From Bacteroidia bacterium (GTDB lineage Bacteria; Bacteroidota; Bacteroidia; UBA8524): a stretch of DNA of 64,000 nucleotides. How positions within the stretch are numbered: position 1 is the stretch's first letter; each line of letters starts with the position of its first letter. The stretch lies in the NCBI GenBank assembly GCA_037968475.1, contig JBBKVO010000024.1, forward strand, positions 68,067 through 132,066. The letters run 5' to 3'. Shown in pieces: positions 1 through 64,000 of the stretch. The notes beneath the pieces are model-generated. The model worked only from the letters and a program-made list of their open reading frames with translations. It searched no databases and was not told where the DNA came from. Both the position numbers and the translations under genes were made by a program.

Positions 1-3000
1 CAGGTTTAAAACCACTTGGAGGTATGATACCGAAGCGACTTTTGATTTCGATAATCAGATAAACTTAAACTGGCAGGGTAAAGAAGACGATATAATAAAA
101 AATGTACAATTGGGTAATGTAAGCCTGCCCCTAAACAGCAGCCTTATACAAGGTGGGCAAAGTTTGTTTGGTGCATTGCTGCAAATGCAGTTTGGCCGAT
201 TGATGGTTACCACCATATTTACCCAACAACGCGGGCAAACAACAGAAACCGAAGTAACAGGGGGCGCACAAGTAACCCAATTTGATATACAGGCAGATAA
301 CTACGATGTAAACCGCCACTATTTCCTTAGTCATTATTTCGCTGATAATTACAACCAATGGTGTAGTACATCACCCTTTATTAGTTCGCCTATACTTATT
401 ACCAACGTACAAGTTTGGGTAACCAATCGTACAGGTATATTTGATAACACTCGCGATGTTTTGGCATTTATGGATATGGGCGAACGTAACCCATTTAATA
501 ACACTTGGAATATACCCTCAGGCCCCGTAAACGCTGATAATAGCTCAAACAGCTTATACAACACCTTTCAGTTTGATGATTTAGCACGCCAATCAAACGA
601 AGCAGTAAAACACTTGCGCCAAGATAAAGGCTTAGACCCTATACAAGATTTTCAGTTGCTAAACAATGCCCGCCAGCTTAATACTAACGAGTATACCGTA
701 AACCCTCGATTGGGTTATATATCGCTAAACCAGGCACTTAATAATGACGAGATTTTGGCTGTAGCATTTGAGTATACCCTAAATGGAAAAAGCTATAAAG
801 TGGGTGAGTTTGCCCGCGAAATTTCATCGCCCGACCCAAATAAACCCAATGCCTTGATGCTGAAAATGCTGAAAGGAACTACCATTACCACCAGTTTGCC
901 TATTTGGGATTTGATGATGAAAAACATCTACTCACTAGGTTCATTCAGCGTACAAAAAGAGCAGTTTAAGCTAAATATAATATATGCCGATGATCCATCA
1001 AACGCTGATTTGAATTATATCCCTGCCAAAAACGAACCTAATTTTATAGGCGTTCCATTAGTACAAGTATTAAATCTTGATAAAGTAAACACCCAAGGCG
1101 AAGCAACACCCGACGGTGTTTTTGATTTTATAGAAGGGCTTACCATTAATACATCAAACGGTCGTGTAATATTTCCCGTTCGTGAACCTTTTGGCGATTT
1201 TCTGCGAAGCAAGTTTCAAGACCCTGCCAATGCTGAGTATTATGCCTACGATGCCCTTTACGATTCAACCAAGTGGCTGGCACAACAAGAAGTATTAAAA
1301 AATAAGTTCTTTTTACGAGGCAGTTACCAAGGCTCGTCAAATTCCGAAATTTCACTTAATGCCATTAACGTCCCGCAGGGTTCGGTGCGGGTTACTGCCA
1401 ATGGTACTTTGCTTACAGAAGGAACTGATTATATAGTTGACTATACTATTGGGCGTGTCAAAATATTAAATACAGGTATACTTAATTCAGGAGCAGTAAT
1501 AAAGGTATCATCAGAAAATAACAACCTATTTAGTATACAGCAAAAAACCCTGATAGGTGCCCGCTTTGATTACAAGGTTGATAAAGACTTTATTATTGGC
1601 GGTACGGTGATGCACTTGTACGAGCGCCCTATTACCCCAAAAGTAAATATTGGCGAAGAACCTATACTAAATACAGTAGTAGGAGTTGATGGTAGTATTC
1701 GCCGCGAATCGCGAACACTAACCCGTTTGATTGATCGTTTGCCGTTTATTAGTACCAAAGAACCATCAAACTTTCAGTTCAGTTTTGAGGGAGCAAAACT
1801 GTTTCCACACAATCCTAAAACCATCGGTCAACGAGGTACAGCTTTTATTGATGATTTTGAAGCCAGTGAAACCCCGTTTGATTTGCGCCTAGGCGCACCA
1901 TGGTACGTAGCCAGTACGCCCGAAGGGCAACCCGATCTTTTTCCTGAAACACAAAACACAGCCAATGCCTTAGGTTTTGGTTATAAAAGAGCGCGACTGG
2001 CATGGTACTCGCTTGACCCTATTTTCTTCCGCGATCAACAAGGAAGTAATCCGCCTACGCCTCCCAACTTAGCGGGTTCAAGCAACGCTTCAAAACGTTC
2101 AAACCACTACACCCGTGAGGTATTGCAAACAGAGGTTTTCCCTAACCGCCAATTGCAACAAGGTGTGCCTCAAAATATGCCTACTTTCGATTTGGCATAC
2201 TATCCATACATTCGTGGTCAATACAACTACACTGTTGATGGTATAAATGCTGATGGGGAAATGAAAGACCCAAAATCAAGCTGGGGTGGTATTATGCGCC
2301 GCATTGACCAAAACGATTTTGAAGCGGCTAATATTGACTATGTAGAGATATGGATGATGGATCCGTTTTTGCCCGGCCAAAACGGTACAGTACAAGACGG
2401 TAAATTCAACTCAAACAATCTTTCAGGTGGTTCGCTATACCTAAACTTAGGCTCTGTATCAGAAGATGTATTGCGCGATACCCGTAAAAGTTACGAAAAC
2501 GGTTTGCCCACACCTTCATCAACACAACAATTAACGGATGAAACGGAATGGGCAAGAGTACCCAATGTGCCCACGCTAAACAATGCGTTTGATGCCGACC
2601 CTGCCGCACGCGAAGCTCAAGACGTTGGATTAGATGGTTTTAATGATAACGACGAACGAGCACATTTTAGCCAGTATTTAGATACATTGCGCCAAATATT
2701 CGGAGCAACATCACAAGCATATTTAAAAGCAGCAGAAGACCCTTCGGGAGATAACTACCAATTTCACAGTAGCAAAAATTTCAACAATCAAAATGCAGGC
2801 GCGCTTGAGCGTTACCAGAAAATAAACGGGCAAGAAGGAAACTCAAAACTTGCTACCTTCCAACCCGATGGTTACCCTGTTACCCGCACCAATTTACCCG
2901 ATGATGAGGATATTAACCGCGATTATAGCTTAAACATAAACGAGCAATACTATCAGTATAAAATAGATCTTAAGCCCAACTCGCTTATAGTAGGGCAAAA

Positions 3001-6000
3001 CTATGTTACCGATAGTGCCTCGGTACCTGTGAAACTGGAAAACGGTGATGTTGAAAATGTTACTTGGTATCAACTGCGTATACCCGTAAACTCTTGGAGT
3101 AAAAAAATAGGCGGTATTAGCGATTTTAAATCTATTCGTTTCGCACGTTTGTTTGTAAAAGATTTTGACCAACCCATTGTATTACGTTTTGCACAAATGC
3201 AATTGGTACGTGCTGATTGGAGAAGGTATACAAAACCTCTTTCGGTGGGTGTGCCGGGTGTACCGGGTTCGCCTAGTGATAATACAGCGTTCTCAGTATC
3301 AACAGTAAATATCGAAGAGAACTCTACCCGTGTTCCTGTAAACTATACCCTGCCTCCGGGTTTCTTCCGTGAGCAAGATGTAACAACACCAAACAACGTG
3401 CAACAAAACGAGCAATCGGTATCCGTACGTTTTTGCAATCTACAAGAAGGCGATGCTAGGGGTATATTTAAAACCACTCGTTTTGATATCCGTAACTACA
3501 AGCATTTACGTATGTTCGTTCATGCCGAAGGGGAAAGTCAAGGCCTGCGTAATGGAGATGTTAAAGCCTTTATACGTTTAGGTACGGATTTAGAAAATAA
3601 CTACTACGAGTACGAGCTGCCACTTTTGGTAACGCCTGATAAAAGCCGCGATGCGCAGCAAGTGTGGCCTACTGAAAATGAGATAAACATAGCCCTTGAA
3701 GAGTTTTATTTAGCTAAGCAATTGCGCCAAAATGCCAATGCCCCACAAAACCAAGATTTTGTATACGATTTGGGTGGCGGAAAACGTATTACACTTAGAG
3801 GTGTGCCCGATTTGAGTAACGTGCGTGTAATAATGCTTGGTGTGCGCAACCCCGCTAAGTTTGATAACCCGTCGGGAGATGATGGTTTAGCAAAATGTGG
3901 TGAGATATGGTTTAATGAGTTACGTGTGGTTGAGTTTAATAACCAAGGCGGTGAGGCTGCTACTGCACGTTTAGTAACCAAACTGGCCGATTTGGGAACT
4001 TTCACCATATCGGGAAACTATCAATCTATTGGTTGGGGCGGTATTGATAAAAAACTGAATGATCGTAACCTTAACGAGATAATGCTGTACGATATGCAAA
4101 CCTCGTTAGAGTTGGGCAAGTTTTTCCCTGCTAAGTGGGGCGTAACAATACCTTTCTTTATGCAACGCGGTGAGCAGTTTATACGCCCTAAGTATAACCC
4201 GCTAAACCCTGATATTTTGCTTACAACCACTATTAAAACATCTAAAAGTGAGCAAGAAAAGCAAGAAATTATATCGGCAGCACAAGATTATACATCCAGA
4301 CGTAGTTTTAACTTTACCAATGTGCGTAAAAACCGTACTGGTGGTGGCAAACCACAGATATGGGACATTGAGAATTTTAACTTTACCTTCTCTTTTCAAG
4401 AAGTATTTAGACGAAACCAGCAAATTGCTGCCAGCTTACAACGCACATGGCGTGGTAGTGGGGGATATACTTTTGCTACGGGAGCGAAAAATATAGAACC
4501 ATTAAAGAAAATAATGAAGCCAAAGAAATGGTTGGCTTTGGTACGCGATTTCAACTTTACGCCTTACCCTCAAAGCTTCTCGGTAAGGGCTGATGCTGAC
4601 CGTTATTATTCAAGGACAATAAACCGAAATAATGACGACCCCAATACCATCGTCCCCATTTTGTACGATAAAAACTTCACCATGAATAGGGTGTATGATG
4701 TACGCTGGGATTTAACAAAAAGCCTTAAACTTGACTACCAAGCTACCTCTAATGCCCGTATTGATGAGCCAACAGGCAGGATTGATAAAAGCGAAGACCC
4801 ACACAAGATAGATACTATACAAAACAACTTTATCAACTTGGGGCGTACTACTAATTATACCCAAATAACCAACGTAAACTATACACTACCTCTAAACAAA
4901 ATACCTGTTTTAGATTGGGTAACGGCCAGCACACGATACACTGCCAATTATGGTTGGGTAACAGCACCACCTGCTATAAAAAGTTTAGGAAATACCATAC
5001 AAAACTCACAAAACTACTCGTATACAGGCCAGTTTAATATGGTTAACCTGTACAATAAAATACCTGCACTGCGCCGTATAAATCAAAACCAAAACAATAC
5101 TCCCAAACCAAAAGTTGAAGAGGAGGAAGAGGAAGATGATGGCAAAGGCGGTAAGAGGAAGAAAAAGAAGAAAACCGAATCGCCCCTAAAAGGTTTTGGT
5201 ACTGCTTTGGCAAAAACCTTAATGATGCTTAAAAACGCATCGTTTACCTCTACATCAACAAAAGGAACCACACTACCGGGCTTTAGGCACACCCCATTGT
5301 ATTTGGGTAATGATGCCGAACGGAATGCACCGGGTTGGGATTTTGTTTTTGGTAGCCAAGACCCTGCGGTACGTTATCGATTGGCTCAAGAAGGTTTTTT
5401 AAGTACCGATACGCTTCAAAATAATTACTTTACCCAAACCAGCCGAAAAGATTTTACGGCCAGTGCCACGTTAGAGCCTTTTAAAGATTTTAGAGTAGAG
5501 TTGCGATTCTCTCGAAACCAAACCGAAAACCAGCAAAGTGTATTTAAGTACGATGAAGCGGTGAAAGGTTATAACGATTTCGGTTTCCAGCAAACTGGTA
5601 GTTTCCAAATTGGTATATCTACACTGCGTACCACGCTGGAGAAAAAAGCGACCAATACCAGTTCTAAATCATTCGATCAGTTTTTAAATAATCGTTTTGT
5701 AATTGCACAACGCTATGCTGCCGAAGATCCTCGTTCGGTAGGAGCCACACAAAGCGGTTTCCCTAAAGGCTATACCAACAAAAACCAAGATGTGCTTATA
5801 TCTTCTTTTGTATCAGCATACACAGGCAAAAATGCACAAGGCCAGAGGCTGGATTTATTCCCTAAAATGCCTTTCCCTTCAATACGTATTAACTACAATG
5901 GGCTAAGCCGTATGAAGGCAATTAAAAAATATGCCAGTAGCGTAACATTGTCATCGTTCTATAGCTCAACCTATAATATACCTCAGTATATGACTATTTT

Positions 6001-6547
6001 GAGTCGTAACGACACAGCGGTAAGCAATTTGGATAGTAACTTCTTCCCCAAATACGAAATACGCTCTGTAACAATTCAAGAGAGCTTTAACCCGCTTATC
6101 AGGATTGATATCACCTTCTTGAACAACATTACTACCAACTTGGAGTATAAATCGTCGCGTAATATCTCACTATCACTATTCAACTTTATGATGGTTGAAA
6201 CTCGAAACTCAGAGTTTGTGATTGGTTTTGGTTATCGAGCCAAAGAAATATACCTTCCATTTAAAGTTCGTGGACGTAAACCCTACTTGAAAAACGATTT
6301 GAATGTTCGTATGGATTTCTCTATACGCGATGTGGTAACCATAACCCGCAATGTGCAAACCTTGCAAACTATACCCACACAAGGGCAACGTATTATATCT
6401 ATAAAACCACAAATAGATTATATGCTGAACGAGAAACTAAACTTACGTTTCTACTACGACAGAAGGGTAACCAAGCCGGCTACGTCGAACGCCTTCCCTA
6501 CGGCTATTACGCAAGGGGGTATATCACTACGCTATACACTACAATAA
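1..6547 (+). CDS. sprA: Giant cell-surface/outer-membrane protein, probable T9SS translocon/gliding protein SprA. It is 5'-truncated by the window edge: the reading frame is open from nt 2 and the ORF track starts at an internal TTG at nt 110.
   Basis: The 2145-aa ORF has no stop upstream in frame back to the window start. Composition is N/T/Y/G-rich and beta-rich, typical of the Bacteroidetes giant barrel SprA (about 2400 aa). T9SS-sorted cargo genes lie nearby in the window. Strong hairpin terminators follow the stop. Confidence 0.65.
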   Translation, partial: RFKTTWRYDTEATFDFDNQINLNWQGKEDDIIKNVQLGNVSLPLNSSLIQGGQSLFGALLQMQFGRLMVTTIFTQQRGQTTETEVTGGAQVTQFDIQADNYDVNRHYFLSHYFADNYNQWCSTSPFISSPILITNVQVWVTNRTGIFDNTRDVLAFMDMGERNPFNNTWNIPSGPVNADNSSNSLYNTFQFDDLARQSNEAVKHLRQDKGLDPIQDFQLLNNARQLNTNEYTVNPRLGYISLNQALNNDEILAVAFEYTLNGKSYKVGEFAREISSPDPNKPNALMLKMLKGTTITTSLPIWDLMMKNIYSLGSFSVQKEQFKLNIIYADDPSNADLNYIPAKNEPNFIGVPLVQVLNLDKVNTQGEATPDGVFDFIEGLTINTSNGRVIFPVREPFGDFLRSKFQDPANAEYYAYDALYDSTKWLAQQEVLKNKFFLRGSYQGSSNSEISLNAINVPQGSVRVTANGTLLTEGTDYIVDYTIGRVKILNTGILNSGAVIKVSSENNNLFSIQQKTLIGARFDYKVDKDFIIGGTVMHLYERPITPKVNIGEEPILNTVVGVDGSIRRESRTLTRLIDRLPFISTKEPSNFQFSFEGAKLFPHNPKTIGQRGTAFIDDFEASETPFDLRLGAPWYVASTPEGQPDLFPETQNTANALGFGYKRARLAWYSLDPIFFRDQQGSNPPTPPNLAGSSNASKRSNHYTREVLQTEVFPNRQLQQGVPQNMPTFDLAYYPYIRGQYNYTVDGINADGEMKDPKSSWGGIMRRIDQNDFEAANIDYVEIWMMDPFLPGQNGTVQDGKFNSNNLSGGSLYLNLGSVSEDVLRDTRKSYENGLPTPSSTQQLTDETEWARVPNVPTLNNAFDADPAAREAQDVGLDGFNDNDERAHFSQYLDTLRQIFGATSQAYLKAAEDPSGDNYQFHSSKNFNNQNAGALERYQKINGQEGNSKLATFQPDGYPVTRTNLPDDEDINRDYSLNINEQYYQYKIDLKPNSLIVGQNYVTDSASVPVKLENGDVENVTWYQLRIPVNSWSKKIGGISDFKSIRFARLFVKDFDQPIVLRFAQMQLVRADWRRYTKPLSVGVPGVPGSPSDNTAFSVSTVNIEENSTRVPVNYTLPPGFFREQDVTTPNNVQQNEQSVSVRFCNLQEGDARGIFKTTRFDIRNYKHLRMFVHAEGESQGLRNGDVKAFIRLGTDLENNYYEYELPLLVTPDKSRDAQQVWPTENEINIALEEFYLAKQLRQNANAPQNQDFVYDLGGGKRITLRGVPDLSNVRVIMLGVRNPAKFDNPSGDDGLAKCGEIWFNELRVVEFNNQGGEAATARLVTKLADLGTFTISGNYQSIGWGGIDKKLNDRNLNEIMLYDMQTSLELGKFFPAKWGVTIPFFMQRGEQFIRPKYNPLNPDILLTTTIKTSKSEQEKQEIISAAQDYTSRRSFNFTNVRKNRTGGGKPQIWDIENFNFTFSFQEVFRRNQQIAASLQRTWRGSGGYTFATGAKNIEPLKKIMKPKKWLALVRDFNFTPYPQSFSVRADADRYYSRTINRNNDDPNTIVPILYDKNFTMNRVYDVRWDLTKSLKLDYQATSNARIDEPTGRIDKSEDPHKIDTIQNNFINLGRTTNYTQITNVNYTLPLNKIPVLDWVTASTRYTANYGWVTAPPAIKSLGNTIQNSQNYSYTGQFNMVNLYNKIPALRRINQNQNNTPKPKVEEEEEEDDGKGGKRKKKKKTESPLKGFGTALAKTLMMLKNASFTSTSTKGTTLPGFRHTPLYLGNDAERNAPGWDFVFGSQDPAVRYRLAQEGFLSTDTLQNNYFTQTSRKDFTASATLEPFKDFRVELRFSRNQTENQQSVFKYDEAVKGYNDFGFQQTGSFQIGISTLRTTLEKKATNTSSKSFDQFLNNRFVIAQRYAAEDPRSVGATQSGFPKGYTNKNQDVLISSFVSAYTGKNAQGQRLDLFPKMPFPSIRINYNGLSRMKAIKKYASSVTLSSFYSSTYNIPQYMTILSRNDTAVSNLDSNFFPKYEIRSVTIQESFNPLIRIDITFLNNITTNLEYKSSRNISLSLFNFMMVETRNSEFVIGFGYRAKEIYLPFKVRGRKPYLKNDLNVRMDFSIRDVVTITRNVQTLQTIPTQGQRIISIKPQIDYMLNEKLNLRFYYDRRVTKPATSNAFPTAITQGGISLRYTLQ

Positions 6548-6699
6548 AACCAAATGAACTTTTTTATAGGGGTGGCTTTGCAAAAAGCTACCCTTTTTTG
6601 TTGCTTTTTGGTGATAGGATTTAAAATCCTATCACTGTAATTTAATGTGAGGGATAAGAAATTGCATTTACAGCGGGTTAAAACCCACTGCTGTTTCTA

Positions 6700-6745
6700 T
6701 TACAGCCCGCAAGACGACTTAAGTCGTCTTGCGGGCTGTAATTTT
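6700..6745 (+). terminator. Rho-independent terminator after the sprA-like gene: a perfect 18-bp inverted repeat (ttacagcccgcaagacgac / gtcgtcttgcgggctgtaa) followed by a T-run. A second hairpin (gtgataggatt/aatcctatcac) lies at 6611-6638.
   Basis: The inverted repeat and the following T tract are seen directly in the sequence. Confidence 0.5.
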
Positions 6746-6912
6746 CGATAGAATAGGTTTTTAACCCTATTTAAAAAAACATTAATATTCTTATAAACTA
6801 ATTTAAGGAGCAGAGGGTTTTATACCCATAGAAAGAGAATACAGTTAAAATAATAGGGGAGTGTTTTAAGCGGAATAGAAAGCAATACCCGCTAATAAAA
6901 ATAGCAAAGCTA

Positions 6913-7041
6913 TTACTTATGTGGGGTAGCTTGTTTTTCCCAAGTAGGGCAGTTACAGCCTTTTGCCGAACGGCAAGAAGATACAGAAGCCATAAAACCT
7001 ACTACTAAAACCACTACTGCTATTATTCTAATTCGTTTCAT
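6913..7041 (-). CDS. Small unannotated ORF (42 aa, MKRIRIIAVVVLVVGFMASVSSCRSAKGCNCPTWEKQATPHK). It has a signal/lipobox-like N-terminus and a Cys-rich tail.
   Basis: ATG to TAA on the minus strand in the sprA-dedA intergenic region. It is below the 60-aa cutoff of the ORF track. The hydrophobic N-terminus followed by SSC resembles a lipoprotein signal. Confidence 0.25.
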   Translation of the reverse strand: MKRIRIIAVVVLVVGFMASVSSCRSAKGCNCPTWEKQATPHK

Positions 7042-7154
7042 TGTGTACTGTTTTAACGCAAAAAACGCGCCTGTTTGCATAAGCAATCGGTAAAAATAAT
7101 ACTACTTGGGCAGGTTTGTGCTAAAATTGACGTAAAATTGCCCAAATTTTCACA

Positions 7155-7802
7155 ATGGATTACCTTAAAGACTTCCTCGATTTTTTCTTACACCTTGATG
7201 ATAAACTGTTGCTAATGATACAAGAGTATGGCAACTGGGTGTACGCCATTTTGTTTGCTATAATTTTTGTAGAAACAGGGCTTATTGTAATGCCTTTTCT
7301 TCCCGGTGATTCACTACTATTTGCCGCAGGTGCTTTTGCCGCCGCAGGCGATTTGAATATAGTATACATTATACTATTATTGTTTGTAGCTGCTGTACTG
7401 GGTGATACCTTAAACTACTCGGTAGGGAAACAACTAGGCGTTAGAGCTACCAAAATAAAACTATTTGGCCGTAACTTGGTAAAACAAGAGCATTTGGATA
7501 AAACCCATGCTTTTTACGAAAAATATGGCCCCAAAGCCATTATAATAGCCCGTTTTGTACCCATAGTGCGCACGTTTGCTCCTTTTGTGGCGGGCGTAGG
7601 CAGTATGACGTACGGAAAGTTTATTACCTATAATATAGTAGGTGGTGCTTTGTGGGTAGCCGGTGTTAGCATGGTGGGTTATATATTTGGGCAAACTGCT
7701 TGGGTAAAAGAAAATTTTGAGATAGTAGTATTTGGTATCATATTCATTTCTATTGTGCCTATAATTTTTGAGTTTGTAAAGCATCGTTTAGCAAAAAAAT
7801 AA
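7155..7802 (+). CDS. dedA: DedA/VTT-family (SNARE-associated) inner-membrane protein
   Basis: 215 aa. Motifs GLIVMPFLPGDSLLFAAG and ARFVPIVRTFAPFVAG are typical of the DedA family. Confidence 0.75.
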   Translation: MDYLKDFLDFFLHLDDKLLLMIQEYGNWVYAILFAIIFVETGLIVMPFLPGDSLLFAAGAFAAAGDLNIVYIILLLFVAAVLGDTLNYSVGKQLGVRATKIKLFGRNLVKQEHLDKTHAFYEKYGPKAIIIARFVPIVRTFAPFVAGVGSMTYGKFITYNIVGGALWVAGVSMVGYIFGQTAWVKENFEIVVFGIIFISIVPIIFEFVKHRLAKK

Positions 7803-7803
7803 T

Positions 7804-8556
7804 ATGCAACTGGGGCTAATTGGTTTCCCTTTGGAGCATTCACGTTCTCCTGAAATTTTTGCCCGTTTTTTTGATGAAGAGCGGGTAAAGGGGGCAAGCT
7901 ATAAGCGCTATCCGCTTGAAGATATCACCACGCTGCGTAGTTGGCTTAAAAGCCTTCCCAATCTTGTTGGTTTTAACGTTACTATACCGCATAAAAAGAG
8001 CATTATCCCAATGCTTGATTGGGTGGCCGATGAAGCATTAGCCATAGGTGCTGTAAACACCGTAAAAGTGGTGCAACAAGAGGGTAAAACAAAGCTACAC
8101 GGCTACAATACCGATTATTACGGTTTTGCTACCACCCTAAAACAGTTTTTAGGCGATTACAGCCCACAAAGGGCTTTAGTGTTAGGCACAGGCGGTAGCG
8201 CCAATACAATTGCGTATACACTGGCAAAAATGGGCATAGCGTACACAAAAGTATCGCGCAATAGCAGTGCTGATGCGCCAATGACGTATGATGATATTTC
8301 AAACCAAACAATAGCCCAAACTCAGCTTATAATAAATACTACCCCATTGGGTATGTACCCCTTTATAAAATCGTTTCCTAAACTACCATACGATGCGCTA
8401 ACACCACAGCACTATTTGTACGATTTGGTGTATAATCCTTTAGAAACCATGTTTTTGCAAAAGGGCGCAGCGTTTGGCGCAAACATACAAACAGGTATAG
8501 CCATGCTAGAGTTACAAGCACGCAAGGCTTGGGAGATTTGGAAAGCAAGCAAGTAG
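7804..8556 (+). CDS. aroE: Shikimate 5-dehydrogenase
   Basis: 250 aa. N-terminal LGLIGFPLEHSRSPEIF substrate-binding motif and a GTGGSA Rossmann motif. Confidence 0.85.
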   Translation: MQLGLIGFPLEHSRSPEIFARFFDEERVKGASYKRYPLEDITTLRSWLKSLPNLVGFNVTIPHKKSIIPMLDWVADEALAIGAVNTVKVVQQEGKTKLHGYNTDYYGFATTLKQFLGDYSPQRALVLGTGGSANTIAYTLAKMGIAYTKVSRNSSADAPMTYDDISNQTIAQTQLIINTTPLGMYPFIKSFPKLPYDALTPQHYLYDLVYNPLETMFLQKGAAFGANIQTGIAMLELQARKAWEIWKASK

Positions 8557-8559
8557 TGG

Positions 8560-9276
8560 CTAAAGAATCTCGAACCGTACTATAATAGAGTAGCGTATGG
8601 TAACAAAAGTGCCTATACTCTTTTCTTGCTTCATTTTTTCAAGAAACAAATTCATTAGGGCGCTATCTGTTGTATTTGCACCTGTATTTTCGGTAATAGA
8701 AAGTACTTTTCCCAGTTTATCGCCATTCAATTCAACAATAGGTGTAGCTTGGTCTTTGGCTTTTTGCATGGCTTTTAAGGCAAGCGTATTTTTATAATGG
8801 TCAGTCTTACTGTTTTTGTACGAGGCAAGTTTTACTCGTTGTCCTCCTAAAGAGTCTATACCGTGTAATATGGCTATGGGATGGGTTATTTTTTTCAGTG
8901 TCAGAACAAATTTCTTATTATTTCTTCCATTTGAGTAAAGACTAGAATAATCAAAAACTTCAGTACCCGGCATTGTGGCAATCAAGTGGTTATTAGTAAT
9001 TCCATTTTTTGTTAAAAAAGCTCGTATTTCTTTTTCTTGCTGCTCAATGGGTTTCTTTTTGGGTTCTACCTTCAAAAAATCAGTCGTTCCTTTTTCTACT
9101 ATAGTGGTAATCTGTGCTTCATCATCTCTGTCAGAAGATGTAAGATAAAACTCAAAAGTAAACTCATCGGCTTCAACCTCCATTTCTTCAGTGGCTACTA
9201 CCTCAATATAACGTTGGGCATAGGTTGTTGCGGGTATTATCAAGCCCAAAAAAAGAATAAGCAGTAGTTTTTTCAT
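8560..9276 (-). CDS. SIMPL (DUF541) domain periplasmic protein with a signal peptide
   Basis: 238 aa with a signal peptide. The pattern matches the YggE/SIMPL layout (IEVVATEEMEVEADEFTFEF ... IVELNGDKLGKVLSITE ... C-terminal beta strand). Confidence 0.5.
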   Translation of the reverse strand: MKKLLLILFLGLIIPATTYAQRYIEVVATEEMEVEADEFTFEFYLTSSDRDDEAQITTIVEKGTTDFLKVEPKKKPIEQQEKEIRAFLTKNGITNNHLIATMPGTEVFDYSSLYSNGRNNKKFVLTLKKITHPIAILHGIDSLGGQRVKLASYKNSKTDHYKNTLALKAMQKAKDQATPIVELNGDKLGKVLSITENTGANTTDSALMNLFLEKMKQEKSIGTFVTIRYSIIVRFEIL

Positions 9277-9282
9277 AATACT

Positions 9283-10320
9283 TTAGTGTATAGTGTAATC
9301 CATCTCGCGCTGTTTCTGCACAAATTCATCGTTATAAATACGTAGCAACAAAATAAACATCGATACCAGCAAAGGACCAAATACCAAGCCTATAAAACCA
9401 AACAGGTTTACCCCAATTATTACCCCAAACATAGTGATTAGTGGGTGTACATCGGCCATACGTTTTTGTAGCATTAGCCTAAAAACATTATCAATGTTTA
9501 TTATTATCCCGGCACCAAAGGCAAACAGAGTAATACCTTGCCACTCTTGCCCATTAAAATACAGGTATAATGCCAAAGGAAACCAAACAGCAGTACTTCC
9601 AATTACGGGCAGCATTGATGCAAATGCCGTTACCGAGCCCCACAATAAAGGGTCGGGTACACCTAAAACCCAATAGGCAATAAAGGCAAAGATGGCTTGT
9701 ATAATAGCCAGCAAGGGTATACCAATAGCGTTGGATAATACCATGCTATTTATCTCTATACCAATTTTTTTCACGTTTTCTTCTCTAAGGGGCACATACT
9801 CATACAGCCAACGTTCCATTTCGCGCCCGTTGGTTAGCATAAAGTACAATACAAAGTATAGCAAGGCCACAATTAGCATAGTATCCATAGTAGCCAGTAA
9901 AATATTAGGCACTATGTTGCCTATCATTTCGGGCAAGCGTTCAAGGTTTTTGTCGCTCATCAAATCAATATCCAGCTTTGTATTAAGGGTAGTAATAAAA
10001 CCCTGCACTTTGCTCAGCCATAAATCAGGGTTTTCGAGCAAAACACTCAACTTGTTATACAATTGCTTTAGTAATAATGAAGTAGGCAGCAGAATAATAA
10101 TAAACGATAGTGTCATTATGGTAAGTGCTGCAAGGGTTTTGCTCCATTTCTTTTTTAGGGTTAGAAAAAACATAAATTTTCTAAACAGCACATAAAATGT
10201 AATAGCACCCAACAAGGCCGAAACAAACGGATATACTTCTAAAGAAATTATAAACCCCAAGCCGCCTATTAGCATAAGAAAGAATATTTGGCGTAAGCGG
10301 TTATTATCAAGGTTGGCCAT
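9283..10320 (-). CDS. AI-2E family transporter (UPF0118/PerM-like)
   Basis: 345 aa polytopic protein with the characteristic C-terminal half (MLPVIGSTAVWFPLALYLYF ... VFGPLLVSMF). It lies directly upstream of the SIMPL gene and is co-oriented with it. Confidence 0.75.
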   Translation of the reverse strand: MANLDNNRLRQIFFLMLIGGLGFIISLEVYPFVSALLGAITFYVLFRKFMFFLTLKKKWSKTLAALTIMTLSFIIILLPTSLLLKQLYNKLSVLLENPDLWLSKVQGFITTLNTKLDIDLMSDKNLERLPEMIGNIVPNILLATMDTMLIVALLYFVLYFMLTNGREMERWLYEYVPLREENVKKIGIEINSMVLSNAIGIPLLAIIQAIFAFIAYWVLGVPDPLLWGSVTAFASMLPVIGSTAVWFPLALYLYFNGQEWQGITLFAFGAGIIINIDNVFRLMLQKRMADVHPLITMFGVIIGVNLFGFIGLVFGPLLVSMFILLLRIYNDEFVQKQREMDYTIH

Positions 10321-10458
10321 AGTAGTGTTTTATCCTGTGTGTACAGATATGTAAGTAAATATAATAGAAAAAAGCAAGTTGCCGATACAAAATAGCAGTA
10401 ATTTTGATTTAGGTATAAGCCTTTCAATTAAAATCTAAACAAGAAAAAAGAGTATTTT

Positions 10459-10827
10459 ATGGAAGATAATTTTAAAGACTTTTTTGGTGAGACCAAAACA
10501 CTGCTAAAAAGTTACACCGATAAGCGGTTAGAATTGGTGAAACTACAAGCCACCCTAAAAACCTCACAGGCATTGGGGCTGTTTTTCTCGTTGTTTATAG
10601 TGTTTTTTATATTGCTGTTTGTTATTGTGTTTGCGGGTATGTGGTTTTCGTTTTGGTTGGCTGAGAAAACGGATAGCTATTCCACAGGATTTGGCATTAG
10701 TACAGGTATTTTGGTATTACTTTTTGTGCTTGCTCTATTGCTTCGCAAAAAACTGATACAAACACCCGTAGCCAATTTGGTAGCCAGTGAAATAGCCAAC
10801 GACGATGAAGAGGAGTTTGAGGACTAA
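10459..10827 (+). CDS. Small two-TM membrane protein, holin-X-like (phage holin family / DUF-type)
   Basis: 122 aa: amphipathic N-terminus, two hydrophobic helices and an acidic C-tail (DDEEEFED). A putative TAATTTTG -7 box lies at 10402-10409. Confidence 0.35.
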   Translation: MEDNFKDFFGETKTLLKSYTDKRLELVKLQATLKTSQALGLFFSLFIVFFILLFVIVFAGMWFSFWLAEKTDSYSTGFGISTGILVLLFVLALLLRKKLIQTPVANLVASEIANDDEEEFED

Positions 10828-10839
10828 ACAACAGAAATT

Positions 10840-11229
10840 ATGGCAACTAGAATAAAAAATATACGCCAATTGCAACAGCGCATTAGCAAAGCAAAAACAG
10901 AATGCCGCGATATGGAAAACGATCTGGATAAACGGTTGGAGTATTTGCAGGAGAACTATATGGGTATGGCAGCCAATAGTGCTATATATGGCTTAATGAA
11001 ATCGCCCAAAAACTTTACCGTACTAAAAGATATTTTTACAGGGATATGGAATGCCGATAGTATAAAAGATTTTTTTAAGAAAACAGCCTTACGCTTTTTG
11101 CACGCCATAGCGGTGAAGTTGGGTTTTAAAATTGTGCGCGATTTTGCTGAAAGTAAAATGCACGGCAACGAAGAGGAGGAAGCAACTGCCACAGAAGAAC
11201 CAAGAGAGAACCCAAACAAAGAAGAATAG
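10840..11229 (+). CDS. Hypothetical coiled-coil protein, possibly co-operonic with the holin-like gene
   Basis: 129-aa ORF starting 12 nt after the upstream gene. Acidic C-terminus. No recognisable family. Confidence 0.35.
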   Translation: MATRIKNIRQLQQRISKAKTECRDMENDLDKRLEYLQENYMGMAANSAIYGLMKSPKNFTVLKDIFTGIWNADSIKDFFKKTALRFLHAIAVKLGFKIVRDFAESKMHGNEEEEATATEEPRENPNKEE

Positions 11230-11236
11230 AACATAT

Positions 11237-11581
11237 ATGAACCCAGTAGACGAGTTTAACAGCTACCGCGAACGCATGAACGAAAAGATTTTGGATGCGG
11301 ATAATTTGGTGCTAAAACGGCTTTTTAATCTTGATACACAAACCTATAAAGAAGGGGCTTTGCCTACTGCCACCAAAGAAATGTTGGGCTTGGTAGCCAG
11401 TATGGTATTGCGCTGCGATGATTGTGTAAAATACCACTTGGGCAAATGCTACGATGAGGGAATAAGCACCGCGCAGATGTATGAGATATTTGCTGTAGCC
11501 AACATAGTGGGCGGTACCATCGTTATACCCCACACCCGCCGTGCAGCCGAGTATTGGGAGGAGTTGCAAAAAACCAACTAA
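11237..11581 (+). CDS. Carboxymuconolactone decarboxylase (AhpD-like) family protein
   Basis: 114 aa from ATG 11237: MNPVDEFNSYRERMNEK ... MVLRCDDCVKYHLGKC (CxxC/H AhpD-like core). The longer track ORF from 11132 overlaps the upstream gene and is taken as a spurious extension. Confidence 0.65.
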   Translation: MNPVDEFNSYRERMNEKILDADNLVLKRLFNLDTQTYKEGALPTATKEMLGLVASMVLRCDDCVKYHLGKCYDEGISTAQMYEIFAVANIVGGTIVIPHTRRAAEYWEELQKTN

Positions 11582-11796
11582 ATAAAGCAAGTTTAAGGTA
11601 GTCGTTAAGAACTACTTTTCAAACATAGGATGACACCTGCCGCACCCAATTCCCCGTCACCCTGAATTTATTTCAGGGTCTCGTTGCCCAATAACCATTA
11701 ATACAGAGCGAGATGCTGAAATAAATTCAGCATGACTGTCCAACGGCAATTGATTTTTGCAAAGACCTTCGGGCAAGGTTTCCCTCCTTGCAGGGT

Positions 11797-11820
11797 TGTC
11801 TTGCTGAGCGGAGTCGAAGC
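11797..11820 (+). repeat. Copy of the genome-wide hairpin repeat core (TGTCttgCTGAGCGGAGTCGAAGc), embedded in a GC-rich, hairpin-dense block spanning 11620-11990
   Basis: Matches the cores at 27409, 27683, 27796, 32506, 32906 and 32945. The upstream flank ttccctccttgc is shared with the copy at 27785. Confidence 0.55.
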
Positions 11821-12028
11821 ACGCGGGAAGGCAAAAGATAGAGAAGGAGTGGTTTAAGTCGGTAAGGACTTTTCAGCCTCCACCCGCACAGATTCCCTTT
11901 TACAGGGGAATGACGGGTAGCCGCGCCGTGCCAGTACAGTTCCCCGAAGCGTCCCTCGCTTCGGGACACTAGCTTTTAGTATTTCGTTATGTCAAGCTTT
12001 CGCGTGGATACGAGTTTGCTGGTGTATT

Positions 12029-12128
12029 GATTTTAGGATTTTTTATATCGAACACACATTAGGGTCAGATGTTTTCATCTATCCTCAACTCAACGTATAA
12101 AACTCTACTTTTTCAGTATTGTGCGAGC
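12029..12128 (-). repeat. Copy A of the 3' end plus downstream flank of the AlbA_2-like gene (about 93% identical to 13035-13130)
   Basis: Direct alignment of ttttatatcgaacacacattagggtcagatgttttcatctatcctcaactcaacgtataaaactctactttttcagtattgtgcgagc with the true gene end. Confidence 0.6.
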
Positions 12129-12199
12129 TAGAGCATTTTTTGAAATAATAGCCACTTTGGATAACAATGTAATAAGAAAACTTAAAGTCAGGTCAAGTG

Positions 12200-12370
12200 C
12201 CACTATTTAAATAGAAAAAACCGCCATTAAAAAACAAAAAATAGTGCGTTTCACCATTTAAATAGGAAAGATATCCACTCGAATATTTTTAAAATAAGAT
12301 ATCCTCCGTTAATATAAAGCGCTACCTCTGACTAAATAATTACAAACCGCCATTTAAATAAAGAAACTGC
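12200..12370. repeat. Cluster of 3-4 direct repeats of a CC(G/A)CCATTTAAATA(G/A)AAA-like motif (12200-12225, 12217-12234, 12252-12270, 12347-12370). Possible iterons or a protein-binding array.
   Basis: Seen in the sequence. The ATTTAAAT core is itself palindromic. Confidence 0.3.
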
Positions 12371-12422
12371 TATTTGTATAAAATCGGTCGAAAGAGTTAA
12401 ATTAATTTGGGTACATTTGATC

Positions 12423-12457
12423 TAAATAAAAAAACCCCAATAATTGGTGCTATTGGG
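12423..12457 (-). terminator. Rho-independent terminator for minus-strand transcription: stem ccccaata/tattgggg with an 8-nt loop, followed on the minus strand by a T8+ run
   Basis: The perfect 8-bp stem and the A-run on the plus strand (12423-12433) are seen in the sequence. Confidence 0.45.
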
Positions 12458-12465
12458 GAATGATA

Positions 12466-12554
12466 TTGGCTAGTAGCTTAATCAGGATAAAGCGTCCCGC
12501 CATTGAGGAGTGGTAACCGTTTGGGAGGATAATAGTTCGAATCTATTCTAGCTG
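12466..12554 (+). ncRNA. tRNA-like element, either a degenerate class-II tRNA or a small tRNA-like RNA. It has a 7-bp acceptor stem (two G-U pairs), a D-arm (gctt/aagc with a GG-containing loop), a T-arm (aatag-TTCGAAT-ctatt), a 17-nt variable region and a non-canonical anticodon arm. A UGA anticodon appears only if a 4/5-bp stem with a mismatch is accepted.
   Basis: Hand-folded from the sequence. It is flanked by convergent terminators on the left (12423-12457, minus strand) and the right (12568-12590, plus strand). No CCA is encoded. Confidence 0.3.
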
Positions 12555-12567
12555 ACTATTTTAGTTT

Positions 12568-12590
12568 TAAAAGCCCTTAGGGGCTTTTTT
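12568..12590 (+). terminator. Rho-independent terminator (aaaagccc-ttag-gggctttt followed by TT) just downstream of the tRNA-like element
   Basis: 8-bp stem plus a T tract. Confidence 0.5.
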
Positions 12591-12663
12591 CATTATACAA
12601 ATATAAGAAGTTTCAATATCCCGACTACTTTTTTGCTCCCCAAGCCCATTTTTTGTTCTTTTC

Positions 12664-12697
12664 GCATTGGAAAAAAAAAATTTTTTTTTTCCAATGC
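12664..12697. repeat. Perfect 34-bp palindrome: gcattgg-A10-T10-ccaatgc
   Basis: Seen directly in the sequence. The homopolymeric A10/T10 core would be slippage-prone. It is a possible bidirectional terminator or recombination site. Confidence 0.6.
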
Positions 12698-12768
12698 ACT
12701 GAAATACAGGGCAATAAATTCTTATTTAGACAGATTACAAATTATATTTTTAATGTATGGATTTCTGG

Positions 12769-12960
12769 TCAGCTTAGAGTATAAAACTCTACTTTTTCAG
12801 TATTGTGCGAGCGGATAATACCCGCCGAAATAAGGTTGACCAATATTTTACTGGCACGCCAGCGCGAAATATTTATCATTTTGCATCCGCTCGTTTGTGG
12901 TTTAAGCTTATCAGCTTCATTGGCCTGAAGACCAATGCTATTCATACCTAACGGCACTCC
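12769..12960 (-). pseudogene. Copy B, a fragment (last ~60 codons plus stop) of the AlbA_2-like gene. It is about 92% identical to 13087-13275 with an ~18-bp internal deletion.
   Basis: The 62-aa ORF translation ends ...CKMINISRWRASKILVNLISAGIIRSHNTEKVEFYTLS, which is identical to the C-terminus of the 207-aa protein at 13087-13710. Confidence 0.65.
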
Positions 12961-13086
12961 CGATAGGGTCTAAATAGCGGTAGGTTTTAACCTGCTGCGG
13001 TAGTAAGGGCATAACTATACTCTCGCACAGATTTTATAATTTTCTTTTATCGAACGCACATTAGGGTCAGATGTTTTTATCTATCC

Positions 13087-13710
13087 TCAACTCAGCGTAT
13101 AAAACTCTACTTTTTCTGTATTGTGCGAGCGGATAATACCTGCCGAAATAAGATTAACCAATATTTTACTGGCACGCCAGCGCGAAATATTTATCATTTT
13201 GCAATATTGTTTCAAAGTGATGCGCTCGTTTTTGGCTAGGTAATCCAGCAAGGCTTGCTCTTTACTGGTTATTTGTATCAAATTATCTTTTTGGGCAGTC
13301 TCTTTTTTCAGCACATCTACCACCACCTTGCTGGCCAGCAGGCTCTTATCTTTCACACGTATATACACCCACCATTTGCCATCCTCGCCTTTGGCGGCAT
13401 AGGGTTTGTCTTTTCCTTCGGGAATAATGGCCTCCAATATAATTTTCCCCTCCAACTCATGCTCAAGTATTAGCAACTCAATAGTGGGTTTGCAGTAAAA
13501 ATCAGCAGCAAGACCAAGCATATATTTTTCGTCCTCGGTGCGTATACCCGCAATACTTTTATTATCGCGTACGCCAACCAAAAGTCGTCCGCCTTTTCGG
13601 TTAGCAAATGATACCATTGTTTTGGCAATTTTTGCGGCGCTGCTTATCTCCTGCTTAAAATCCAGCTCTTCGTTTTCGCCCTTTTGTATCAAATACCGCA
13701 AATCCTTCAT
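13087..13710 (-). CDS. AlbA_2/Schlafen-like divergent-AAA (putative DNA-binding) domain protein with a C-terminal winged-helix. Often annotated as an ATP-binding protein or transcriptional regulator.
   Basis: 207 aa. N-terminal ELDFKQEISSAAKIAKTMVSFANRKGGRLLVGVRD matches the AlbA_2 signature. C-terminal HTH-like segment. Confidence 0.5.
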   Translation of the reverse strand: MKDLRYLIQKGENEELDFKQEISSAAKIAKTMVSFANRKGGRLLVGVRDNKSIAGIRTEDEKYMLGLAADFYCKPTIELLILEHELEGKIILEAIIPEGKDKPYAAKGEDGKWWVYIRVKDKSLLASKVVVDVLKKETAQKDNLIQITSKEQALLDYLAKNERITLKQYCKMINISRWRASKILVNLISAGIIRSHNTEKVEFYTLS

Positions 13711-13832
13711 GGTAATTTCAATAATAACAAATCAAAATCAGTATTACTTGGTTATTGTATTGTGTTGGTACAATTAAAACAGCTTTGTTACCTTCGCGGC
13801 AAATTAAAAATAATACATAGAAAAATATACAC

Positions 13833-15296
13833 ATGGCTAAATACAAAATCTCTGTTGCAAAGGGCGATGGCATCGGTCCCGAAATTATGGATGCTGTTCT
13901 TTCAATCTTCTCTGCTGTAAATGTTGATATTGAGTATGAGTTTGTAGAAATGGGCAAAGACATTTTTTTGGCAGGCCATAGCGCAGGGATGACTCCTGAG
14001 GCTCAAAAAAGCATCGAAAGCAACGGTATATTGTTTAAAGGCCCTATGGAAACCCCAAAAGGCAGAGGCATGAAAAGTATAAACGTAACAGCACGTAAGG
14101 TGTGGAGTACGTTTGCTAACGAGCGCCGTTTCCGCACCCTAAACGGGGTAGATACCGTATACTCAAAAGCAGGTATACCTATTGATATTACCATCGTTCG
14201 TGAAAATATAGAAGATACTTATGGTGGAATTGAACACCTAAACACGCAAGATGTGGCACTTTGTCGCCGTTTTATTACCCGCCAAGGCAGCGAGCAAGTA
14301 CACCGTTATGCGTTTGAACTAGCCCGCCGCAGTGGCAGAAAAAGCGTGATATGCGGCCACAAAGCCAATATTATGAAACTTACTGACGGTATGTTTTTAG
14401 AGGCTTTTTACAGCGTTGCTAAAGACTATCCTGAAATTGAAGCCGGCGACCGTATTATTGACGATTTGTGTATGAAGTTGGTGGTGCGCCCCAACGAATT
14501 TGAAATAATTGTACTGCCCAACCTTCAAGGCGATATAGTGTCAGATCTTTGTGCTGGTTTGGTAGGTGGTTTGGGTTTTGCCCCATCATCAAACATAGGC
14601 GAGCGTATTTGCATATTTGAAGCTGTACACGGTACCGCCCCCGATATAGCAGGTAAAAATATTGCCAACCCAACATCGCTATTGCTTAGTAGCTTAATGA
14701 TGTTGCGCCACTTAGGCTTTTTTAAACAAGCTGATGCGTTAGAAAACAGCTTGCTGTATACCCTTGAAAGCGGTGTGCATACAGGTGATTTTGGCGATAG
14801 GGTGATACCTGCCAAAAACACTACCGAGTTTGCACAAGCCATTATTGATAATTTGGGCAAGAAACCCGAAAAATCGAAACCTGCAAATACTCCTGACAGG
14901 GAATATACATGGACTAAACCTGCTTTTCCTGATAAGCAACCTATGATGGTGAGCCCAAAAAGGTCGGAAGAAACCCTTGTTGGTGCCGACTTTTTTATTG
15001 AAAGCGACCAATTGGCGGCTGATATTGCCCCTGCGATACAAAGCCTTTTGCCCAGCAACCTTGAGTTGGTGGTAATAAGCAACCGTGGCACGCAAGTATG
15101 GCCAACAGGCTCAATACTTACTGAGTGTGTTGGGCATTATAGCCTACGTGTATCAACAAAAGATGGTGCAGCTACTGATTTAAAAGCCATTTTTGAATTA
15201 TCGGCCAAGTTGGGCGAGAAATACTACATCTCGTCGGTAGAAATGCTACGCAACTATGGCGAACTAAAAGGATATAGCTTGGCACAAGGCCAATAA
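13833..15296 (+). CDS. icd: Isocitrate dehydrogenase, isocitrate/isopropylmalate dehydrogenase family, with an ~140-aa C-terminal extension
   Basis: 487 aa. N-terminal KGDGIGPEI motif, catalytic IVRENIEDTYGG segment and the NLQGDIVSDL motif. The C-terminal region from residue ~345 has no counterpart in ~340-aa family members. Confidence 0.7.
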   Translation: MAKYKISVAKGDGIGPEIMDAVLSIFSAVNVDIEYEFVEMGKDIFLAGHSAGMTPEAQKSIESNGILFKGPMETPKGRGMKSINVTARKVWSTFANERRFRTLNGVDTVYSKAGIPIDITIVRENIEDTYGGIEHLNTQDVALCRRFITRQGSEQVHRYAFELARRSGRKSVICGHKANIMKLTDGMFLEAFYSVAKDYPEIEAGDRIIDDLCMKLVVRPNEFEIIVLPNLQGDIVSDLCAGLVGGLGFAPSSNIGERICIFEAVHGTAPDIAGKNIANPTSLLLSSLMMLRHLGFFKQADALENSLLYTLESGVHTGDFGDRVIPAKNTTEFAQAIIDNLGKKPEKSKPANTPDREYTWTKPAFPDKQPMMVSPKRSEETLVGADFFIESDQLAADIAPAIQSLLPSNLELVVISNRGTQVWPTGSILTECVGHYSLRVSTKDGAATDLKAIFELSAKLGEKYYISSVEMLRNYGELKGYSLAQGQ

Positions 15297-15397
15297 TTCT
15301 CTATCAAGAAGAAATATAATTTTGTTTGAAGCGGGCGCCGTAGGCGCGCGCGTCTTTTGTTTATGCTATTTTAAAACACCCTGTTAGTTTAAAAATA

Positions 15398-16696
15398 CTA
15401 CCTAGCCGTAATAGGGGAGAATAGTGTGCCTAGCGAATTAAATTTTATAGCCTTTGATAGCGTAACAACATATAGCGGCCTAGGGTTAATTAAGTAATTT
15501 ATTATTTCGGCTTGCAACGTAACACCTGAAACAGCTTCGGTTAGCCAAGCACGGCCGGTAAAGAATATATCCCCTTTGGGTCTAAAGGTAGTTTCGCTGG
15601 TTTGAGAAGCTATTCTGCCATAAGGAGTATAAGTTGATGAGTAGCCAACAGAGGCATTTACACGCACACTTATATTTTTATTTTCATGTTTAATAAATAC
15701 CCCTAGAAAGCCAACTTTAAAGCTAAACTCATTCAACTTTGAAATAAAACTATTGGGGGCGAAAATAGGATAGCCAGGAGACCTATCTGTAACATTTACT
15801 GTATCAAGCGGCATTGCATCTTTAAAAGTGGTCGAAATTTGTGTACGTCGCCAAACAAACTCTAATGATGGGCTGTAGTATAGCTGTATATTATTGGTTT
15901 CTTTACTCATCCAACCCATTTTTACCAACCCACTAATAAAAGCCCCAATATTGTCTGATGTGGTTGTTTTTACCGATTTAGCTTGATCCCGATAAATAGA
16001 AACAGTACTATCGTTTACTCTTTTACTGCCTGTAGACCGAAGAGCGATGGAAGCAGAATCGATACTGCTAAACGCCCTATTACCATAAAGACTTAAATAC
16101 ATACCCCACCCCCCTTTCTTTTTTGGGGGTAGTAAAAATATATTAGTGGCAAAAAACAAATTATTGGCCTGCACGCCATCCACCAAATCAAAGTTTGTTC
16201 CTACATAAGAAAGATACTGATAGTCTTTTAAAGTATCATTATTTGTAGCCTCGCTAGTAGCAGGGTCTTCATCCACAATTATCTGCATTTCCATACCCTC
16301 TTTGCTATATTCGCTCGCCACAACTTTGCCCACACTGTCTCTTACCTTTAAGACGAGAACCAGTTTTTTCGATCTATCAGGTAAAGAATCAGGTTTTAAA
16401 TTTACATAAAAGGGATAAGTTTTGGCGTCAACCAGTTCTTTTAAGGTAATTTGGTCAAAATCAATACTGTACTCTGTTGCCGCTAGGCTCGATTTTGAAT
16501 AATCCACCTCAATATCAACAGTAAATTTTTTTGTCTCATCAGTAACGCCCTTGATGTAGTATTTAAAAATTTTCTCCTTTTTTGTATTTTTTTGTATACT
16601 ATCAGCAGTTTTTACAAAATCAACCTTGTAAACTGTTTGGCCAATAGTGTCAGCAACCAACACCAAAAGCATAATAGATAAAACTAAGTTCTTCAT
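15398..16696 (-). CDS. Hypothetical secreted/outer-membrane protein with a signal peptide
   Basis: 432 aa with an N-terminal signal peptide. Beta-rich composition and aromatic C-terminal residues, but no clear family. Confidence 0.4.
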   Translation of the reverse strand: MKNLVLSIMLLVLVADTIGQTVYKVDFVKTADSIQKNTKKEKIFKYYIKGVTDETKKFTVDIEVDYSKSSLAATEYSIDFDQITLKELVDAKTYPFYVNLKPDSLPDRSKKLVLVLKVRDSVGKVVASEYSKEGMEMQIIVDEDPATSEATNNDTLKDYQYLSYVGTNFDLVDGVQANNLFFATNIFLLPPKKKGGWGMYLSLYGNRAFSSIDSASIALRSTGSKRVNDSTVSIYRDQAKSVKTTTSDNIGAFISGLVKMGWMSKETNNIQLYYSPSLEFVWRRTQISTTFKDAMPLDTVNVTDRSPGYPIFAPNSFISKLNEFSFKVGFLGVFIKHENKNISVRVNASVGYSSTYTPYGRIASQTSETTFRPKGDIFFTGRAWLTEAVSGVTLQAEIINYLINPRPLYVVTLSKAIKFNSLGTLFSPITAR

Positions 16697-16828
16697 GATT
16701 TTTTTTGAATTATTTGATAGGTAAATTCAAAAATAAAAGAAGCTGCAAAATATATTCTACGTATAAATACCCATTTATATTTAGAAAGAATACAAAATGT
16801 TAAAAGGGATTTTTTTAGCCCGTATACT

Positions 16829-17734
16829 CTACCTAAACTTAAACAAGCGTTTGTGCTGTTTCCAATTCGCGCCCACACCAAAGCCTAGCGTAGTAAAAAA
16901 CGAAAATAGGGCGTATATGGCTGCAGGAATTGCAAAAGCGGGGTTGTTTAGCATTAGCGGGCCAGTGGCTACCGCTATGGCCAAGGCTGTATTTTGCAGA
17001 CCTACCTCAATGGCTATGGTGGTTTGGCTTTTTATGCCCAACCTAAAATATTTGGCCGTATAAAAACTCATAAACATACTGCCAAAGTTTAGCAATAGTA
17101 AAAGAGGCAATACCATCCAATAATCGCCAATGGGTATATCAAGTTGCTCGTTATTTTCAACAAAAATGGCGCCTATCATAGCTATAGCCAGTAGGGTAGT
17201 CATAATATACTTTAAGGGGTTGCGCACCTTTTCGGCAAACAAAGGGGCATTTGATCGGATAAGCACACCTATAACAGCAGGTATAACAGTAATAAAAAGT
17301 ATTTGCAGCAGGGTTTCTAAAAACGGCAACTCAATGTCCGTTCCGCTATGCATAAAAAAGTACAAGGCAATGTTTACATAAAACGGAATGGTAAACTGCG
17401 TAAGAAAACTATTTGCGGTGGTGATAGATACCGAAAGTGCTAAATTTCCGTTAAGTAAGTAATTCACTAAATTTGATGTAGCACCACCGGGACAAGCGGC
17501 TAAAAGTATAATGCCTATTTTTAATTCGGGACTAAGGCCGGGGATTAAAAGGGTAATTAAAAAAGCCAATAACGGCAACGCCACCATTTGCAATACTAAG
17601 CCTACCAGCAATCCTCGTGGACGTTTTACTACGTTCACAAAATCGTTGCGGGTAAGCGACAGCCCTAAGCCCACCATTATAAAAGCTAAAGTGGCGGGTA
17701 GTAAATAGGCCGAAAAAAAATTCGTATCAAACAC
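16829..17734 (-). CDS. Bile acid:sodium symporter (BASS/SBF) family transporter
   Basis: 301 aa. LLAACPGGATSNLVNYLLNGNLALSV is the BASS signature region. Confidence 0.75.
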   Translation of the reverse strand: MFDTNFFSAYLLPATLAFIMVGLGLSLTRNDFVNVVKRPRGLLVGLVLQMVALPLLAFLITLLIPGLSPELKIGIILLAACPGGATSNLVNYLLNGNLALSVSITTANSFLTQFTIPFYVNIALYFFMHSGTDIELPFLETLLQILFITVIPAVIGVLIRSNAPLFAEKVRNPLKYIMTTLLAIAMIGAIFVENNEQLDIPIGDYWMVLPLLLLLNFGSMFMSFYTAKYFRLGIKSQTTIAIEVGLQNTALAIAVATGPLMLNNPAFAIPAAIYALFSFFTTLGFGVGANWKQHKRLFKFR

Positions 17735-17843
17735 GGCACTGTATTATGGTTAGCAAGTATACATTTATTAATGGCAATGTTTGCCAACATTGCTCACAAT
17801 TTAGCGAAAGCGGACTTATTTTTGTATAGATTAGAAGTATAGT

Positions 17844-18821
17844 ATGAGAAAAACGATTTTTATAAGCATGGGAGCACTATTGGCTACAACTTTTGTAGCA
17901 CTGCTTGCTTTTGACCAACCCGACCGTAAACAGGCTAAGCTGAATAAGCCCGATAGTATACACGCCCCAAAATTGCCTCAAAAACTTGCTTTTGCTAAAG
18001 AAGAAGTACCGATGGGTGATTTTGATGTACGCGAACGTTTTGATCGCGAATTGATGATAAACACCTTTTGGCATTCGCAAACGCTATACACCATAAAAAA
18101 AACACAGCGTTTTGTGCCGACAATAGAGCGCATATTAAAGAAAAATGGTGTGCCTGATGATTTTAAATATTTAGCCATTGCCGAAAGTGGATTGGCCAAT
18201 TTGGTTTCTCCTGCAAAAGCAGCAGGGTTTTGGCAGTTTTTAGAAAGTACGGGCAAACGCTACGGGCTTGAGATTAACGATGAGGTAGATGAACGCTACC
18301 ACATGGAAAAAGCTACCGAAGCGGCAGCAAAATACCTTAAAGACAGCAAAGAAAAACTGGGTAGTTGGACATTGGCAGCAGCAGCTTACAATATGGGCGA
18401 AAATGGCGTTGCAGGTGCAATAGAAAAGCAAGGAGTGAGCAACTATTACGATTTGTTACTTAACGCTGAAACATCGCGCTATATGTTTAGAATTTTGGCT
18501 ATAAAAGAAATATACAGCAATCCTTCACAATACGGTTTTATGTTGGATAGTGCCGATTACTATCCTAGCATAGCTACATATAATGTTGAGGTGGATTCAG
18601 CCATTGACAACCTAGCCCAATACGCTCTTGACAATGGAACTAACTATAAGGTGCTAAAACTATTAAACCCTTGGTTGCGTAAGCCTTACCTTAAAAATAA
18701 GGCTAAAAAAACGTATACTATTACTTTACCTACCGATAAAAACATCACCCTACCTGCTGATAGTGATATGAAACCCATAATGCCCAAAGCAGGCGATGGT
18801 GGCGAAGAAAGTATAGAGTAG
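17844..18821 (+). CDS. Lytic transglycosylase (SLT domain, MltD-like) with a signal peptide
   Basis: 325 aa. LAIAESGLANLVSPAKAAGFWQF and AAAYNMGENGV are SLT catalytic-domain motifs. Confidence 0.7.
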   Translation: MRKTIFISMGALLATTFVALLAFDQPDRKQAKLNKPDSIHAPKLPQKLAFAKEEVPMGDFDVRERFDRELMINTFWHSQTLYTIKKTQRFVPTIERILKKNGVPDDFKYLAIAESGLANLVSPAKAAGFWQFLESTGKRYGLEINDEVDERYHMEKATEAAAKYLKDSKEKLGSWTLAAAAYNMGENGVAGAIEKQGVSNYYDLLLNAETSRYMFRILAIKEIYSNPSQYGFMLDSADYYPSIATYNVEVDSAIDNLAQYALDNGTNYKVLKLLNPWLRKPYLKNKAKKTYTITLPTDKNITLPADSDMKPIMPKAGDGGEESIE

Positions 18822-18844
18822 GTACTGCAACTATATAAAATTTA

Positions 18845-18880
18845 AAGAGGGGTGCGATTTTAAATCGCACCCCTCTTTTG
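18845..18880. terminator. Bidirectional hairpin terminator (agaggggtgcga-ttttaaa-tcgcacccctct followed by TTTTGTT) between convergent genes
   Basis: Perfect 12-bp stem with T tracts on both sides. Confidence 0.5.
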
Positions 18881-18898
18881 TTAATAGCATTGTGGTTG

Positions 18899-19114
18899 TT
18901 ATTTCTGCAACCATTTGCCCATTGCTTTTTGCACATTGGGTAAAATAACAAATACCATAAGTGGCACTACCATTAGGGTAATAACTAGTGTACGCAGCGG
19001 CAGCGGATTTATTAATAAAAAGTGCTGGCCAAAAACGGCAAACAAAATTGTAATGGTAGGGTAAATGGCTACCCAAATCACGATGGCCATTTTCCATTTT
19101 TTAGGCGGTTTCAT
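18899..19114 (-). CDS. DUF2798-like small two-TM membrane protein
   Basis: 71 aa with two hydrophobic helices. Pattern similar to the conserved Bacteroidetes DUF2798 family. Confidence 0.35.
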   Translation of the reverse strand: MKPPKKWKMAIVIWVAIYPTITILFAVFGQHFLLINPLPLRTLVITLMVVPLMVFVILPNVQKAMGKWLQK

Positions 19115-19115
19115 T

Positions 19116-19883
19116 CTAAAATTTGTTTTTTATAATTTCAGTCAGCAAGCGATACACTTTTTCCTCGTCGCTGCCTTTGGGCAGCAACTCAAGGTGCTTT
19201 TGCAGGGTGTTATCGTCGTGGCGTTTGGCAGGCCCTGTTTGTGCTTGTTTCGGCGACATTTGCTGCACTTTTTGTGCCGTTTCTAGTATCAAGGGTCGTA
19301 AAAGATCAAAACTTAATCCTTGCTGCTCTAAAACCCCTGCTGCTTCTGCATACAAGGCATTGGTAAAGTTATTGGCAAAAACAGCTGCAAGGTGCAGGTA
19401 TTTTCGTTTTTCTGATGAGATAATTTGCACACTATTGCTAATGGTATTGCCCAATGCCATTAGCTGACTTTCAGCTGCTTTGTTATTTCCCTCAATACAA
19501 AGGGGGATACTAAAAAAGTTTACTTTTTTACCCTCGCTTAGTGTTTGCACAGGGTAAAATACACCATAAAACGGTGAGGTATTTTTTAGCAATTCTATAT
19601 CCATTGCCCCTGCTGTGTGGGCTATGAGGTAGGGCTTGTTGGATAATTGAGCGGCTATTTGTGCTATGGCATCATCGCTAATGCAAAGTAGTAGCACATC
19701 AATATCATCCTCAAGTTGGTTAAGAGTGCTTATAGCCTGTGCATTAAAAGGCTGAGCCAATTGCTTCGCCTTTTGCATATCACGTCCCCAAACCTGCACT
19801 ATGGTATGGCGTGCGGCATCAAGGGCATGGGCAAGATGCCATGCCACGTTTCCTGTCCCTAGTATTGATATTTTATAAGGCAA
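19116..19883 (-). CDS. Rossmann-like / DUF2520 domain protein
   Basis: 255 aa. N-terminal ISILGTGNVAWHLAHAL Rossmann motif and a C-terminal DUF2520-like region. Confidence 0.55.
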   Translation of the reverse strand: MPYKISILGTGNVAWHLAHALDAARHTIVQVWGRDMQKAKQLAQPFNAQAISTLNQLEDDIDVLLLCISDDAIAQIAAQLSNKPYLIAHTAGAMDIELLKNTSPFYGVFYPVQTLSEGKKVNFFSIPLCIEGNNKAAESQLMALGNTISNSVQIISSEKRKYLHLAAVFANNFTNALYAEAAGVLEQQGLSFDLLRPLILETAQKVQQMSPKQAQTGPAKRHDDNTLQKHLELLPKGSDEEKVYRLLTEIIKNKF

Positions 19884-19892
19884 TCTTCAAAA

Positions 19893-20513
19893 TTACCTTT
19901 CTTTTAGCACCATATCAATACACATTACGGCTGCTAAGATTAATTGACGTAAGGGACTGTCTTGTGGCACGGCCTCATTTATGTTAAGTACGTAGTTATC
20001 GGCACTGGTAAACAGCTCTTTGCCCAAGCCTGCCCACTTTTTGGTTACGTGTGCAAACTCAAGATTATCTTTTATAAACCTAAAATCCCAACCCGTCCAT
20101 TTGCCTTTTAGCATACAAAGTGGATTACCATTGGGGTCTAGCACCTCAAACTTGCCGCCAATAGAAAACAGTTTTTGTTTGAAAAGACCAATTACTTTGT
20201 CGTTTTCGTCCAACACTTCAACTTTTGAAAGCCAAAAGTTTACACCACGTTTCACACGTACCACCGTTTGCCCATCAGGAGTTTTCACTACAACATTAAA
20301 CGGAGTCATAGTTTTGTAATCGGTGAAGCGAAAAATTTTAGTGAAAAAACCAAGATTTTCCTCTCTGCACGTCATTATCATCTCATTGGTTTCAGGGTTA
20401 AAAATATCGTAGTTGTTAGAGGCTTTAAACATGCCTACGTGTTCTTTTACAAAGAAAAGATTGCGGTTTAATATCGGGTTCATTAGGGTTGTAAATAATG
20501 TGGCAATATGCAA
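19893..20513 (-). CDS. LURP-one-related/DUF567 (tubby C-terminal-like, scramblase fold) family protein
   Basis: 206-aa soluble protein. Pattern-level resemblance only. Confidence 0.3.
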   Translation of the reverse strand: MHIATLFTTLMNPILNRNLFFVKEHVGMFKASNNYDIFNPETNEMIMTCREENLGFFTKIFRFTDYKTMTPFNVVVKTPDGQTVVRVKRGVNFWLSKVEVLDENDKVIGLFKQKLFSIGGKFEVLDPNGNPLCMLKGKWTGWDFRFIKDNLEFAHVTKKWAGLGKELFTSADNYVLNINEAVPQDSPLRQLILAAVMCIDMVLKER

Positions 20514-20536
20514 ATTATATGTAATATTTAACGGTA

Positions 20537-21268
20537 CTAATCAATTAACATTTCTTTAAATTCTTCGACGGGAATTTCGAAATAATTTTTCTGAAAATGG
20601 TTTAATTGAATTTCTCTTGACGAAGGCAATAAAAATCGTACTACTTGGTTGCTGCCTTCTTTTTCAGTAGTAACAATAAACTCCATTTTATTAAAAGACG
20701 CCCCTAAACCATAATTTTCATACGGGTTAGGCTCTTCTTTAACGAATAATGAACGCGCCATATTCTCCACAACTTGGTTATAGCCTGTTTCATCCACAGT
20801 AGGAAGTATAGAACCACCGTGTTGTTTACTGGTAATGCTTAGGTTTTTTTTGCTGTTGGCAATCGTTAGTTTCAGCTTGCTGTATTGGCTGCCGTCCATT
20901 ACAAAAAAATCTAATCTGGGCATTAAAAGCACTTTATTGTAAGGGTTGGTAGTATCTTTTTTATTGTGTTTTGTAAGATACAAAAGCACATATTTTTGTG
21001 TCTTATCTTGCTCCAGCTTAGCAATTTGCATGCTTATTAATAGTCTGCCACCGGCATCTGGCTGATTTGAAGTTAAAATAACATTATCGTTAGCATACCA
21101 TTGTTTAGCACTATCATCGTAATGTTTCCCTGTAAACGATGATACAAGTGGCGAAAGCTCAATTGTTGTTTCTTTAGTATTGGCGGCATTAAATAGTTTA
21201 GGGATAAGGAACAGTACCCGAACTAATATTATAACAAATAGAACAATTTTTAGCACATCTTTCATCAA
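20537..21268 (-). CDS. Hypothetical protein with an N-terminal TM/signal anchor
   Basis: 243-aa ORF. No family recognised. Confidence 0.35.
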   Translation of the reverse strand: MMKDVLKIVLFVIILVRVLFLIPKLFNAANTKETTIELSPLVSSFTGKHYDDSAKQWYANDNVILTSNQPDAGGRLLISMQIAKLEQDKTQKYVLLYLTKHNKKDTTNPYNKVLLMPRLDFFVMDGSQYSKLKLTIANSKKNLSITSKQHGGSILPTVDETGYNQVVENMARSLFVKEEPNPYENYGLGASFNKMEFIVTTEKEGSNQVVRFLLPSSREIQLNHFQKNYFEIPVEEFKEMLID

Positions 21269-21335
21269 TGCAATATAGCTACCGCATATTAAATTTTAAT
21301 ATATGGTTATTTATATTTCGACGAAAATAGATTTA

Positions 21336-24041
21336 TTACTTTGCTCGTTCTCTGCGGCTTTCTTTTACCCTGCGGATAATAGACATTAAAAAACCGATAA
21401 CCATAATAATAGTACCGCCCCAAACAAAGTTGATATAGGGAAATACTTTTGCCATCATCACCACATAGTCGCGTATCATTGGTCGTTCAGCAATAGTAAA
21501 TTCAAAGGCAGCAGAAGTGTTTCGTGTAGTATCGGGAGGAATAATATTGCTGAATTTTATTTTAATATCAGCGCCTGCCACTTCCTCGTCGGGAGAAATA
21601 CGTATATCATTAGCCAGTATAAAACGAGGGTTAGCCTCAATAGTATCATACAAGGTAATTACACGCATATTGGCCGCCACCAATAAGTCATTTCCATTAG
21701 GTTGCTCAGGCACGCTAATGCCATCTAGTATCACTTTTACTTTGGCATTGTCTGTATACAAGGTATCGTGTATTGCAATGCTATCTGTATGAAAATGCTC
21801 GTAAGGGCGGTCTTTATTGCCTTCTTTATCAGGTATCGACGATACGTAGGTAAATACATCGTGCGTAAGGTAGTGCCTTGTATCAGGATTTGAAATTAGC
21901 CCCATTTTGGGGTTGGTTTGCGAATTGGGGAGCAGGAAAAATTTTTCACCCGTTGGCAAACTGTCTTTACCCAGTTTTTCAAATTGTATTTTGAAAAAAT
22001 TATCGGGTGCAGCAAGTGAATCTCCTAAATAGGTAACAATATAACCCTCCATTGGGGTGGGGGTATTTTTAAATAATAATACATGTTCTTTTTGACTTTC
22101 CTCGTCAAAGTTTTCGCCCAAATCGGAGCGGGTATAGTTTATAGATATTGCTCTTTTATTGGCCGATGATACTAAAACCCCTACTAATAATAAGCCAAAA
22201 CCAATGTGTGCCACACTTGCTCCGCTAAACTCCCACTTACCTTTTACTACTTTATATATGTAGTAAATATTTCCCACTACGGCATATACAGCACATAATA
22301 AAAATAGAAGGTATAATAAAAGTGTGCTATTGTTATCGGCTTTTATTTTAAAAACAAATAATAATACTGTTGTTAGTGCTAACGATATAGAAAGACTAAT
22401 AATAATATTATTGAAATAATATTTTTGCTGCGTTTTTTTATATTTTAAAAACTGAGTAGTGGCGGTTAATACGGCCAGTATCATTGCTACGGGAAGTTGC
22501 CACATATTATAGTAGCCAATAACATCATCAGGCGGCGCAAACTCTAATTTTGATTGAATTGATGTGCCAAAAACAAAATTAATACCCCCTATTAAACTAT
22601 TTATAACCTGTGGAACGCCTAGTTTATTAAACACTGGTAAAGAGGTGCTTGCTATGACGTGTAGCCCTGAAAGAACAAACACTAGCGAACCTATAAACAT
22701 CCAAAATTCGCGCGAGCTAAAATCTTCTTCTTTGCCTTTTATAGGGTTTACCTTATAAATATTTCTAAAAAAGAAAAACAAAGTGATAAGCACATAAGGA
22801 ACAAAAATAGCTTTTTGTGCATACGATAAAACCACTGCAATATCCTCGCCTTGAGGAATAAAAGCAGTTATGATTTTGCCAATAAAAAAACTAAGAATAA
22901 ATACCAACACAGTAATGCCTAAATAGCCAAAACGTAGTTTGGTATTATTAATAGTTACATAAGCAGGCAGCCAAAGAAATATAAATAAGAATACAAGTAG
23001 CTGCCCCGACATTCCTAAGTCGGTAAACGAGTGTACCGATGTATTGCCCAATATGCCGCTACGGGTTAGGAAGGTAGCATACAACACCAACAAAAAGGAG
23101 AATATGGCAAGCAAATAGGTGCTGTATAGCGCATTACCTGTCGATTTGTAAATCAACATAAGATGCACTGTTGCTATCAGTATAAGCCACGGGATAAGTG
23201 AGGCGTTTTCTACGGGATCCCAAGCCCAGTAACCACCAAAGGTTAGCGACTCATACGCCCAAAAACCACCCATTATTATACCTGTGCCCAACACCATTAC
23301 ACCCACCAATGCCCAAGGCAAAGCAGGTTTTACCCATTCGGTATAGCGGCGTGTCCACAGAGCAGAGACAGCGTAGGCAAAAGGCACTATACTGGCGGCA
23401 AAACCAAAAAACAGCGTAGGTGGATGTATCACCATCCAATAGTTTTGTAGTAGGGGGTTTAGTCCGTTACCGTCTTTTATAAAATTAAGATAATCGGGTC
23501 GGCTAAATATAGGGCCTTGCGTCATATCGCGCAGTAAATTAAAAGGGCTACTGCCTATTTTACTACCCAAAAACTCTACGCCAAGCAACATAGTACTTAG
23601 CATTATTTGGGCAATAGAAATAATTGCCATAACGGGGCTTTCCCAGCTACGGGCAGTAAACATTAAAATATTACCAATTACCACGTGCCATACCATCCAA
23701 AGCAAAAAGCTGCCTTCTTGCCCTTCCCAAAAGCACGATATCATGTATTTTAGGGGCAAAGCAGTAGATGAGTGCTGCCACGCATATTGATACTCGAAAT
23801 AGTGGCGTTGTATTATTACAAAAAGAATGACGAAAATAGAAACAACTGCTGTCGAGTGGATATAGAACCCCGCACGACCCATATTGCGCCAAAAAGTTTT
23901 GTTTTCAGCCCCTCCTTTAAAAGAGAGTAAATAACTAAAGGCAGAAAATAGTGCTGCGCCAAAAGAAAGGTATACGGCAAACTTGCCCCAGTTGCCTATG
24001 GCCAAGTGCTCGCCTATATACGTTACAATATTTTCTTCCAT
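21336..24041 (-). CDS. ccmF: Cytochrome c-type biogenesis protein CcmF (System I heme lyase) with a C-terminal extension
   Basis: 901 aa. WWD motif GGYWAWDPVENASLIPWL matches E. coli CcmF GGWWFWDPVENASFMPW. Polytopic. Confidence 0.75.
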   Translation of the reverse strand: MEENIVTYIGEHLAIGNWGKFAVYLSFGAALFSAFSYLLSFKGGAENKTFWRNMGRAGFYIHSTAVVSIFVILFVIIQRHYFEYQYAWQHSSTALPLKYMISCFWEGQEGSFLLWMVWHVVIGNILMFTARSWESPVMAIISIAQIMLSTMLLGVEFLGSKIGSSPFNLLRDMTQGPIFSRPDYLNFIKDGNGLNPLLQNYWMVIHPPTLFFGFAASIVPFAYAVSALWTRRYTEWVKPALPWALVGVMVLGTGIIMGGFWAYESLTFGGYWAWDPVENASLIPWLILIATVHLMLIYKSTGNALYSTYLLAIFSFLLVLYATFLTRSGILGNTSVHSFTDLGMSGQLLVFLFIFLWLPAYVTINNTKLRFGYLGITVLVFILSFFIGKIITAFIPQGEDIAVVLSYAQKAIFVPYVLITLFFFFRNIYKVNPIKGKEEDFSSREFWMFIGSLVFVLSGLHVIASTSLPVFNKLGVPQVINSLIGGINFVFGTSIQSKLEFAPPDDVIGYYNMWQLPVAMILAVLTATTQFLKYKKTQQKYYFNNIIISLSISLALTTVLLFVFKIKADNNSTLLLYLLFLLCAVYAVVGNIYYIYKVVKGKWEFSGASVAHIGFGLLLVGVLVSSANKRAISINYTRSDLGENFDEESQKEHVLLFKNTPTPMEGYIVTYLGDSLAAPDNFFKIQFEKLGKDSLPTGEKFFLLPNSQTNPKMGLISNPDTRHYLTHDVFTYVSSIPDKEGNKDRPYEHFHTDSIAIHDTLYTDNAKVKVILDGISVPEQPNGNDLLVAANMRVITLYDTIEANPRFILANDIRISPDEEVAGADIKIKFSNIIPPDTTRNTSAAFEFTIAERPMIRDYVVMMAKVFPYINFVWGGTIIMVIGFLMSIIRRVKESRRERAK

Positions 24042-24050
24042 TTATTTTTG

Positions 24051-24446
24051 TTAGTTCGCGGCGGTAACGTCTACCTCAGTTTCGTTGTATTTGCTCGGGC
24101 ATTTTAGCAATATCTCTTTTGCCTCAAAGGTTTCACCATTCATTTTGCCTTTTACCACAACGTTTTCACTACGTTCAAAATCTTGTGGGCGAGGTTGGCG
24201 ATATACTACCCTGTTCACATTATCCAAGCTATCTTTAAGGTAAAACTCAAAATAGTTAGGGTCTTTCAGTTCGTTGTATAACTGTGGTTTGGTGCGGTCT
24301 AGGTGGCCTACCACATGGTAGGTTTTGCCTTGGTTTTGGGCAGCAGTGTTAAATGTAGCATACTCGGTAGAGTTGCCGTACATAGATACTATAATGGCTA
24401 TTAATGCAGCCACCAAAACTATTGCTATAATGTATGATGTTTTCAT
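24051..24446 (-). CDS. ccmE: Cytochrome c maturation heme chaperone CcmE, the Cys variant (CxxxY instead of HxxxY)
   Basis: 131 aa. N-terminal TM. The C-terminal FERSENVVVKGKMNGETFEAKEILLKCPSKYNE aligns to E. coli [32 protein letters not shown], with Cys in the place of the heme-binding His. Confidence 0.65.
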   Translation of the reverse strand: MKTSYIIAIVLVAALIAIIVSMYGNSTEYATFNTAAQNQGKTYHVVGHLDRTKPQLYNELKDPNYFEFYLKDSLDNVNRVVYRQPRPQDFERSENVVVKGKMNGETFEAKEILLKCPSKYNETEVDVTAAN

Positions 24447-24458
24447 GCCCTAATGGTT

Positions 24459-24680
24459 TTAACCTTTTTCTTGTTTACGTTGTTTTTCAAGGCGGGTAAT
24501 TTTACGGTCAATAATTACCAAGTAGATAATTATACAGGCAAAAATCACGCTTAATACGCCTATCACTACATTTATTTTATCTCCGCCGGCTACATTGGCG
24601 GTGTTGTCTTGCCCAAATGCTACACTACTTAGTAGCAGACTAAAAGTAAAGGCAATAAGTTGTTTAATCTTCATCATCAA
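24459..24680 (-). CDS. ccmD: CcmD-like small membrane protein
   Basis: 73 aa with a single TM. It sits between ccmC and ccmE and overlaps ccmC by 17 nt. Confidence 0.5.
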   Translation of the reverse strand: MMMKIKQLIAFTFSLLLSSVAFGQDNTANVAGGDKINVVIGVLSVIFACIIIYLVIIDRKITRLEKQRKQEKG

Positions 24681-25701
24681 GTGCTTCTAATTTTTTAACC
24701 CTTATTCTTAAATTGGCTATCCAATAGGCTACCAAAATCCATCCCAAAACGGCAGGGTAAAATACCATGCGCATTGTATTGTCTAAATCGTAACTGTTAA
24801 AGCCCGGGTTACCTCCGTTTCCGGGATGTAACGAGTCGGTAAGGCGTGGCAGCACAAAAATCAAAACAATAAATATTGGGAAAAAGAACACATTGGATAC
24901 GGCTGAAATACGGGCTTTTTTTTCCTCATCGTCTATCGCCCCGCGAAGTATAAAGTAAGCCAAATACATTAGCATACCTATGGCCACACTGTTAAGTTTA
25001 GGGTCGTTTGGCCACGCCTGTCCCCAAGTAAAATTAGCCCAAAGCATGCCTGTTAGTATGCCCATAGTACCCAAAAGCATAGCAACACCAGTAAGTTGCG
25101 AGGCAGCAATATCGTGCTCGCGTTTACCGCTTTTTAGGTATTTTATGCTGTATACCATTCCGCCAATAAGTATAGCTATCATGCTAAACCACATAGGTAC
25201 ATGGTAAAACAAGTTGCGTATGGTTTGAAATAGTATTTTTAAGAACGGAAAACTGGTTAAAGCAGCCTCTTTGTGTGCTACTTTAATATTGCATTCTCCA
25301 AACTGGGTAATGCGTCCGCTATTTTCTTTTGCGTTAAACCAAAAGGCATTATCAAACACCACATTGCCGTCAACATCGTCATTTACTACAAGATGTAAAG
25401 GTGTTTTTGAGTCAAGCGTTGGAGCATCAAAAACAGCAGCTAAACTGTAGTTATCGCTAACTATAAGGTTTTGGGGGCAAATAATTTCTTTACCGTGTTT
25501 TATCCAAACCTTAAGGCTTTTTTCTTGCTCTTTAAAATGCGTGTTTTTTCCAGTGATAAGTATTGTGTTGCTTTCACCTTGCCGTAATTCTGAAGGAGTA
25601 ACCTCCATAATGCCCGGCCCTAAGGGTATGTACAAGCCTGCTATTATTGAATATAATACCAGCAGCACCCCCAAATATTTCCACCAATTCGTTTTAAACA
25701 T
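24664..25701 (-). CDS. ccmC: CcmC-like heme exporter / cytochrome c assembly protein with an ~150-aa N-terminal extension
   Basis: 345 aa. WWD motif WGQAWPNDPKLNS is comparable to E. coli WGTWWVWDARLTS. Confidence 0.7.
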   Translation of the reverse strand: MFKTNWWKYLGVLLVLYSIIAGLYIPLGPGIMEVTPSELRQGESNTILITGKNTHFKEQEKSLKVWIKHGKEIICPQNLIVSDNYSLAAVFDAPTLDSKTPLHLVVNDDVDGNVVFDNAFWFNAKENSGRITQFGECNIKVAHKEAALTSFPFLKILFQTIRNLFYHVPMWFSMIAILIGGMVYSIKYLKSGKREHDIAASQLTGVAMLLGTMGILTGMLWANFTWGQAWPNDPKLNSVAIGMLMYLAYFILRGAIDDEEKKARISAVSNVFFFPIFIVLIFVLPRLTDSLHPGNGGNPGFNSYDLDNTMRMVFYPAVLGWILVAYWIANLRIRVKKLEALDDED

Positions 25702-25743
25702 AGCTATCGTAAAACGGGTGCAAAGTTAAGTAAAAAGCCAACA

Positions 25744-27264
25744 CTACTGTGTGTTTTTGGCATACAATGTAAACTTATTATTATGCCATTGGGGTTGCCA
25801 CAATTGGGCATTGTGAACGACGTACTGTTTCTCGCTTTCAGGCGATAATTCGGTATGTATCAGTATATAATTGGGCGCAAAACGTTCAATATCATCTATA
25901 AAGGCACTATCGGCGGGGTTAACGGCAAAAGCATTACGTTGAGTATACAATGCCAGTGCACGCGGTTTTTTAAACAGAAACACAGCATTGGCGGGCGTGT
26001 TGTTTTGTATGTAGGTAAATGCTTCTATACTTTCAGCCTCTTGGGGGCCTGCAAAGTTGTTTTTTGCATTTTTTATAGCTTGATATTGCTCAGGCAAAAA
26101 TTGCAACATCACCAACACAAAACCACCCACAGCCCATATTTTTTTATTTAGAGTGAAACCCCATTGAATGCTTTTGAAACCCACTACTGCAAAGTGAAGC
26201 AATATAGGCGCAACAGGCAACAAAAACCGAAAACCCGAACCACGATAGGGGTAGACCAACAGCAAAGCAATATAGGCCAAAAATACCCACAGTATAGTAG
26301 GACGGTTTTTTGCCAATTGTTGCACCAAACCTATAATGCAAAAGGCCAAAACCAATGCTTGTGTTAGTAGGGGAAATACCTGCCAAGTGGGTTTACTTCG
26401 CTGAAAAAAATCTTGCACTAAAACAGTATAATACCCAAGGTTTTCTCGCACCGATACCCATAACGATTCGCCTGCAAAGTTGCCTCCGTAGGTAAACAAA
26501 TCGTCAAAGGTTATACCTGCGACAAAGTAATTGATGATGACAAAACAGGTTAGAAAGCCAATAATAAGCACAGTGGCAGGGTTGGTATATAGTTTGTTTT
26601 TTGGCTCAAACGGAGGTTGAAGGTCTATAATATTATTGATAACCCTAACGGCAAATATGGCGGCAATAACAGCCAAGCCCTGCATTTTGACAGCCAATAA
26701 TAAGCCCGCCACTAAACCCATAGCCACTGCCCGCAGCAGCGATTTTTTTCTGTTCTCCTCATCGTACTGCAAAAAACCGCGTTGGTGCATCAATATCAAT
26801 AAACCCGTTAGCGCAGTAAAAGGAATATCGGCCATTATTTCGCTTTTGAAATCGAGCAGCCACGGGTGCCAACACCAAAGCAAGCTAATGAGCACTGCCG
26901 TTAGCTCGTTATGAAAGCGGCGCAAAACCATATACCATATAAAACCCGCCAACACCAACCACAGCGACATATATACATTAAAAGCCACTATGCTATTGCC
27001 AAAAAGGGCATACACAGGGCTAAGTAACAGGGGAAACCCTGCGGGGTAGGCGGCAGGCCCCAACATTGGGTAATTGCTATTGTATATATAGCCTGTTTGT
27101 GCGGCTGTTTTACCCTCGACTATACATTTTGCTTGGTTGATGTATTGTGCAAAATCATCGCCCCAATCGTGGTTTTGGCGCACGGCTACAAAACAAAGGG
27201 GTAATAGCAGCACTAGTAAAACTATGCCGCCCCTGTGTTTTTGTATAAAGTGTAGTATTTGCAC
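25744..27264 (-). CDS. GT-C fold membrane glycosyltransferase, ArnT/PMT-like (GT39/GT83-like)
   Basis: 506 aa with ~11 predicted TM segments. The YPAGFPLLLSPVYALFGNS region resembles the PMT/ArnT loop motif. Confidence 0.5.
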   Translation of the reverse strand: MQILHFIQKHRGGIVLLVLLLPLCFVAVRQNHDWGDDFAQYINQAKCIVEGKTAAQTGYIYNSNYPMLGPAAYPAGFPLLLSPVYALFGNSIVAFNVYMSLWLVLAGFIWYMVLRRFHNELTAVLISLLWCWHPWLLDFKSEIMADIPFTALTGLLILMHQRGFLQYDEENRKKSLLRAVAMGLVAGLLLAVKMQGLAVIAAIFAVRVINNIIDLQPPFEPKNKLYTNPATVLIIGFLTCFVIINYFVAGITFDDLFTYGGNFAGESLWVSVRENLGYYTVLVQDFFQRSKPTWQVFPLLTQALVLAFCIIGLVQQLAKNRPTILWVFLAYIALLLVYPYRGSGFRFLLPVAPILLHFAVVGFKSIQWGFTLNKKIWAVGGFVLVMLQFLPEQYQAIKNAKNNFAGPQEAESIEAFTYIQNNTPANAVFLFKKPRALALYTQRNAFAVNPADSAFIDDIERFAPNYILIHTELSPESEKQYVVHNAQLWQPQWHNNKFTLYAKNTQ

Positions 27265-27313
27265 TTAATCTCAAAAGTAATAGATTTTTTATGGAAGTTG
27301 ACAGACAGTGCTA

Positions 27314-27358
27314 TACTTCCCCCTTTGTCAAACTTTAAAAGTTTGACAAAGGGGGAAG
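27314..27358. repeat. Perfect 45-nt palindrome (cttccccctttgtcaaacttt-a-aaagtttgacaaagggggaag) ~50 bp upstream of the GT-C/ccm operon start
   Basis: Seen directly in the sequence. Confidence 0.6.
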
Positions 27359-27408
27359 TGATATTGGTTTTCTTTTTCATCCCCCTACCTCCTTCGCTTG
27401 CGCACTTA

Positions 27409-27432
27409 TCCTTCGACTTCGCTCTGGATGAC
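27409..27432 (-). repeat. Hairpin-repeat core copy (reverse orientation): ccttcgacttcgctctggatgaca
   Basis: Matches the family consensus TGTCATCCTGAGCGRAGTCGAAGG. Confidence 0.55.
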
Positions 27433-27505
27433 AACGCGCTTGTGCATGGGCTAGTTCGGTTTTACTCACCCTAAAAAATACAAAATCGTACGATGGCTCA
27501 AAATT

Positions 27506-27530
27506 TCCCCTCTCTAAAAATTAGAGAGGG
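27506..27530. repeat. Perfect hairpin cccctctcta-aaaat-tagagagggg
   Basis: Seen directly in the sequence. Confidence 0.5.
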
Positions 27531-27682
27531 GAGCAACGACACAAATCAGGCTAAACAATATTTTGGGGTGAGTTAAAAAAACCTTGTCGACAGGTTAAAA
27601 CCTGCCGCTATTTATTACCCTATCGGGATTGCCGTGAGGTATGAATAGAATCGGGTTTCAAACCGATGAAAGCAACAGCACT

Positions 27683-27820
27683 CCTTCGACTTCGCTCAGG
27701 ATGACAGCCGCCGCACAAGGGGGACAATGCAGGGTTATATTTTTGGCAAAATAGTCTAAAAACCAATGGGCAGAGTCGTGGCTTCCCTCCTTGCGCTGTC
27801 GTCCAGAGCGAAGTCGAAGG
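27683..27820. mobile_element. MITE-like element, 138 bp. Terminal inverted copies of the repeat core (27683-27706 reverse, 27796-27820 forward) flank a ~90-bp spacer containing the family's internal motif caagggggacaatgcagg.
   Basis: The two 24-bp termini are reverse complements (22/24 matches). The same internal motif recurs at 32452-32478. Confidence 0.5.
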
Positions 27821-27978
27821 ATTGTGTCTGGATAAGGAGGGACTGAGGGTGGTATAAGTTGGTGTATTGATTTTTAACCCGAGCTTACGTTGAGTTAATC
27901 TTATTTCTTAAAGTAGAAAAATATAAAAAGATTGCTCTGTTAACATAAGAGGTTTTTCCACAATGACGAAAAAAAAGC

Positions 27979-28515
27979 CTAAAACTTGTTCTTCCACATC
28001 ATGCTTTCTACGGGTTTCATGGTGCGTTTGTTATACTTGGCCGATTTTTTATTGTCGTAGCTGGTTTCAATTTCACCACTTACTTCAAAATATATCAATT
28101 GGCCAATGGGCATACCGCGATAAATGCGCACAGGTTGCGATGCCGATATTTCCAACGTCCACGTATTGCAAAAACCAACATCGCCTTTGCCTGCCGTAGC
28201 GTGTATATCTATACCCAAACGGCCTGTACTGCTTTTACCTTCTAAAAAAGGGATATGCTTGTGGGTTTCTGTATACTCTTCGGTTACACCCAAATATAAA
28301 GTGCCGGGTTGCAGCACAAAGCCCTCCATAGGGATTTCGAAAATATCTATTTTATTATGCTCTTTAGCATCCAAAACACGGTTTTTGTAGGTGCCCAAAT
28401 GTTTGCCCAAATGCACATCGTACGAGTTGCTGCCCAAACAATCTTTGCGAAAAGGTTCTATTAAAATAGTGCCTAGTTCAATCTCCTCCAGTATTTTTTT
28501 ATCTGATAATATCAT
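27979..28515 (-). CDS. dcd: dCTP deaminase
   Basis: 178 aa. The KSSTGRLGI and LEIS catalytic region is typical of Dcd. Confidence 0.8.
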   Translation of the reverse strand: MILSDKKILEEIELGTILIEPFRKDCLGSNSYDVHLGKHLGTYKNRVLDAKEHNKIDIFEIPMEGFVLQPGTLYLGVTEEYTETHKHIPFLEGKSSTGRLGIDIHATAGKGDVGFCNTWTLEISASQPVRIYRGMPIGQLIYFEVSGEIETSYDNKKSAKYNKRTMKPVESMMWKNKF

Positions 28516-28562
28516 TGTCTTGTATTCTATTCAAAATGGTTTGGGCTTTGACAACATCTCCG

Positions 28563-29492
28563 CTAAGTGCCTATTTGCCATAGCTTGGCGGTTTTGTCAT
28601 CACTGCACGAAATAAGCCTATTATCATCAACCCACAAAATTTTGTTTACTGATGATGTGTGCCCGTCGTACTTTTCTTTGTCAATAACCTTTAGCAGCTC
28701 AAAAGTATCGGCATCCCATATTTTAAGGGTTTTATCCATGCTTGCCGTGGCAAAATAGTGCCCTGCGGGGCTGTATTGTATGGCGTTTATGTGCAGCCAA
28801 TGGGCATTTATGGTTTGTACTGGTGCAAAGCCTTTGTGTACTTCCCAAATTTTTAACACGGCATCCAGCCCACCGCTAAGTAAAAACGCACCGTTGGGCG
28901 AGTAAGCCAAAGCCATTACCGTATTGGTATGCCCTTGTATTTGCTGCAACAGCTCAAAACTTTCAATATCAAATACCCTAATAATAGCATCGCTATACCC
29001 CACAGCCATTTGTGGCAAGGTGGGGTGAAAGGCTATTACACGGGCTTTTTTATCGCTGTGCTGTATATTGGCAAACAGGGTAAGTGTTTCCCGATCCCAT
29101 ACCTTTAGGCTGCCTTCGCCACCTGCACTTAAAATTTTATTTCCGTGTGCAGCCAAATCAAAAATACCTGCGCGGTGCGCTTCAATATTTCGGGTTTCTT
29201 GGCGTTGTTGCATATCCAGCACGTGCAAATGGCCTGCACTGGTGCCGCACAACAACCGTTTTTCATCGCCCAAAACTAAAAACGAGTACACAGGCGAATT
29301 GGCTTTTACCAGCAATTGCCCATCGGCGGGTTGTTCAAAATTCCACTCCACCACCCAACCTTCGGCACCGCCTGTTACAAACGTATTGGGGGCAAAGCCT
29401 TTGCCCAAGCCAAACAGCGCGGCTTTGTGGCCGGTATAAGTAAACAGTTTATGGGCGTGTAGTTTGGTCAAATTGGGTATTGTGATGTCCAC
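28563..29492 (-). CDS. WD40-repeat protein
   Basis: 309 aa with ~7 repeats ending in W(D/E)/IWD. Confidence 0.7.
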   Translation of the reverse strand: MDITIPNLTKLHAHKLFTYTGHKAALFGLGKGFAPNTFVTGGAEGWVVEWNFEQPADGQLLVKANSPVYSFLVLGDEKRLLCGTSAGHLHVLDMQQRQETRNIEAHRAGIFDLAAHGNKILSAGGEGSLKVWDRETLTLFANIQHSDKKARVIAFHPTLPQMAVGYSDAIIRVFDIESFELLQQIQGHTNTVMALAYSPNGAFLLSGGLDAVLKIWEVHKGFAPVQTINAHWLHINAIQYSPAGHYFATASMDKTLKIWDADTFELLKVIDKEKYDGHTSSVNKILWVDDNRLISCSDDKTAKLWQIGT

Positions 29493-29518
29493 AAAAATAC
29501 AGCAATAGGAAAAAGAAG

Positions 29519-30511
29519 TTACTCTCTTAATAATAACCCTAAATCATAAGTGCCTGAAATGCCAGAATAATAATGAGACTCTTTTATCTCGTCCTTAAAA
29601 TAGGTTCTCTTTTCCCCATTCTTTAAATCTATGATGCGCATCTTAGTGTCTGACGACGTGTCATTAAGGCAAATAATATTTTCTCCGCTATGTAGAGTTA
29701 AATACAACACTTTTTTCTCTTTAGATAACATTTCACAAACAGAACCATTAGAAGTATTTGTACATTCACCAATATAATACGCGTTGGTTTCACTTTTATT
29801 TAGTTGAAAAATCTTAACAGTGTCTACAAGAAAATCAAAGGTGAAGTTTTTTTGTGTATTCTTATGTTTGATGGCAAAACCTATTGATAGTGTTGGGTAT
29901 TTAAGAATATATGATGTGCTGTTTTGAAGTGACGAAGTCATATCTTTTTGGTAGCTACCATCCTCGATAACTAACCTACTGGGCCAATAATTGCTTGTCG
30001 TCGATTTTTTATGAGTCGTGGTAGTTGCAAAATAATTATTGCTACTTGCCCATTGATAATTAAACGTATATAACTCCTTACCTAAGGAAGAAATTGATGA
30101 TGTAAAACGAGAAGTGCTTTTATGCGCGGGGATTATTGTTGTATTTGATGTTTTTTGAGCAACATTTTGGTCGAGGATGTTTTCTTCTAAAATATCAGGA
30201 TTAAATAGTTTTTGAGAGTTTCCCGTTGGCTCTACCAAATAAGATTCATCCCAAATAATAAAAGCATTATCATCGGTATTATTTGTTATTTTAAACCAAA
30301 CGCCTTGCCCTGTCAATGCAAAATTAAACTCAAAACTATCTTGGGGAGTAATATTAGATTTTGTAGTCTTACTCTTTATGGAATAAAGAAAAACAGTTGG
30401 TTTACAACTAAAAGAGATAAGCGCAAAAGAAAAGATAAGTAAAAAAAATTTAGCCATAAGCAAAGATATAAAAAGAATAACTTGTTCGATATTACTTTTG
30501 AAGTGTGCCAA
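29519..30511 (-). CDS. Hypothetical lipoprotein (lipobox ISFSC), low GC
   Basis: 330-aa ORF, S/T/N-rich, AT-rich codon usage. The probable true start is an internal Met (MAKFFLL...). Confidence 0.4.
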   Translation of the reverse strand: MAHFKSNIEQVILFISLLMAKFFLLIFSFALISFSCKPTVFLYSIKSKTTKSNITPQDSFEFNFALTGQGVWFKITNNTDDNAFIIWDESYLVEPTGNSQKLFNPDILEENILDQNVAQKTSNTTIIPAHKSTSRFTSSISSLGKELYTFNYQWASSNNYFATTTTHKKSTTSNYWPSRLVIEDGSYQKDMTSSLQNSTSYILKYPTLSIGFAIKHKNTQKNFTFDFLVDTVKIFQLNKSETNAYYIGECTNTSNGSVCEMLSKEKKVLYLTLHSGENIICLNDTSSDTKMRIIDLKNGEKRTYFKDEIKESHYYSGISGTYDLGLLLRE

Positions 30512-31134
30512 TAGTCCTGCAAAAATACCCTAATGCCGATACAGAATTGGCGGTGTGGAAAATTACTGAAAGCGTTGAGGAACTGAAAGAGATGCTTTGG
30601 ATGTTTCCGTTTGAAGAATTTAAGTTTCCCAGTCGCAACCAGCAATGGCTATCAAGCCGCGTATTGCTGCAAGAGGTATTGAAAAACAAAACGGAAGAAA
30701 AGCACCTGAAAGTGCTGAAACAACCGAACGGAAGACCTTTTATTGATGGTTTGGGCTATAATTTTAGCATGAGCCACTCAGCAGAGTATGCGGCAGTATT
30801 GGTGAGCAAAACGGGCAGTGTGGGAGTTGATATTGAAGAGATAAACGAACGAATAAAAAAAATAGCCCGCAAGTTTATAAACGAATACGAGTGGCAGCAC
30901 TTGGCTGGCGAAAACGACTTGCACACTATGTATTTGATATGGAGTGCCAAAGAAGCTATTTTTAAATGGTTTGGCGATGGGCAGGTAGATTTTAGAAAAA
31001 ATATGCAGATACTTTTTCCTATTGCTGAAAACGCAACCGAGTTTGAAGCTGTATTACTGAAAGAGAAAGAATATAACCTAACCATACACACCGAAATTGT
31101 TGACGAACAATACCGCTTGTGTTGGGTGTATTGA
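30505..31134 (+). CDS. 4'-phosphopantetheinyl transferase, Sfp/EntD type
   Basis: 209 aa. NFSMSHS and WSAKEAIFKWFG motifs. Confidence 0.7.
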   Translation: MPIVLQKYPNADTELAVWKITESVEELKEMLWMFPFEEFKFPSRNQQWLSSRVLLQEVLKNKTEEKHLKVLKQPNGRPFIDGLGYNFSMSHSAEYAAVLVSKTGSVGVDIEEINERIKKIARKFINEYEWQHLAGENDLHTMYLIWSAKEAIFKWFGDGQVDFRKNMQILFPIAENATEFEAVLLKEKEYNLTIHTEIVDEQYRLCWVY

Positions 31135-31143
31135 TGTGAAATT

Positions 31144-31701
31144 ATGAGAAAATTAAAGGCATTGGTATTTATTCTAGTTGTTCTCACGTTAGGTTGTGAA
31201 ATGAAAACGTACACACTTCAAAATGGAATAACAAAGGTTCCTGTTGACTCAACTGTATATAAGAATAAATCTAAATTTGATAAAAGTCTCCTAACTATTA
31301 TAGATACTGGGGTGATATATGAAGAATACAGGTCTGAAAAGAAAATCTTATCGAGATTGGATAGTGATATTACTACAAGTATTTATGGAGTTATAAGGTT
31401 TTATTCAAATGGATGCTATAATAATTTTTATATTAATAGAGATAATATGTTAGATTCAAATGATTTTAATCCTTTATATAATGGTAAAAGAGGAGTTTAT
31501 TATAAGGAAGGAAACCAAATTCGGTATGATTTGTATGCAGAAAGTAATCAACAAGGGCATATTGGGTTGTTAACTGGCACTTTTGTTTTTAGCAATGATA
31601 CTTTATATAAGTACACTTACAGTGATTATTTAAAACAGCCTAGTATCTATATTAAACGGAGGCTGCCCACAGGGTATTTAGATTATAGTGCCAATTGGTA
31701 G
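31144..31701 (+). CDS. Hypothetical lipoprotein (MRKLKALV...LTLGC), low GC
   Basis: 185 aa. The signal peptide and lipobox are seen in the sequence. The first 9 codons are shared with the ORF at 31911. Confidence 0.45.
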   Translation: MRKLKALVFILVVLTLGCEMKTYTLQNGITKVPVDSTVYKNKSKFDKSLLTIIDTGVIYEEYRSEKKILSRLDSDITTSIYGVIRFYSNGCYNNFYINRDNMLDSNDFNPLYNGKRGVYYKEGNQIRYDLYAESNQQGHIGLLTGTFVFSNDTLYKYTYSDYLKQPSIYIKRRLPTGYLDYSANW

Positions 31702-31713
31702 TGAAGGTATTGG

Positions 31714-31901
31714 AGCGAAAAGCCATTTTTAAATGGTTTGGCGATGGCCAGGTTGATTTTAGAAAAAATATGCAGATATTTTTTCCTATTGCTGAAAGTG
31801 CCACCGAGTTTGAAGCGGTATTGCTAAAAGAGAAAGAATATAACCTAACCATACACACCGAAATTGTAGACGAACAATACCGCTTGTGTTGGGTGTATTG
31901 A
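31714..31901 (+). pseudogene. Duplicated 3' fragment of the PPTase gene (last ~58 codons)
   Basis: The 68-aa ORF tail KAIFKWFGDGQVDFRKNMQIFFPIAESATEFEAVLLKEKEYNLTIHTEIVDEQYRLCWVY is near-identical to the C-terminus of 30505-31134. It is part of a 226-bp direct repeat (30947-31172 versus 31714-31939, ~93% identical). Confidence 0.7.
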
Positions 31902-31910
31902 GGTAAAATT

Positions 31911-32402
31911 ATGAGAAAATTAAAGGCATTAGTATTGTTAGTTATTGCTGTTTTAAGTGTTTTTGTTTTTTGTAAAGTGAAAAGCTTTTATACTTTTCAA
32001 GAAACAATTAAGCCTGTAATGAAGTACGACACATTGTGGAGGATGATAGGCTATTCAGTTGAGTCTTATACTAAGGAATTTCCTGAAGATTCTGTGATTA
32101 CTATTAAAGATATACAAGATTTTATTGGGTGTGATACGTCTACAAAAAGTTATGGGAATTTTGCTTTTATATATGCCGCTGAATATAATTTTTTCCGACA
32201 GGAAAATATTAGAATCCAAAGAGTAGATTCTCTAGACAAAGTTTTTGTTTATTATGAATTAAATAGTGCCTATCCCATTGCTGAATTTAATCCCTATGAA
32301 AAAGGTTTTTTTGATTTTTTATTTTTGAGGAAAAATATTTTGATTAATGAGGTTAATATTTGGCATAAACGTAAAGACGTCAGAACAGCTTATCCAAATT
32401 AA
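31911..32402 (+). CDS. Hypothetical secreted protein or lipoprotein. It shares only the first 9 codons (MRKLKALVL) with 31144-31701 and is low GC.
   Basis: 163-aa ORF. Its start lies inside the downstream copy of the direct repeat. Confidence 0.4.
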   Translation: MRKLKALVLLVIAVLSVFVFCKVKSFYTFQETIKPVMKYDTLWRMIGYSVESYTKEFPEDSVITIKDIQDFIGCDTSTKSYGNFAFIYAAEYNFFRQENIRIQRVDSLDKVFVYYELNSAYPIAEFNPYEKGFFDFLFLRKNILINEVNIWHKRKDVRTAYPN

Positions 32403-32439
32403 AGTACGCCGATTACTCAAAAGTGATTTCCATCCCCTT

Positions 32440-32540
32440 ACGAACTAACCTTGCTCAAGGGGGACAATACAGCGCGAGTTATTATTTAATAGTTTGTGCG
32501 GTATTTGTCATCCTGAGCGGAGTCGAAGGAGAGCGAGGGG
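32440..32540 (+). repeat. Hairpin-repeat family copy (internal motif caagggggacaatacagcg ... core TGTCATCCTGAGCGGAGTCGAAGGAGAGCGAGGGG)
   Basis: Aligned to the copies at 27683-27733 and 32945-32978. Confidence 0.55.
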
Positions 32541-32548
32541 TAAAACGT

Positions 32549-32857
32549 TTATTTATTTTTATAATGAGAGCTGTTTTTGCATACGGCTAATTCTTTTAGC
32601 AACTCAAAATCGCCATTAATCAGTGCTTCTTTTTTCTTTCTACTCCAACCTTTTAGTTGTTTTTCAAAAGCTATAGCAAGAGTTGCAATAGTAAACTCAG
32701 TAGTAAATAATAAATTAACAGGTCGGCGTTCAAATGTATAGGCTTTGTTGTCCGCACTCGTGTTATGTTCCTCTAACCTACGGTTTATATCATTGGTTAT
32801 ACCTGTGTAGTATGAACCATCAGAGCACTTTACTATATAAACAATATAAAGTTTCAC
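32549..32857 (-). CDS. GIY-YIG nuclease family protein (UPF0213/COG2827-like), probable GTG start
   Basis: (V)KLYIVYIVKCSDGSYYTGITNDINRRLEEHN is the canonical GIY-YIG N-terminal motif. The ATG-initiated 133-aa track ORF runs into the flanking repeat and is taken as an artefactual extension. Confidence 0.65.
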   Translation of the reverse strand: MKLYIVYIVKCSDGSYYTGITNDINRRLEEHNTSADNKAYTFERRPVNLLFTTEFTIATLAIAFEKQLKGWSRKKKEALINGDFELLKELAVCKNSSHYKNK

Positions 32858-32905
32858 TTGCGGCAATATAACCGAATTTTTAATTGGCTTGGCCACCACA
32901 CCGTG

Positions 32906-32978
32906 CCTCGACTCCGCTCGGCATGACACAGCGCGCTGTGCGGCTGTCATCCTGAGCGGAGTCGAAGGAGAGCGAGGG
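32906..32978. repeat. Inverted pair of hairpin-repeat cores (32906-32928 reverse, 32945-32978 forward) forming a ~23-bp stem with a 16-nt loop
   Basis: cctcgactccgctcggcatgaca ... tgtcatcctgagcggagtcgaagg. Confidence 0.6.
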
Positions 32979-32984
32979 TTGGGA

Positions 32985-34052
32985 TTAAAACTTAACGCCT
33001 AATTTAACGCCTAATTCTTCCAAGTCTTTTGTTACGGCATCGGTAAGGGGTATACCATTTTGCAGGCGGTTTTCTTGCTCAAAAATTTCGGGTTCGCCGG
33101 GTATTAGCACTTTTTTGCCTTCAATAGCAGGTGATGCCTTAAAGCGTTCTATCCAATTTTCAATATTTTTATTGTATTCGTCCATCGGGCGAAAACCATC
33201 TACCCGCATAGCTCCCACAAAATGACCGATACCTTGTCCCGGCATATCAGCAGCAAGGGGCAAAAAACTAACAAAAGGGGGCACCCACGGGCCATAGTTT
33301 GCACCTGATAATACCGCCGAAAATATATCTACCACCGCCGCCAGCGCATAGCCTTTGTGTCCCGCCTCTTCCATACTGCCAAGGGGTAGCAATGCGCCGC
33401 CTTTTTTCAGTTCGGCAGGGTCGGTACTGGGTTGTCCGTCTTTGGTTTGTACCCAACCTTCGGGGATGCTTTTGTTTAGTCGCTGAGCTATTTCCAGTTT
33501 TCCGTTTGCCGCTGCCGATGTGGCTAAATCGCTTACAACGGGTGTATATTTTCCCGCAGGCATAGCAAAACACATGGGGTTGGTGCCCAGTAAACGCTCA
33601 GTACTGTTGGTAGGGGCTACTAGCGGACTGGCATTGGTCATACTAATGCCAATCATATTTTGTTCTGTTGCCATTAGGGCATGGTAGGCCGCAATACCAA
33701 AGTGGTTAGAGTTTTTTATGGCTACCCATCCGCTGCCTACGTTGTTGGCTTTTTCAATAGCTATTTCCATAGCTTTTGGGGCTACTACCAAGCCCAAACC
33801 TTCATCGCCATCTACTGTGGCGGTGGATGGGGTTTGGTGGACTATTTTAATATTGGGTTTGGGGTTTATACGGCCTGCTTCCCATAGGCGCACGTAGCCC
33901 GATAGGCGGGCAACACCATGCGAATCAATTCCGCGTATATCAGCCTTTACCAAAACATTGGTGGCAAGGGTAGCATCAGCATCGCTGCAACCCATTTTAG
34001 TAAAAACCGAATGACAAAAGTTTTCTAAGTGTTGTTTTGTGTAGGTATTCAT
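32985..34052 (-). CDS. Ldh_2 family (malate/L-lactate/sulfolactate dehydrogenase-like) oxidoreductase
   Basis: 355 aa. N-terminal region GIDSHGVARL is typical of Ldh_2. Confidence 0.65.
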   Translation of the reverse strand: MNTYTKQHLENFCHSVFTKMGCSDADATLATNVLVKADIRGIDSHGVARLSGYVRLWEAGRINPKPNIKIVHQTPSTATVDGDEGLGLVVAPKAMEIAIEKANNVGSGWVAIKNSNHFGIAAYHALMATEQNMIGISMTNASPLVAPTNSTERLLGTNPMCFAMPAGKYTPVVSDLATSAAANGKLEIAQRLNKSIPEGWVQTKDGQPSTDPAELKKGGALLPLGSMEEAGHKGYALAAVVDIFSAVLSGANYGPWVPPFVSFLPLAADMPGQGIGHFVGAMRVDGFRPMDEYNKNIENWIERFKASPAIEGKKVLIPGEPEIFEQENRLQNGIPLTDAVTKDLEELGVKLGVKF

Positions 34053-34130
34053 TTATTAGCTGTTAGCGCTTAGCTTTTGGCTCTTAGCTAATTGCTAAAG
34101 GCTAAACAGCCAATAGTTAACAGCCAAAAA

Positions 34131-34874
34131 TTACCCAATTGCTTCGGCCAGCAAATCTACAATATGCACAGGTTTTAGGGGAAGATTTTTCTTATTTATA
34201 TAAGCCTCAATATGCATCAAACAACCTGGGTCGTTTGATACTATATAGTCAGCCCCAGTTTCCAAAGCATCATTCACTTTTTGTTCGGCAAGGGCTACTG
34301 ATACGGATTCGTAATTGGTAGAGAAGAAACCACCAAAACCGCAGCACTCCTCAGGGCTTTTCATTTCTATCAATTCTAAGCCTTTAATATTTTTCAAAAG
34401 GGTGCGCGGTGCTGTTTTTATACCACATTTTAGCGATTGGCAGCTATCGTGGTAGCACACTTTAGCATTAAGCGTAAGCCCTAAGTCTTCCTTTTTCAGC
34501 TCGTCAACAATAAACTCACATATCTCGTGCAGGTTTTTTTGCAAGCGTTTGCAGGGGTTGTGCAACATACTGTTGTTAAACAAAGTAGTATACCATTGGC
34601 GCACCATACCCGTACACGCTCCCGAAATGGAAACCGCAGGCCTATCGTACTGAAACTCGCGGATAAATTTTTCGCCAATCAGTTTGGCATCGTCAAAATA
34701 ACCATCGGTATAGGCAGGCAGTCCGCAACAGGTTTGTTCGGGCTCGTAGTTCACCTTACAGCCCAAAAACTCTAATACCTTCACCATATTAAAACCTGTT
34801 TCAGGCTTCAATTGGTCGGTAAGGCAGGGTATATGAATATCTACAGTTAGTTGCTGGGTGCGCACTTGTACCAT
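34131..34874 (-). CDS. Cysteine-rich (CCG-domain) Fe-S oxidoreductase subunit, LutA/GlcF-like
   Basis: 247 aa with two CCG-type cysteine clusters (CCGLP...C and CCGFGG). Confidence 0.6.
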   Translation of the reverse strand: MVQVRTQQLTVDIHIPCLTDQLKPETGFNMVKVLEFLGCKVNYEPEQTCCGLPAYTDGYFDDAKLIGEKFIREFQYDRPAVSISGACTGMVRQWYTTLFNNSMLHNPCKRLQKNLHEICEFIVDELKKEDLGLTLNAKVCYHDSCQSLKCGIKTAPRTLLKNIKGLELIEMKSPEECCGFGGFFSTNYESVSVALAEQKVNDALETGADYIVSNDPGCLMHIEAYINKKNLPLKPVHIVDLLAEAIG

Positions 34875-35039
34875 TGTTTACAAACCTACATTTTTTTGCA
34901 ATGTGTAAATATACTTGCTGTCAACATTTGTTAACAGGCGGTTAATAATGGGCGTTGTACACTGGTTTACTAGGGATTTAAAACCTATTCTTTATGTATT
35001 TACCACACCTTTAAAAGTAAAATGTATTTTTGCCTACTT

Positions 35040-36923
35040 ATGAAAAAGATACTCTTTGCTGCAATACTTCTTTTTACTGTTAATAGCTTTCTAAAAGCAC
35101 AAGGCACCGTACCTCATATATATAGCAATGTATATGCTGACGGCAAAGGCCGTTTGTATATAAAAGACAGTACAGGCAACTATTATTTAGAAAACAGTAC
35201 CCCGCGTTATACTTTAGAGCAACTAAAAGGTATGCCCAAAAGCGATAACAATGGCATTTCTTTTTATTTTGGAGAAGGGTTTAACGGGTTATTATACTAC
35301 GGATTTATTCCCTACGGAGATAGTAAACACCCTATGCCTGTTTACTTTAAAGATGCTGTTAAAATTGAAAAAGGCGTTGCGCTTATAAATATAAAAGAAA
35401 AACTAAGCGGCAAATACGACATGATAGGCTGGGAAGAAAGCGGCAAGGGAACTGTGGGCTATCGTGTATTGAATGAAGCGGGAGAGATATTGTACGATGG
35501 TAAAGTGAGTTTTAGCGGCAAAGGCCCTTTTAAAGTAGCTACTACTATTACCGAAGGCCCTTTTGTGAATTTACTAACCGATAACGGCGCGACTATTTCT
35601 TTTGAGACTAGCCAAGCTGTACTTGCCAATATAGTGGTAGACGGCAAAACCTTTGCCGATAAAAAAGCTACCCAACACCACGAGATTGTTGTAAAAGGAC
35701 TAAGCTCTGCCAAAGAGCACAGCTATACCGTAAACTATGGAAGTGATAAACAAACCTATTCATTTACCACTGCACCAAAAAAAGGCACGCGCGGTTATTT
35801 TGTATTTGCTTATGGTAGCGACTCGCGCAACGGAAACGGCGGCGGTGAACGCAGCGTATACGGCGCCAATTTTTACATAATGAAAAAAATAATGGCGTTG
35901 AACAAACACAAAAACGTTGCGTTTGCTCAATTTTCAGGAGATTTGATTGACGGCTATTTGCAAGACAAAGGCGAAATGGATTTGCAGTATGCCAACTGGA
36001 AACGTGCCGTTGAGCCGTTTGCACACTATTTCCCTGTATATATTAGTATGGGTAATCACGAGGCGCTTTCAAGTGTATTTAAACAAGAAGGAGCTAAAGG
36101 CGGAAGTATTGAAGTAGATAAATTTCCGTTTGAGACAGAGAGTGCTGAGGCAGTATTTGCCAATAATTTTGTAAACCCTAGCAATGGCCCCGCTAGCGAA
36201 GATGGTGCCAGTTACGACCCTGATTTCAAAAACAAAGATTTCCCTCCGTACGATGAAAACGTATTTTATTATACCTACGATAATGTGGCGATGGTAGTGC
36301 TAAACAGCAACTATTGGTACAGCCCTAGCGGAGGCAAAGTTGGCCTAAGCAGCGGCAACCGCCATGCGTATATTATGGATAAACAATTGGAGTGGCTAGA
36401 AAACACCTTAAAAGTATTAGAGCAAGATAGCAGTATAGACCATGTTTTCCTTACCCTGCATACTCCGTTTTTCCCTAATGGTGGACACGTTAAAGACGAT
36501 ATGTGGTATGGTGGTGATAACACCCCGCGCCCTGTAATAAAAGGCGTGCCTGTGCAAAAAGGTATTATCGAACGTCGCGACCAATTGCTTGACCTTTTGG
36601 TGAACAAAAGCACTAAAACGGTTGCTATACTTACGGGTGATGAGCACAACTATTGCAAAACCGAAATAAACAACGAAACCCAACGCTACCCCGAAGGTTG
36701 GACATTGCCCAAAATTGGTTTAACTCGTACCATATACCAAATAAATAATGGCGCAGCAGGTGCTCCTTACTATGCGCAAGAGAAAACTCCTTGGAGTGCG
36801 AAAACATCAGGGTTTACAACACAGAATGCAATAATATACTTTCACGTTGAAGGAAAAACAATTGGCGTAGAAGTAGTGAACCCCGATACCTTAGAAGAAA
36901 TAGAGTCTTTTGATTTGAAATAG
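35040..36923 (+). CDS. Calcineurin-like metallophosphoesterase (purple-acid-phosphatase-like) with a signal peptide
   Basis: GDLIDG ... MGNHE ... GDEHNY metallophosphatase motifs. Start taken at MKKILFAAILLF (35040) rather than the track start at 35022. A TATTTTTG box lies at 35025-35032. Confidence 0.6.
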   Translation: MKKILFAAILLFTVNSFLKAQGTVPHIYSNVYADGKGRLYIKDSTGNYYLENSTPRYTLEQLKGMPKSDNNGISFYFGEGFNGLLYYGFIPYGDSKHPMPVYFKDAVKIEKGVALINIKEKLSGKYDMIGWEESGKGTVGYRVLNEAGEILYDGKVSFSGKGPFKVATTITEGPFVNLLTDNGATISFETSQAVLANIVVDGKTFADKKATQHHEIVVKGLSSAKEHSYTVNYGSDKQTYSFTTAPKKGTRGYFVFAYGSDSRNGNGGGERSVYGANFYIMKKIMALNKHKNVAFAQFSGDLIDGYLQDKGEMDLQYANWKRAVEPFAHYFPVYISMGNHEALSSVFKQEGAKGGSIEVDKFPFETESAEAVFANNFVNPSNGPASEDGASYDPDFKNKDFPPYDENVFYYTYDNVAMVVLNSNYWYSPSGGKVGLSSGNRHAYIMDKQLEWLENTLKVLEQDSSIDHVFLTLHTPFFPNGGHVKDDMWYGGDNTPRPVIKGVPVQKGIIERRDQLLDLLVNKSTKTVAILTGDEHNYCKTEINNETQRYPEGWTLPKIGLTRTIYQINNGAAGAPYYAQEKTPWSAKTSGFTTQNAIIYFHVEGKTIGVEVVNPDTLEEIESFDLK

Positions 36924-37162
36924 ACAGAGGTTTTCTTTTTTGCCCCTTGTAAGTATTAAAACCTTTAAAAGAGGTAATCAAGCATTTATGTTAATAAACA
37001 AAGCAATCTTTTAGAAAATAAAAAGAGATTAAGCGTTAAGCAATCAATACCTGAAACTCAAAAAAGTAATAAGAGAAGAAATTGAGAACCTTGGCAATAT
37101 TTTGGCATAGTATAGTTAACCCTAAAAACTGATACTTAACAAGAAGGGTTTTGATTAGATGT

Positions 37163-37783
37163 ATGAAAAAAGCCTTTGTTTTACTTTTTTTATCTTTATT
37201 ATTTGCTTCGTGCAAAGTGGGCAAAAGAAATGAGAGGTTAACAAATGTCTTCTTTTTCAGTTCATCAGGTAAAAAAGCCCTTTGCCAGATGCCCATTTTT
37301 GATAATGCGTATTATTATGTTGAATTTGATGAGTTTAATAATGTAAAATTATTAGAGCGAGCATCAATTTATAAAGACACGCTTTTTTTTGAAGAAAGAA
37401 AAGAAAATACTAGCGTGAATTTCCATGAATTTATTGAAGACAATAATTTCACTAAAGTTAACGCTAAAAGAAAAGTAGATATTGCTTCTTTTGAAAGTTA
37501 TACAAAGCTTTTAGCCCCCTGGCCTAGCATTCATCAAATAACAAAAGACTCAACGCTATTATTCAAAAGCCTTTTTAGTGTAACCTATAATACAAAAACT
37601 ATTGTAAGCGATACATTTTATCAAAACTATCGTTCAGTCATTCCTGACACTAAAACGATTTCAATACAAATATTTCAAAATAAGCAATATAAGTTTGCCT
37701 TCATTACGCATGTTTGGTCGGTTGAAGAAAAATATGATATTTATTCAAAATATCAAGACTATATAATTCTGTTAGAGGACTGA
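37163..37783 (+). CDS. Hypothetical lipoprotein (MKKAFVLLFLSLLFASC), low GC
   Basis: ORF 37151-37783 with the probable start at 37163. No family recognised. Confidence 0.4.
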   Translation: MKKAFVLLFLSLLFASCKVGKRNERLTNVFFFSSSGKKALCQMPIFDNAYYYVEFDEFNNVKLLERASIYKDTLFFEERKENTSVNFHEFIEDNNFTKVNAKRKVDIASFESYTKLLAPWPSIHQITKDSTLLFKSLFSVTYNTKTIVSDTFYQNYRSVIPDTKTISIQIFQNKQYKFAFITHVWSVEEKYDIYSKYQDYIILLED

Positions 37784-37823
37784 CAGTGAGATTTTTTATA
37801 GCTGCCCATTTTTTTTAATAATA

Positions 37824-38903
37824 TTATCGAAGATTATTTATCATTTTAACTATTTCGCTAACGGCTTCCTTTTTGAGTGTCAGTTCAATAGTAGAAGTGG
37901 GGCTAAGGACAATGTCCTTTTTTATTGCTGTATAACAACTTTCCCCTTCTATATGATAAGCTAAAATGGAGTATTTATAATTTAACGGCAACTTGACGGT
38001 ATTGTAGCCAGGCGCAGGAATAGCTTTATATTTACCATTGCCACTATATTCTGTCCTCAAATAATAGTTATAATCTTCATCTTGAGAAAAGAGAAAGACT
38101 TTAGTCTTTTCCCAATTTAATTTTTCAGATGATTTTAGATTGATACTAATAGATACTTCTTGCAAGTTTTCCTCTCTGGCTTTCCTGCTTATATAATAAA
38201 AGCCAGAGTATTTTAAAGTTAACTCATAACCAATTATTTCTCTATTTGATAATTTCTTGCCCTTATGTATGGTTTTTGCATTACTAGAGTTAGTTGAATC
38301 TAAAGTAAGCATATCCATGTTTATTACTGTTGGGGCATCATTTTTAGTGCTATCTATTTCGTATGTTTTTACCACTTTAATTGGTGAGTAATAATTTTTT
38401 GAAACAGAATCATATAAATATGCTAGTCCTCCAAGCATTTTTGTTGAAGGTAAAAAACGTAATCCTGTTGCATATTTTGGATTAAAATTTAATGTATTAC
38501 CATTCTTATCTTTTATAGTTAATTTTAAGACACCCTTCAATTCCATTAGCGAATCGGGTAGATTTATAGGTAAGTTACTACTAAATAATACATCTTTTGG
38601 GTCTTGACTAAAAGAGAACTCTATGCTCACTTTGTCTTTGTATATATCCCCCGTATTGGTAATAAATGAATTTTCCCAAAGTATTAAGTCTGTTTCATTT
38701 GGCAGCTCAATTATCGTATCAGATGGATAAACGTCAAAACTCATATTATTAGCTAAACGAAGGCCATTCACTATGCTATCTTGCAATGCTTGCTCTTTAT
38801 TCATTAGGTCATCCACATTTCTTTCCTGCTTATTTTCATTTTTACATGAAGACAAAGTGGTTATGAAAACAAAAGCACTATAAATAATTATACTATTTCT
38901 CAT
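37824..38903 (-). CDS. Hypothetical lipoprotein (FITTLSSC), low GC
   Basis: 359-aa ORF with a signal peptide and lipobox. Confidence 0.4.
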   Translation of the reverse strand: MRNSIIIYSAFVFITTLSSCKNENKQERNVDDLMNKEQALQDSIVNGLRLANNMSFDVYPSDTIIELPNETDLILWENSFITNTGDIYKDKVSIEFSFSQDPKDVLFSSNLPINLPDSLMELKGVLKLTIKDKNGNTLNFNPKYATGLRFLPSTKMLGGLAYLYDSVSKNYYSPIKVVKTYEIDSTKNDAPTVINMDMLTLDSTNSSNAKTIHKGKKLSNREIIGYELTLKYSGFYYISRKAREENLQEVSISINLKSSEKLNWEKTKVFLFSQDEDYNYYLRTEYSGNGKYKAIPAPGYNTVKLPLNYKYSILAYHIEGESCYTAIKKDIVLSPTSTIELTLKKEAVSEIVKMINNLR

Positions 38904-39021
38904 AGATTTTAACTTGCTAGTGGAATACTTTGGCTTTTTGATGAGTCATTTGCCGTAGTATCGGTTATTCTTTGAGTTTGTCTAATACCTGTTCAAAAAC
39001 CTCAAAACTTTATCGCGAGGT

Positions 39022-40506
39022 TCACTCATTACAAACGCCTGCTTCCACCAAATAGTGTCGGTCTTCACGCTCAAAGTAATAGCGCACATTAGGTTTAATT
39101 ACAGAATCAGGGTGTTGCAGCCGTTCAGTTGGGTTTACACCCTCCCACAACGTTTCATCACATATCACCATACGCGGGTTAGTCCACGCATTGTATACAC
39201 TGCTTATCCATAAGTAATCGTGCTTATGAAATGCTCCCAACAGCCAATAAGGCGGGGCAACAGCATAGTTGTGTGGCAATACATGGGCTACGGCTTCAAT
39301 TTCTTTTACATACGGTTTTTCATCCGCAGGGTTGGGTGCAGTCAAAATACCAACAGCATTTTTGCTAAAAGAATAATTCACTTCTGTTTTTAGCAACACT
39401 ACCTGTGCGCCAATTAAAACAATAGCTACAATACTATTGGCCGTAATAATTTTTTTGGGCGAAGAAAACCAAAACCGTCCCTGCACAAGGCTATATACAG
39501 CCACGGCCAAAAACAACGTAAACGATAGCGAAAAACGAGGAACCCAAGTGAGCGAAAACCCGTTTTGTGGCAAGTATACCAAGCCCGATACCATGTTTAC
39601 TGCAAGCACAGGCATGAGTATCAAAACCCACCACAGCAACAGTTTGGGCTGTATGCGCACAAACAGCAGCCATACCAATAGGGGCAATTGCATTAAAGCA
39701 AAACTTTTTAGTATTGAGCCTATGTATTCACTTTTAACCCTGCTGTCCATTTCAGCCCATCGGGCAAAAGCCTTGTCCAATCGGGTTTCGGCAAAGTGGT
39801 TTTTATATTTTAGGTAGATAATACCCAATGCAAAAACCGCGATATATACCAAGCCCCACACCAACGATTTTTTTAGCCATTGCTTTTGGGTGATGCGTTG
39901 CGAAATCCACTCCCAAGTAAAATATAAAGTGTGCAAGCAAGCGGCCAATACTGCCCCGTCCTCTTTAACAGAAATAATAAAAAGTGCACTGATAATGCTA
40001 ACCCATTTTTGCTGCCTGTATAGCGAAAGGGAGAAAATAAACCCCAGCGGGACATACAGCATTTCTATATGGAAGCCAAACCAAGTATCATCGTACAACC
40101 AAAAGGAATATGGGCCAAGAAACAGGGCAAGAAGAAAAACGGTGATACGGGCTTTGTTCACTTCGGCTTTTTGTAAGGTTTTAAAGCAGTATATAAATGC
40201 CCAAACATAAAGCCCCAATTGTGCCACAAACAGCCCATAAGCTCCAAGCCAAAGCACCAGAGGCCCCAGCAATAGGTTAAAAAAATAGTTATGATACAAA
40301 GCATGGTGGCCATAGTTATTCTCAAACATAGCAGGGCGACCTTGCAGCCAGCTACGGCTTATTTGTATGTGCGAGAACAAATCGCTTTGGTAAGTGTGCT
40401 TATTAAATAAAGAGAGTTTTGCAGCAAAAAACCAAAGCAGCATTGCCAAACCAATGCCCACAACGGCTATTGCCCAATACTGCTTTTTTTTACTGTGCTC
40501 TGCCAT
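39022..40506 (-). CDS. Large polytopic membrane protein, DUF2079-like (putative GT-C-type glycosyltransferase)
   Basis: 494 aa with ~12 TM segments. The periplasmic-loop pattern SDLFSHIQISRSWLQGRP...HHALYHNYFF resembles DUF2079. It is a tandem paralog of 40506-42005. Confidence 0.4.
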   Translation of the reverse strand: MAEHSKKKQYWAIAVVGIGLAMLLWFFAAKLSLFNKHTYQSDLFSHIQISRSWLQGRPAMFENNYGHHALYHNYFFNLLLGPLVLWLGAYGLFVAQLGLYVWAFIYCFKTLQKAEVNKARITVFLLALFLGPYSFWLYDDTWFGFHIEMLYVPLGFIFSLSLYRQQKWVSIISALFIISVKEDGAVLAACLHTLYFTWEWISQRITQKQWLKKSLVWGLVYIAVFALGIIYLKYKNHFAETRLDKAFARWAEMDSRVKSEYIGSILKSFALMQLPLLVWLLFVRIQPKLLLWWVLILMPVLAVNMVSGLVYLPQNGFSLTWVPRFSLSFTLFLAVAVYSLVQGRFWFSSPKKIITANSIVAIVLIGAQVVLLKTEVNYSFSKNAVGILTAPNPADEKPYVKEIEAVAHVLPHNYAVAPPYWLLGAFHKHDYLWISSVYNAWTNPRMVICDETLWEGVNPTERLQHPDSVIKPNVRYYFEREDRHYLVEAGVCNE

Positions 40507-42005
40507 TATTTTGGGGTTATACCGGCCTCAATAAGGTAGTGTCGGTCTTCACGTTCAAAATAAAACTTTACTTCGGGTCTAATTACCGAGTCGGCGTGCT
40601 GCAACAGTTGGTCGGCAACAACATTTTCACTATTGCTGTTATCGCATATAATCATGCGCGGCCACACACGGGCATTAAAAATCACATTCGTCCATATCAC
40701 ATCCTGTTTATGGAAATAGCCAAACATAGGATATGGCGGTGCAACGGGGTACATTTCAGGGAGCACTTGCGCCACCTTTCGCACATCGTTCCAATAGGGG
40801 TAGTAATCGTGGGGAGGAGTATCTCTAAAAATTTTTTGCGTGTTTTGGTGGTACGAGTAGTCAATTTCTGATTTCAGTAATTTTTTTTGCCAATTGAAAA
40901 TACCATAACCTACAACTATTGCTGCTACCCAACACACAAAAGCAGGACGAAACCAAGCCCTTGAAAACATAAGCAGTGAAAATGCGCCCATAGCCAAAAA
41001 AAGACTAAGAATAAGCGAAAAACGAGGTACCCAAGTGAGTGAAAAACTTTGCGCAGGGAAGTATACAAACCCTGAAATAAGGTTGACGATAATAATGGGA
41101 ATTGAAAACGCTAACCACCACAACCATGCCTTATAATTTAGTTGGCGGATGAAGAATAAGAACAAAGCAAAGGGCAACAACATTAGCCCGAACGAAGAAA
41201 AAACACCTGTAAAGTAAGCGCGTATATCTTGTGTGCTTTGCAGGCTTATCCGCTCAAACGATTCGGTAATTCTATCGTAGCCAAAATTGTTTTGCGCTTT
41301 TAGGTAATAAACACCTGCCACAAAAAAGGCTACCCAAACCCCACCCCACAATAGCGATTGCAGTAGCCAGCGTTTTGCGGTTATTTTTTTAGCGGTCATT
41401 TGCAAGGCTATAAACAACAGGTGTATGCAGGCTACCATTACGGCTCCGTCTTCTTTTATACTAAGCATTAGCAAGGCTGCCAATGCACTAACCCAATGTT
41501 GTTTTTTGTATAGCGAAACAGCAAACACAAACCCTAGCGGTATGTATAGCATTTCGGTATGAAAACCGTAGTGCGGATCATCGTACAACCAAAAAGAAAA
41601 AGGCGCACAAAAAATGGCAAGGTAAAAAACGGCAGTAAGCAGGCGATGGTTTAGGCTTTCATCTTTCTTATAAACGGTAGGGAAAGTATATACCAAAGCC
41701 AAAACATACAGCACAAACTGGGTAATGAAAATACCTGTTGCACCCCACTGTTTGGCCAAAGGCCCCATTAGCAAATCAAAAAAATAATTATGCAGTTTGC
41801 TATGGTCGCCATAGCAATTTTCGTGCATCAATGGGCGACCTTGCAGCCAGCCTCGGGCTATTTCTAGGTGCGTATATAAGTCTGATTGGTAGCCCATTTT
41901 ATTAAAAATGGTAAGCTTTGCAGCAAAGTACCAAACCAATATCCCCAGTGAGGTAAAAAACACTGCTAGTCCAAAGAAATCACGTTTTTTAAAAAGCTCT
42001 ATCAC
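40506..42005 (-). CDS. DUF2079-like polytopic membrane protein, paralog of 39022-40506
   Basis: 499 aa. Same architecture and conserved C-terminus (EREDRHYLIEAG). Its stop shares 1 nt with the downstream start, and its start overlaps the upstream gene by 4 nt. Confidence 0.4.
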   Translation of the reverse strand: MIELFKKRDFFGLAVFFTSLGILVWYFAAKLTIFNKMGYQSDLYTHLEIARGWLQGRPLMHENCYGDHSKLHNYFFDLLMGPLAKQWGATGIFITQFVLYVLALVYTFPTVYKKDESLNHRLLTAVFYLAIFCAPFSFWLYDDPHYGFHTEMLYIPLGFVFAVSLYKKQHWVSALAALLMLSIKEDGAVMVACIHLLFIALQMTAKKITAKRWLLQSLLWGGVWVAFFVAGVYYLKAQNNFGYDRITESFERISLQSTQDIRAYFTGVFSSFGLMLLPFALFLFFIRQLNYKAWLWWLAFSIPIIIVNLISGFVYFPAQSFSLTWVPRFSLILSLFLAMGAFSLLMFSRAWFRPAFVCWVAAIVVGYGIFNWQKKLLKSEIDYSYHQNTQKIFRDTPPHDYYPYWNDVRKVAQVLPEMYPVAPPYPMFGYFHKQDVIWTNVIFNARVWPRMIICDNSNSENVVADQLLQHADSVIRPEVKFYFEREDRHYLIEAGITPK

Positions 42006-43396
42006 TTAGTTTTTTCTTCCGTTTGTTTGCGCACCAAAATATACTGCCATACCAAAAGTGCAGCGGCCATTGGCAATAGCCATATCATACGTGCCATATA
42101 CCTATCTACCACGCCCGAAAACGAGGCGCACACCACACCATTCACCACACTGCCTATAAACACCGTTAGGGCAAAGGCAAAAGCGCTGCTATATACAGGT
42201 TTGCGATAAAAAAACACTCCAAAAATCACAAGTAGTAATAACGAGGCATACACCACCCACCGCTGTATGGTAGACTGTGTTTCAAAATACAATGTTTGGG
42301 TATACTGCACTGCATTTTGGTATTGAGGCATCTCTCGACCAAAAAAATCTTTTATTCCACCATATACAGGAGAACCTTCGGCCATTGGGGTGAGGTAGCC
42401 CAAATCAAACATAAAAAGTTGTTTCCAACCGTCTTCCACACATTTTTCTATCAAAACAGCGCGGGCAGGGCCGTAGGCCAAAATACCTTTTACAGTTTTA
42501 CCATAAGCCGCATCTTTTTCAATCCAGCATTCGCCCCAACCTTTGGCTACACAGGCACTATCGTATAGGGGGCTGTTGTTATACTCCCACAAAAAAGCTA
42601 CGGCGTGTGGCGGCAGGTTGTTTTTTACAGCACAAAGGTCGGCAGGTGCATCGGGGCATTTATGGTCGAGGTATACTTTGGCTGCCCCTGTTTCTATGCA
42701 GCGCGCCACCAAAAACACATTGCCCGTGCGCGAAGGTCTAAAACCCACACCCAACCAATAGTTGAACAAGCAAATAACCAACCACGCGGCCAAGCCCCAA
42801 AACACCACCCGTTTATGGGTTTTGTTTCTAGCAGCAAAAAAAGGTTTTTTCTTAAAAATAAGTCGCAACACAAAAAGGCCAATGGCCAGAATACTAAATA
42901 TAAGCAGGTGCGAGCTATGCACCGATATTGAAAATAACAATACCACTACCAACCAAAAACGGTGTTTGGGGGCTATGTCTTTTCCTGCTACCAAAGTAGC
43001 AAAAGCCAATAGTGCTATGGGCGAGAATACATCGGCCATTATTTGGCTGTGGTTGTGCGATAAGCCTGTTAACAAGCCCAAACCTGCCAATAAAAGACAA
43101 GTAGGAATAAAGGAATTTTTTATCTGTAAAATGTATTTTACCGCCATGCGGGCAGCAAACAGTAACACCAACGATTGCGCAAACAATACCAACCAAAGGC
43201 TAAACCACATACTGCTGTGGCGCACAAACCAACTGTAAAAATAAGGTCTGTCTACAGGGACATAGTGTATAAAACCCGCTACTATATACGTGCCTGAATC
43301 AGAATAGAGCATGGGATAGCCATTGAGCAGGGCAGGAAAATTAATTGCTGCCAGCGCGACTATAAAAGCCAATATTTTTAGCACCCATTGCCTCAC
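42002..43396 (-). CDS. Hypothetical polytopic membrane protein with a Cys-rich periplasmic domain
   Basis: 464 aa. ~6 N-terminal TM segments, a 150-aa hydrophilic segment with 8 Cys (CIETGAAKVYLDHKCPDAPADLC...CVAKGWGEC), then C-terminal TM segments. Confidence 0.35.
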   Translation of the reverse strand: MRQWVLKILAFIVALAAINFPALLNGYPMLYSDSGTYIVAGFIHYVPVDRPYFYSWFVRHSSMWFSLWLVLFAQSLVLLFAARMAVKYILQIKNSFIPTCLLLAGLGLLTGLSHNHSQIMADVFSPIALLAFATLVAGKDIAPKHRFWLVVVLLFSISVHSSHLLIFSILAIGLFVLRLIFKKKPFFAARNKTHKRVVFWGLAAWLVICLFNYWLGVGFRPSRTGNVFLVARCIETGAAKVYLDHKCPDAPADLCAVKNNLPPHAVAFLWEYNNSPLYDSACVAKGWGECWIEKDAAYGKTVKGILAYGPARAVLIEKCVEDGWKQLFMFDLGYLTPMAEGSPVYGGIKDFFGREMPQYQNAVQYTQTLYFETQSTIQRWVVYASLLLLVIFGVFFYRKPVYSSAFAFALTVFIGSVVNGVVCASFSGVVDRYMARMIWLLPMAAALLVWQYILVRKQTEEKTK

Positions 43397-43494
43397 GTTG
43401 CCAAATATACGGTTATAAGTACATTTGGGGTATTTTTAAGTATTTTTGGCGCAATAGCGCACAAAAAAGTATCTTATTTTAGCAAAAGAATTAA

Positions 43495-44850
43495 GTGCAA
43501 AATGTAAAATCATACAGTTTTTGGGCATTTTGTGCCTTAGTAGTACTATACGTAATACTGTTTTTTAACGGGCGCGAGTGGATGAAACACGATGCACTGC
43601 GCCACGATATGACGGCGTATTACGCCTACCTGCCTGCTGTTTTTATTGACCAAGAAATAGAGCTAAACAGCGAGGAAACCCGCAACAACATGATGTATTG
43701 GTGGAGTGTGGAAGCTCCCGCGCGCGAAGGCCGCATTATCCGTATGAGCATGGGGGTGAGCTACTTGCATTTGCCCTTTTTTCTGCTGGCACACGTAACG
43801 GCCAAACCATTGGGACACGAGGCCAACGGGTTTAATGCCCACTACTACTTTTTTATACTTATTGGCAGTGTGTTTTATGCCCTTGCAGGGTTTTGGTTGC
43901 TGCGTAAACTGCTATTACTTTTTTTTGGCGATGGAGTTACCGCCATTACCCTGCTACTTATTGCCACAGCTACCAACTTGGTATACTATGCCCTTAGCGA
44001 AGGGGCTATGAGCCATGTATACAATTTCTTTTTAGTGGTGTCTTTGTTATACCTCACCGTAAAATGGCATCAAAAGCCTAAGTGGGGCAATACTATTTTG
44101 TTGGGCTTGGTAATGGGCATTATTACGTTATCGCGACCTACTAATTTATTGTTGGCTTTAGTGCCCGTGTTGTACAATGTATATTCAAAAGAAACACTAC
44201 TGCAAAAACTACAATGGGTGCAAAAGCACTGGCACTATGTGCTAACGGCGCTTGTGTTTGCATTTTTGGCTTTGCTGCCCCAATTGCTCTACTGGCATTA
44301 TATGAGCGGTAAGTGGTTATACTATACCTATGGCGATGAAGGCTTTTTCTTCGCCCATCCACATATTATTGATGGCTTGTTTAGCTACCGCAAAGGTTGG
44401 TTTGTTTATACCCCCATAATGGCACTTGCGACATTGGGCATAGCGGTAGTTTGGAAACAAGCCAAAAAATGGGCATTGCCGTTATTTATAGTACTGCCCG
44501 TGTTTGTGTGGTGCGTTTACAGTTGGTGGACATGGTGGTATGGCGGCAGTTTTGGCTCGCGACCGATGATAGATATTTACGGGTTAATGGCCATTCCTTT
44601 GGCGGCTTTGATTACTTGGGCACTAAAAAGAAAATGGACGGGTGCAACGTTTTGGCTGTTGGGTGCATTCTTTATATACCTTAATATATACCAAACGTAC
44701 CAGTACAAAAAAGCGTTGATACACTGGGATAGTATGACCAAAGAGGCCTACTGGGCGGTATTTTTAAAGAAACAATACCCTGATAACTACGGCGATTTGA
44801 TAAAAACCCCTGATTACGAAAAAGCGAAAAAAGGAGAAGATGAGTACTAG
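43495..44850 (+). CDS. Polytopic membrane protein, putative GT-C glycosyltransferase (ArnT/PMT-like)
   Basis: 451 aa with ~11 TM segments. Aromatic-rich loops. Pattern-level resemblance only. Confidence 0.35.
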   Translation: MQNVKSYSFWAFCALVVLYVILFFNGREWMKHDALRHDMTAYYAYLPAVFIDQEIELNSEETRNNMMYWWSVEAPAREGRIIRMSMGVSYLHLPFFLLAHVTAKPLGHEANGFNAHYYFFILIGSVFYALAGFWLLRKLLLLFFGDGVTAITLLLIATATNLVYYALSEGAMSHVYNFFLVVSLLYLTVKWHQKPKWGNTILLGLVMGIITLSRPTNLLLALVPVLYNVYSKETLLQKLQWVQKHWHYVLTALVFAFLALLPQLLYWHYMSGKWLYYTYGDEGFFFAHPHIIDGLFSYRKGWFVYTPIMALATLGIAVVWKQAKKWALPLFIVLPVFVWCVYSWWTWWYGGSFGSRPMIDIYGLMAIPLAALITWALKRKWTGATFWLLGAFFIYLNIYQTYQYKKALIHWDSMTKEAYWAVFLKKQYPDNYGDLIKTPDYEKAKKGEDEY

Positions 44851-46015
44851 CATAGCCAAAAAAAGCATCCTGTTTATACTTTTAGCACTTAGTTTTTATA
44901 CTTCGCACGCTATTGACGGGCGTTTGCTGATAAGTACCACGCCTAATTTTTTTGATAGGTGGTATAAAAGCTATACCGAAATACCCATGGCACATATACC
45001 CCAAACACAAACCGTATACAAGCGGCAGGTGTTTTATATGTTGCCTTTTATCACCGGTTTTTCGGCTACGGATAATAGGCCTAATATTCGTTATGATGTA
45101 AACATTAGCCAGAACGGAAAATCGGTATACGAGCAAAAAGCAGTTACTGGACTAACCAAAATTGTTAACGATACTGCCGCCATTTTTTTGTGCGAAACGG
45201 TGATTAATTATGAGTTTTTAGAAAACAGCCCCAATGGCACTTATACCATTACCCTATTGGTGCACGATAATATAGCCCAAACCACCACCCAATTAACAGC
45301 CGATATTACCCTAAGTACCTACAAGTTTAACGAGCGAAAATATACCAATGCCGATAGTTTTTTTGTGTGGCAAAACTACTACTATGAGGGGATAGACCCT
45401 GATAGAGAGATTGACGGGTTAATGTTTTTCTCGTTCCCGCAAATGCAAAGCAATGCTGAGAAAACCCTAGCACTATTAGCCTATTTTGAAGATCTTTTTA
45501 AAGGGAAAACCTATTTACTAAAAGAGCTGGAAAATATATTTCTTTCTCGCAATGCGGATGAACGACTTACCATGATACACGTACTAAACTTGGTAAGCTA
45601 TATGCCCCAAAGCCTGCAAAACAAGTTTACTGACGAAGAGAAAAAATTTTATGCCGACTTAAAAGGGTTTGGACTGCCAGTGATACCAGAAGGGGCAGTA
45701 AACAACCACTTTTTGTTGAATATACTTTGGTCTAAATTTTTTGCAACGGGCAGTTACAACTATGCTAAAAAAATTGCTGAAACCTTTGAACTAGCCAAAT
45801 ACAAAGGCGCGCTTACAACGTTTAGCGAATCAAAACAAACGGAAGTCGATAAGCAAGCTGCTTTTTTAGAAACCGTTTATCAAAAGAATATAGAAGATAT
45901 GTTGAAGCGTTTGCCCAACCATCCATTGTTCAACGGGTATTGCCTGTATATGATAGATAGGGGCGATGTGAGTGAGTTGGTAAAAAAAGAATTAGTATCA
46001 GTTGTGGTGCGATAA
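44840..46015 (+). CDS. Hypothetical secreted protein with a signal peptide
   Basis: 391-aa ORF overlapping the upstream gene by 11 nt. No family recognised. Confidence 0.35.
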   Translation: MSTSIAKKSILFILLALSFYTSHAIDGRLLISTTPNFFDRWYKSYTEIPMAHIPQTQTVYKRQVFYMLPFITGFSATDNRPNIRYDVNISQNGKSVYEQKAVTGLTKIVNDTAAIFLCETVINYEFLENSPNGTYTITLLVHDNIAQTTTQLTADITLSTYKFNERKYTNADSFFVWQNYYYEGIDPDREIDGLMFFSFPQMQSNAEKTLALLAYFEDLFKGKTYLLKELENIFLSRNADERLTMIHVLNLVSYMPQSLQNKFTDEEKKFYADLKGFGLPVIPEGAVNNHFLLNILWSKFFATGSYNYAKKIAETFELAKYKGALTTFSESKQTEVDKQAAFLETVYQKNIEDMLKRLPNHPLFNGYCLYMIDRGDVSELVKKELVSVVVR

Positions 46016-46090
46016 GCAACCCCAATCATCATTTGCCCATCTAATCAAAATATATTTCGGTTATTTGCACTACAACTACCCTGTATACTT

Positions 46091-47269
46091 TTGATGAGTG
46101 AAGATAATAACAACTTTTGGCAGCGTTTGTGGGCATTCCTTACCCCTGCACGCATTGGCTTGCTATATATTATAGCCTTTGTGGCCGCATCAATAGCTCA
46201 ATACTACAAACCCCAAGCGGGCGAGTATACCAATTATAACAACTACATCATTTTTAAACAGGCATTTTTTCACCTGTTGCACGGTAAAGACCTTTACATA
46301 CTGCACCCTACCGAATGTTGGGATTTATTTAAGTACAGTCCCGCCTTTGCTTTGTTTATGGGCGTTTTTGCATGGCTGCCCGATATTGTAGGGCTTTCGT
46401 TATGGAATTTACTAAACGCAATGGTGTTGTGGTATGCGTTTACCCAATTGCCACAAGCCAATAGCAAACAAAAGGCCTTTATGTTGCTGTTTGTATTTTT
46501 AGAACTGTTAACCAGCATACAAAACTCGCAAAGTAATGGGCTAATAGCAGGACTTTTATTATTAGCCTTTGTACGACTTGAAAAAGGCGATGTAGTATGG
46601 TCGCCGCTGTATATAATGCTCACCGTATTTATAAAAATATTTGGAGTAGTAGCCTTTGCATTGTTTTTGCTGTATCCTAAAAAGCCAAAATTTATAGCCT
46701 ATAGCATACTGTGGGGTGTAGTACTTTTGGTGTTGCCCATAGTAGTAACAGGAAGCGACGGGCTGTTGATGCAATACCAAAGTTGGTGGAATATGCTAAA
46801 AGAAGACCACTCAGCATCCGTTGGATTATCCGTTATGGGGTGGCTAGAGACTTGGTTTGGCTATAACGGCAGCAAAACGCTTATTACCTTTTTGGGAGTT
46901 GTGTTGTTTTGTCTTCCGCTTATAAAAATTAAACACTATGCACACTATATGTACCGAGTGCTGTTGTTGGCATCGGTATTGTTGTGGGTAATCATCTTTA
47001 ACCATAAGGCCGAATCGCCCACCTTTGTAATAGCTATTACAGGCGTAGCCCTTTGGTTTTTTATGCAGAAAAGAGAGACTTGGAAAATTGTGGTAGTGGT
47101 ATTGGCGTTTGTGTTTACATCGCTATCGCCCACCGATTTGTTTCCGCACTTTGTGCGAAAAGAATTAGTAGAACCCTTTGTACTAAAAGCAGTGCCCTGT
47201 ATATTGGTTTGGGGCATTATTGTTTACGAAATGTTGTTTAAAAAATATGAGTTGTATAAAAGTGAGTAG
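46091..47269 (+). CDS. DUF2029 / glycosyltransferase family 87-like (polyprenol-phosphate-mannose-dependent mannosyltransferase-like) membrane protein
   Basis: 392 aa. The FKQAFFHLLHGKDLY...FKYSPAFALFMGVFAWLP region fits the GT87/DUF2029 pattern. Confidence 0.5.
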   Translation: MMSEDNNNFWQRLWAFLTPARIGLLYIIAFVAASIAQYYKPQAGEYTNYNNYIIFKQAFFHLLHGKDLYILHPTECWDLFKYSPAFALFMGVFAWLPDIVGLSLWNLLNAMVLWYAFTQLPQANSKQKAFMLLFVFLELLTSIQNSQSNGLIAGLLLLAFVRLEKGDVVWSPLYIMLTVFIKIFGVVAFALFLLYPKKPKFIAYSILWGVVLLVLPIVVTGSDGLLMQYQSWWNMLKEDHSASVGLSVMGWLETWFGYNGSKTLITFLGVVLFCLPLIKIKHYAHYMYRVLLLASVLLWVIIFNHKAESPTFVIAITGVALWFFMQKRETWKIVVVVLAFVFTSLSPTDLFPHFVRKELVEPFVLKAVPCILVWGIIVYEMLFKKYELYKSE

Positions 47270-48368
47270 AATAATTTTAACCCTAACATTAACTCTTTTA
47301 ATGGTGGCAGCACAGGCTCAAACCCTTAAAGAAAAAGAGTATGAAGGTACAACCCTTATGGCCGAAGGCGAAAGCTATAATAATGGTAAAAGGCAAGGCC
47401 AATGGATACTATACAACCTTAACGGTGAAAAAGAACAAGAAGGCAAATACAAAGATGGCCTGAAAGAAGGTGCATGGAAACGCTACGACCCAACTACCAA
47501 AAATAGTATTGAAGATGTAATTTATAAAAGGGACACTGCTAACGGAGCCTACAAAAGTTATTATGCGGATGGTAAAAAAGCCGAAGAAGGTGCATTTGAT
47601 ATGGGTTACCAAACAGGAGTATGGAAACAATACTTTAGCACCGCAAACAATTACCTTGCATCAATAGGGGAGTTTAAAAAAGGAGAAAAAGAAGGTAAGT
47701 GGACGTACTATTTTGATGGTGCAGGCTTGCAGGTGTACGAAACAGGTTTGTATGCAAACGGACAGCGCAATGGCCAATGGCAGATATATTATCAAGGAAC
47801 GGCAAAAGCTCGCCAAGCCGAAGGCAATTATAAGAAGGGAGTAAAAGAAGGCGTATGGACTTTTTATAACGAACAGCCTAATACCTTACTATCGCGTATA
47901 CGCCATATAGCTAATATGGAGCAGGATACTTTTACCACCTATTACCCAAGCGGTAAAATACACGAGCGTGGAGCCTATGTAAACGGGCAATACCATGGTT
48001 TGTACGAAGAGTTTTATGAAAACGGTGAGCGAAAAACAGAAGGAGCTTTTACCTACGGGGATAAAACGGATGACTGGAAGTTTTTTTATGAAACGGGTAT
48101 AATGAAAATGCTAGGCAGCTATTATAAAAGCAAAGCCAATGGTATGTGGAAATATTACCGCGATAATGGCTCGTTAGAGAAAGAGCAGGAGTATAAAAAC
48201 AATGCGATTGACGGGAAATATATAGAGTATTTTCATAACGGAAAAATTCTTAAAAAAGGGCAAATGACTAATTTTATGAAGCAAGGCAAGTGGGAAGAAT
48301 ACGATATAACCGGTAATTTGATGAAGATAGAAATTTGGAAAGATAACCAGTTGATTGATAGTCAATAA
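47247..48368 (+). CDS. MORN-repeat (YwqK-like) secreted protein
   Basis: Repeated G.W..Y..NG....EG.YK.G.K.G.W motif at least 8 times. Signal peptide from Met at 47247. Confidence 0.55.
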   Translation: MSCIKVSRIILTLTLTLLMVAAQAQTLKEKEYEGTTLMAEGESYNNGKRQGQWILYNLNGEKEQEGKYKDGLKEGAWKRYDPTTKNSIEDVIYKRDTANGAYKSYYADGKKAEEGAFDMGYQTGVWKQYFSTANNYLASIGEFKKGEKEGKWTYYFDGAGLQVYETGLYANGQRNGQWQIYYQGTAKARQAEGNYKKGVKEGVWTFYNEQPNTLLSRIRHIANMEQDTFTTYYPSGKIHERGAYVNGQYHGLYEEFYENGERKTEGAFTYGDKTDDWKFFYETGIMKMLGSYYKSKANGMWKYYRDNGSLEKEQEYKNNAIDGKYIEYFHNGKILKKGQMTNFMKQGKWEEYDITGNLMKIEIWKDNQLIDSQ

Positions 48369-50675
48369 CTATATACCAAGCCAATATACCAGTTTTATTA
48401 CAACACCTCTATCCCTCACCCTGAAATCGGGAAGGGCACGTCCTGCATTATTTATAGGGTTATAATTATCTCCCCATACTACAAATAAATCGCTCATGGG
48501 GGCAAAACGCCATTGTAGGCGGGTATTAATATTTACGTTTTCTATTTGGGTATTGTATTGCACAAAAGTGGTAAAAAACACACTACGACTAAAGGTAAAC
48601 TCCATACGGGGCCCTATTAATGTTAGGTTGGTATAGCCGTAGGGTTGCGGCAGCTTTATCTCATTAGTCTGAAAATTTAAACTAAAATTACCCCAAGGTT
48701 GTGCACGGTAATACAAGTTGCAGCCATAGGCTAGTTGTTGGCCATTAAAAAATTCACCATACGATACAAAAGCGCTCCAATTAAACAGCTTACGACGGTT
48801 TGAGGTATAACTGGCGCTAATATTATTATAGTGATAGTTGCCCACAGGCAAAGGCACATTACCCGTCCCCGTTATATCAATAGGAAAGTATAAATAGGTT
48901 TGGTTTATCTTATACTCAATCCCTATTTCAGCCGTATTTAAAAATATTATTTGCAGGTAGGGGTCGTATATAGCATCGTTTGAGAAAAGCGAAGAATCGG
49001 CATACCAACTTGCATAAATGCCAGGCTTTATCGCATATATTTTGCTGTTTTTAGGGTAAAAGGCATGGGTTATTTCAGGTTCTAATCGCCAATAGGTCAT
49101 AGGCACTTCAATATTACGGGCACCATCGTATACCCTTTGGCGGGGCACAAAACCCACATTAGCTTGGTAGTTATTGCCCACATACTCGTGGTTCCACATT
49201 ATAAACCAACGGGCGGTGCTATACCGCAACCACGATGCGTGTGCATAAGCATTTTTAGGCTGATTGGGCGAAAACGAGTGGTGAAAGAAAAACTTGCCCT
49301 GCCATTTATTATCAGCACTTGCCAAATTATAATCTAAACCCACAATACGGTTATAGGCATTGGCAGTACTGTCGGCACCATTTAGGCTTTGCTTGTTTAC
49401 CACAATAGCGGCAATATTGCTGCGGGCAAACACGTGCCTTTGCACGGCGGCTACCGTAAAATTTTCAGGGTTGGCAACTATGCCGCCTTCGTTATAGGCT
49501 TTGGTTTGAATATTCATAAGCCCCATGCGCCAGTTTTTGTCTAGTTTTCCGCTAAGCCGTGCGCCTGCTACAATGGGTATGGTAACACTGCTGCCATTTT
49601 TTAGCCCTATACGGCGCGAGAAAAACGGCCGTATTTTACTAAATCCAAAACTGCCAAACAGGTCAGAATTTTCAAGAAAAAACTGGCGTTGTTCAGGAAA
49701 AAACAAGCTAAAACGGGTAAGGTTCGTTACCTGCCTGTCTACATCCACTTGAGAGAAATCGGGGTTTACCGTCAAATCAAGATTTAGCGATGGGGTAACA
49801 GATACTTTGGCATCAAAACCTGCATCAACCTTGTGCACTGCTGCTGTTTGTGCTGCATAGTTTTGGCTAAATCTACTAATGGCATAAGGAATAATAGAGA
49901 CATTAAGCCCTGCTTTGGGTGCGGGTGCATCCCACAAAAGTTTGCCTGTATTGGCCAGTGAGGCTACATCAAAATTACGTGGAACGCGAGACCAACTGCT
50001 GTTTTCGTTTATTTTTTGGTTGTTGCGCGAAAAATTTACGCCCCACTGCACTGCACCTTGTTTATACCTAAGTGTTTTAAAAGGTATTTTAAATTCGGCT
50101 ACCCAATAGCCCTCGTGCCGTTTCACTTCTGAAAACCATTTGTTATCCCAGTTTATGGTAGCGCCAAAGCTGCCGCCGTTTTGTATCAGTCCCTCTTGCT
50201 GTGCACCATAAGGGTTTACGGCAAAAGTGAAACCGTTGGTTTTATCGTTAAAAGGGTCTATAAAAATGGCAAAGGCATCGTTGGTAGTATATGTAAAATC
50301 GCGTTTTAATGATGATATTACATAGTTCCCTTCAAATCCATCGTAGCAAATAGCTGCCACATAAATATTGTGCTCATCGTAAGCCATCATCACCTCGGTT
50401 TTGGTGCGGGCAAGCGAGGTATCGTAGGGATATTGTTGCCAAAAATTTCCTGTTTTTTCAACCCGTTGCCAAGTGGCTTCGTTTAGTTCTCCATCAATTT
50501 TTATGGGTTCTTGGGTTTTGCTTAAAAAATAGCTGCGCGCACTATCAGGCTCGGTTTGCGCTTGCGCTGCACCTGCAATGAATAGTAAAAGAAAGAAAAA
50601 GTATATATATCTGCCCACAATATGTCTCAAAAATAACAAAAGAGTCGGCTTAATAGCTCTTTTTAGACTAAGCAA
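48369..50675 (-). CDS. CBM9-like / DUF5916 domain outer-membrane protein
   Basis: 768 aa. The N-terminal [12 protein letters not shown]...[10 protein letters not shown] region is CBM9-like, and the large C-terminal beta-rich domain is typical of DUF5916. Confidence 0.5.
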
Positions 50676-51411
50676 ACAAATTGTACTTCAAAATGCACCA
50701 AATGGCTCTAAAACCATCGCGCCAGCCAATTTTTTTACCTTCTTCATAAGTGCGTCCGTAGTATGATATTCCTACCTCGTATATACGTATCTTGGGTATG
50801 CGGGCAATTTTTGCAGTTACTTCGGGTTCAAAACCAAAACGTTTTTCTTTTAAATCCAACCCTTGCACAACCTCGCGGCGAAACATTTTGTAGCAAGTTT
50901 CCATATCCGTTAGGTTCAGGTTGGTAAACACGTTGTTAAGCAGGGTTAAAAACTTATTGCCTATGGTGTGCCAAAAGAAAAGTATGCGGTGTGGGTTTCC
51001 GCCCATAAAACGGCTACCGTACACCACGTCGGCAAAGCCGTCGGTAATGGGTTGTAGCAAAATATTAAACTCTTGTGGGTTATACTCAAGGTCGGCATCT
51101 TGTATCACTACTATATCGCCTGTGGCTACTTTTATACCTGTGTGCAGGGCTGCGCCCTTGCCTTTGTTTACCTCATGCTGAAAAAAAACAATATTTAAGT
51201 CTTTGTTTTCGGCCATATAGCGTTCTACAGCCTCAACAGTATCGTCAGTACTGCAATCGTTTACTATTATCACCTCTTTTTCCATACCACTACCAAGCAC
51301 CACATTTTTCACCTTATCAAGTATTAGGTGTATGGTTTTCCCTTCATTATAGGCCGGAATAACTATCGAAAGTGTTTTGAACATCCCAAAAAATTTGTGC
51401 AAAGAAAACAA
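50668..51411 (-). CDS. GT2 glycosyltransferase, dolichyl/polyprenyl-phosphate sugar synthase (DPM1-like)
   Basis: IVIPAYNE ... IVNDCSTD ... DADL/DxD motifs. The probable start is an internal Met (MFKTLSIV, ~51384). Confidence 0.7.
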
Positions 51412-51493
51412 ATAAACGGCAATTAGTGGCTTTTCGCCCTCATATATGCGCCAATCAACGGTTTTTATATAAATTTGTTTTTAGTAGAAACGT

Positions 51494-52237
51494 ATGAAAA
51501 ATATAGTATTAGCCCTTTTGCTGTTAATTAGCAGTGTAGCATTTTCTCAAAAAGCAAAAACAACAAGTACTAGCCCTACTGTTGAAACGTATAAAAAAGC
51601 CTATTATATGGCACTTCGCTGTGGTGATGCACAAGCGGCAGTAAACAGCTTATATCTTATAATAGCTGAAGAGGGCGACCGCAGCCCATACAAAGACAGT
51701 CTTTTGCTGATGTATTTTGATATGGCCTCGTTTGTACAATGCGAGCGTGTAGCAAGCGAATTGGCGAAAACCTATTCTGATTCTATTGAAAAAGGGAAAA
51801 ACCTTACCATACTTGAAATTTTGGCTATATCGCAAGCATCATTGGGTAAGGTGAAAGAAGCCATAGAGTCGTTTGATAAATTGCTTTCTAAAACCAACGA
51901 GATGTACCATGCTTATCGATTGGCCGAGTTACAATACACCTACAAACGTGTGGGTGAAGCTTTGCAAAGTGTAATGCGAGCCGAAAACCTAACCAATAGC
52001 ATGAAAGCTCCAGTGAAAATTGAGGTAGAAAAAAACAAGGTACAGGAGGTGAAATTGGAAGCTGCTGTGTTAAATCTTAAAGGCTATATTTTGCTTGAAG
52101 ACTATCCTGATAAGAAAACAGAAGCTATTGAAGCCTTTACCAAAGCCCTTGAAATACAACCCAACTTTTTATTAGCAAAAAATAATTTGGCGTATGCTAC
52201 CGGCGGCACACCAGAGGGCACACCAGAAAAGAAATAA
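51494..52237 (+). CDS. TPR-like repeat protein with a signal peptide
   Basis: 247-aa helical-repeat ORF. Confidence 0.4.
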   Translation: MKNIVLALLLLISSVAFSQKAKTTSTSPTVETYKKAYYMALRCGDAQAAVNSLYLIIAEEGDRSPYKDSLLLMYFDMASFVQCERVASELAKTYSDSIEKGKNLTILEILAISQASLGKVKEAIESFDKLLSKTNEMYHAYRLAELQYTYKRVGEALQSVMRAENLTNSMKAPVKIEVEKNKVQEVKLEAAVLNLKGYILLEDYPDKKTEAIEAFTKALEIQPNFLLAKNNLAYATGGTPEGTPEKK

Positions 52238-52309
52238 TAATTTTTAGACAGATATAAACAAGAAGCCCCTGTATGCAAAGCATACAGGGGCTTCTCTATT
52301 TAAAAAAGA

Positions 52310-53617
52310 TTACTGTTTAATAATCTTTATAGTGTTGTTGCCTGCACGCAGCATATAAATACCTGTGGCTAGGTCATCAATTTGTAATTCGGTTTTTGTG
52401 GTTTGCCCTGCAAAAAACTGCACGGCTTTTGTTTTTAATACTTTGCCTGTTATATCCGTTAATACTATATCAGTATTGCCCTCAGTTGCAGCGTTTAACT
52501 CTACAAACAATGTTTGGTTGGCAGGGTTGGGGTAGGCATTTAGTGCTGTACCCAATTTTTTTGCACTGCCAATGCTTGTAGTGGTAGTGGGTGCAAAAAT
52601 CATGCGGTGGGTGGGTGTAGCAGCCCACGATGTAGGCGTAGCTCCTGCACGATAAATTTTTGCAGTATCGTATTGGTTATTGGGCAGGTAGTTTAAAATA
52701 ATACTATCGTTATAGTTTTCTTGCCCTGCTTGAAAATAGCGTGATGTTATAGCACTAAGTTTTGATGCTGTATAATAATGACTATATATACCAAAAAGTT
52801 CTAAGCTATCATTTTGACGATACCAGTCAAAAACTTTATCAATTTTACCATTTTGAGTATAGGTATATTCTTTCATTCCTGTTTTAGCCAAAGGTCCGCC
52901 TTGGTTAAAATTATAAAGAGAAACGATACGCTTAAGCTCACCTGTGGTATAATACTCGTACAACGATTGTGAAACTGTATCAGTGCCAAAGCGTTGGGGG
53001 ACATTACGTTCAACACTTTCTGTGCATCTACCATTATTATCGCAGGTATAATATGTAACTACGCTACTAGCAGGGTTTAAATACACCGCAGAGTCTATAC
53101 GCCTTTTATTATTGGCATCGTATAGAAAAAATGTTTTTGACGACGGCGAGAAAGAGCTTCCGCTTTTGTAATAAAAATCTACTTGTTTTTCTTTCTTGTT
53201 GGGGTAGTAGGCATACACCGCTTTAATTTTGAAGTTGGTTCCTGTATAGCTAACTTCAAGCTCATTCTCCTCAACCAAATTATTACTATTGTATATGCTG
53301 CTGTATTCAGCTTTGTAATTATTTTCCCAAAAGCTATTTGCCGTATCCCAATACGCGGTTGATAATTCAGCAAAACCACCAAAAGCATCGCGGCTGCTCA
53401 CTGCCAACTCAACATTTCTCCATATTCCTTGTGCGGCTATAAACTCTTCCCTTGTCCACCCTTCGGTTTCAGTTCTCAAAATGTCTCTATAAGCCAACGG
53501 AGGTTCTACCACCGGTTTATAAAAAGGTGCACCGCTAGATAGTTCATCTTGGGCGGTTGCCAAGTTAGACATACTTAATAGGATGCCTAAAAAAAGAGAT
53601 GTAAGAATTGTTTTCAT
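52310..53617 (-). CDS. Secreted protein with YD-repeat-like motifs and a T9SS C-terminal sorting domain
   Basis: 435 aa. C-terminal LFVELNAATEGNTDIVLTDITGKVLK...GIYMLRAGNNTIKIIKQ is a type-A Por sorting domain. Internal YxYxxNGR/K repeats. Confidence 0.65.
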   Translation of the reverse strand: MKTILTSLFLGILLSMSNLATAQDELSSGAPFYKPVVEPPLAYRDILRTETEGWTREEFIAAQGIWRNVELAVSSRDAFGGFAELSTAYWDTANSFWENNYKAEYSSIYNSNNLVEENELEVSYTGTNFKIKAVYAYYPNKKEKQVDFYYKSGSSFSPSSKTFFLYDANNKRRIDSAVYLNPASSVVTYYTCDNNGRCTESVERNVPQRFGTDTVSQSLYEYYTTGELKRIVSLYNFNQGGPLAKTGMKEYTYTQNGKIDKVFDWYRQNDSLELFGIYSHYYTASKLSAITSRYFQAGQENYNDSIILNYLPNNQYDTAKIYRAGATPTSWAATPTHRMIFAPTTTTSIGSAKKLGTALNAYPNPANQTLFVELNAATEGNTDIVLTDITGKVLKTKAVQFFAGQTTKTELQIDDLATGIYMLRAGNNTIKIIKQ

Positions 53618-53725
53618 AATATAATGAGTATAAAAATGGGTTTAATGCTGCATTGTTTAAAAACCGCCGTGCAGTTTGCTATAACACGGCGGTTTATATT
53701 ATAGAAGTATGTAAAAAGACAAGGC

Positions 53726-55039
53726 TTATTGTTTTACTATCTTAATGGTTTTGCTACCAGCCCTCAGCATATAAATGCCCGTAGCCATATCGTCAAATTG
53801 TATTTGAGTTTTGATAGACTGACCAGCAAATAGAGTTAGTGTTTGGGTTTTTATAATTCGGCCTGTCATATCTGTTAAAATCAAATCAGTAGAACCGTTT
53901 GCAGAGGCGTCTAGCTCAACAAACAATGTATTTGTTGTTGGGTTGGGGTAGGCAGTTAAATTGGTTGTGATGTTGTTAACTTGTGGTATGCCTGTAGTGC
54001 TTTTATCAAACAACAAGCGCAAACTATAGTTGCTTTCCCAAGCTATATCCCCGTCGCCTACATAATAATGCGCCGTATCGTACCCGCCATTGGGTAAATA
54101 GTTAATCACAATACTGTCTTCGGTTCCCCAGCCTGTAAGGGCGGGTAGCTTAAACACCATAGAAGCAAGCTTGTTTTGTGCATTATAGTAATGTTTATAA
54201 GACATATCAGCATTCATTTGTGTAGAGCCTGTGTCTTTTAAATAGTTCACCATCTCATCAATTTTACCGGCCGGGGTGTATGTGAAAGTATATAGCGAGG
54301 CATCTATTCTCATACCATTATTTTGCTTATATTCAATAAGTTTAGCGTTCAAACGGCCATCAACAGTATAAGTGTAAGAGATTGCAGTAGTTGTGTCAAA
54401 TACATTATTTGCAGATAGAATTTTTTCCACCTGCCTAACACAGCGGTTGTTATTGTCGTATTCGTAATAAACCATTAAATTATTGGTAGCCGTTGGTATG
54501 TTTGCACCAGAGTCTAGCACGCGGTTTCCGCTACCATCATATTTCATATAAATATGCGTAGTAGGCACATAACCCCCGCCGTTTCTAAAACTTACAACAG
54601 ACTCCTCTAGTCTGCCTTGCGTGCTGTATGTATTATCAAACTGCACCGCTCCTATATAATTAGGCATTGTTCGCTCCCATGCAACCTGCAATACATTATT
54701 GTTAGCGTCTTTTTGGTAATTATATAGGTTGTTATAAGCGTTTTGCCATGTTTGTGTGCCGGCATCCCAATACAAGGTCTTCACCTCAGTAAAATCGCCG
54801 TCAGCATTTTTAATATTCTCTACCTTTTCATAATTATTCCACCTTAGCGGCGGTGTGGTTCTGTATTGCCAAATCCACCCGGTAGAGGTTGTGCGAAGCA
54901 AATCCCAATATAAAAGCGGAGGAGAAACAACAGGATTGTTGGGGGTTACACCATACCTCAATACATCTTGCCCAATAGCTTGCCCGCCTAGGCTTAAAAG
55001 CATACCAATGCCCAGTAAGCGATAAATAAAAGTTTTCAT
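53726..55039 (-). CDS. Paralogous secreted protein with YD-like repeats and a T9SS C-terminal sorting domain
   Basis: 437 aa. C-terminal LFVELDASANGSTDLILTDMTGRIIK...GIYMLRAGSKTIKIVKQ. Confidence 0.65.
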   Translation of the reverse strand: MKTFIYRLLGIGMLLSLGGQAIGQDVLRYGVTPNNPVVSPPLLYWDLLRTTSTGWIWQYRTTPPLRWNNYEKVENIKNADGDFTEVKTLYWDAGTQTWQNAYNNLYNYQKDANNNVLQVAWERTMPNYIGAVQFDNTYSTQGRLEESVVSFRNGGGYVPTTHIYMKYDGSGNRVLDSGANIPTATNNLMVYYEYDNNNRCVRQVEKILSANNVFDTTTAISYTYTVDGRLNAKLIEYKQNNGMRIDASLYTFTYTPAGKIDEMVNYLKDTGSTQMNADMSYKHYYNAQNKLASMVFKLPALTGWGTEDSIVINYLPNGGYDTAHYYVGDGDIAWESNYSLRLLFDKSTTGIPQVNNITTNLTAYPNPTTNTLFVELDASANGSTDLILTDMTGRIIKTQTLTLFAGQSIKTQIQFDDMATGIYMLRAGSKTIKIVKQ

Positions 55040-55147
55040 ATAGTTTGTTTTTAGTTTGGACTAAACGCAAACCAATTGGCGAAGGTTGTATTGACATTAA
55101 AAAAAAGTTATAAGCATCAAAAAACTTTCAACTCCCGTTTATCGTGC

Positions 55148-55155
55148 TAATTTTG
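55148..55155 (+). promoter_or_regulatory. Bacteroidetes sigma-A -7 box TAATTTTG, 26 nt upstream of the polA ATG
   Basis: Exact match to the TAnnTTTG consensus. Confidence 0.3.
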
Positions 55156-55180
55156 TTGCTTTAACCACAAGCAACAAATT

Positions 55181-57973
55181 ATGAGCGATGAGAAAAAGCT
55201 ATTCCTGCTAGATGGAATGGCCCTTATATACCGTGCCTTTTTCGCCTTTAGCCAAAACCCACGCATTACCTCTTATGGGCTTAATACAAATGCCCCTTAT
55301 GGGTTTACAAACACCCTTTTGGATGTATTGAACCGAGAAAAGCCTACCCACATAGCGGTGGTATTTGATACCGATAAACCTACTGAAAGGCATATTGAAT
55401 TTGCTGATTATAAAGCCCATCGCGAATCGATGCCCGAAGACCTTTCGCGCTCAATACCCTATATATTCAGAATAATAGAAGGCTTTAACATACCCGTTAT
55501 AACTATGGACGGCTATGAGGCCGACGATATTATAGGTACACTGGCTAAAAAAGCTGAAAAAGAAGGCTTTACCACCTATATGATGACCCCCGATAAAGAT
55601 TTTGGGCAGTTGGTTAGTCCAAATATCTATATGTACAAACCCGGCCGCCAAGGCAAAGAGTTTGAAATAATGGGCGTGCCTGAAGTGCTTGCCAAATGGG
55701 GCGGTATAGACAATGTAGACCAAGTAATAGATATTTTGGGCTTAATGGGTGATGCCGTTGATAACATACCCGGTATACAAGGCATTGGCGAAAAAACAGC
55801 TATAAAATTGGTGAAAGAGTTTGGCAGTGTAGAAAACCTATTGGCCAATACCAACCAACTAAAAGGCAAACAAAAAGAAAAGGTAGAAGAGCAGGCCGAT
55901 ATGGCTCGTTTATCAAAAAAACTGGCTACTATAATACTTGATGTTCCCGTTGATTTAGACCAAACGGCACTGATAAAAGAAGAGCCTGATAAAGAAGTTT
56001 TAAAAGAGATTTTTACCGAATTAGAATTTCGCACAATGGCCAAACGGATTTTTGGCGAAGAATTGGTAGAAGGCCCTGTGGGTGGACAACAAAGCCTGTT
56101 TAGTGGCGGAGCGGCAGCGCAAGTTGCAGCAGCACCTATTGCCGATAATGAATCTGATTTAAAAACGGCAGCTACTACTCCACATCATTACGAAATTTGT
56201 GATACCAAAGAAAAATACCAAACGCTAATACAACAGCTTAATGCAGCAACCGAATGGTGTTTTGATACCGAAACTACATCGTTGGTAGCAATAGATGCCG
56301 AGCTGGTGGGCATATCATTCTCAGTAAAACCGCACGAAGCATTTTACATACCTGTACCTGCCGATAAAGCAGAAGCACAAGCCATTGTAGAAGAGTTTAG
56401 ACCTGTTTTTGAAAACGAAAATGCCACTATTATAGGTCAAAACATTAAATACGATATGCTGGTGCTGCAAAACTATGGCATACAGTTAAAAGGCAAATTG
56501 TTTGATACCATGCTAACCCATTACCTGCTTGAGCCTGACCAAAGGCACAATATGGATGCGTTGGCCGAAAACTACTTAAATTACAATACCATATCAATAG
56601 AAACCCTTATTGGCAAAAAAGGCAAAGGGCAACTAAATATGCGCGATATAGAGGTAGAAAAAGTAGCCGAATACGCTGCCGAAGATGCCGATATTACACT
56701 GCGCCTAAAAGAGGTATTAGAGCCTCAATTGGATGAGAAAAACGCGCGCTATGTCCTTGAAAAAGTAGAAGCCCCACTAATAAGCGTATTGGCTGATATG
56801 GAGCGCGAAGGTGTGCGTATTGACGATAAAATGCTAGAGGGCTACTCTAAAGAATTAGAGATTGATATTGCGCAACTAGAGAAAGATATACAAGAGCTTG
56901 CCGGTGTTAAATTTAATATAGCATCGCCAAAGCAACTGGGCGAAGTATTGTTTGATAAACTGCAACTTGACCCTAAGGCCAAAAAAACTAAAACAGGCCA
57001 ATACAAAACAGATGAAGAAGTGCTGAGTTACCTTGCTCGTGAGCACGAGATAGCCCAAAAAATTATTGATTTCCGTCAACTACAAAAACTAAAATCAACC
57101 TATGTTGATGCGTTGCCCTTGTTGGTAAACAAACACACGGGTAGGGTGCATACCTCATTTAATCAAGCAGTGGCAGCTACGGGCAGGCTAAGCAGTACCG
57201 ACCCTAACGTGCAAAATATACCTATACGTACCGATAGAGGCCGCGAAATACGCAAAGCCTTTATACCACGTGATGAAAACCATTTGTTGCTAAGTGCCGA
57301 TTACTCGCAGATAGAATTGCGCATTGTTGCTGCTATAAGCGAAGATAAGGGCATGATAGACGATTTTAAACAAGGTTTGGACATACACACTGCCACGGCG
57401 GCAAAAGTGTTTGGTGTAAGCCTTGAGGATGTTGATAGAGATATGCGCCGCAAAGCCAAAATGGTAAATTTTGGTATTATATACGGCATATCGGCCTTTG
57501 GCCTTTCGCAACGTTTAGAGATACCTCGCAAAGAAGCTGCTGAAATAATAGAAAGCTACTTTTTGCAATACCCCGATATTAAGAGGTATATGAACGACAC
57601 TATAGAGCAAGCCCGCGAACGCGGTTATGTAGAAACATTGCTGGGTCGCCGCCGCTACCTGCGCGATATTAACTCGGCCAACCATACTGTAAGAGGTTTT
57701 GCCGAACGAAATGCGATTAATGCACCCATACAGGGTAGTGCTGCCGATATGATAAAATTGGCCATGATAAACATACACCGCAGGTTTGACGAAATGCAAG
57801 TGAAATCGAAAATGATATTACAAGTGCACGATGAGCTTTTATTTGATGTGTATACACCTGAACTGGAAGACCTGAAACCAGTGATAAAAATGGAAATGCT
57901 AAACGCTATGGAACTAGCTGTTCCGTTAGAGGTAGAAATGGGTGCCGGAAAAAACTGGCTAGAAGCACACTAA
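55181..57973 (+). CDS. polA: DNA polymerase I
   Basis: 930 aa. 5'-nuclease N-terminus (LFLLDGMALIYRAFFA), 3'-5' exonuclease domain and polymerase motifs A/B/C (DYSQIELR, RRKAKMVNFGIIYG, VHDELLF). Confidence 0.9.
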   Translation: MSDEKKLFLLDGMALIYRAFFAFSQNPRITSYGLNTNAPYGFTNTLLDVLNREKPTHIAVVFDTDKPTERHIEFADYKAHRESMPEDLSRSIPYIFRIIEGFNIPVITMDGYEADDIIGTLAKKAEKEGFTTYMMTPDKDFGQLVSPNIYMYKPGRQGKEFEIMGVPEVLAKWGGIDNVDQVIDILGLMGDAVDNIPGIQGIGEKTAIKLVKEFGSVENLLANTNQLKGKQKEKVEEQADMARLSKKLATIILDVPVDLDQTALIKEEPDKEVLKEIFTELEFRTMAKRIFGEELVEGPVGGQQSLFSGGAAAQVAAAPIADNESDLKTAATTPHHYEICDTKEKYQTLIQQLNAATEWCFDTETTSLVAIDAELVGISFSVKPHEAFYIPVPADKAEAQAIVEEFRPVFENENATIIGQNIKYDMLVLQNYGIQLKGKLFDTMLTHYLLEPDQRHNMDALAENYLNYNTISIETLIGKKGKGQLNMRDIEVEKVAEYAAEDADITLRLKEVLEPQLDEKNARYVLEKVEAPLISVLADMEREGVRIDDKMLEGYSKELEIDIAQLEKDIQELAGVKFNIASPKQLGEVLFDKLQLDPKAKKTKTGQYKTDEEVLSYLAREHEIAQKIIDFRQLQKLKSTYVDALPLLVNKHTGRVHTSFNQAVAATGRLSSTDPNVQNIPIRTDRGREIRKAFIPRDENHLLLSADYSQIELRIVAAISEDKGMIDDFKQGLDIHTATAAKVFGVSLEDVDRDMRRKAKMVNFGIIYGISAFGLSQRLEIPRKEAAEIIESYFLQYPDIKRYMNDTIEQARERGYVETLLGRRRYLRDINSANHTVRGFAERNAINAPIQGSAADMIKLAMINIHRRFDEMQVKSKMILQVHDELLFDVYTPELEDLKPVIKMEMLNAMELAVPLEVEMGAGKNWLEAH

Positions 57974-57984
57974 ACAAGTGCGTT

Positions 57985-58497
57985 TTATTTGCGTTTACGT
58001 TTGTTAAACTCAAACCAGTTGTAGCAACCTTTGGCTATTAGGGTTTTGGCTAAATCGCCTATGCGTATTCGGCTCCAACCCATTGCCCCACCTGTTATAT
58101 CCACCCACTTGCTTTTATCTTTATACAGCTCTATTCTGTATTTTTTTTGCCAAAACCAAAACATTATGTTTTTGTTTTCGGCAGGTTTTTTAAACTTGTA
58201 TTTTACTTTAGAGTAGGGAGCTGATTTTCTGAATTTGAAAAAGAAAAAACGCTTACCGGTTACAATTATTTTACCCCCTTCAAATTGAATTTTTTCAGCC
58301 TCGCTTTTGCCCACATATACTATAAAAGCAAAGGCTAAAATAGCTATTTCGGCAAGATAAAAATTTGTGAAAGAAAATTTTAGCAATGCCGCAAGTGCAG
58401 CCACTACGTTTAGTATAAATACTAACGTTAAAAAACGGAAAATAAGCGATGCTGTAGCCCCCCCTCCCGTATCATTTATTTTATGATGTTCACCCAT
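57985..58497 (-). CDS. Hypothetical membrane protein with a bacterial PH-like domain
   Basis: 170 aa. Two TM segments then a basic soluble domain. Confidence 0.3.
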   Translation of the reverse strand: MGEHHKINDTGGGATASLIFRFLTLVFILNVVAALAALLKFSFTNFYLAEIAILAFAFIVYVGKSEAEKIQFEGGKIIVTGKRFFFFKFRKSAPYSKVKYKFKKPAENKNIMFWFWQKKYRIELYKDKSKWVDITGGAMGWSRIRIGDLAKTLIAKGCYNWFEFNKRKRK

Positions 58498-58512
58498 TAA
58501 ACCTTATCCTGT

Positions 58513-59499
58513 TTATGCAACAGCTACAATAATAGTGATAATGAAAAAAAGTGCAAACAAAGTCTCTCTCCACAAAGGTCGTTTTGTCTTCAAAAAGTAG
58601 TACGAAAGGAAGGGAGAGAGGGGTAGGGCAAGCATGGTAAATGCCTGTTTTATAGGCATCTTGCTAAAAATTACACAAGCAATTCCGCTCACCAAAAAAG
58701 ATAATAACATTTGTTGAGAACGTCGGGTACGGATGGTGTTTTTTGAAAAATTGCCCTGCAAGTTGGCTAAACTTATTAAAAGAACCAGACCTACATACCC
58801 CAAAGCTATACTATCGTACAGCGATAGTTGGGTAAATCTTTCCTTATCAAAAAGTAAAAAATCAAACTCAAATAAGGTGTAATACACATCGGTTTGTCCG
58901 GCTAAATAATAGCCTATCCACAAAAAATATATCGGTATGCTTAAACCTGTAAGCAACAATAAAAAGTTTTTTATACGTAAGTAACCGGCTATTATAAGTG
59001 ATAAAAGCAAGGCTGGCAAAAACAGTATAGCATTGGGCAAAATGCAAAATGCTGCGGCCATAAAAAAGCCCATATCTAAAAACGGGGTAGTTTTAATGTT
59101 CCGAGGGTCTAGCGATAAAAACTTGAACACTACCAGCAGCAAAAATATTGAAGCCAAAAATTGTGGCGATAGCAGATTTTGCACACCAAATAAATGAGAC
59201 AAGTAAAAGAAAAAGAATACAGGGAAGAACGATTGGCGAAAAAGAACCTCGTTATTGTTTATTATTTGATTGTAAGCAAAACCAGCCAACAACGTACCAA
59301 TAAAAACAATAGCTAACGAAATATAGAGGCTACTACCTGCCACTGAAAATTGGGGCAGCCAGTATTTTAGTAGTGGGCTATTACTTACTATAGTAATATC
59401 TTGTGGTAAATTGAATAGCCAAAAAGCTTGTATAGCAATGCTAAATACAATTACCCATGCAAGGTTTACTACCAGCTTATTTCTGAAAAGGTTTAACAA
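58513..59499 (-). CDS. Hypothetical polytopic membrane protein
   Basis: 328 aa, ~9 TM segments. Confidence 0.35.
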   Translation of the reverse strand: MLNLFRNKLVVNLAWVIVFSIAIQAFWLFNLPQDITIVSNSPLLKYWLPQFSVAGSSLYISLAIVFIGTLLAGFAYNQIINNNEVLFRQSFFPVFFFFYLSHLFGVQNLLSPQFLASIFLLLVVFKFLSLDPRNIKTTPFLDMGFFMAAAFCILPNAILFLPALLLSLIIAGYLRIKNFLLLLTGLSIPIYFLWIGYYLAGQTDVYYTLFEFDFLLFDKERFTQLSLYDSIALGYVGLVLLISLANLQGNFSKNTIRTRRSQQMLLSFLVSGIACVIFSKMPIKQAFTMLALPLSPFLSYYFLKTKRPLWRETLFALFFIITIIVAVA

Positions 59500-59505
59500 A
59501 GGGGC

Positions 59506-60987
59506 TTAATTTAGCATTAGTTTTAAAAATGCAAATTTACGGTCTTTAGCGGCAGGAAATAAAATTGTTGCTGCATCTAATTGTTGCCCTTCGCGCGGCA
59601 CAACGGCAATATTGCTGGTTTGGTTTTTAAACAACAGCTTACTGTTTAGTTCACCTTTGTTATTTAGCACATATTCTGTTATTTCAGAGTTACCACGGTC
59701 TTCATCATTATAAAAAATAGAGAGTTTATTTTTTTGCGGCACTACGTATATAGAACTGTAATACCCTAAATCTAGCGATGATGTTTGGCTTTTGTTTATG
59801 GTTTTACCCCATTCTATCTCGCCTTTTTTATTAATAAAAAGCAGGGCTACTTTACCAAAATTAAAAATATCGCGGCTACCCACTTGCATCATCCCGTTTA
59901 TTGAGAAGGTATAGGTTTGTGTGGTGGTATAAAACTCTTCGGCTATCAACACATAGCCACTATCGCTATGGGGAACCACTTTGCGTATAAACAAATCGCG
60001 TAGCTCTTCGCCTCGCTCGGCAGCATACTTGCCTATCATATCGCCTACAAAGGTTTGCGGATAGGGTATAAAGCTGTGGTATATAAGACTGTGGGTATTG
60101 GCATCAATAGCAAAATCTAAAATCCCTTTGCTAAAGCCTGTTTCTTGAAGCGAGTAAAAGCCTGATACTAATGCTCTGTGGCTTAGATTATCAATAGTAA
60201 GGTAAGGGCGACTTAGGTAGGTATCGCTATTGTTTAGGTAAAAATCTTTTAAGATATTATCAGCAACATTGTAGGCAAACAAATAGTAGCCGAAACGCTC
60301 ATAATTTTTCTTTTTCTTTTCCCCATCTTCTACCCTAAAAACAAAGTAGGCATTGCCATTATTGTCTACCTCCATATCAAGGCGAGAAAAGTTACCGTAC
60401 CTAAAGGGTAGTTCTACTTTTTTGCGACCAATTTCTTTCATCTCGGGTGCAGATAGAACGAGTATCTCTACTACCGTTTTTTTCTCGGCAGTAATTTCGG
60501 TGTGGAAACACAATACTTTACTTCTGTCGGTAGACTGACTCAGTATATAATCGCCCTCATCAGCATAATCTCTTTGTGGTGAGTTCATCAAAGTTTTTTC
60601 ACTCCCCTCTGGTTCCGCCTCAATATTATACTGCTGGTATATAAGATCTATATTATGTGTTTTACGATTATAGCTGCTTTTAAAAATGGCTAAGCTGTTA
60701 GGGTATACAAAAGCATTCTCAAGTACACTTCTTTTAAGCCCTGGTAATTGTTTGCTAAACAGTAAACCCATGTTTTCGCGAAACATTTGTATGTAAACCC
60801 TACGGGTGATATAGCGGCTTTTGCTGCGCAAAGCATAAATACCCTGCTGGTTTTGTCCTATAATGCGGGTATAGGCCGTGCGATTCCTAAACTTTTCAGA
60901 ATTAGACCATTGCACTTCTTGGGCTTTTATTTTTGCGGTAAGCAAAAGCAAGGCACACAAAAAAGCTATATGTAAAAGGTGTTTCAC
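59506..60987 (-). CDS. Hypothetical secreted protein
   Basis: 493 aa with a signal peptide. Tightly spaced with the two upstream genes. Confidence 0.35.
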   Translation of the reverse strand: MKHLLHIAFLCALLLLTAKIKAQEVQWSNSEKFRNRTAYTRIIGQNQQGIYALRSKSRYITRRVYIQMFRENMGLLFSKQLPGLKRSVLENAFVYPNSLAIFKSSYNRKTHNIDLIYQQYNIEAEPEGSEKTLMNSPQRDYADEGDYILSQSTDRSKVLCFHTEITAEKKTVVEILVLSAPEMKEIGRKKVELPFRYGNFSRLDMEVDNNGNAYFVFRVEDGEKKKKNYERFGYYLFAYNVADNILKDFYLNNSDTYLSRPYLTIDNLSHRALVSGFYSLQETGFSKGILDFAIDANTHSLIYHSFIPYPQTFVGDMIGKYAAERGEELRDLFIRKVVPHSDSGYVLIAEEFYTTTQTYTFSINGMMQVGSRDIFNFGKVALLFINKKGEIEWGKTINKSQTSSLDLGYYSSIYVVPQKNKLSIFYNDEDRGNSEITEYVLNNKGELNSKLLFKNQTSNIAVVPREGQQLDAATILFPAAKDRKFAFLKLMLN

Positions 60988-61045
60988 TATGTATTAGTAA
61001 CTATATAACGATAGTTTTAGTGTACAAGTTTGCAAGATAACTAAT

Positions 61046-62074
61046 TTAATAACGCCATTTGTTGGCTAGTGCTACCAGTGATAGCATAATAGGCACTTCG
61101 GTTAGCACACCCACAACGGTGGTTAGGGCTGCACCCGAGTTAATACCAAATAATGAAATGGCTACTGCTACTGCAAGTTCAAAAAAATTACTTGCTCCTA
61201 TCATAGCCGATGGAGCACATATTTGGTGGGGTAATTTTAGCCACCTGCCCGTAAACCACGATAAGAAAAATATAAAATACGTTTGCAAAGTAAGCGGTAT
61301 GGCAATAAGTACTATTAGCCAAGGTTTGTTTAGTATCACTTGTCCTTGTAGCGCAAACAATACTATAAGCGTTAGCAATAATGCTATTATAGAAAATGGT
61401 TTTAACGAGGGTAGGAAGCGTTGTTTAAACCATTGCTCGCCTTTTTTTTGCAACAATATTTTGTTGGATAGCCAGCCTGCCAATAAGGGTACCAATACAA
61501 ACAAGGTTACTGAAATAAACAGGGTGTTATAGGGGACTAATACATTTGTAATGCCTAGCAAAAGGCCTACTATGGGCACAAAAGCAAATAGAATAATAAT
61601 ATCGTTTACAGAAACTTGTATAAGTGTGTATAAGGCATTGCCTTTGCTTAGGTACGACCATACAAATACCATAGCAGTGCATGGAGCAGCACCTAATAAT
61701 ATTGCCCCTGCTATGTACTCGTTGGCCTCTTCGGGGTGTAACTGTGCCTGAAATATTTTGCTGAAAAACAACCAAGCAAAAAATGCCATGCTAAACGGTT
61801 TTATCAACCAGTTTACTACAAGGGTTAGCAGTAAACCTTTAGGGTGTTGTTTTATGGCTTTTATGCTGCTAAAATCTATTTGCACCATCATGGGGTATAT
61901 CATACCCCAAACCAAAATAGCTATTATTAGGTTGATGCCTGCAAACTCGAAACTACCAATTTGGGCAAAGAGCTCAGGCAATAGTTTGCCCAGTATAATA
62001 CCCAAACCAATACATAGCAACACCCAAAGGCTAAGATAACGTTCAAAAAAGCCTAGTGGGTGTTTATCGCCCAT
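61046..62074 (-). CDS. arsB: Arsenite efflux transporter, ACR3 family
   Basis: 342 aa. BASS-fold transporter with the ACR3 signature LLGAAPCTAMVFVWSYL. Confidence 0.75.
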   Translation of the reverse strand: MGDKHPLGFFERYLSLWVLLCIGLGIILGKLLPELFAQIGSFEFAGINLIIAILVWGMIYPMMVQIDFSSIKAIKQHPKGLLLTLVVNWLIKPFSMAFFAWLFFSKIFQAQLHPEEANEYIAGAILLGAAPCTAMVFVWSYLSKGNALYTLIQVSVNDIIILFAFVPIVGLLLGITNVLVPYNTLFISVTLFVLVPLLAGWLSNKILLQKKGEQWFKQRFLPSLKPFSIIALLLTLIVLFALQGQVILNKPWLIVLIAIPLTLQTYFIFFLSWFTGRWLKLPHQICAPSAMIGASNFFELAVAVAISLFGINSGAALTTVVGVLTEVPIMLSLVALANKWRY

Positions 62075-62078
62075 ACAA

Positions 62079-62774
62079 TTACTTTATGGTTGAGTATACA
62101 TAAAAAACCTCGCGGGCTATTTGGCGGCATCGCTCATCGTAGGTTTTTGTTTCTTGTGGTGTTCCGTCGGTTTGTTTAGGGTCGGGGTATGGGATAAGAA
62201 AACGTTCGTCCGCTCCGTTTACCAAAGGGCAGGCCTCGTCGCCATCGCCACACACCATTATCGCTGCAAAATTTTTACGGGGATTAAACAAATCATCGTA
62301 ACGTTTAGAGTATACGATACAGCCTTCCAAATCTTCGCCCGCTTTTATACTGTATTGTGGGTTAAAACCGTCTTTTTCTTTCTCAACCAGTAAACCGGTT
62401 CTTTGCATAGCGCTAACTGTGCGCGGGTTACAGGCTGTTACCTCTACTCCGCCTGAGTATATTTGTATTCCTTCTATACCATAGTATAAGCCTGCCATAG
62501 TTGCCCACGCTTGTCCAAAATGACTACGGCGAGAGTTGTGCACACAAATAAATGTAAGGTTGCAAGTTTCACCTGCCTGTTTTTTTGCAGTGATGTATTG
62601 CGCTATTGAGTCTAACGTTTTTTTACGCTCGGCACTTATCAAATCAAACTCTTCGGCAACGCTATCGCAATAGTCTTGCAGGGTAGGAGTAAAACCCGTT
62701 GTTGTTTTGTTTTGCATGGAAAAAAGAAGCACTAGTGTGAGAACAAGAAATATGGATAAAATGAAACTTCTCAT
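62079..62774 (-). CDS. arsC: Low-molecular-weight phosphotyrosine-phosphatase-family protein (ArsC-type arsenate reductase-like) with a 76-aa N-terminal signal/TM extension
   Basis: CX5R P-loop CVHNSRRS. 231 aa versus ~140 for canonical ArsC. Confidence 0.5.
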   Translation of the reverse strand: MRSFILSIFLVLTLVLLFSMQNKTTTGFTPTLQDYCDSVAEEFDLISAERKKTLDSIAQYITAKKQAGETCNLTFICVHNSRRSHFGQAWATMAGLYYGIEGIQIYSGGVEVTACNPRTVSAMQRTGLLVEKEKDGFNPQYSIKAGEDLEGCIVYSKRYDDLFNPRKNFAAIMVCGDGDEACPLVNGADERFLIPYPDPKQTDGTPQETKTYDERCRQIAREVFYVYSTIK

Positions 62775-63262
62775 ACTTTCAAATCGCTCAAATTTACCCT
62801 TTTCTTTTCATTTGTTGGTGGCATACAACAAGCAGCGGCTTCTTTTTCGTTACTTTCGGTATAATGTGGGTCGTTAAAATCACTATCGGCATGAAAATAA
62901 TATACTTCCCATTGCACGCCATCGGGGTCGGTAGCCCAAAATTTATCTTGCAAGGCATAGCAGCAATTTGTGCCCATTTCTTCTTTAACTAATATGCCTT
63001 TTGTTTTTAGGGTAAGCATTTTTAGCATCACATCATCTTTGCTGGCCACTTCAAAACCCAAGTGCCCAAAATTTTGCTGCACTCGTTCTTTATTTTCAAC
63101 AAAAGAAATTATTAGCGACGGGCTCTCTAAAATATACTTTGCGTAGTTTACTTTGGTTTTTGTGGCAGCTTGCCCAAAAAAGGTGTCGTAAAATTTAATG
63201 GTAGCCTCAATATTGCTTACATAAAGGCTAATGTGCATACGTGGAAAGGGTGATGTGTTCAT
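62771..63262 (-). CDS. arsI: ArsI/CadI-type VOC (glyoxalase-fold) C-As lyase
   Basis: Glyoxalase fold with the vicinal Cys pair (GTNCCYALQDKFW) characteristic of ArsI. Start chosen at MNTSPF (63262). The track ORF extends to 63289, and MHISLYV (63238) is an alternative start. Confidence 0.6.
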   Translation of the reverse strand: MNTSPFPRMHISLYVSNIEATIKFYDTFFGQAATKTKVNYAKYILESPSLIISFVENKERVQQNFGHLGFEVASKDDVMLKMLTLKTKGILVKEEMGTNCCYALQDKFWATDPDGVQWEVYYFHADSDFNDPHYTESNEKEAAACCMPPTNEKKRVNLSDLKV

Positions 63263-63279
63263 TTTTTTTATTTTAAACG

Positions 63280-63612
63280 TTAACAACAAGTATCAGCAGG
63301 AGGTACATAACTAGCAAATAAAGCTGCCCATTGGGTGCTTATTTCTGTCCAAGCAACAGGATTGATGCAGTAGCACACTTTTGTACCCTCAATTTCACCT
63401 TGTATAAGTCCTGATGCTTTAAGCTCTTTTAAGTGTTGTGATATGGTGGCTTGTGCCAGTGGCAATACATCTACCAAATCGTTACAAATGCAGCTTTTGG
63501 TTTGCAGCAAATGCTGTATTATGGCTATACGGGCAGGGTGCGCCAGTGCTTTTGCCCAAGCTGCCATTTGGTTTTGTTGTGGACTAAAATTTTGTGTTTT
63601 TGTAACTCCCAT
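63280..63612 (-). CDS. arsR: ArsR/SmtB family metalloregulator
   Basis: HTH region HPARIAIIQHLL ... ATISQHLKELK and metal-binding cysteines (CIC, CYC). The start may instead be MAAWAK (63567). Confidence 0.7.
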   Translation of the reverse strand: MGVTKTQNFSPQQNQMAAWAKALAHPARIAIIQHLLQTKSCICNDLVDVLPLAQATISQHLKELKASGLIQGEIEGTKVCYCINPVAWTEISTQWAALFASYVPPADTCC

Positions 63613-63614
63613 CG

Positions 63615-63636
63615 TTATATCGCAATATTACGATAA
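63615..63636. promoter_or_regulatory. Imperfect inverted repeat ttatatcgcaat|attacgataa upstream of arsR, a candidate ArsR operator
   Basis: 10/11-bp half-sites seen in the sequence, located at the operon 5' end. Confidence 0.3.
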
Positions 63637-63676
63637 ATAGTTGATAATACAATGATTTTAATGTTAGGAGGATTTT

Positions 63677-63979
63677 TTAATCGTGCTTTGAAAAGAGAAG
63701 GATAGCAAAGAATTTTAGAAGATAATAGGGCAAAAGCAGGTATAAAAACACTACAACTACTGCAAAAAGGGGAGGGAATAAAAAGCTGGCCAATGTTAAT
63801 GGGCCTAGAAGCAAACCCATTGCCAAAAGGTTGTGAAAAATATTTTTTAAGCGAACATTGCGGGGCATATTTTTAAAATCGCCAAGATAATACTCGTTTT
63901 TACCATACCTAACTGATGAATTGGCTGCTTTTTTTATATACTTTTTAAAAAGTCGAGCAAAAAGCCAACCGAGTAGCAA
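63677..63979 (-). CDS. Hypothetical small membrane protein at the window edge
   Basis: 100-aa ORF with two hydrophobic segments. Confidence 0.25.
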   Translation of the reverse strand: MLLGWLFARLFKKYIKKAANSSVRYGKNEYYLGDFKNMPRNVRLKNIFHNLLAMGLLLGPLTLASFLFPPLFAVVVVFLYLLLPYYLLKFFAILLFSKHD

Positions 63980-64000
63980 GCCAATTATTGACCAAATACC

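Follow-up and report, generated by a model that had tools for sequence, protein, structure and literature searches.

Gene content of the locus

The window analysed here is a 64-kb stretch of DNA from an uncultured Bacteroidota genome. Nine ORFs, designated g1 to g9, are located exactly at 39022-51411, where the first-pass annotation had placed them. Families were assigned by Pfam and NCBIfam profile searches. The earlier calls GT87 (g6), MORN (g7), CBM9/DUF5916 (g8) and GT2 (g9) were matched by Pfam, and no Pfam match was obtained for g1, g3, g4 and g5. According to a hydropathy scan, g1, g2, g3, g4 and g6 are polytopic, and g5, g7 and g8 carry N-terminal signal-like segments. From the gene order, in which stop and start codons overlap, three operons are deduced: g3-g2-g1, g4-g5(-g6-g7) and g9(-g8). 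The first of them is read from the overlaps of 1-4 nt that g2 has with both g1 and g3.

The 98-bp intergenic region between g3 and g4 (43397-43494) is a divergent control region and, at the same time, the scar of an ~1.7-kb deletion. On both of its strands, TAnnTTTG motifs are present, which we take to be the Bacteroidetes -7 promoter element. Using blastn and alignment, no counterpart in the window was found for positions 8270-9971 of L085, an 87%-identical relative. The deletion took out a DUF6311-type membrane-protein gene kept in L085. The annotations of L085, L086 and L001 each include a DUF6311 gene.

g5 (44840-46015, plus strand) encodes a 391-aa secreted protein with an N-terminal RbmA-like FnIII beta-sandwich. 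The gene shares its first 11 nt with the 3' end of g4. The g5 family profile matches the FnIII domain of Vibrio cholerae RbmA with an E-value of 1.2e-5, and the C-terminal part is of no recognised type. At E<=1e-3, 264 representatives were found. g5 is a lineage-specific partner of g4: It adjoins g4 in close relatives only, and its relatives elsewhere have no adjoining GT-C genes. g7 (47220-48368, plus strand) encodes a 382-aa secreted MORN-repeat protein (MORN_2, 46.2 bits). It also matches the NCBIfam model of the LIC20035 adhesin with 90 bits, which is below the cut-off of 250. It always occurs with g6, and its orthologues are located 3' of g6 in L085, L087 and L088. g8 (48369-50675, minus strand), downstream of g9, encodes 768 aa with a signal sequence, a CBM9-like domain (CBM9_1, 34.9 bits) and DUF5916 (80.8 bits). 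It is presumed to be a carbohydrate-binding protein of the outer membrane. Its presence is variable, with orthologues in L085 and L088 only. Divergently from g9, a secreted 247-aa protein with a signal-like N-terminus and TPR Pfam matches is encoded at 51494-52237 on the plus strand. TPR orthologues are found beside g9 in L085, L087, L088 and L003 and in no distant locus. The TPR protein is a conserved lineage neighbour whose membership of the system is uncertain.

The polytopic proteins and the GT-C fold

g1 (39022-40506) and g2 (40506-42005) are encoded on the minus strand and comprise 494 and 499 aa, respectively. They had been described as two tandem DUF2079-like paralogs. The paralogy is borne out by 47% identity over the full length. 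The family call is less firm: In the Pfam search, g2 scores 27.8 bits (E 1.8e-6) against DUF2079, narrowly below the gathering score (GA) of 28.2, and g1 has no match of its own. Seven of the 28 homologue clusters of g2 have a precomputed PF09852 match. At E<=0.01, DUF2079 is matched by 10 of the 28 g1/g2 family members (best 2.8e-9), with no competing family. Neither as a single sequence nor as a profile does g2 match a sequence in the PDB. DUF2079 is presumably a member of the Pfam GT-C clan. Judged by these matches, g1 and g2 are probably GT-C glycosyltransferases of a divergent DUF2079 subfamily.

g3 (42002-43396, minus strand) is a 464-aa membrane protein with a predicted GT-C fold. It is composed of seven N-terminal TM helices, a periplasmic helical loop of ~155 residues and three C-terminal TM helices. 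The eight Cys previously attributed to a periplasmic domain have to be corrected: The soluble loop 215-371 holds six (C233, C247, C255, C282, C290 and C319), the whole protein nine. Invariant in the family are C247 and C255 only. The family comprises at least 471 metagenome loci and has no Pfam model.

No other GT-C of the cluster is as widely conserved as g4 (43495-44850, plus strand; 451 aa). The g4 family, too, has no Pfam model and is large, with more than 1,299 clusters spread over Bacteroidales, Flavobacteriales, Saprospiraceae and other Bacteroidota. The predicted fold is GT-C, and it is only in this respect that the former label 'ArnT/PMT-like' applies, as neither the PMT nor the PMT_2/ArnT profiles match g4. 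A MIR domain is likewise absent. With these results, a GT39/PMT protein O-mannosyltransferase was rejected. g4 matches ALG12, whose acceptor is a lipid-linked glycan, better than the PMTs.

This bears on the proposal that the GT-Cs act PMT-like and glycosylate T9SS cargo or other secreted proteins before T9SS export. Two genes for T9SS C-terminal-domain (CTD) proteins adjoin the cluster at 52310-55039, so the adjacency noted earlier is real. A functional link, however, is unsupported. CTD-protein genes accompany the cluster in the window and in L003 only and are absent beside it in L087, L088 and the distant loci; the L085 sequence ends just past the TPR gene and is uninformative on these neighbours. 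SprA is located 33 kb from the cluster. Furthermore, the known O-glycosylation of Bacteroidota follows a different logic, en bloc transfer from an Und-PP-linked glycan. Taken together with the relation of g4 to ALG12, this makes glycosylation of T9SS cargo very unlikely.

g6 (46091-47269, plus strand; 392 aa) matches Pfam PF09594 (GT87) with 58.7 bits at a GA of 25, and 230 of 237 profile positions are covered. A PDB search yielded no sequence match to PimE. Of six lineage genomes, four have g6: the window and, at the same position, L085, L087 and L088. It is absent from L003 and L001.

The conserved N-terminal 7-TM module common to solved GT-C enzymes is present in the predicted folds of g3 and g4. 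In addition, an acidic residue is conserved in the first extracytoplasmic loop. It corresponds to D33 in g3 (27 sequences) and D38 in g4 (60 sequences), both just after TM1, and to D42 in the loop after TM1 of g1/g2 (28 sequences). In each family alignment, from which its position was taken, this Asp is invariant, and it is a candidate equivalent of the catalytic Asp of solved enzymes. This argues for catalytic GT-Cs. Among the g1/g2, g3 and g4 families, hhalign found no relationship. The view that the polytopic proteins are GT-Cs can thus be kept for at least three of the five, g3 and g4 as judged by predicted fold and g6 by its Pfam GT87 match, and is probable for the DUF2079-like g1 and g2.

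The GT2 protein g9 and its pairing with g4

g9 (50668-51411, minus strand) is a GT2 protein of 247 aa (Glycos_transf_2, 125.6 bits). Its best NCBIfam matches are AglJ and PgfS; ArnC, PpgS and a halobacterial Dol-P-hexose transferase are also found among the top nine. The highest score, 104.9 bits for AglJ, is below the cut-off of 325, and all 24 NCBIfam matches fall below theirs, so that g9 passes no equivalog cut-off. In the PDB, the best match is Pyrococcus furiosus DPMS (5mlz; 3.7e-18, residues 10-228), followed by ArnC and GtrB. QDADLEY of g9 aligns with MDADLQH of DPMS, and the DAD motif is conserved. The alignment stops at chain residue 236 and leaves the C-terminal remainder of the 374-residue DPMS chain unmatched. 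g9 has no hydrophobic segment in its 247 aa and hence no C-terminal TM helices such as those in GtrB, ArnC and P. furiosus DPMS. Because its top NCBIfam and PDB relatives are polyprenyl-phosphate glycosyltransferases to which the catalytic domain aligns throughout, g9 is probably a polyprenyl-phosphate sugar synthase of the DPM1/AglJ/ArnC/PpgS type. The earlier assignment therefore stands insofar as g9 is closer to these enzymes than to other GT2 proteins, but not at the level of an equivalog.

A strong g9-like GT2 (>=300 bits) is found at most 10 kb from a g4 homologue in 20 of 57 species loci, compared to ~0.2 expected. Clustering of g9 and g4 exceeds chance, and this pair forms a widely conserved core. 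In seven of the 20 loci, both genes are within 80 bp, and in 18 they are on the same strand. No g9-like gene is nearby in 31 of the 57 g4-family loci. Loci with the pair contain on average 3.45 polytopic ORFs, the others 1.78. In 34 independent metagenome loci, a g3-family gene has a g4-family neighbour in nine and a strong g9-like neighbour in five.

The missing equivalog match and membrane anchor would also agree with an ordinary Leloir GT2 that uses a soluble or Und-PP-linked acceptor. In this case, the polytopic proteins would use other donors or be in part non-catalytic, and there would be no common pathway. The GT2 family is huge, generic members are common near envelope loci, and weak g9 matches (40-65 bits) are indeed scattered through many loci. 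Moreover, the GT-C fold includes the non-enzymes PIG-U and GAB1. However, it is orthologue-level g9 and not generic GT2s that adjoin g4 homologues, and the top matches in NCBIfam and PDB are polyprenyl-phosphate synthases. TM-less synthases of this kind exist, e.g. PpgS (NCBIfam model of 226 positions) and human DPM1. The cluster contains no Wzx, Wzy or initiating transferase; neither Wzx nor an initiating transferase was found in 39022-52237 or the flanks, where g9 is the sole Leloir-type glycosyltransferase. Together with the invariant loop-1 Asp, these points make an ordinary GT2 very unlikely.

The whole arrangement recurs in close relatives only (60-91% identity; for g4, 64-91% in L003, L085, L087 and L088). 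Since it is confined to them, the full nine-gene order is weak evidence for shared function. Within this lineage, g1, g2 and g3 are always together, and g6/g7, g8 and the extra DUF6311-type gene come and go. The unit of nine co-localised genes suggested before therefore shrinks to the broad g9/g4 pairing, as g5 to g8 are limited to the narrow lineage.

A proposed periplasmic glycosylation module

On balance, the cluster is likely to be a periplasmic glycosylation module that needs a lipid-phosphate-sugar donor. As homology suggests, g9 would act as a peripheral cytoplasmic GT2 that charges undecaprenyl (polyprenyl) phosphate with a single sugar taken from a nucleotide sugar. Subsequently, the lipid-linked sugar would have to cross to the periplasmic leaflet. 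There, five GT-Cs from four sequence-unrelated families (g1/g2, g3, g4 and g6) may use this donor via the Asp in their first periplasmic loop, with an envelope molecule as target. They might add different linkages stepwise to one variable envelope glycoconjugate, for instance LPS, a different glycolipid or a polysaccharide. Such a scheme would resemble the mycobacterial PIM/lipomannan or the ER-lumen ALG steps and not a single Gtr-type side branch. g5, g7, g8 and the TPR protein could be lineage-specific periplasmic or outer-membrane factors for binding and handling. The stepwise building of one glycoconjugate is the weakest part of this scheme. It is suggested by the number of GT-Cs served by a single synthase and by the differences in GT-C content among close strains. 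The comprehensive version, in which a TM-less DPM1-like synthase feeds several GT-Cs, a strain-variable lipoglycan or other glycoconjugate is built sugar by sugar in the periplasm of many Bacteroidota, and g4 and g3 each found a new GT-C family, is tentative.

Alternatively, the donor made by g9 could feed GT-Cs that modify different envelope molecules, such as lipid A/core, O-antigen, peptidoglycan or proteins, and the genes would be grouped by a common donor and common regulation. The lack of sequence relationship among the four GT-C families would fit this, as would the single gain and loss of GT-C genes among close strains and the many different combinations in which these families occur outside the narrow lineage. 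Furthermore, g3-family genes are mostly solitary: In 29 of the 34 metagenome loci, they are not accompanied by a g9-like gene. The close spacing of the operon genes, which overlap, the constant company of g1, g2 and g3 and the roughly twofold number of polytopic genes at synthase loci speak against separate targets, but are not decisive. We consider separate targets doubtful.

For the crossing step of the favoured module, no GtrA-, MATE-, Wzx- or SMR-type Pfam family was detected among the cluster or flank genes, and the neighbour genes that recur across 60 loci include no flippase either. Apart from a DedA gene (7155-7802), 31 kb away, the window has no small multi-TM ORF. With no flippase encoded, the described system is incomplete. 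Genes for sugar-nucleotide synthesis are likewise absent from the cluster.

The combination of a GT2 lipid-phosphate-sugar synthase with a periplasmic GT-C is an established principle (PMC11127046). In the three-component systems, GtrA/GtrB/Gtr* for O-antigen glucosylation, PPPRS, MATE and GT136 in C. youngae and CsbB/GtcA/YfhO for LTA/WTA, a cytoplasmic GT2 likewise makes the polyprenyl-phosphate sugar, and a GT-C transfers it at the outer face (PMC11127046). g9 aligns with GtrB and ArnC, but lacks the TM helices of GtrB. Synthase and GT-C genes are linked in those systems and here as well (20 of 57 species loci, seven of them directly adjacent; the window and four close relatives). By contrast, those systems have a dedicated flippase gene, one GT-C per synthase and other GT-C families, whereas the present cluster has no flippase gene and encodes five GT-Cs that belong to four families, and g3 and g4 are without Pfam model.

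The mycobacterial systems (Ppm1 with PimE/GT87, MptA/B/C; PpgS with Rv3779) belong to a different phylum and envelope. Their polyprenyl-phosphate-mannose GT-Cs are unrelated in sequence to those of the cluster apart from GT87. Their genes are dispersed, whereas here they form one cluster without phosphatidylinositol or arabinan genes. To the ER-lumen enzymes ALG3/9/12 and ALG6/8/10, which act with DPM1, sequence identity is merely 8-13%, and the cluster has neither an OST-type transferase (WWDYG-type domain) nor genes for Und-PP-glycan assembly. Lipid A/core modification by ArnC/ArnT (also LgmA/LgmB, FlmF/FlmK and RgtE/RgtA-D) differs in that ArnA/B/D, a deacetylase and ArnE/F are missing here and the PMT_2/ArnT profiles do not match g4. 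The general O-glycosylation of Bacteroidetes (lfg locus) is periplasmic and affects T9SS cargo (PMC11611037). It shares phylum and compartment with the module proposed here. At the lfg locus, however, cytoplasmic Leloir glycosyltransferases and Wzx build a lipid-carried oligosaccharide that is transferred en bloc. Such genes are absent from the cluster, and an lfg-type locus was rejected because of the missing Wzx and initiating transferase and with g9 as the only Leloir-type enzyme.

No description of such a system in Bacteroidota was found in the literature. As the mechanism is well known, the earlier term 'undescribed' fits the families and the architecture, but not the principle. The cluster is real and is best regarded as an uncharacterised form of periplasmic glycosylation in Bacteroidota that depends on a lipid-phosphate sugar. 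Envelope glycans of Bacteroidota have roles in host interaction, resistance to phages and predators and anchoring of T9SS cargo. To our knowledge, all characterised Bacteroidota pathways assemble glycans in the cytoplasm. If correct, the proposed module would add a donor-lipid-dependent periplasmic route for the phylum and give a function to two sizeable unannotated families, g4 and g3. Through the gain and loss of GT-C genes, strains would then have a simple way to vary their surface. A ready bioinformatic marker is provided by the pair of g9 and g4.

Gene layout and family assignment

The first-pass annotation had described nine co-localized genes, here g1 to g9, and the ORF listing returned all of them. 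On the minus strand lie g1 (39022-40506, 494 aa), g2 (40506-42005, 499 aa) and g3 (42002-43396, 464 aa). They are followed on the plus strand by g4 (43495-44850, 451 aa), g5 (44840-46015, 391 aa), g6 (46091-47269, 392 aa) and g7 (47220-48368, 382 aa) and again on the minus strand by g8 (48369-50675, 768 aa) and g9 (50668-51411, 247 aa). Overlapping stops and starts indicate three units: g3-g2-g1, g4-g5(-g6-g7) and g9(-g8). In the second of these, g5 is translationally coupled to g4. The 98-bp spacer between g3 and g4 carries TAnnTTTG motifs on both strands, which we take to be the Bacteroidetes -7 promoter element. A scan for sigma-70 promoters and terminators yielded sites no more numerous than in shuffled sequence.

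The original family guesses were borne out by Pfam for g6 (GT87, 58.7 bits), g7 (MORN_2), g8 (DUF5916 and CBM9_1) and g9 (Glycos_transf_2, 125.6 bits), whereas g1, g3, g4 and g5 match none of its families, not even with the limit relaxed to E<=10. With DUF2079, g2 scores 27.8 bits, the cut-off being 28.2. The proposed tandem paralogues g1 and g2 share 47% identity from end to end. By hydropathy, g1 to g4 and g6 are polytopic; g9 has no membrane segment. The soluble domain of g3, thought to contain eight cysteines, has six, and C247 and C255 are the sole invariant ones.

Putative GT-C enzymes and the GT2 synthase

For two of the membrane proteins, g3 and g4, structure prediction settles the assignment: Their predicted fold is GT-C. 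Among the five GT-C candidates, the initial claim is thus upheld for these two and, by its Pfam family, for g6, while g1 and g2 are probable GT-C enzymes. PDB sequence searches with g2, g3, g4 and g6 gave nothing useful, nor did PDB searches with the g4-family and g1/g2-family profiles. In hhalign comparisons between the g1/g2, g3 and g4 family profiles, probabilities stayed below 3%. This means, sequence cannot connect these families; the fold alone does. A Foldseek search of g3 against the PDB returned nothing at E<=0.001. In the family alignments, an invariant Asp follows TM1 by a few residues in each case (D33 in g3, D38 in g4, D42 in g1/g2). The catalytic acid of GT-C enzymes is found in the same place, shortly past TM1. 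The g3 model comprises seven helices followed by a loop of ~155 residues with a conserved Cys pair, and placing the basic N-terminus in the cytoplasm would make this loop periplasmic. DUF2079 is matched by 10 of the 28 g1/g2-family members (best 2.8e-9) and is the only family matched. A tie of g1/g2 to the LA_3751/LA_3752 family was dropped, as an NCBIfam scan of the g1/g2 family gave a single weak match, that of g1. Elsewhere in the window, a polytopic 506-aa protein with ~8 TM helices (25744-27264, minus strand) matches the Pfam family PTPS_related, presumably a member of the GT-C clan. Its gene is located 12 kb upstream of the cluster beside CcmF-like cytochrome c assembly genes.

The best NCBIfam matches of g9 are AglJ and PgfS, and the top nine also include ArnC, PpgS and a haloarchaeal Dol-P-hexose transferase, all far under their equivalog cut-offs. 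In the PDB, the best matches of g9 are the P. furiosus Dol-P-Man synthase (DPMS; 3.7e-18), aligned over residues 10-228, GtrB and three structures of ArnC. The alignment with DPMS includes the DAD motif for metal and nucleotide sugar (QDADLEY in g9, MDADLQH in DPMS). Of the 374 residues of DPMS, those past residue 236 lie outside the alignment, so its C-terminal part is wholly unmatched. Since g9 has no counterpart of this part, it belongs to the TM-less enzymes, as do PpgS and human DPM1. Homology lends good support to a lipid-phosphate specificity of g9 without proving it; an enzyme that is not a lipid-phosphate synthase, despite the alignment with DPMS and with NCBIfam scores so far under the cut-offs, appears improbable.

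Conservation within and beyond the close lineage

Within the lineage, g4 identity is 64-91%. In locus L085, the order is g1-g2-g3, a DUF6311 gene with g4-g5-g6-g7, g8-g9 and a gene for a secreted TPR protein (in the window 51494-52237, plus strand, divergent from g9). L088 has the same order, L087 lacks g8, and L003 lacks g6, g7 and g8. L001 contains DUF6311-g4-g5 and, ~8 kb off, a g2-sized gene of 498 aa, which its length and its nearby locus tag suggest to be a g2 homologue. The polytopic DUF6311-type gene precedes g4 in the relative L085/L086 (87% identical) as well as in L001 and L088. It is gone from the window, where the g3/g4 spacer (43388-43495) is the scar of a clean ~1.7-kb deletion (compare L085 8270-9971) that retained the upstream promoter-like region. 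The stable part of the cluster therefore consists of g1 to g5 and g9, and the GT-C complement differs among close strains.

For a wider search, the g4 family profile was used with one genome per species, and 57 loci of >=12 kb were kept for the count. Neighbourhood conservation, which the first-pass annotation had proposed as a check, was found for g9 and g4: An orthologue-level g9 (>=300 bits) lies <=10 kb from the g4 homologue in 20 of these 57 loci, within 80 bp in seven of the 20 and on the same strand in 18. By chance, ~0.2 loci would be expected, assuming about one such g9 gene per genome. Draconibacterium, Mariniphaga and Vicingus (compare L015, L013 and L033) are examples of genera with adjacent g9/g4 pairs. 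Six further loci of the 57 contain a moderately similar GT2. The conservation does not extend to g5, g6, g7 and g8, which, like the TPR protein, accompany the cluster in a narrow lineage only. GT2 is the commonest neighbour family of g4 homologues (37/60 loci), followed by several other polytopic families with 6-10 TM helices, some matching PMT_2. An unannotated ~512-aa family with 6-10 TM helices and no Pfam match, second among the neighbours (16/60 loci; L013 11967-13502 and 15 other loci), may represent a further GT-C-like family. A methyltransferase-GT2 fusion of ~470 aa, missing from the window cluster, recurs in several distant genomes a few kb from g4/g9-type genes (L005, e.g. at 16163-17599, and L010, L021, L027 and L003). 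Long g4 homologues (540-660 aa) were considered as g4-g5 fusions and rejected, because the added length is not g5-like.

Seen from g3, the association with g4/g9-type genes is real but partial: Among 34 metagenome loci, nine have a g4-family gene nearby and five a strong g9-like gene. A word-limited search found 27 clusters of the g3 family, and a metagenome scan at least 471 related stretches (26-37% identity), so the family is larger than the former implied. The g5 family has 264 representatives, and its N-terminal domain resembles FnIII of RbmA, a matrix protein of Vibrio (E 1.2e-5). A role of g5 as general GT-C partner was rejected, since relatives elsewhere occur in unrelated contexts and do not adjoin GT-C genes.

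Putative function and neighbouring genes

The combination of a GT2 polyprenyl-phosphate sugar synthase with a periplasmic GT-C is an established principle, exemplified by Gtr, Arn, LTA/WTA glycosylation and the C. youngae GT136 system (PMC11127046). In contrast to these, the cluster has five predicted GT-Cs (six in relatives) from four or five unrelated families for one synthase. Furthermore, this synthase lacks a TM helix, Pfam has no profile for two of these families, and a flippase gene is absent. Functionally, the nearest analogues are the Ppm1/PimE/Mpt set of mycobacteria and the ALG enzymes of the ER lumen. PMT/GT39, Arn and the Bacteroidetes general O-glycosylation locus lfg were rejected, as the defining features of each were looked for and not found. 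A literature search on DUF2079, PF09852, DUF6311 and GT-C with Bacteroidota revealed no publication describing such a system in Bacteroidota; a paper on P. gingivalis PGN_0298 concerns UppS and is irrelevant to the cluster. The cluster is a real feature, and its initial interpretation as an undescribed glycosylation system is partly supported: No Bacteroidota publication was found, but the general principle is already established.

The best explanation, which we hold to be reasonably probable, is a periplasmic glycosylation module in which the GT-Cs would share one donor and act on an envelope glycoconjugate that probably varies between strains. Separate targets for the individual GT-Cs, which belong to several unrelated families and lie beside a single synthase, are a rather less likely alternative. 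For the shared-donor module, one may speculate that the product is bound or handled by g5, by g7 with its MORN repeats, by g8, which has CBM9 and presumably a barrel, and by the secreted TPR protein. No GtrA, MATE, Wzx or SMR-type flippase candidate is encoded in the cluster or its flanks, and sugar-nucleotide, initiating-transferase, Wzy and ligase genes are likewise not present. Across the 64 kb, a DedA/VTT gene (7155-7802, plus strand) is the sole small ORF with several TM helices. The DedA family has been linked to undecaprenyl-phosphate recycling, but as this gene lies 31 kb from the cluster, we propose no connection.

That the cluster serves to glycosylate proteins, be they T9SS cargo or others, is quite unlikely. 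The suggested T9SS link rested on SprA and a pair of cargo candidates. SprA, the T9SS translocon (110-6547, plus strand, 2145 aa; SprA_N 557 bits), is encoded at the left edge of the window and indicates that the organism possesses a T9SS. The cargo candidates (52310-53617 and 53726-55039, minus strand; 435 and 437 aa) are tandem paralogues with 37% identity that carry the Por_Secre_tail sorting domain and no further recognised domain. Their adjacency to the cluster is limited to the window and L003; they are absent in L087 and L088, and L085 ends before that position. The link is thus unsupported.

Other features of the window were also recorded. ARAGORN called a 90-nt tRNA-Gln(ttg) at 12467-12556 (plus strand), inside a 2.7-kb stretch (10320-13087) with short ORFs only. 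The call is doubtful, since Rfam at gathering score found neither a tRNA nor any other family anywhere in the window. A 206-aa protein (19893-20513, minus strand) has a match (E 2e-17) to PF03803, the Scramblase family of eukaryotic type. A bacterial WD40 beta-propeller of 309 aa (28563-29492, minus strand) has many WD40 families of eukaryotes among its strong matches.
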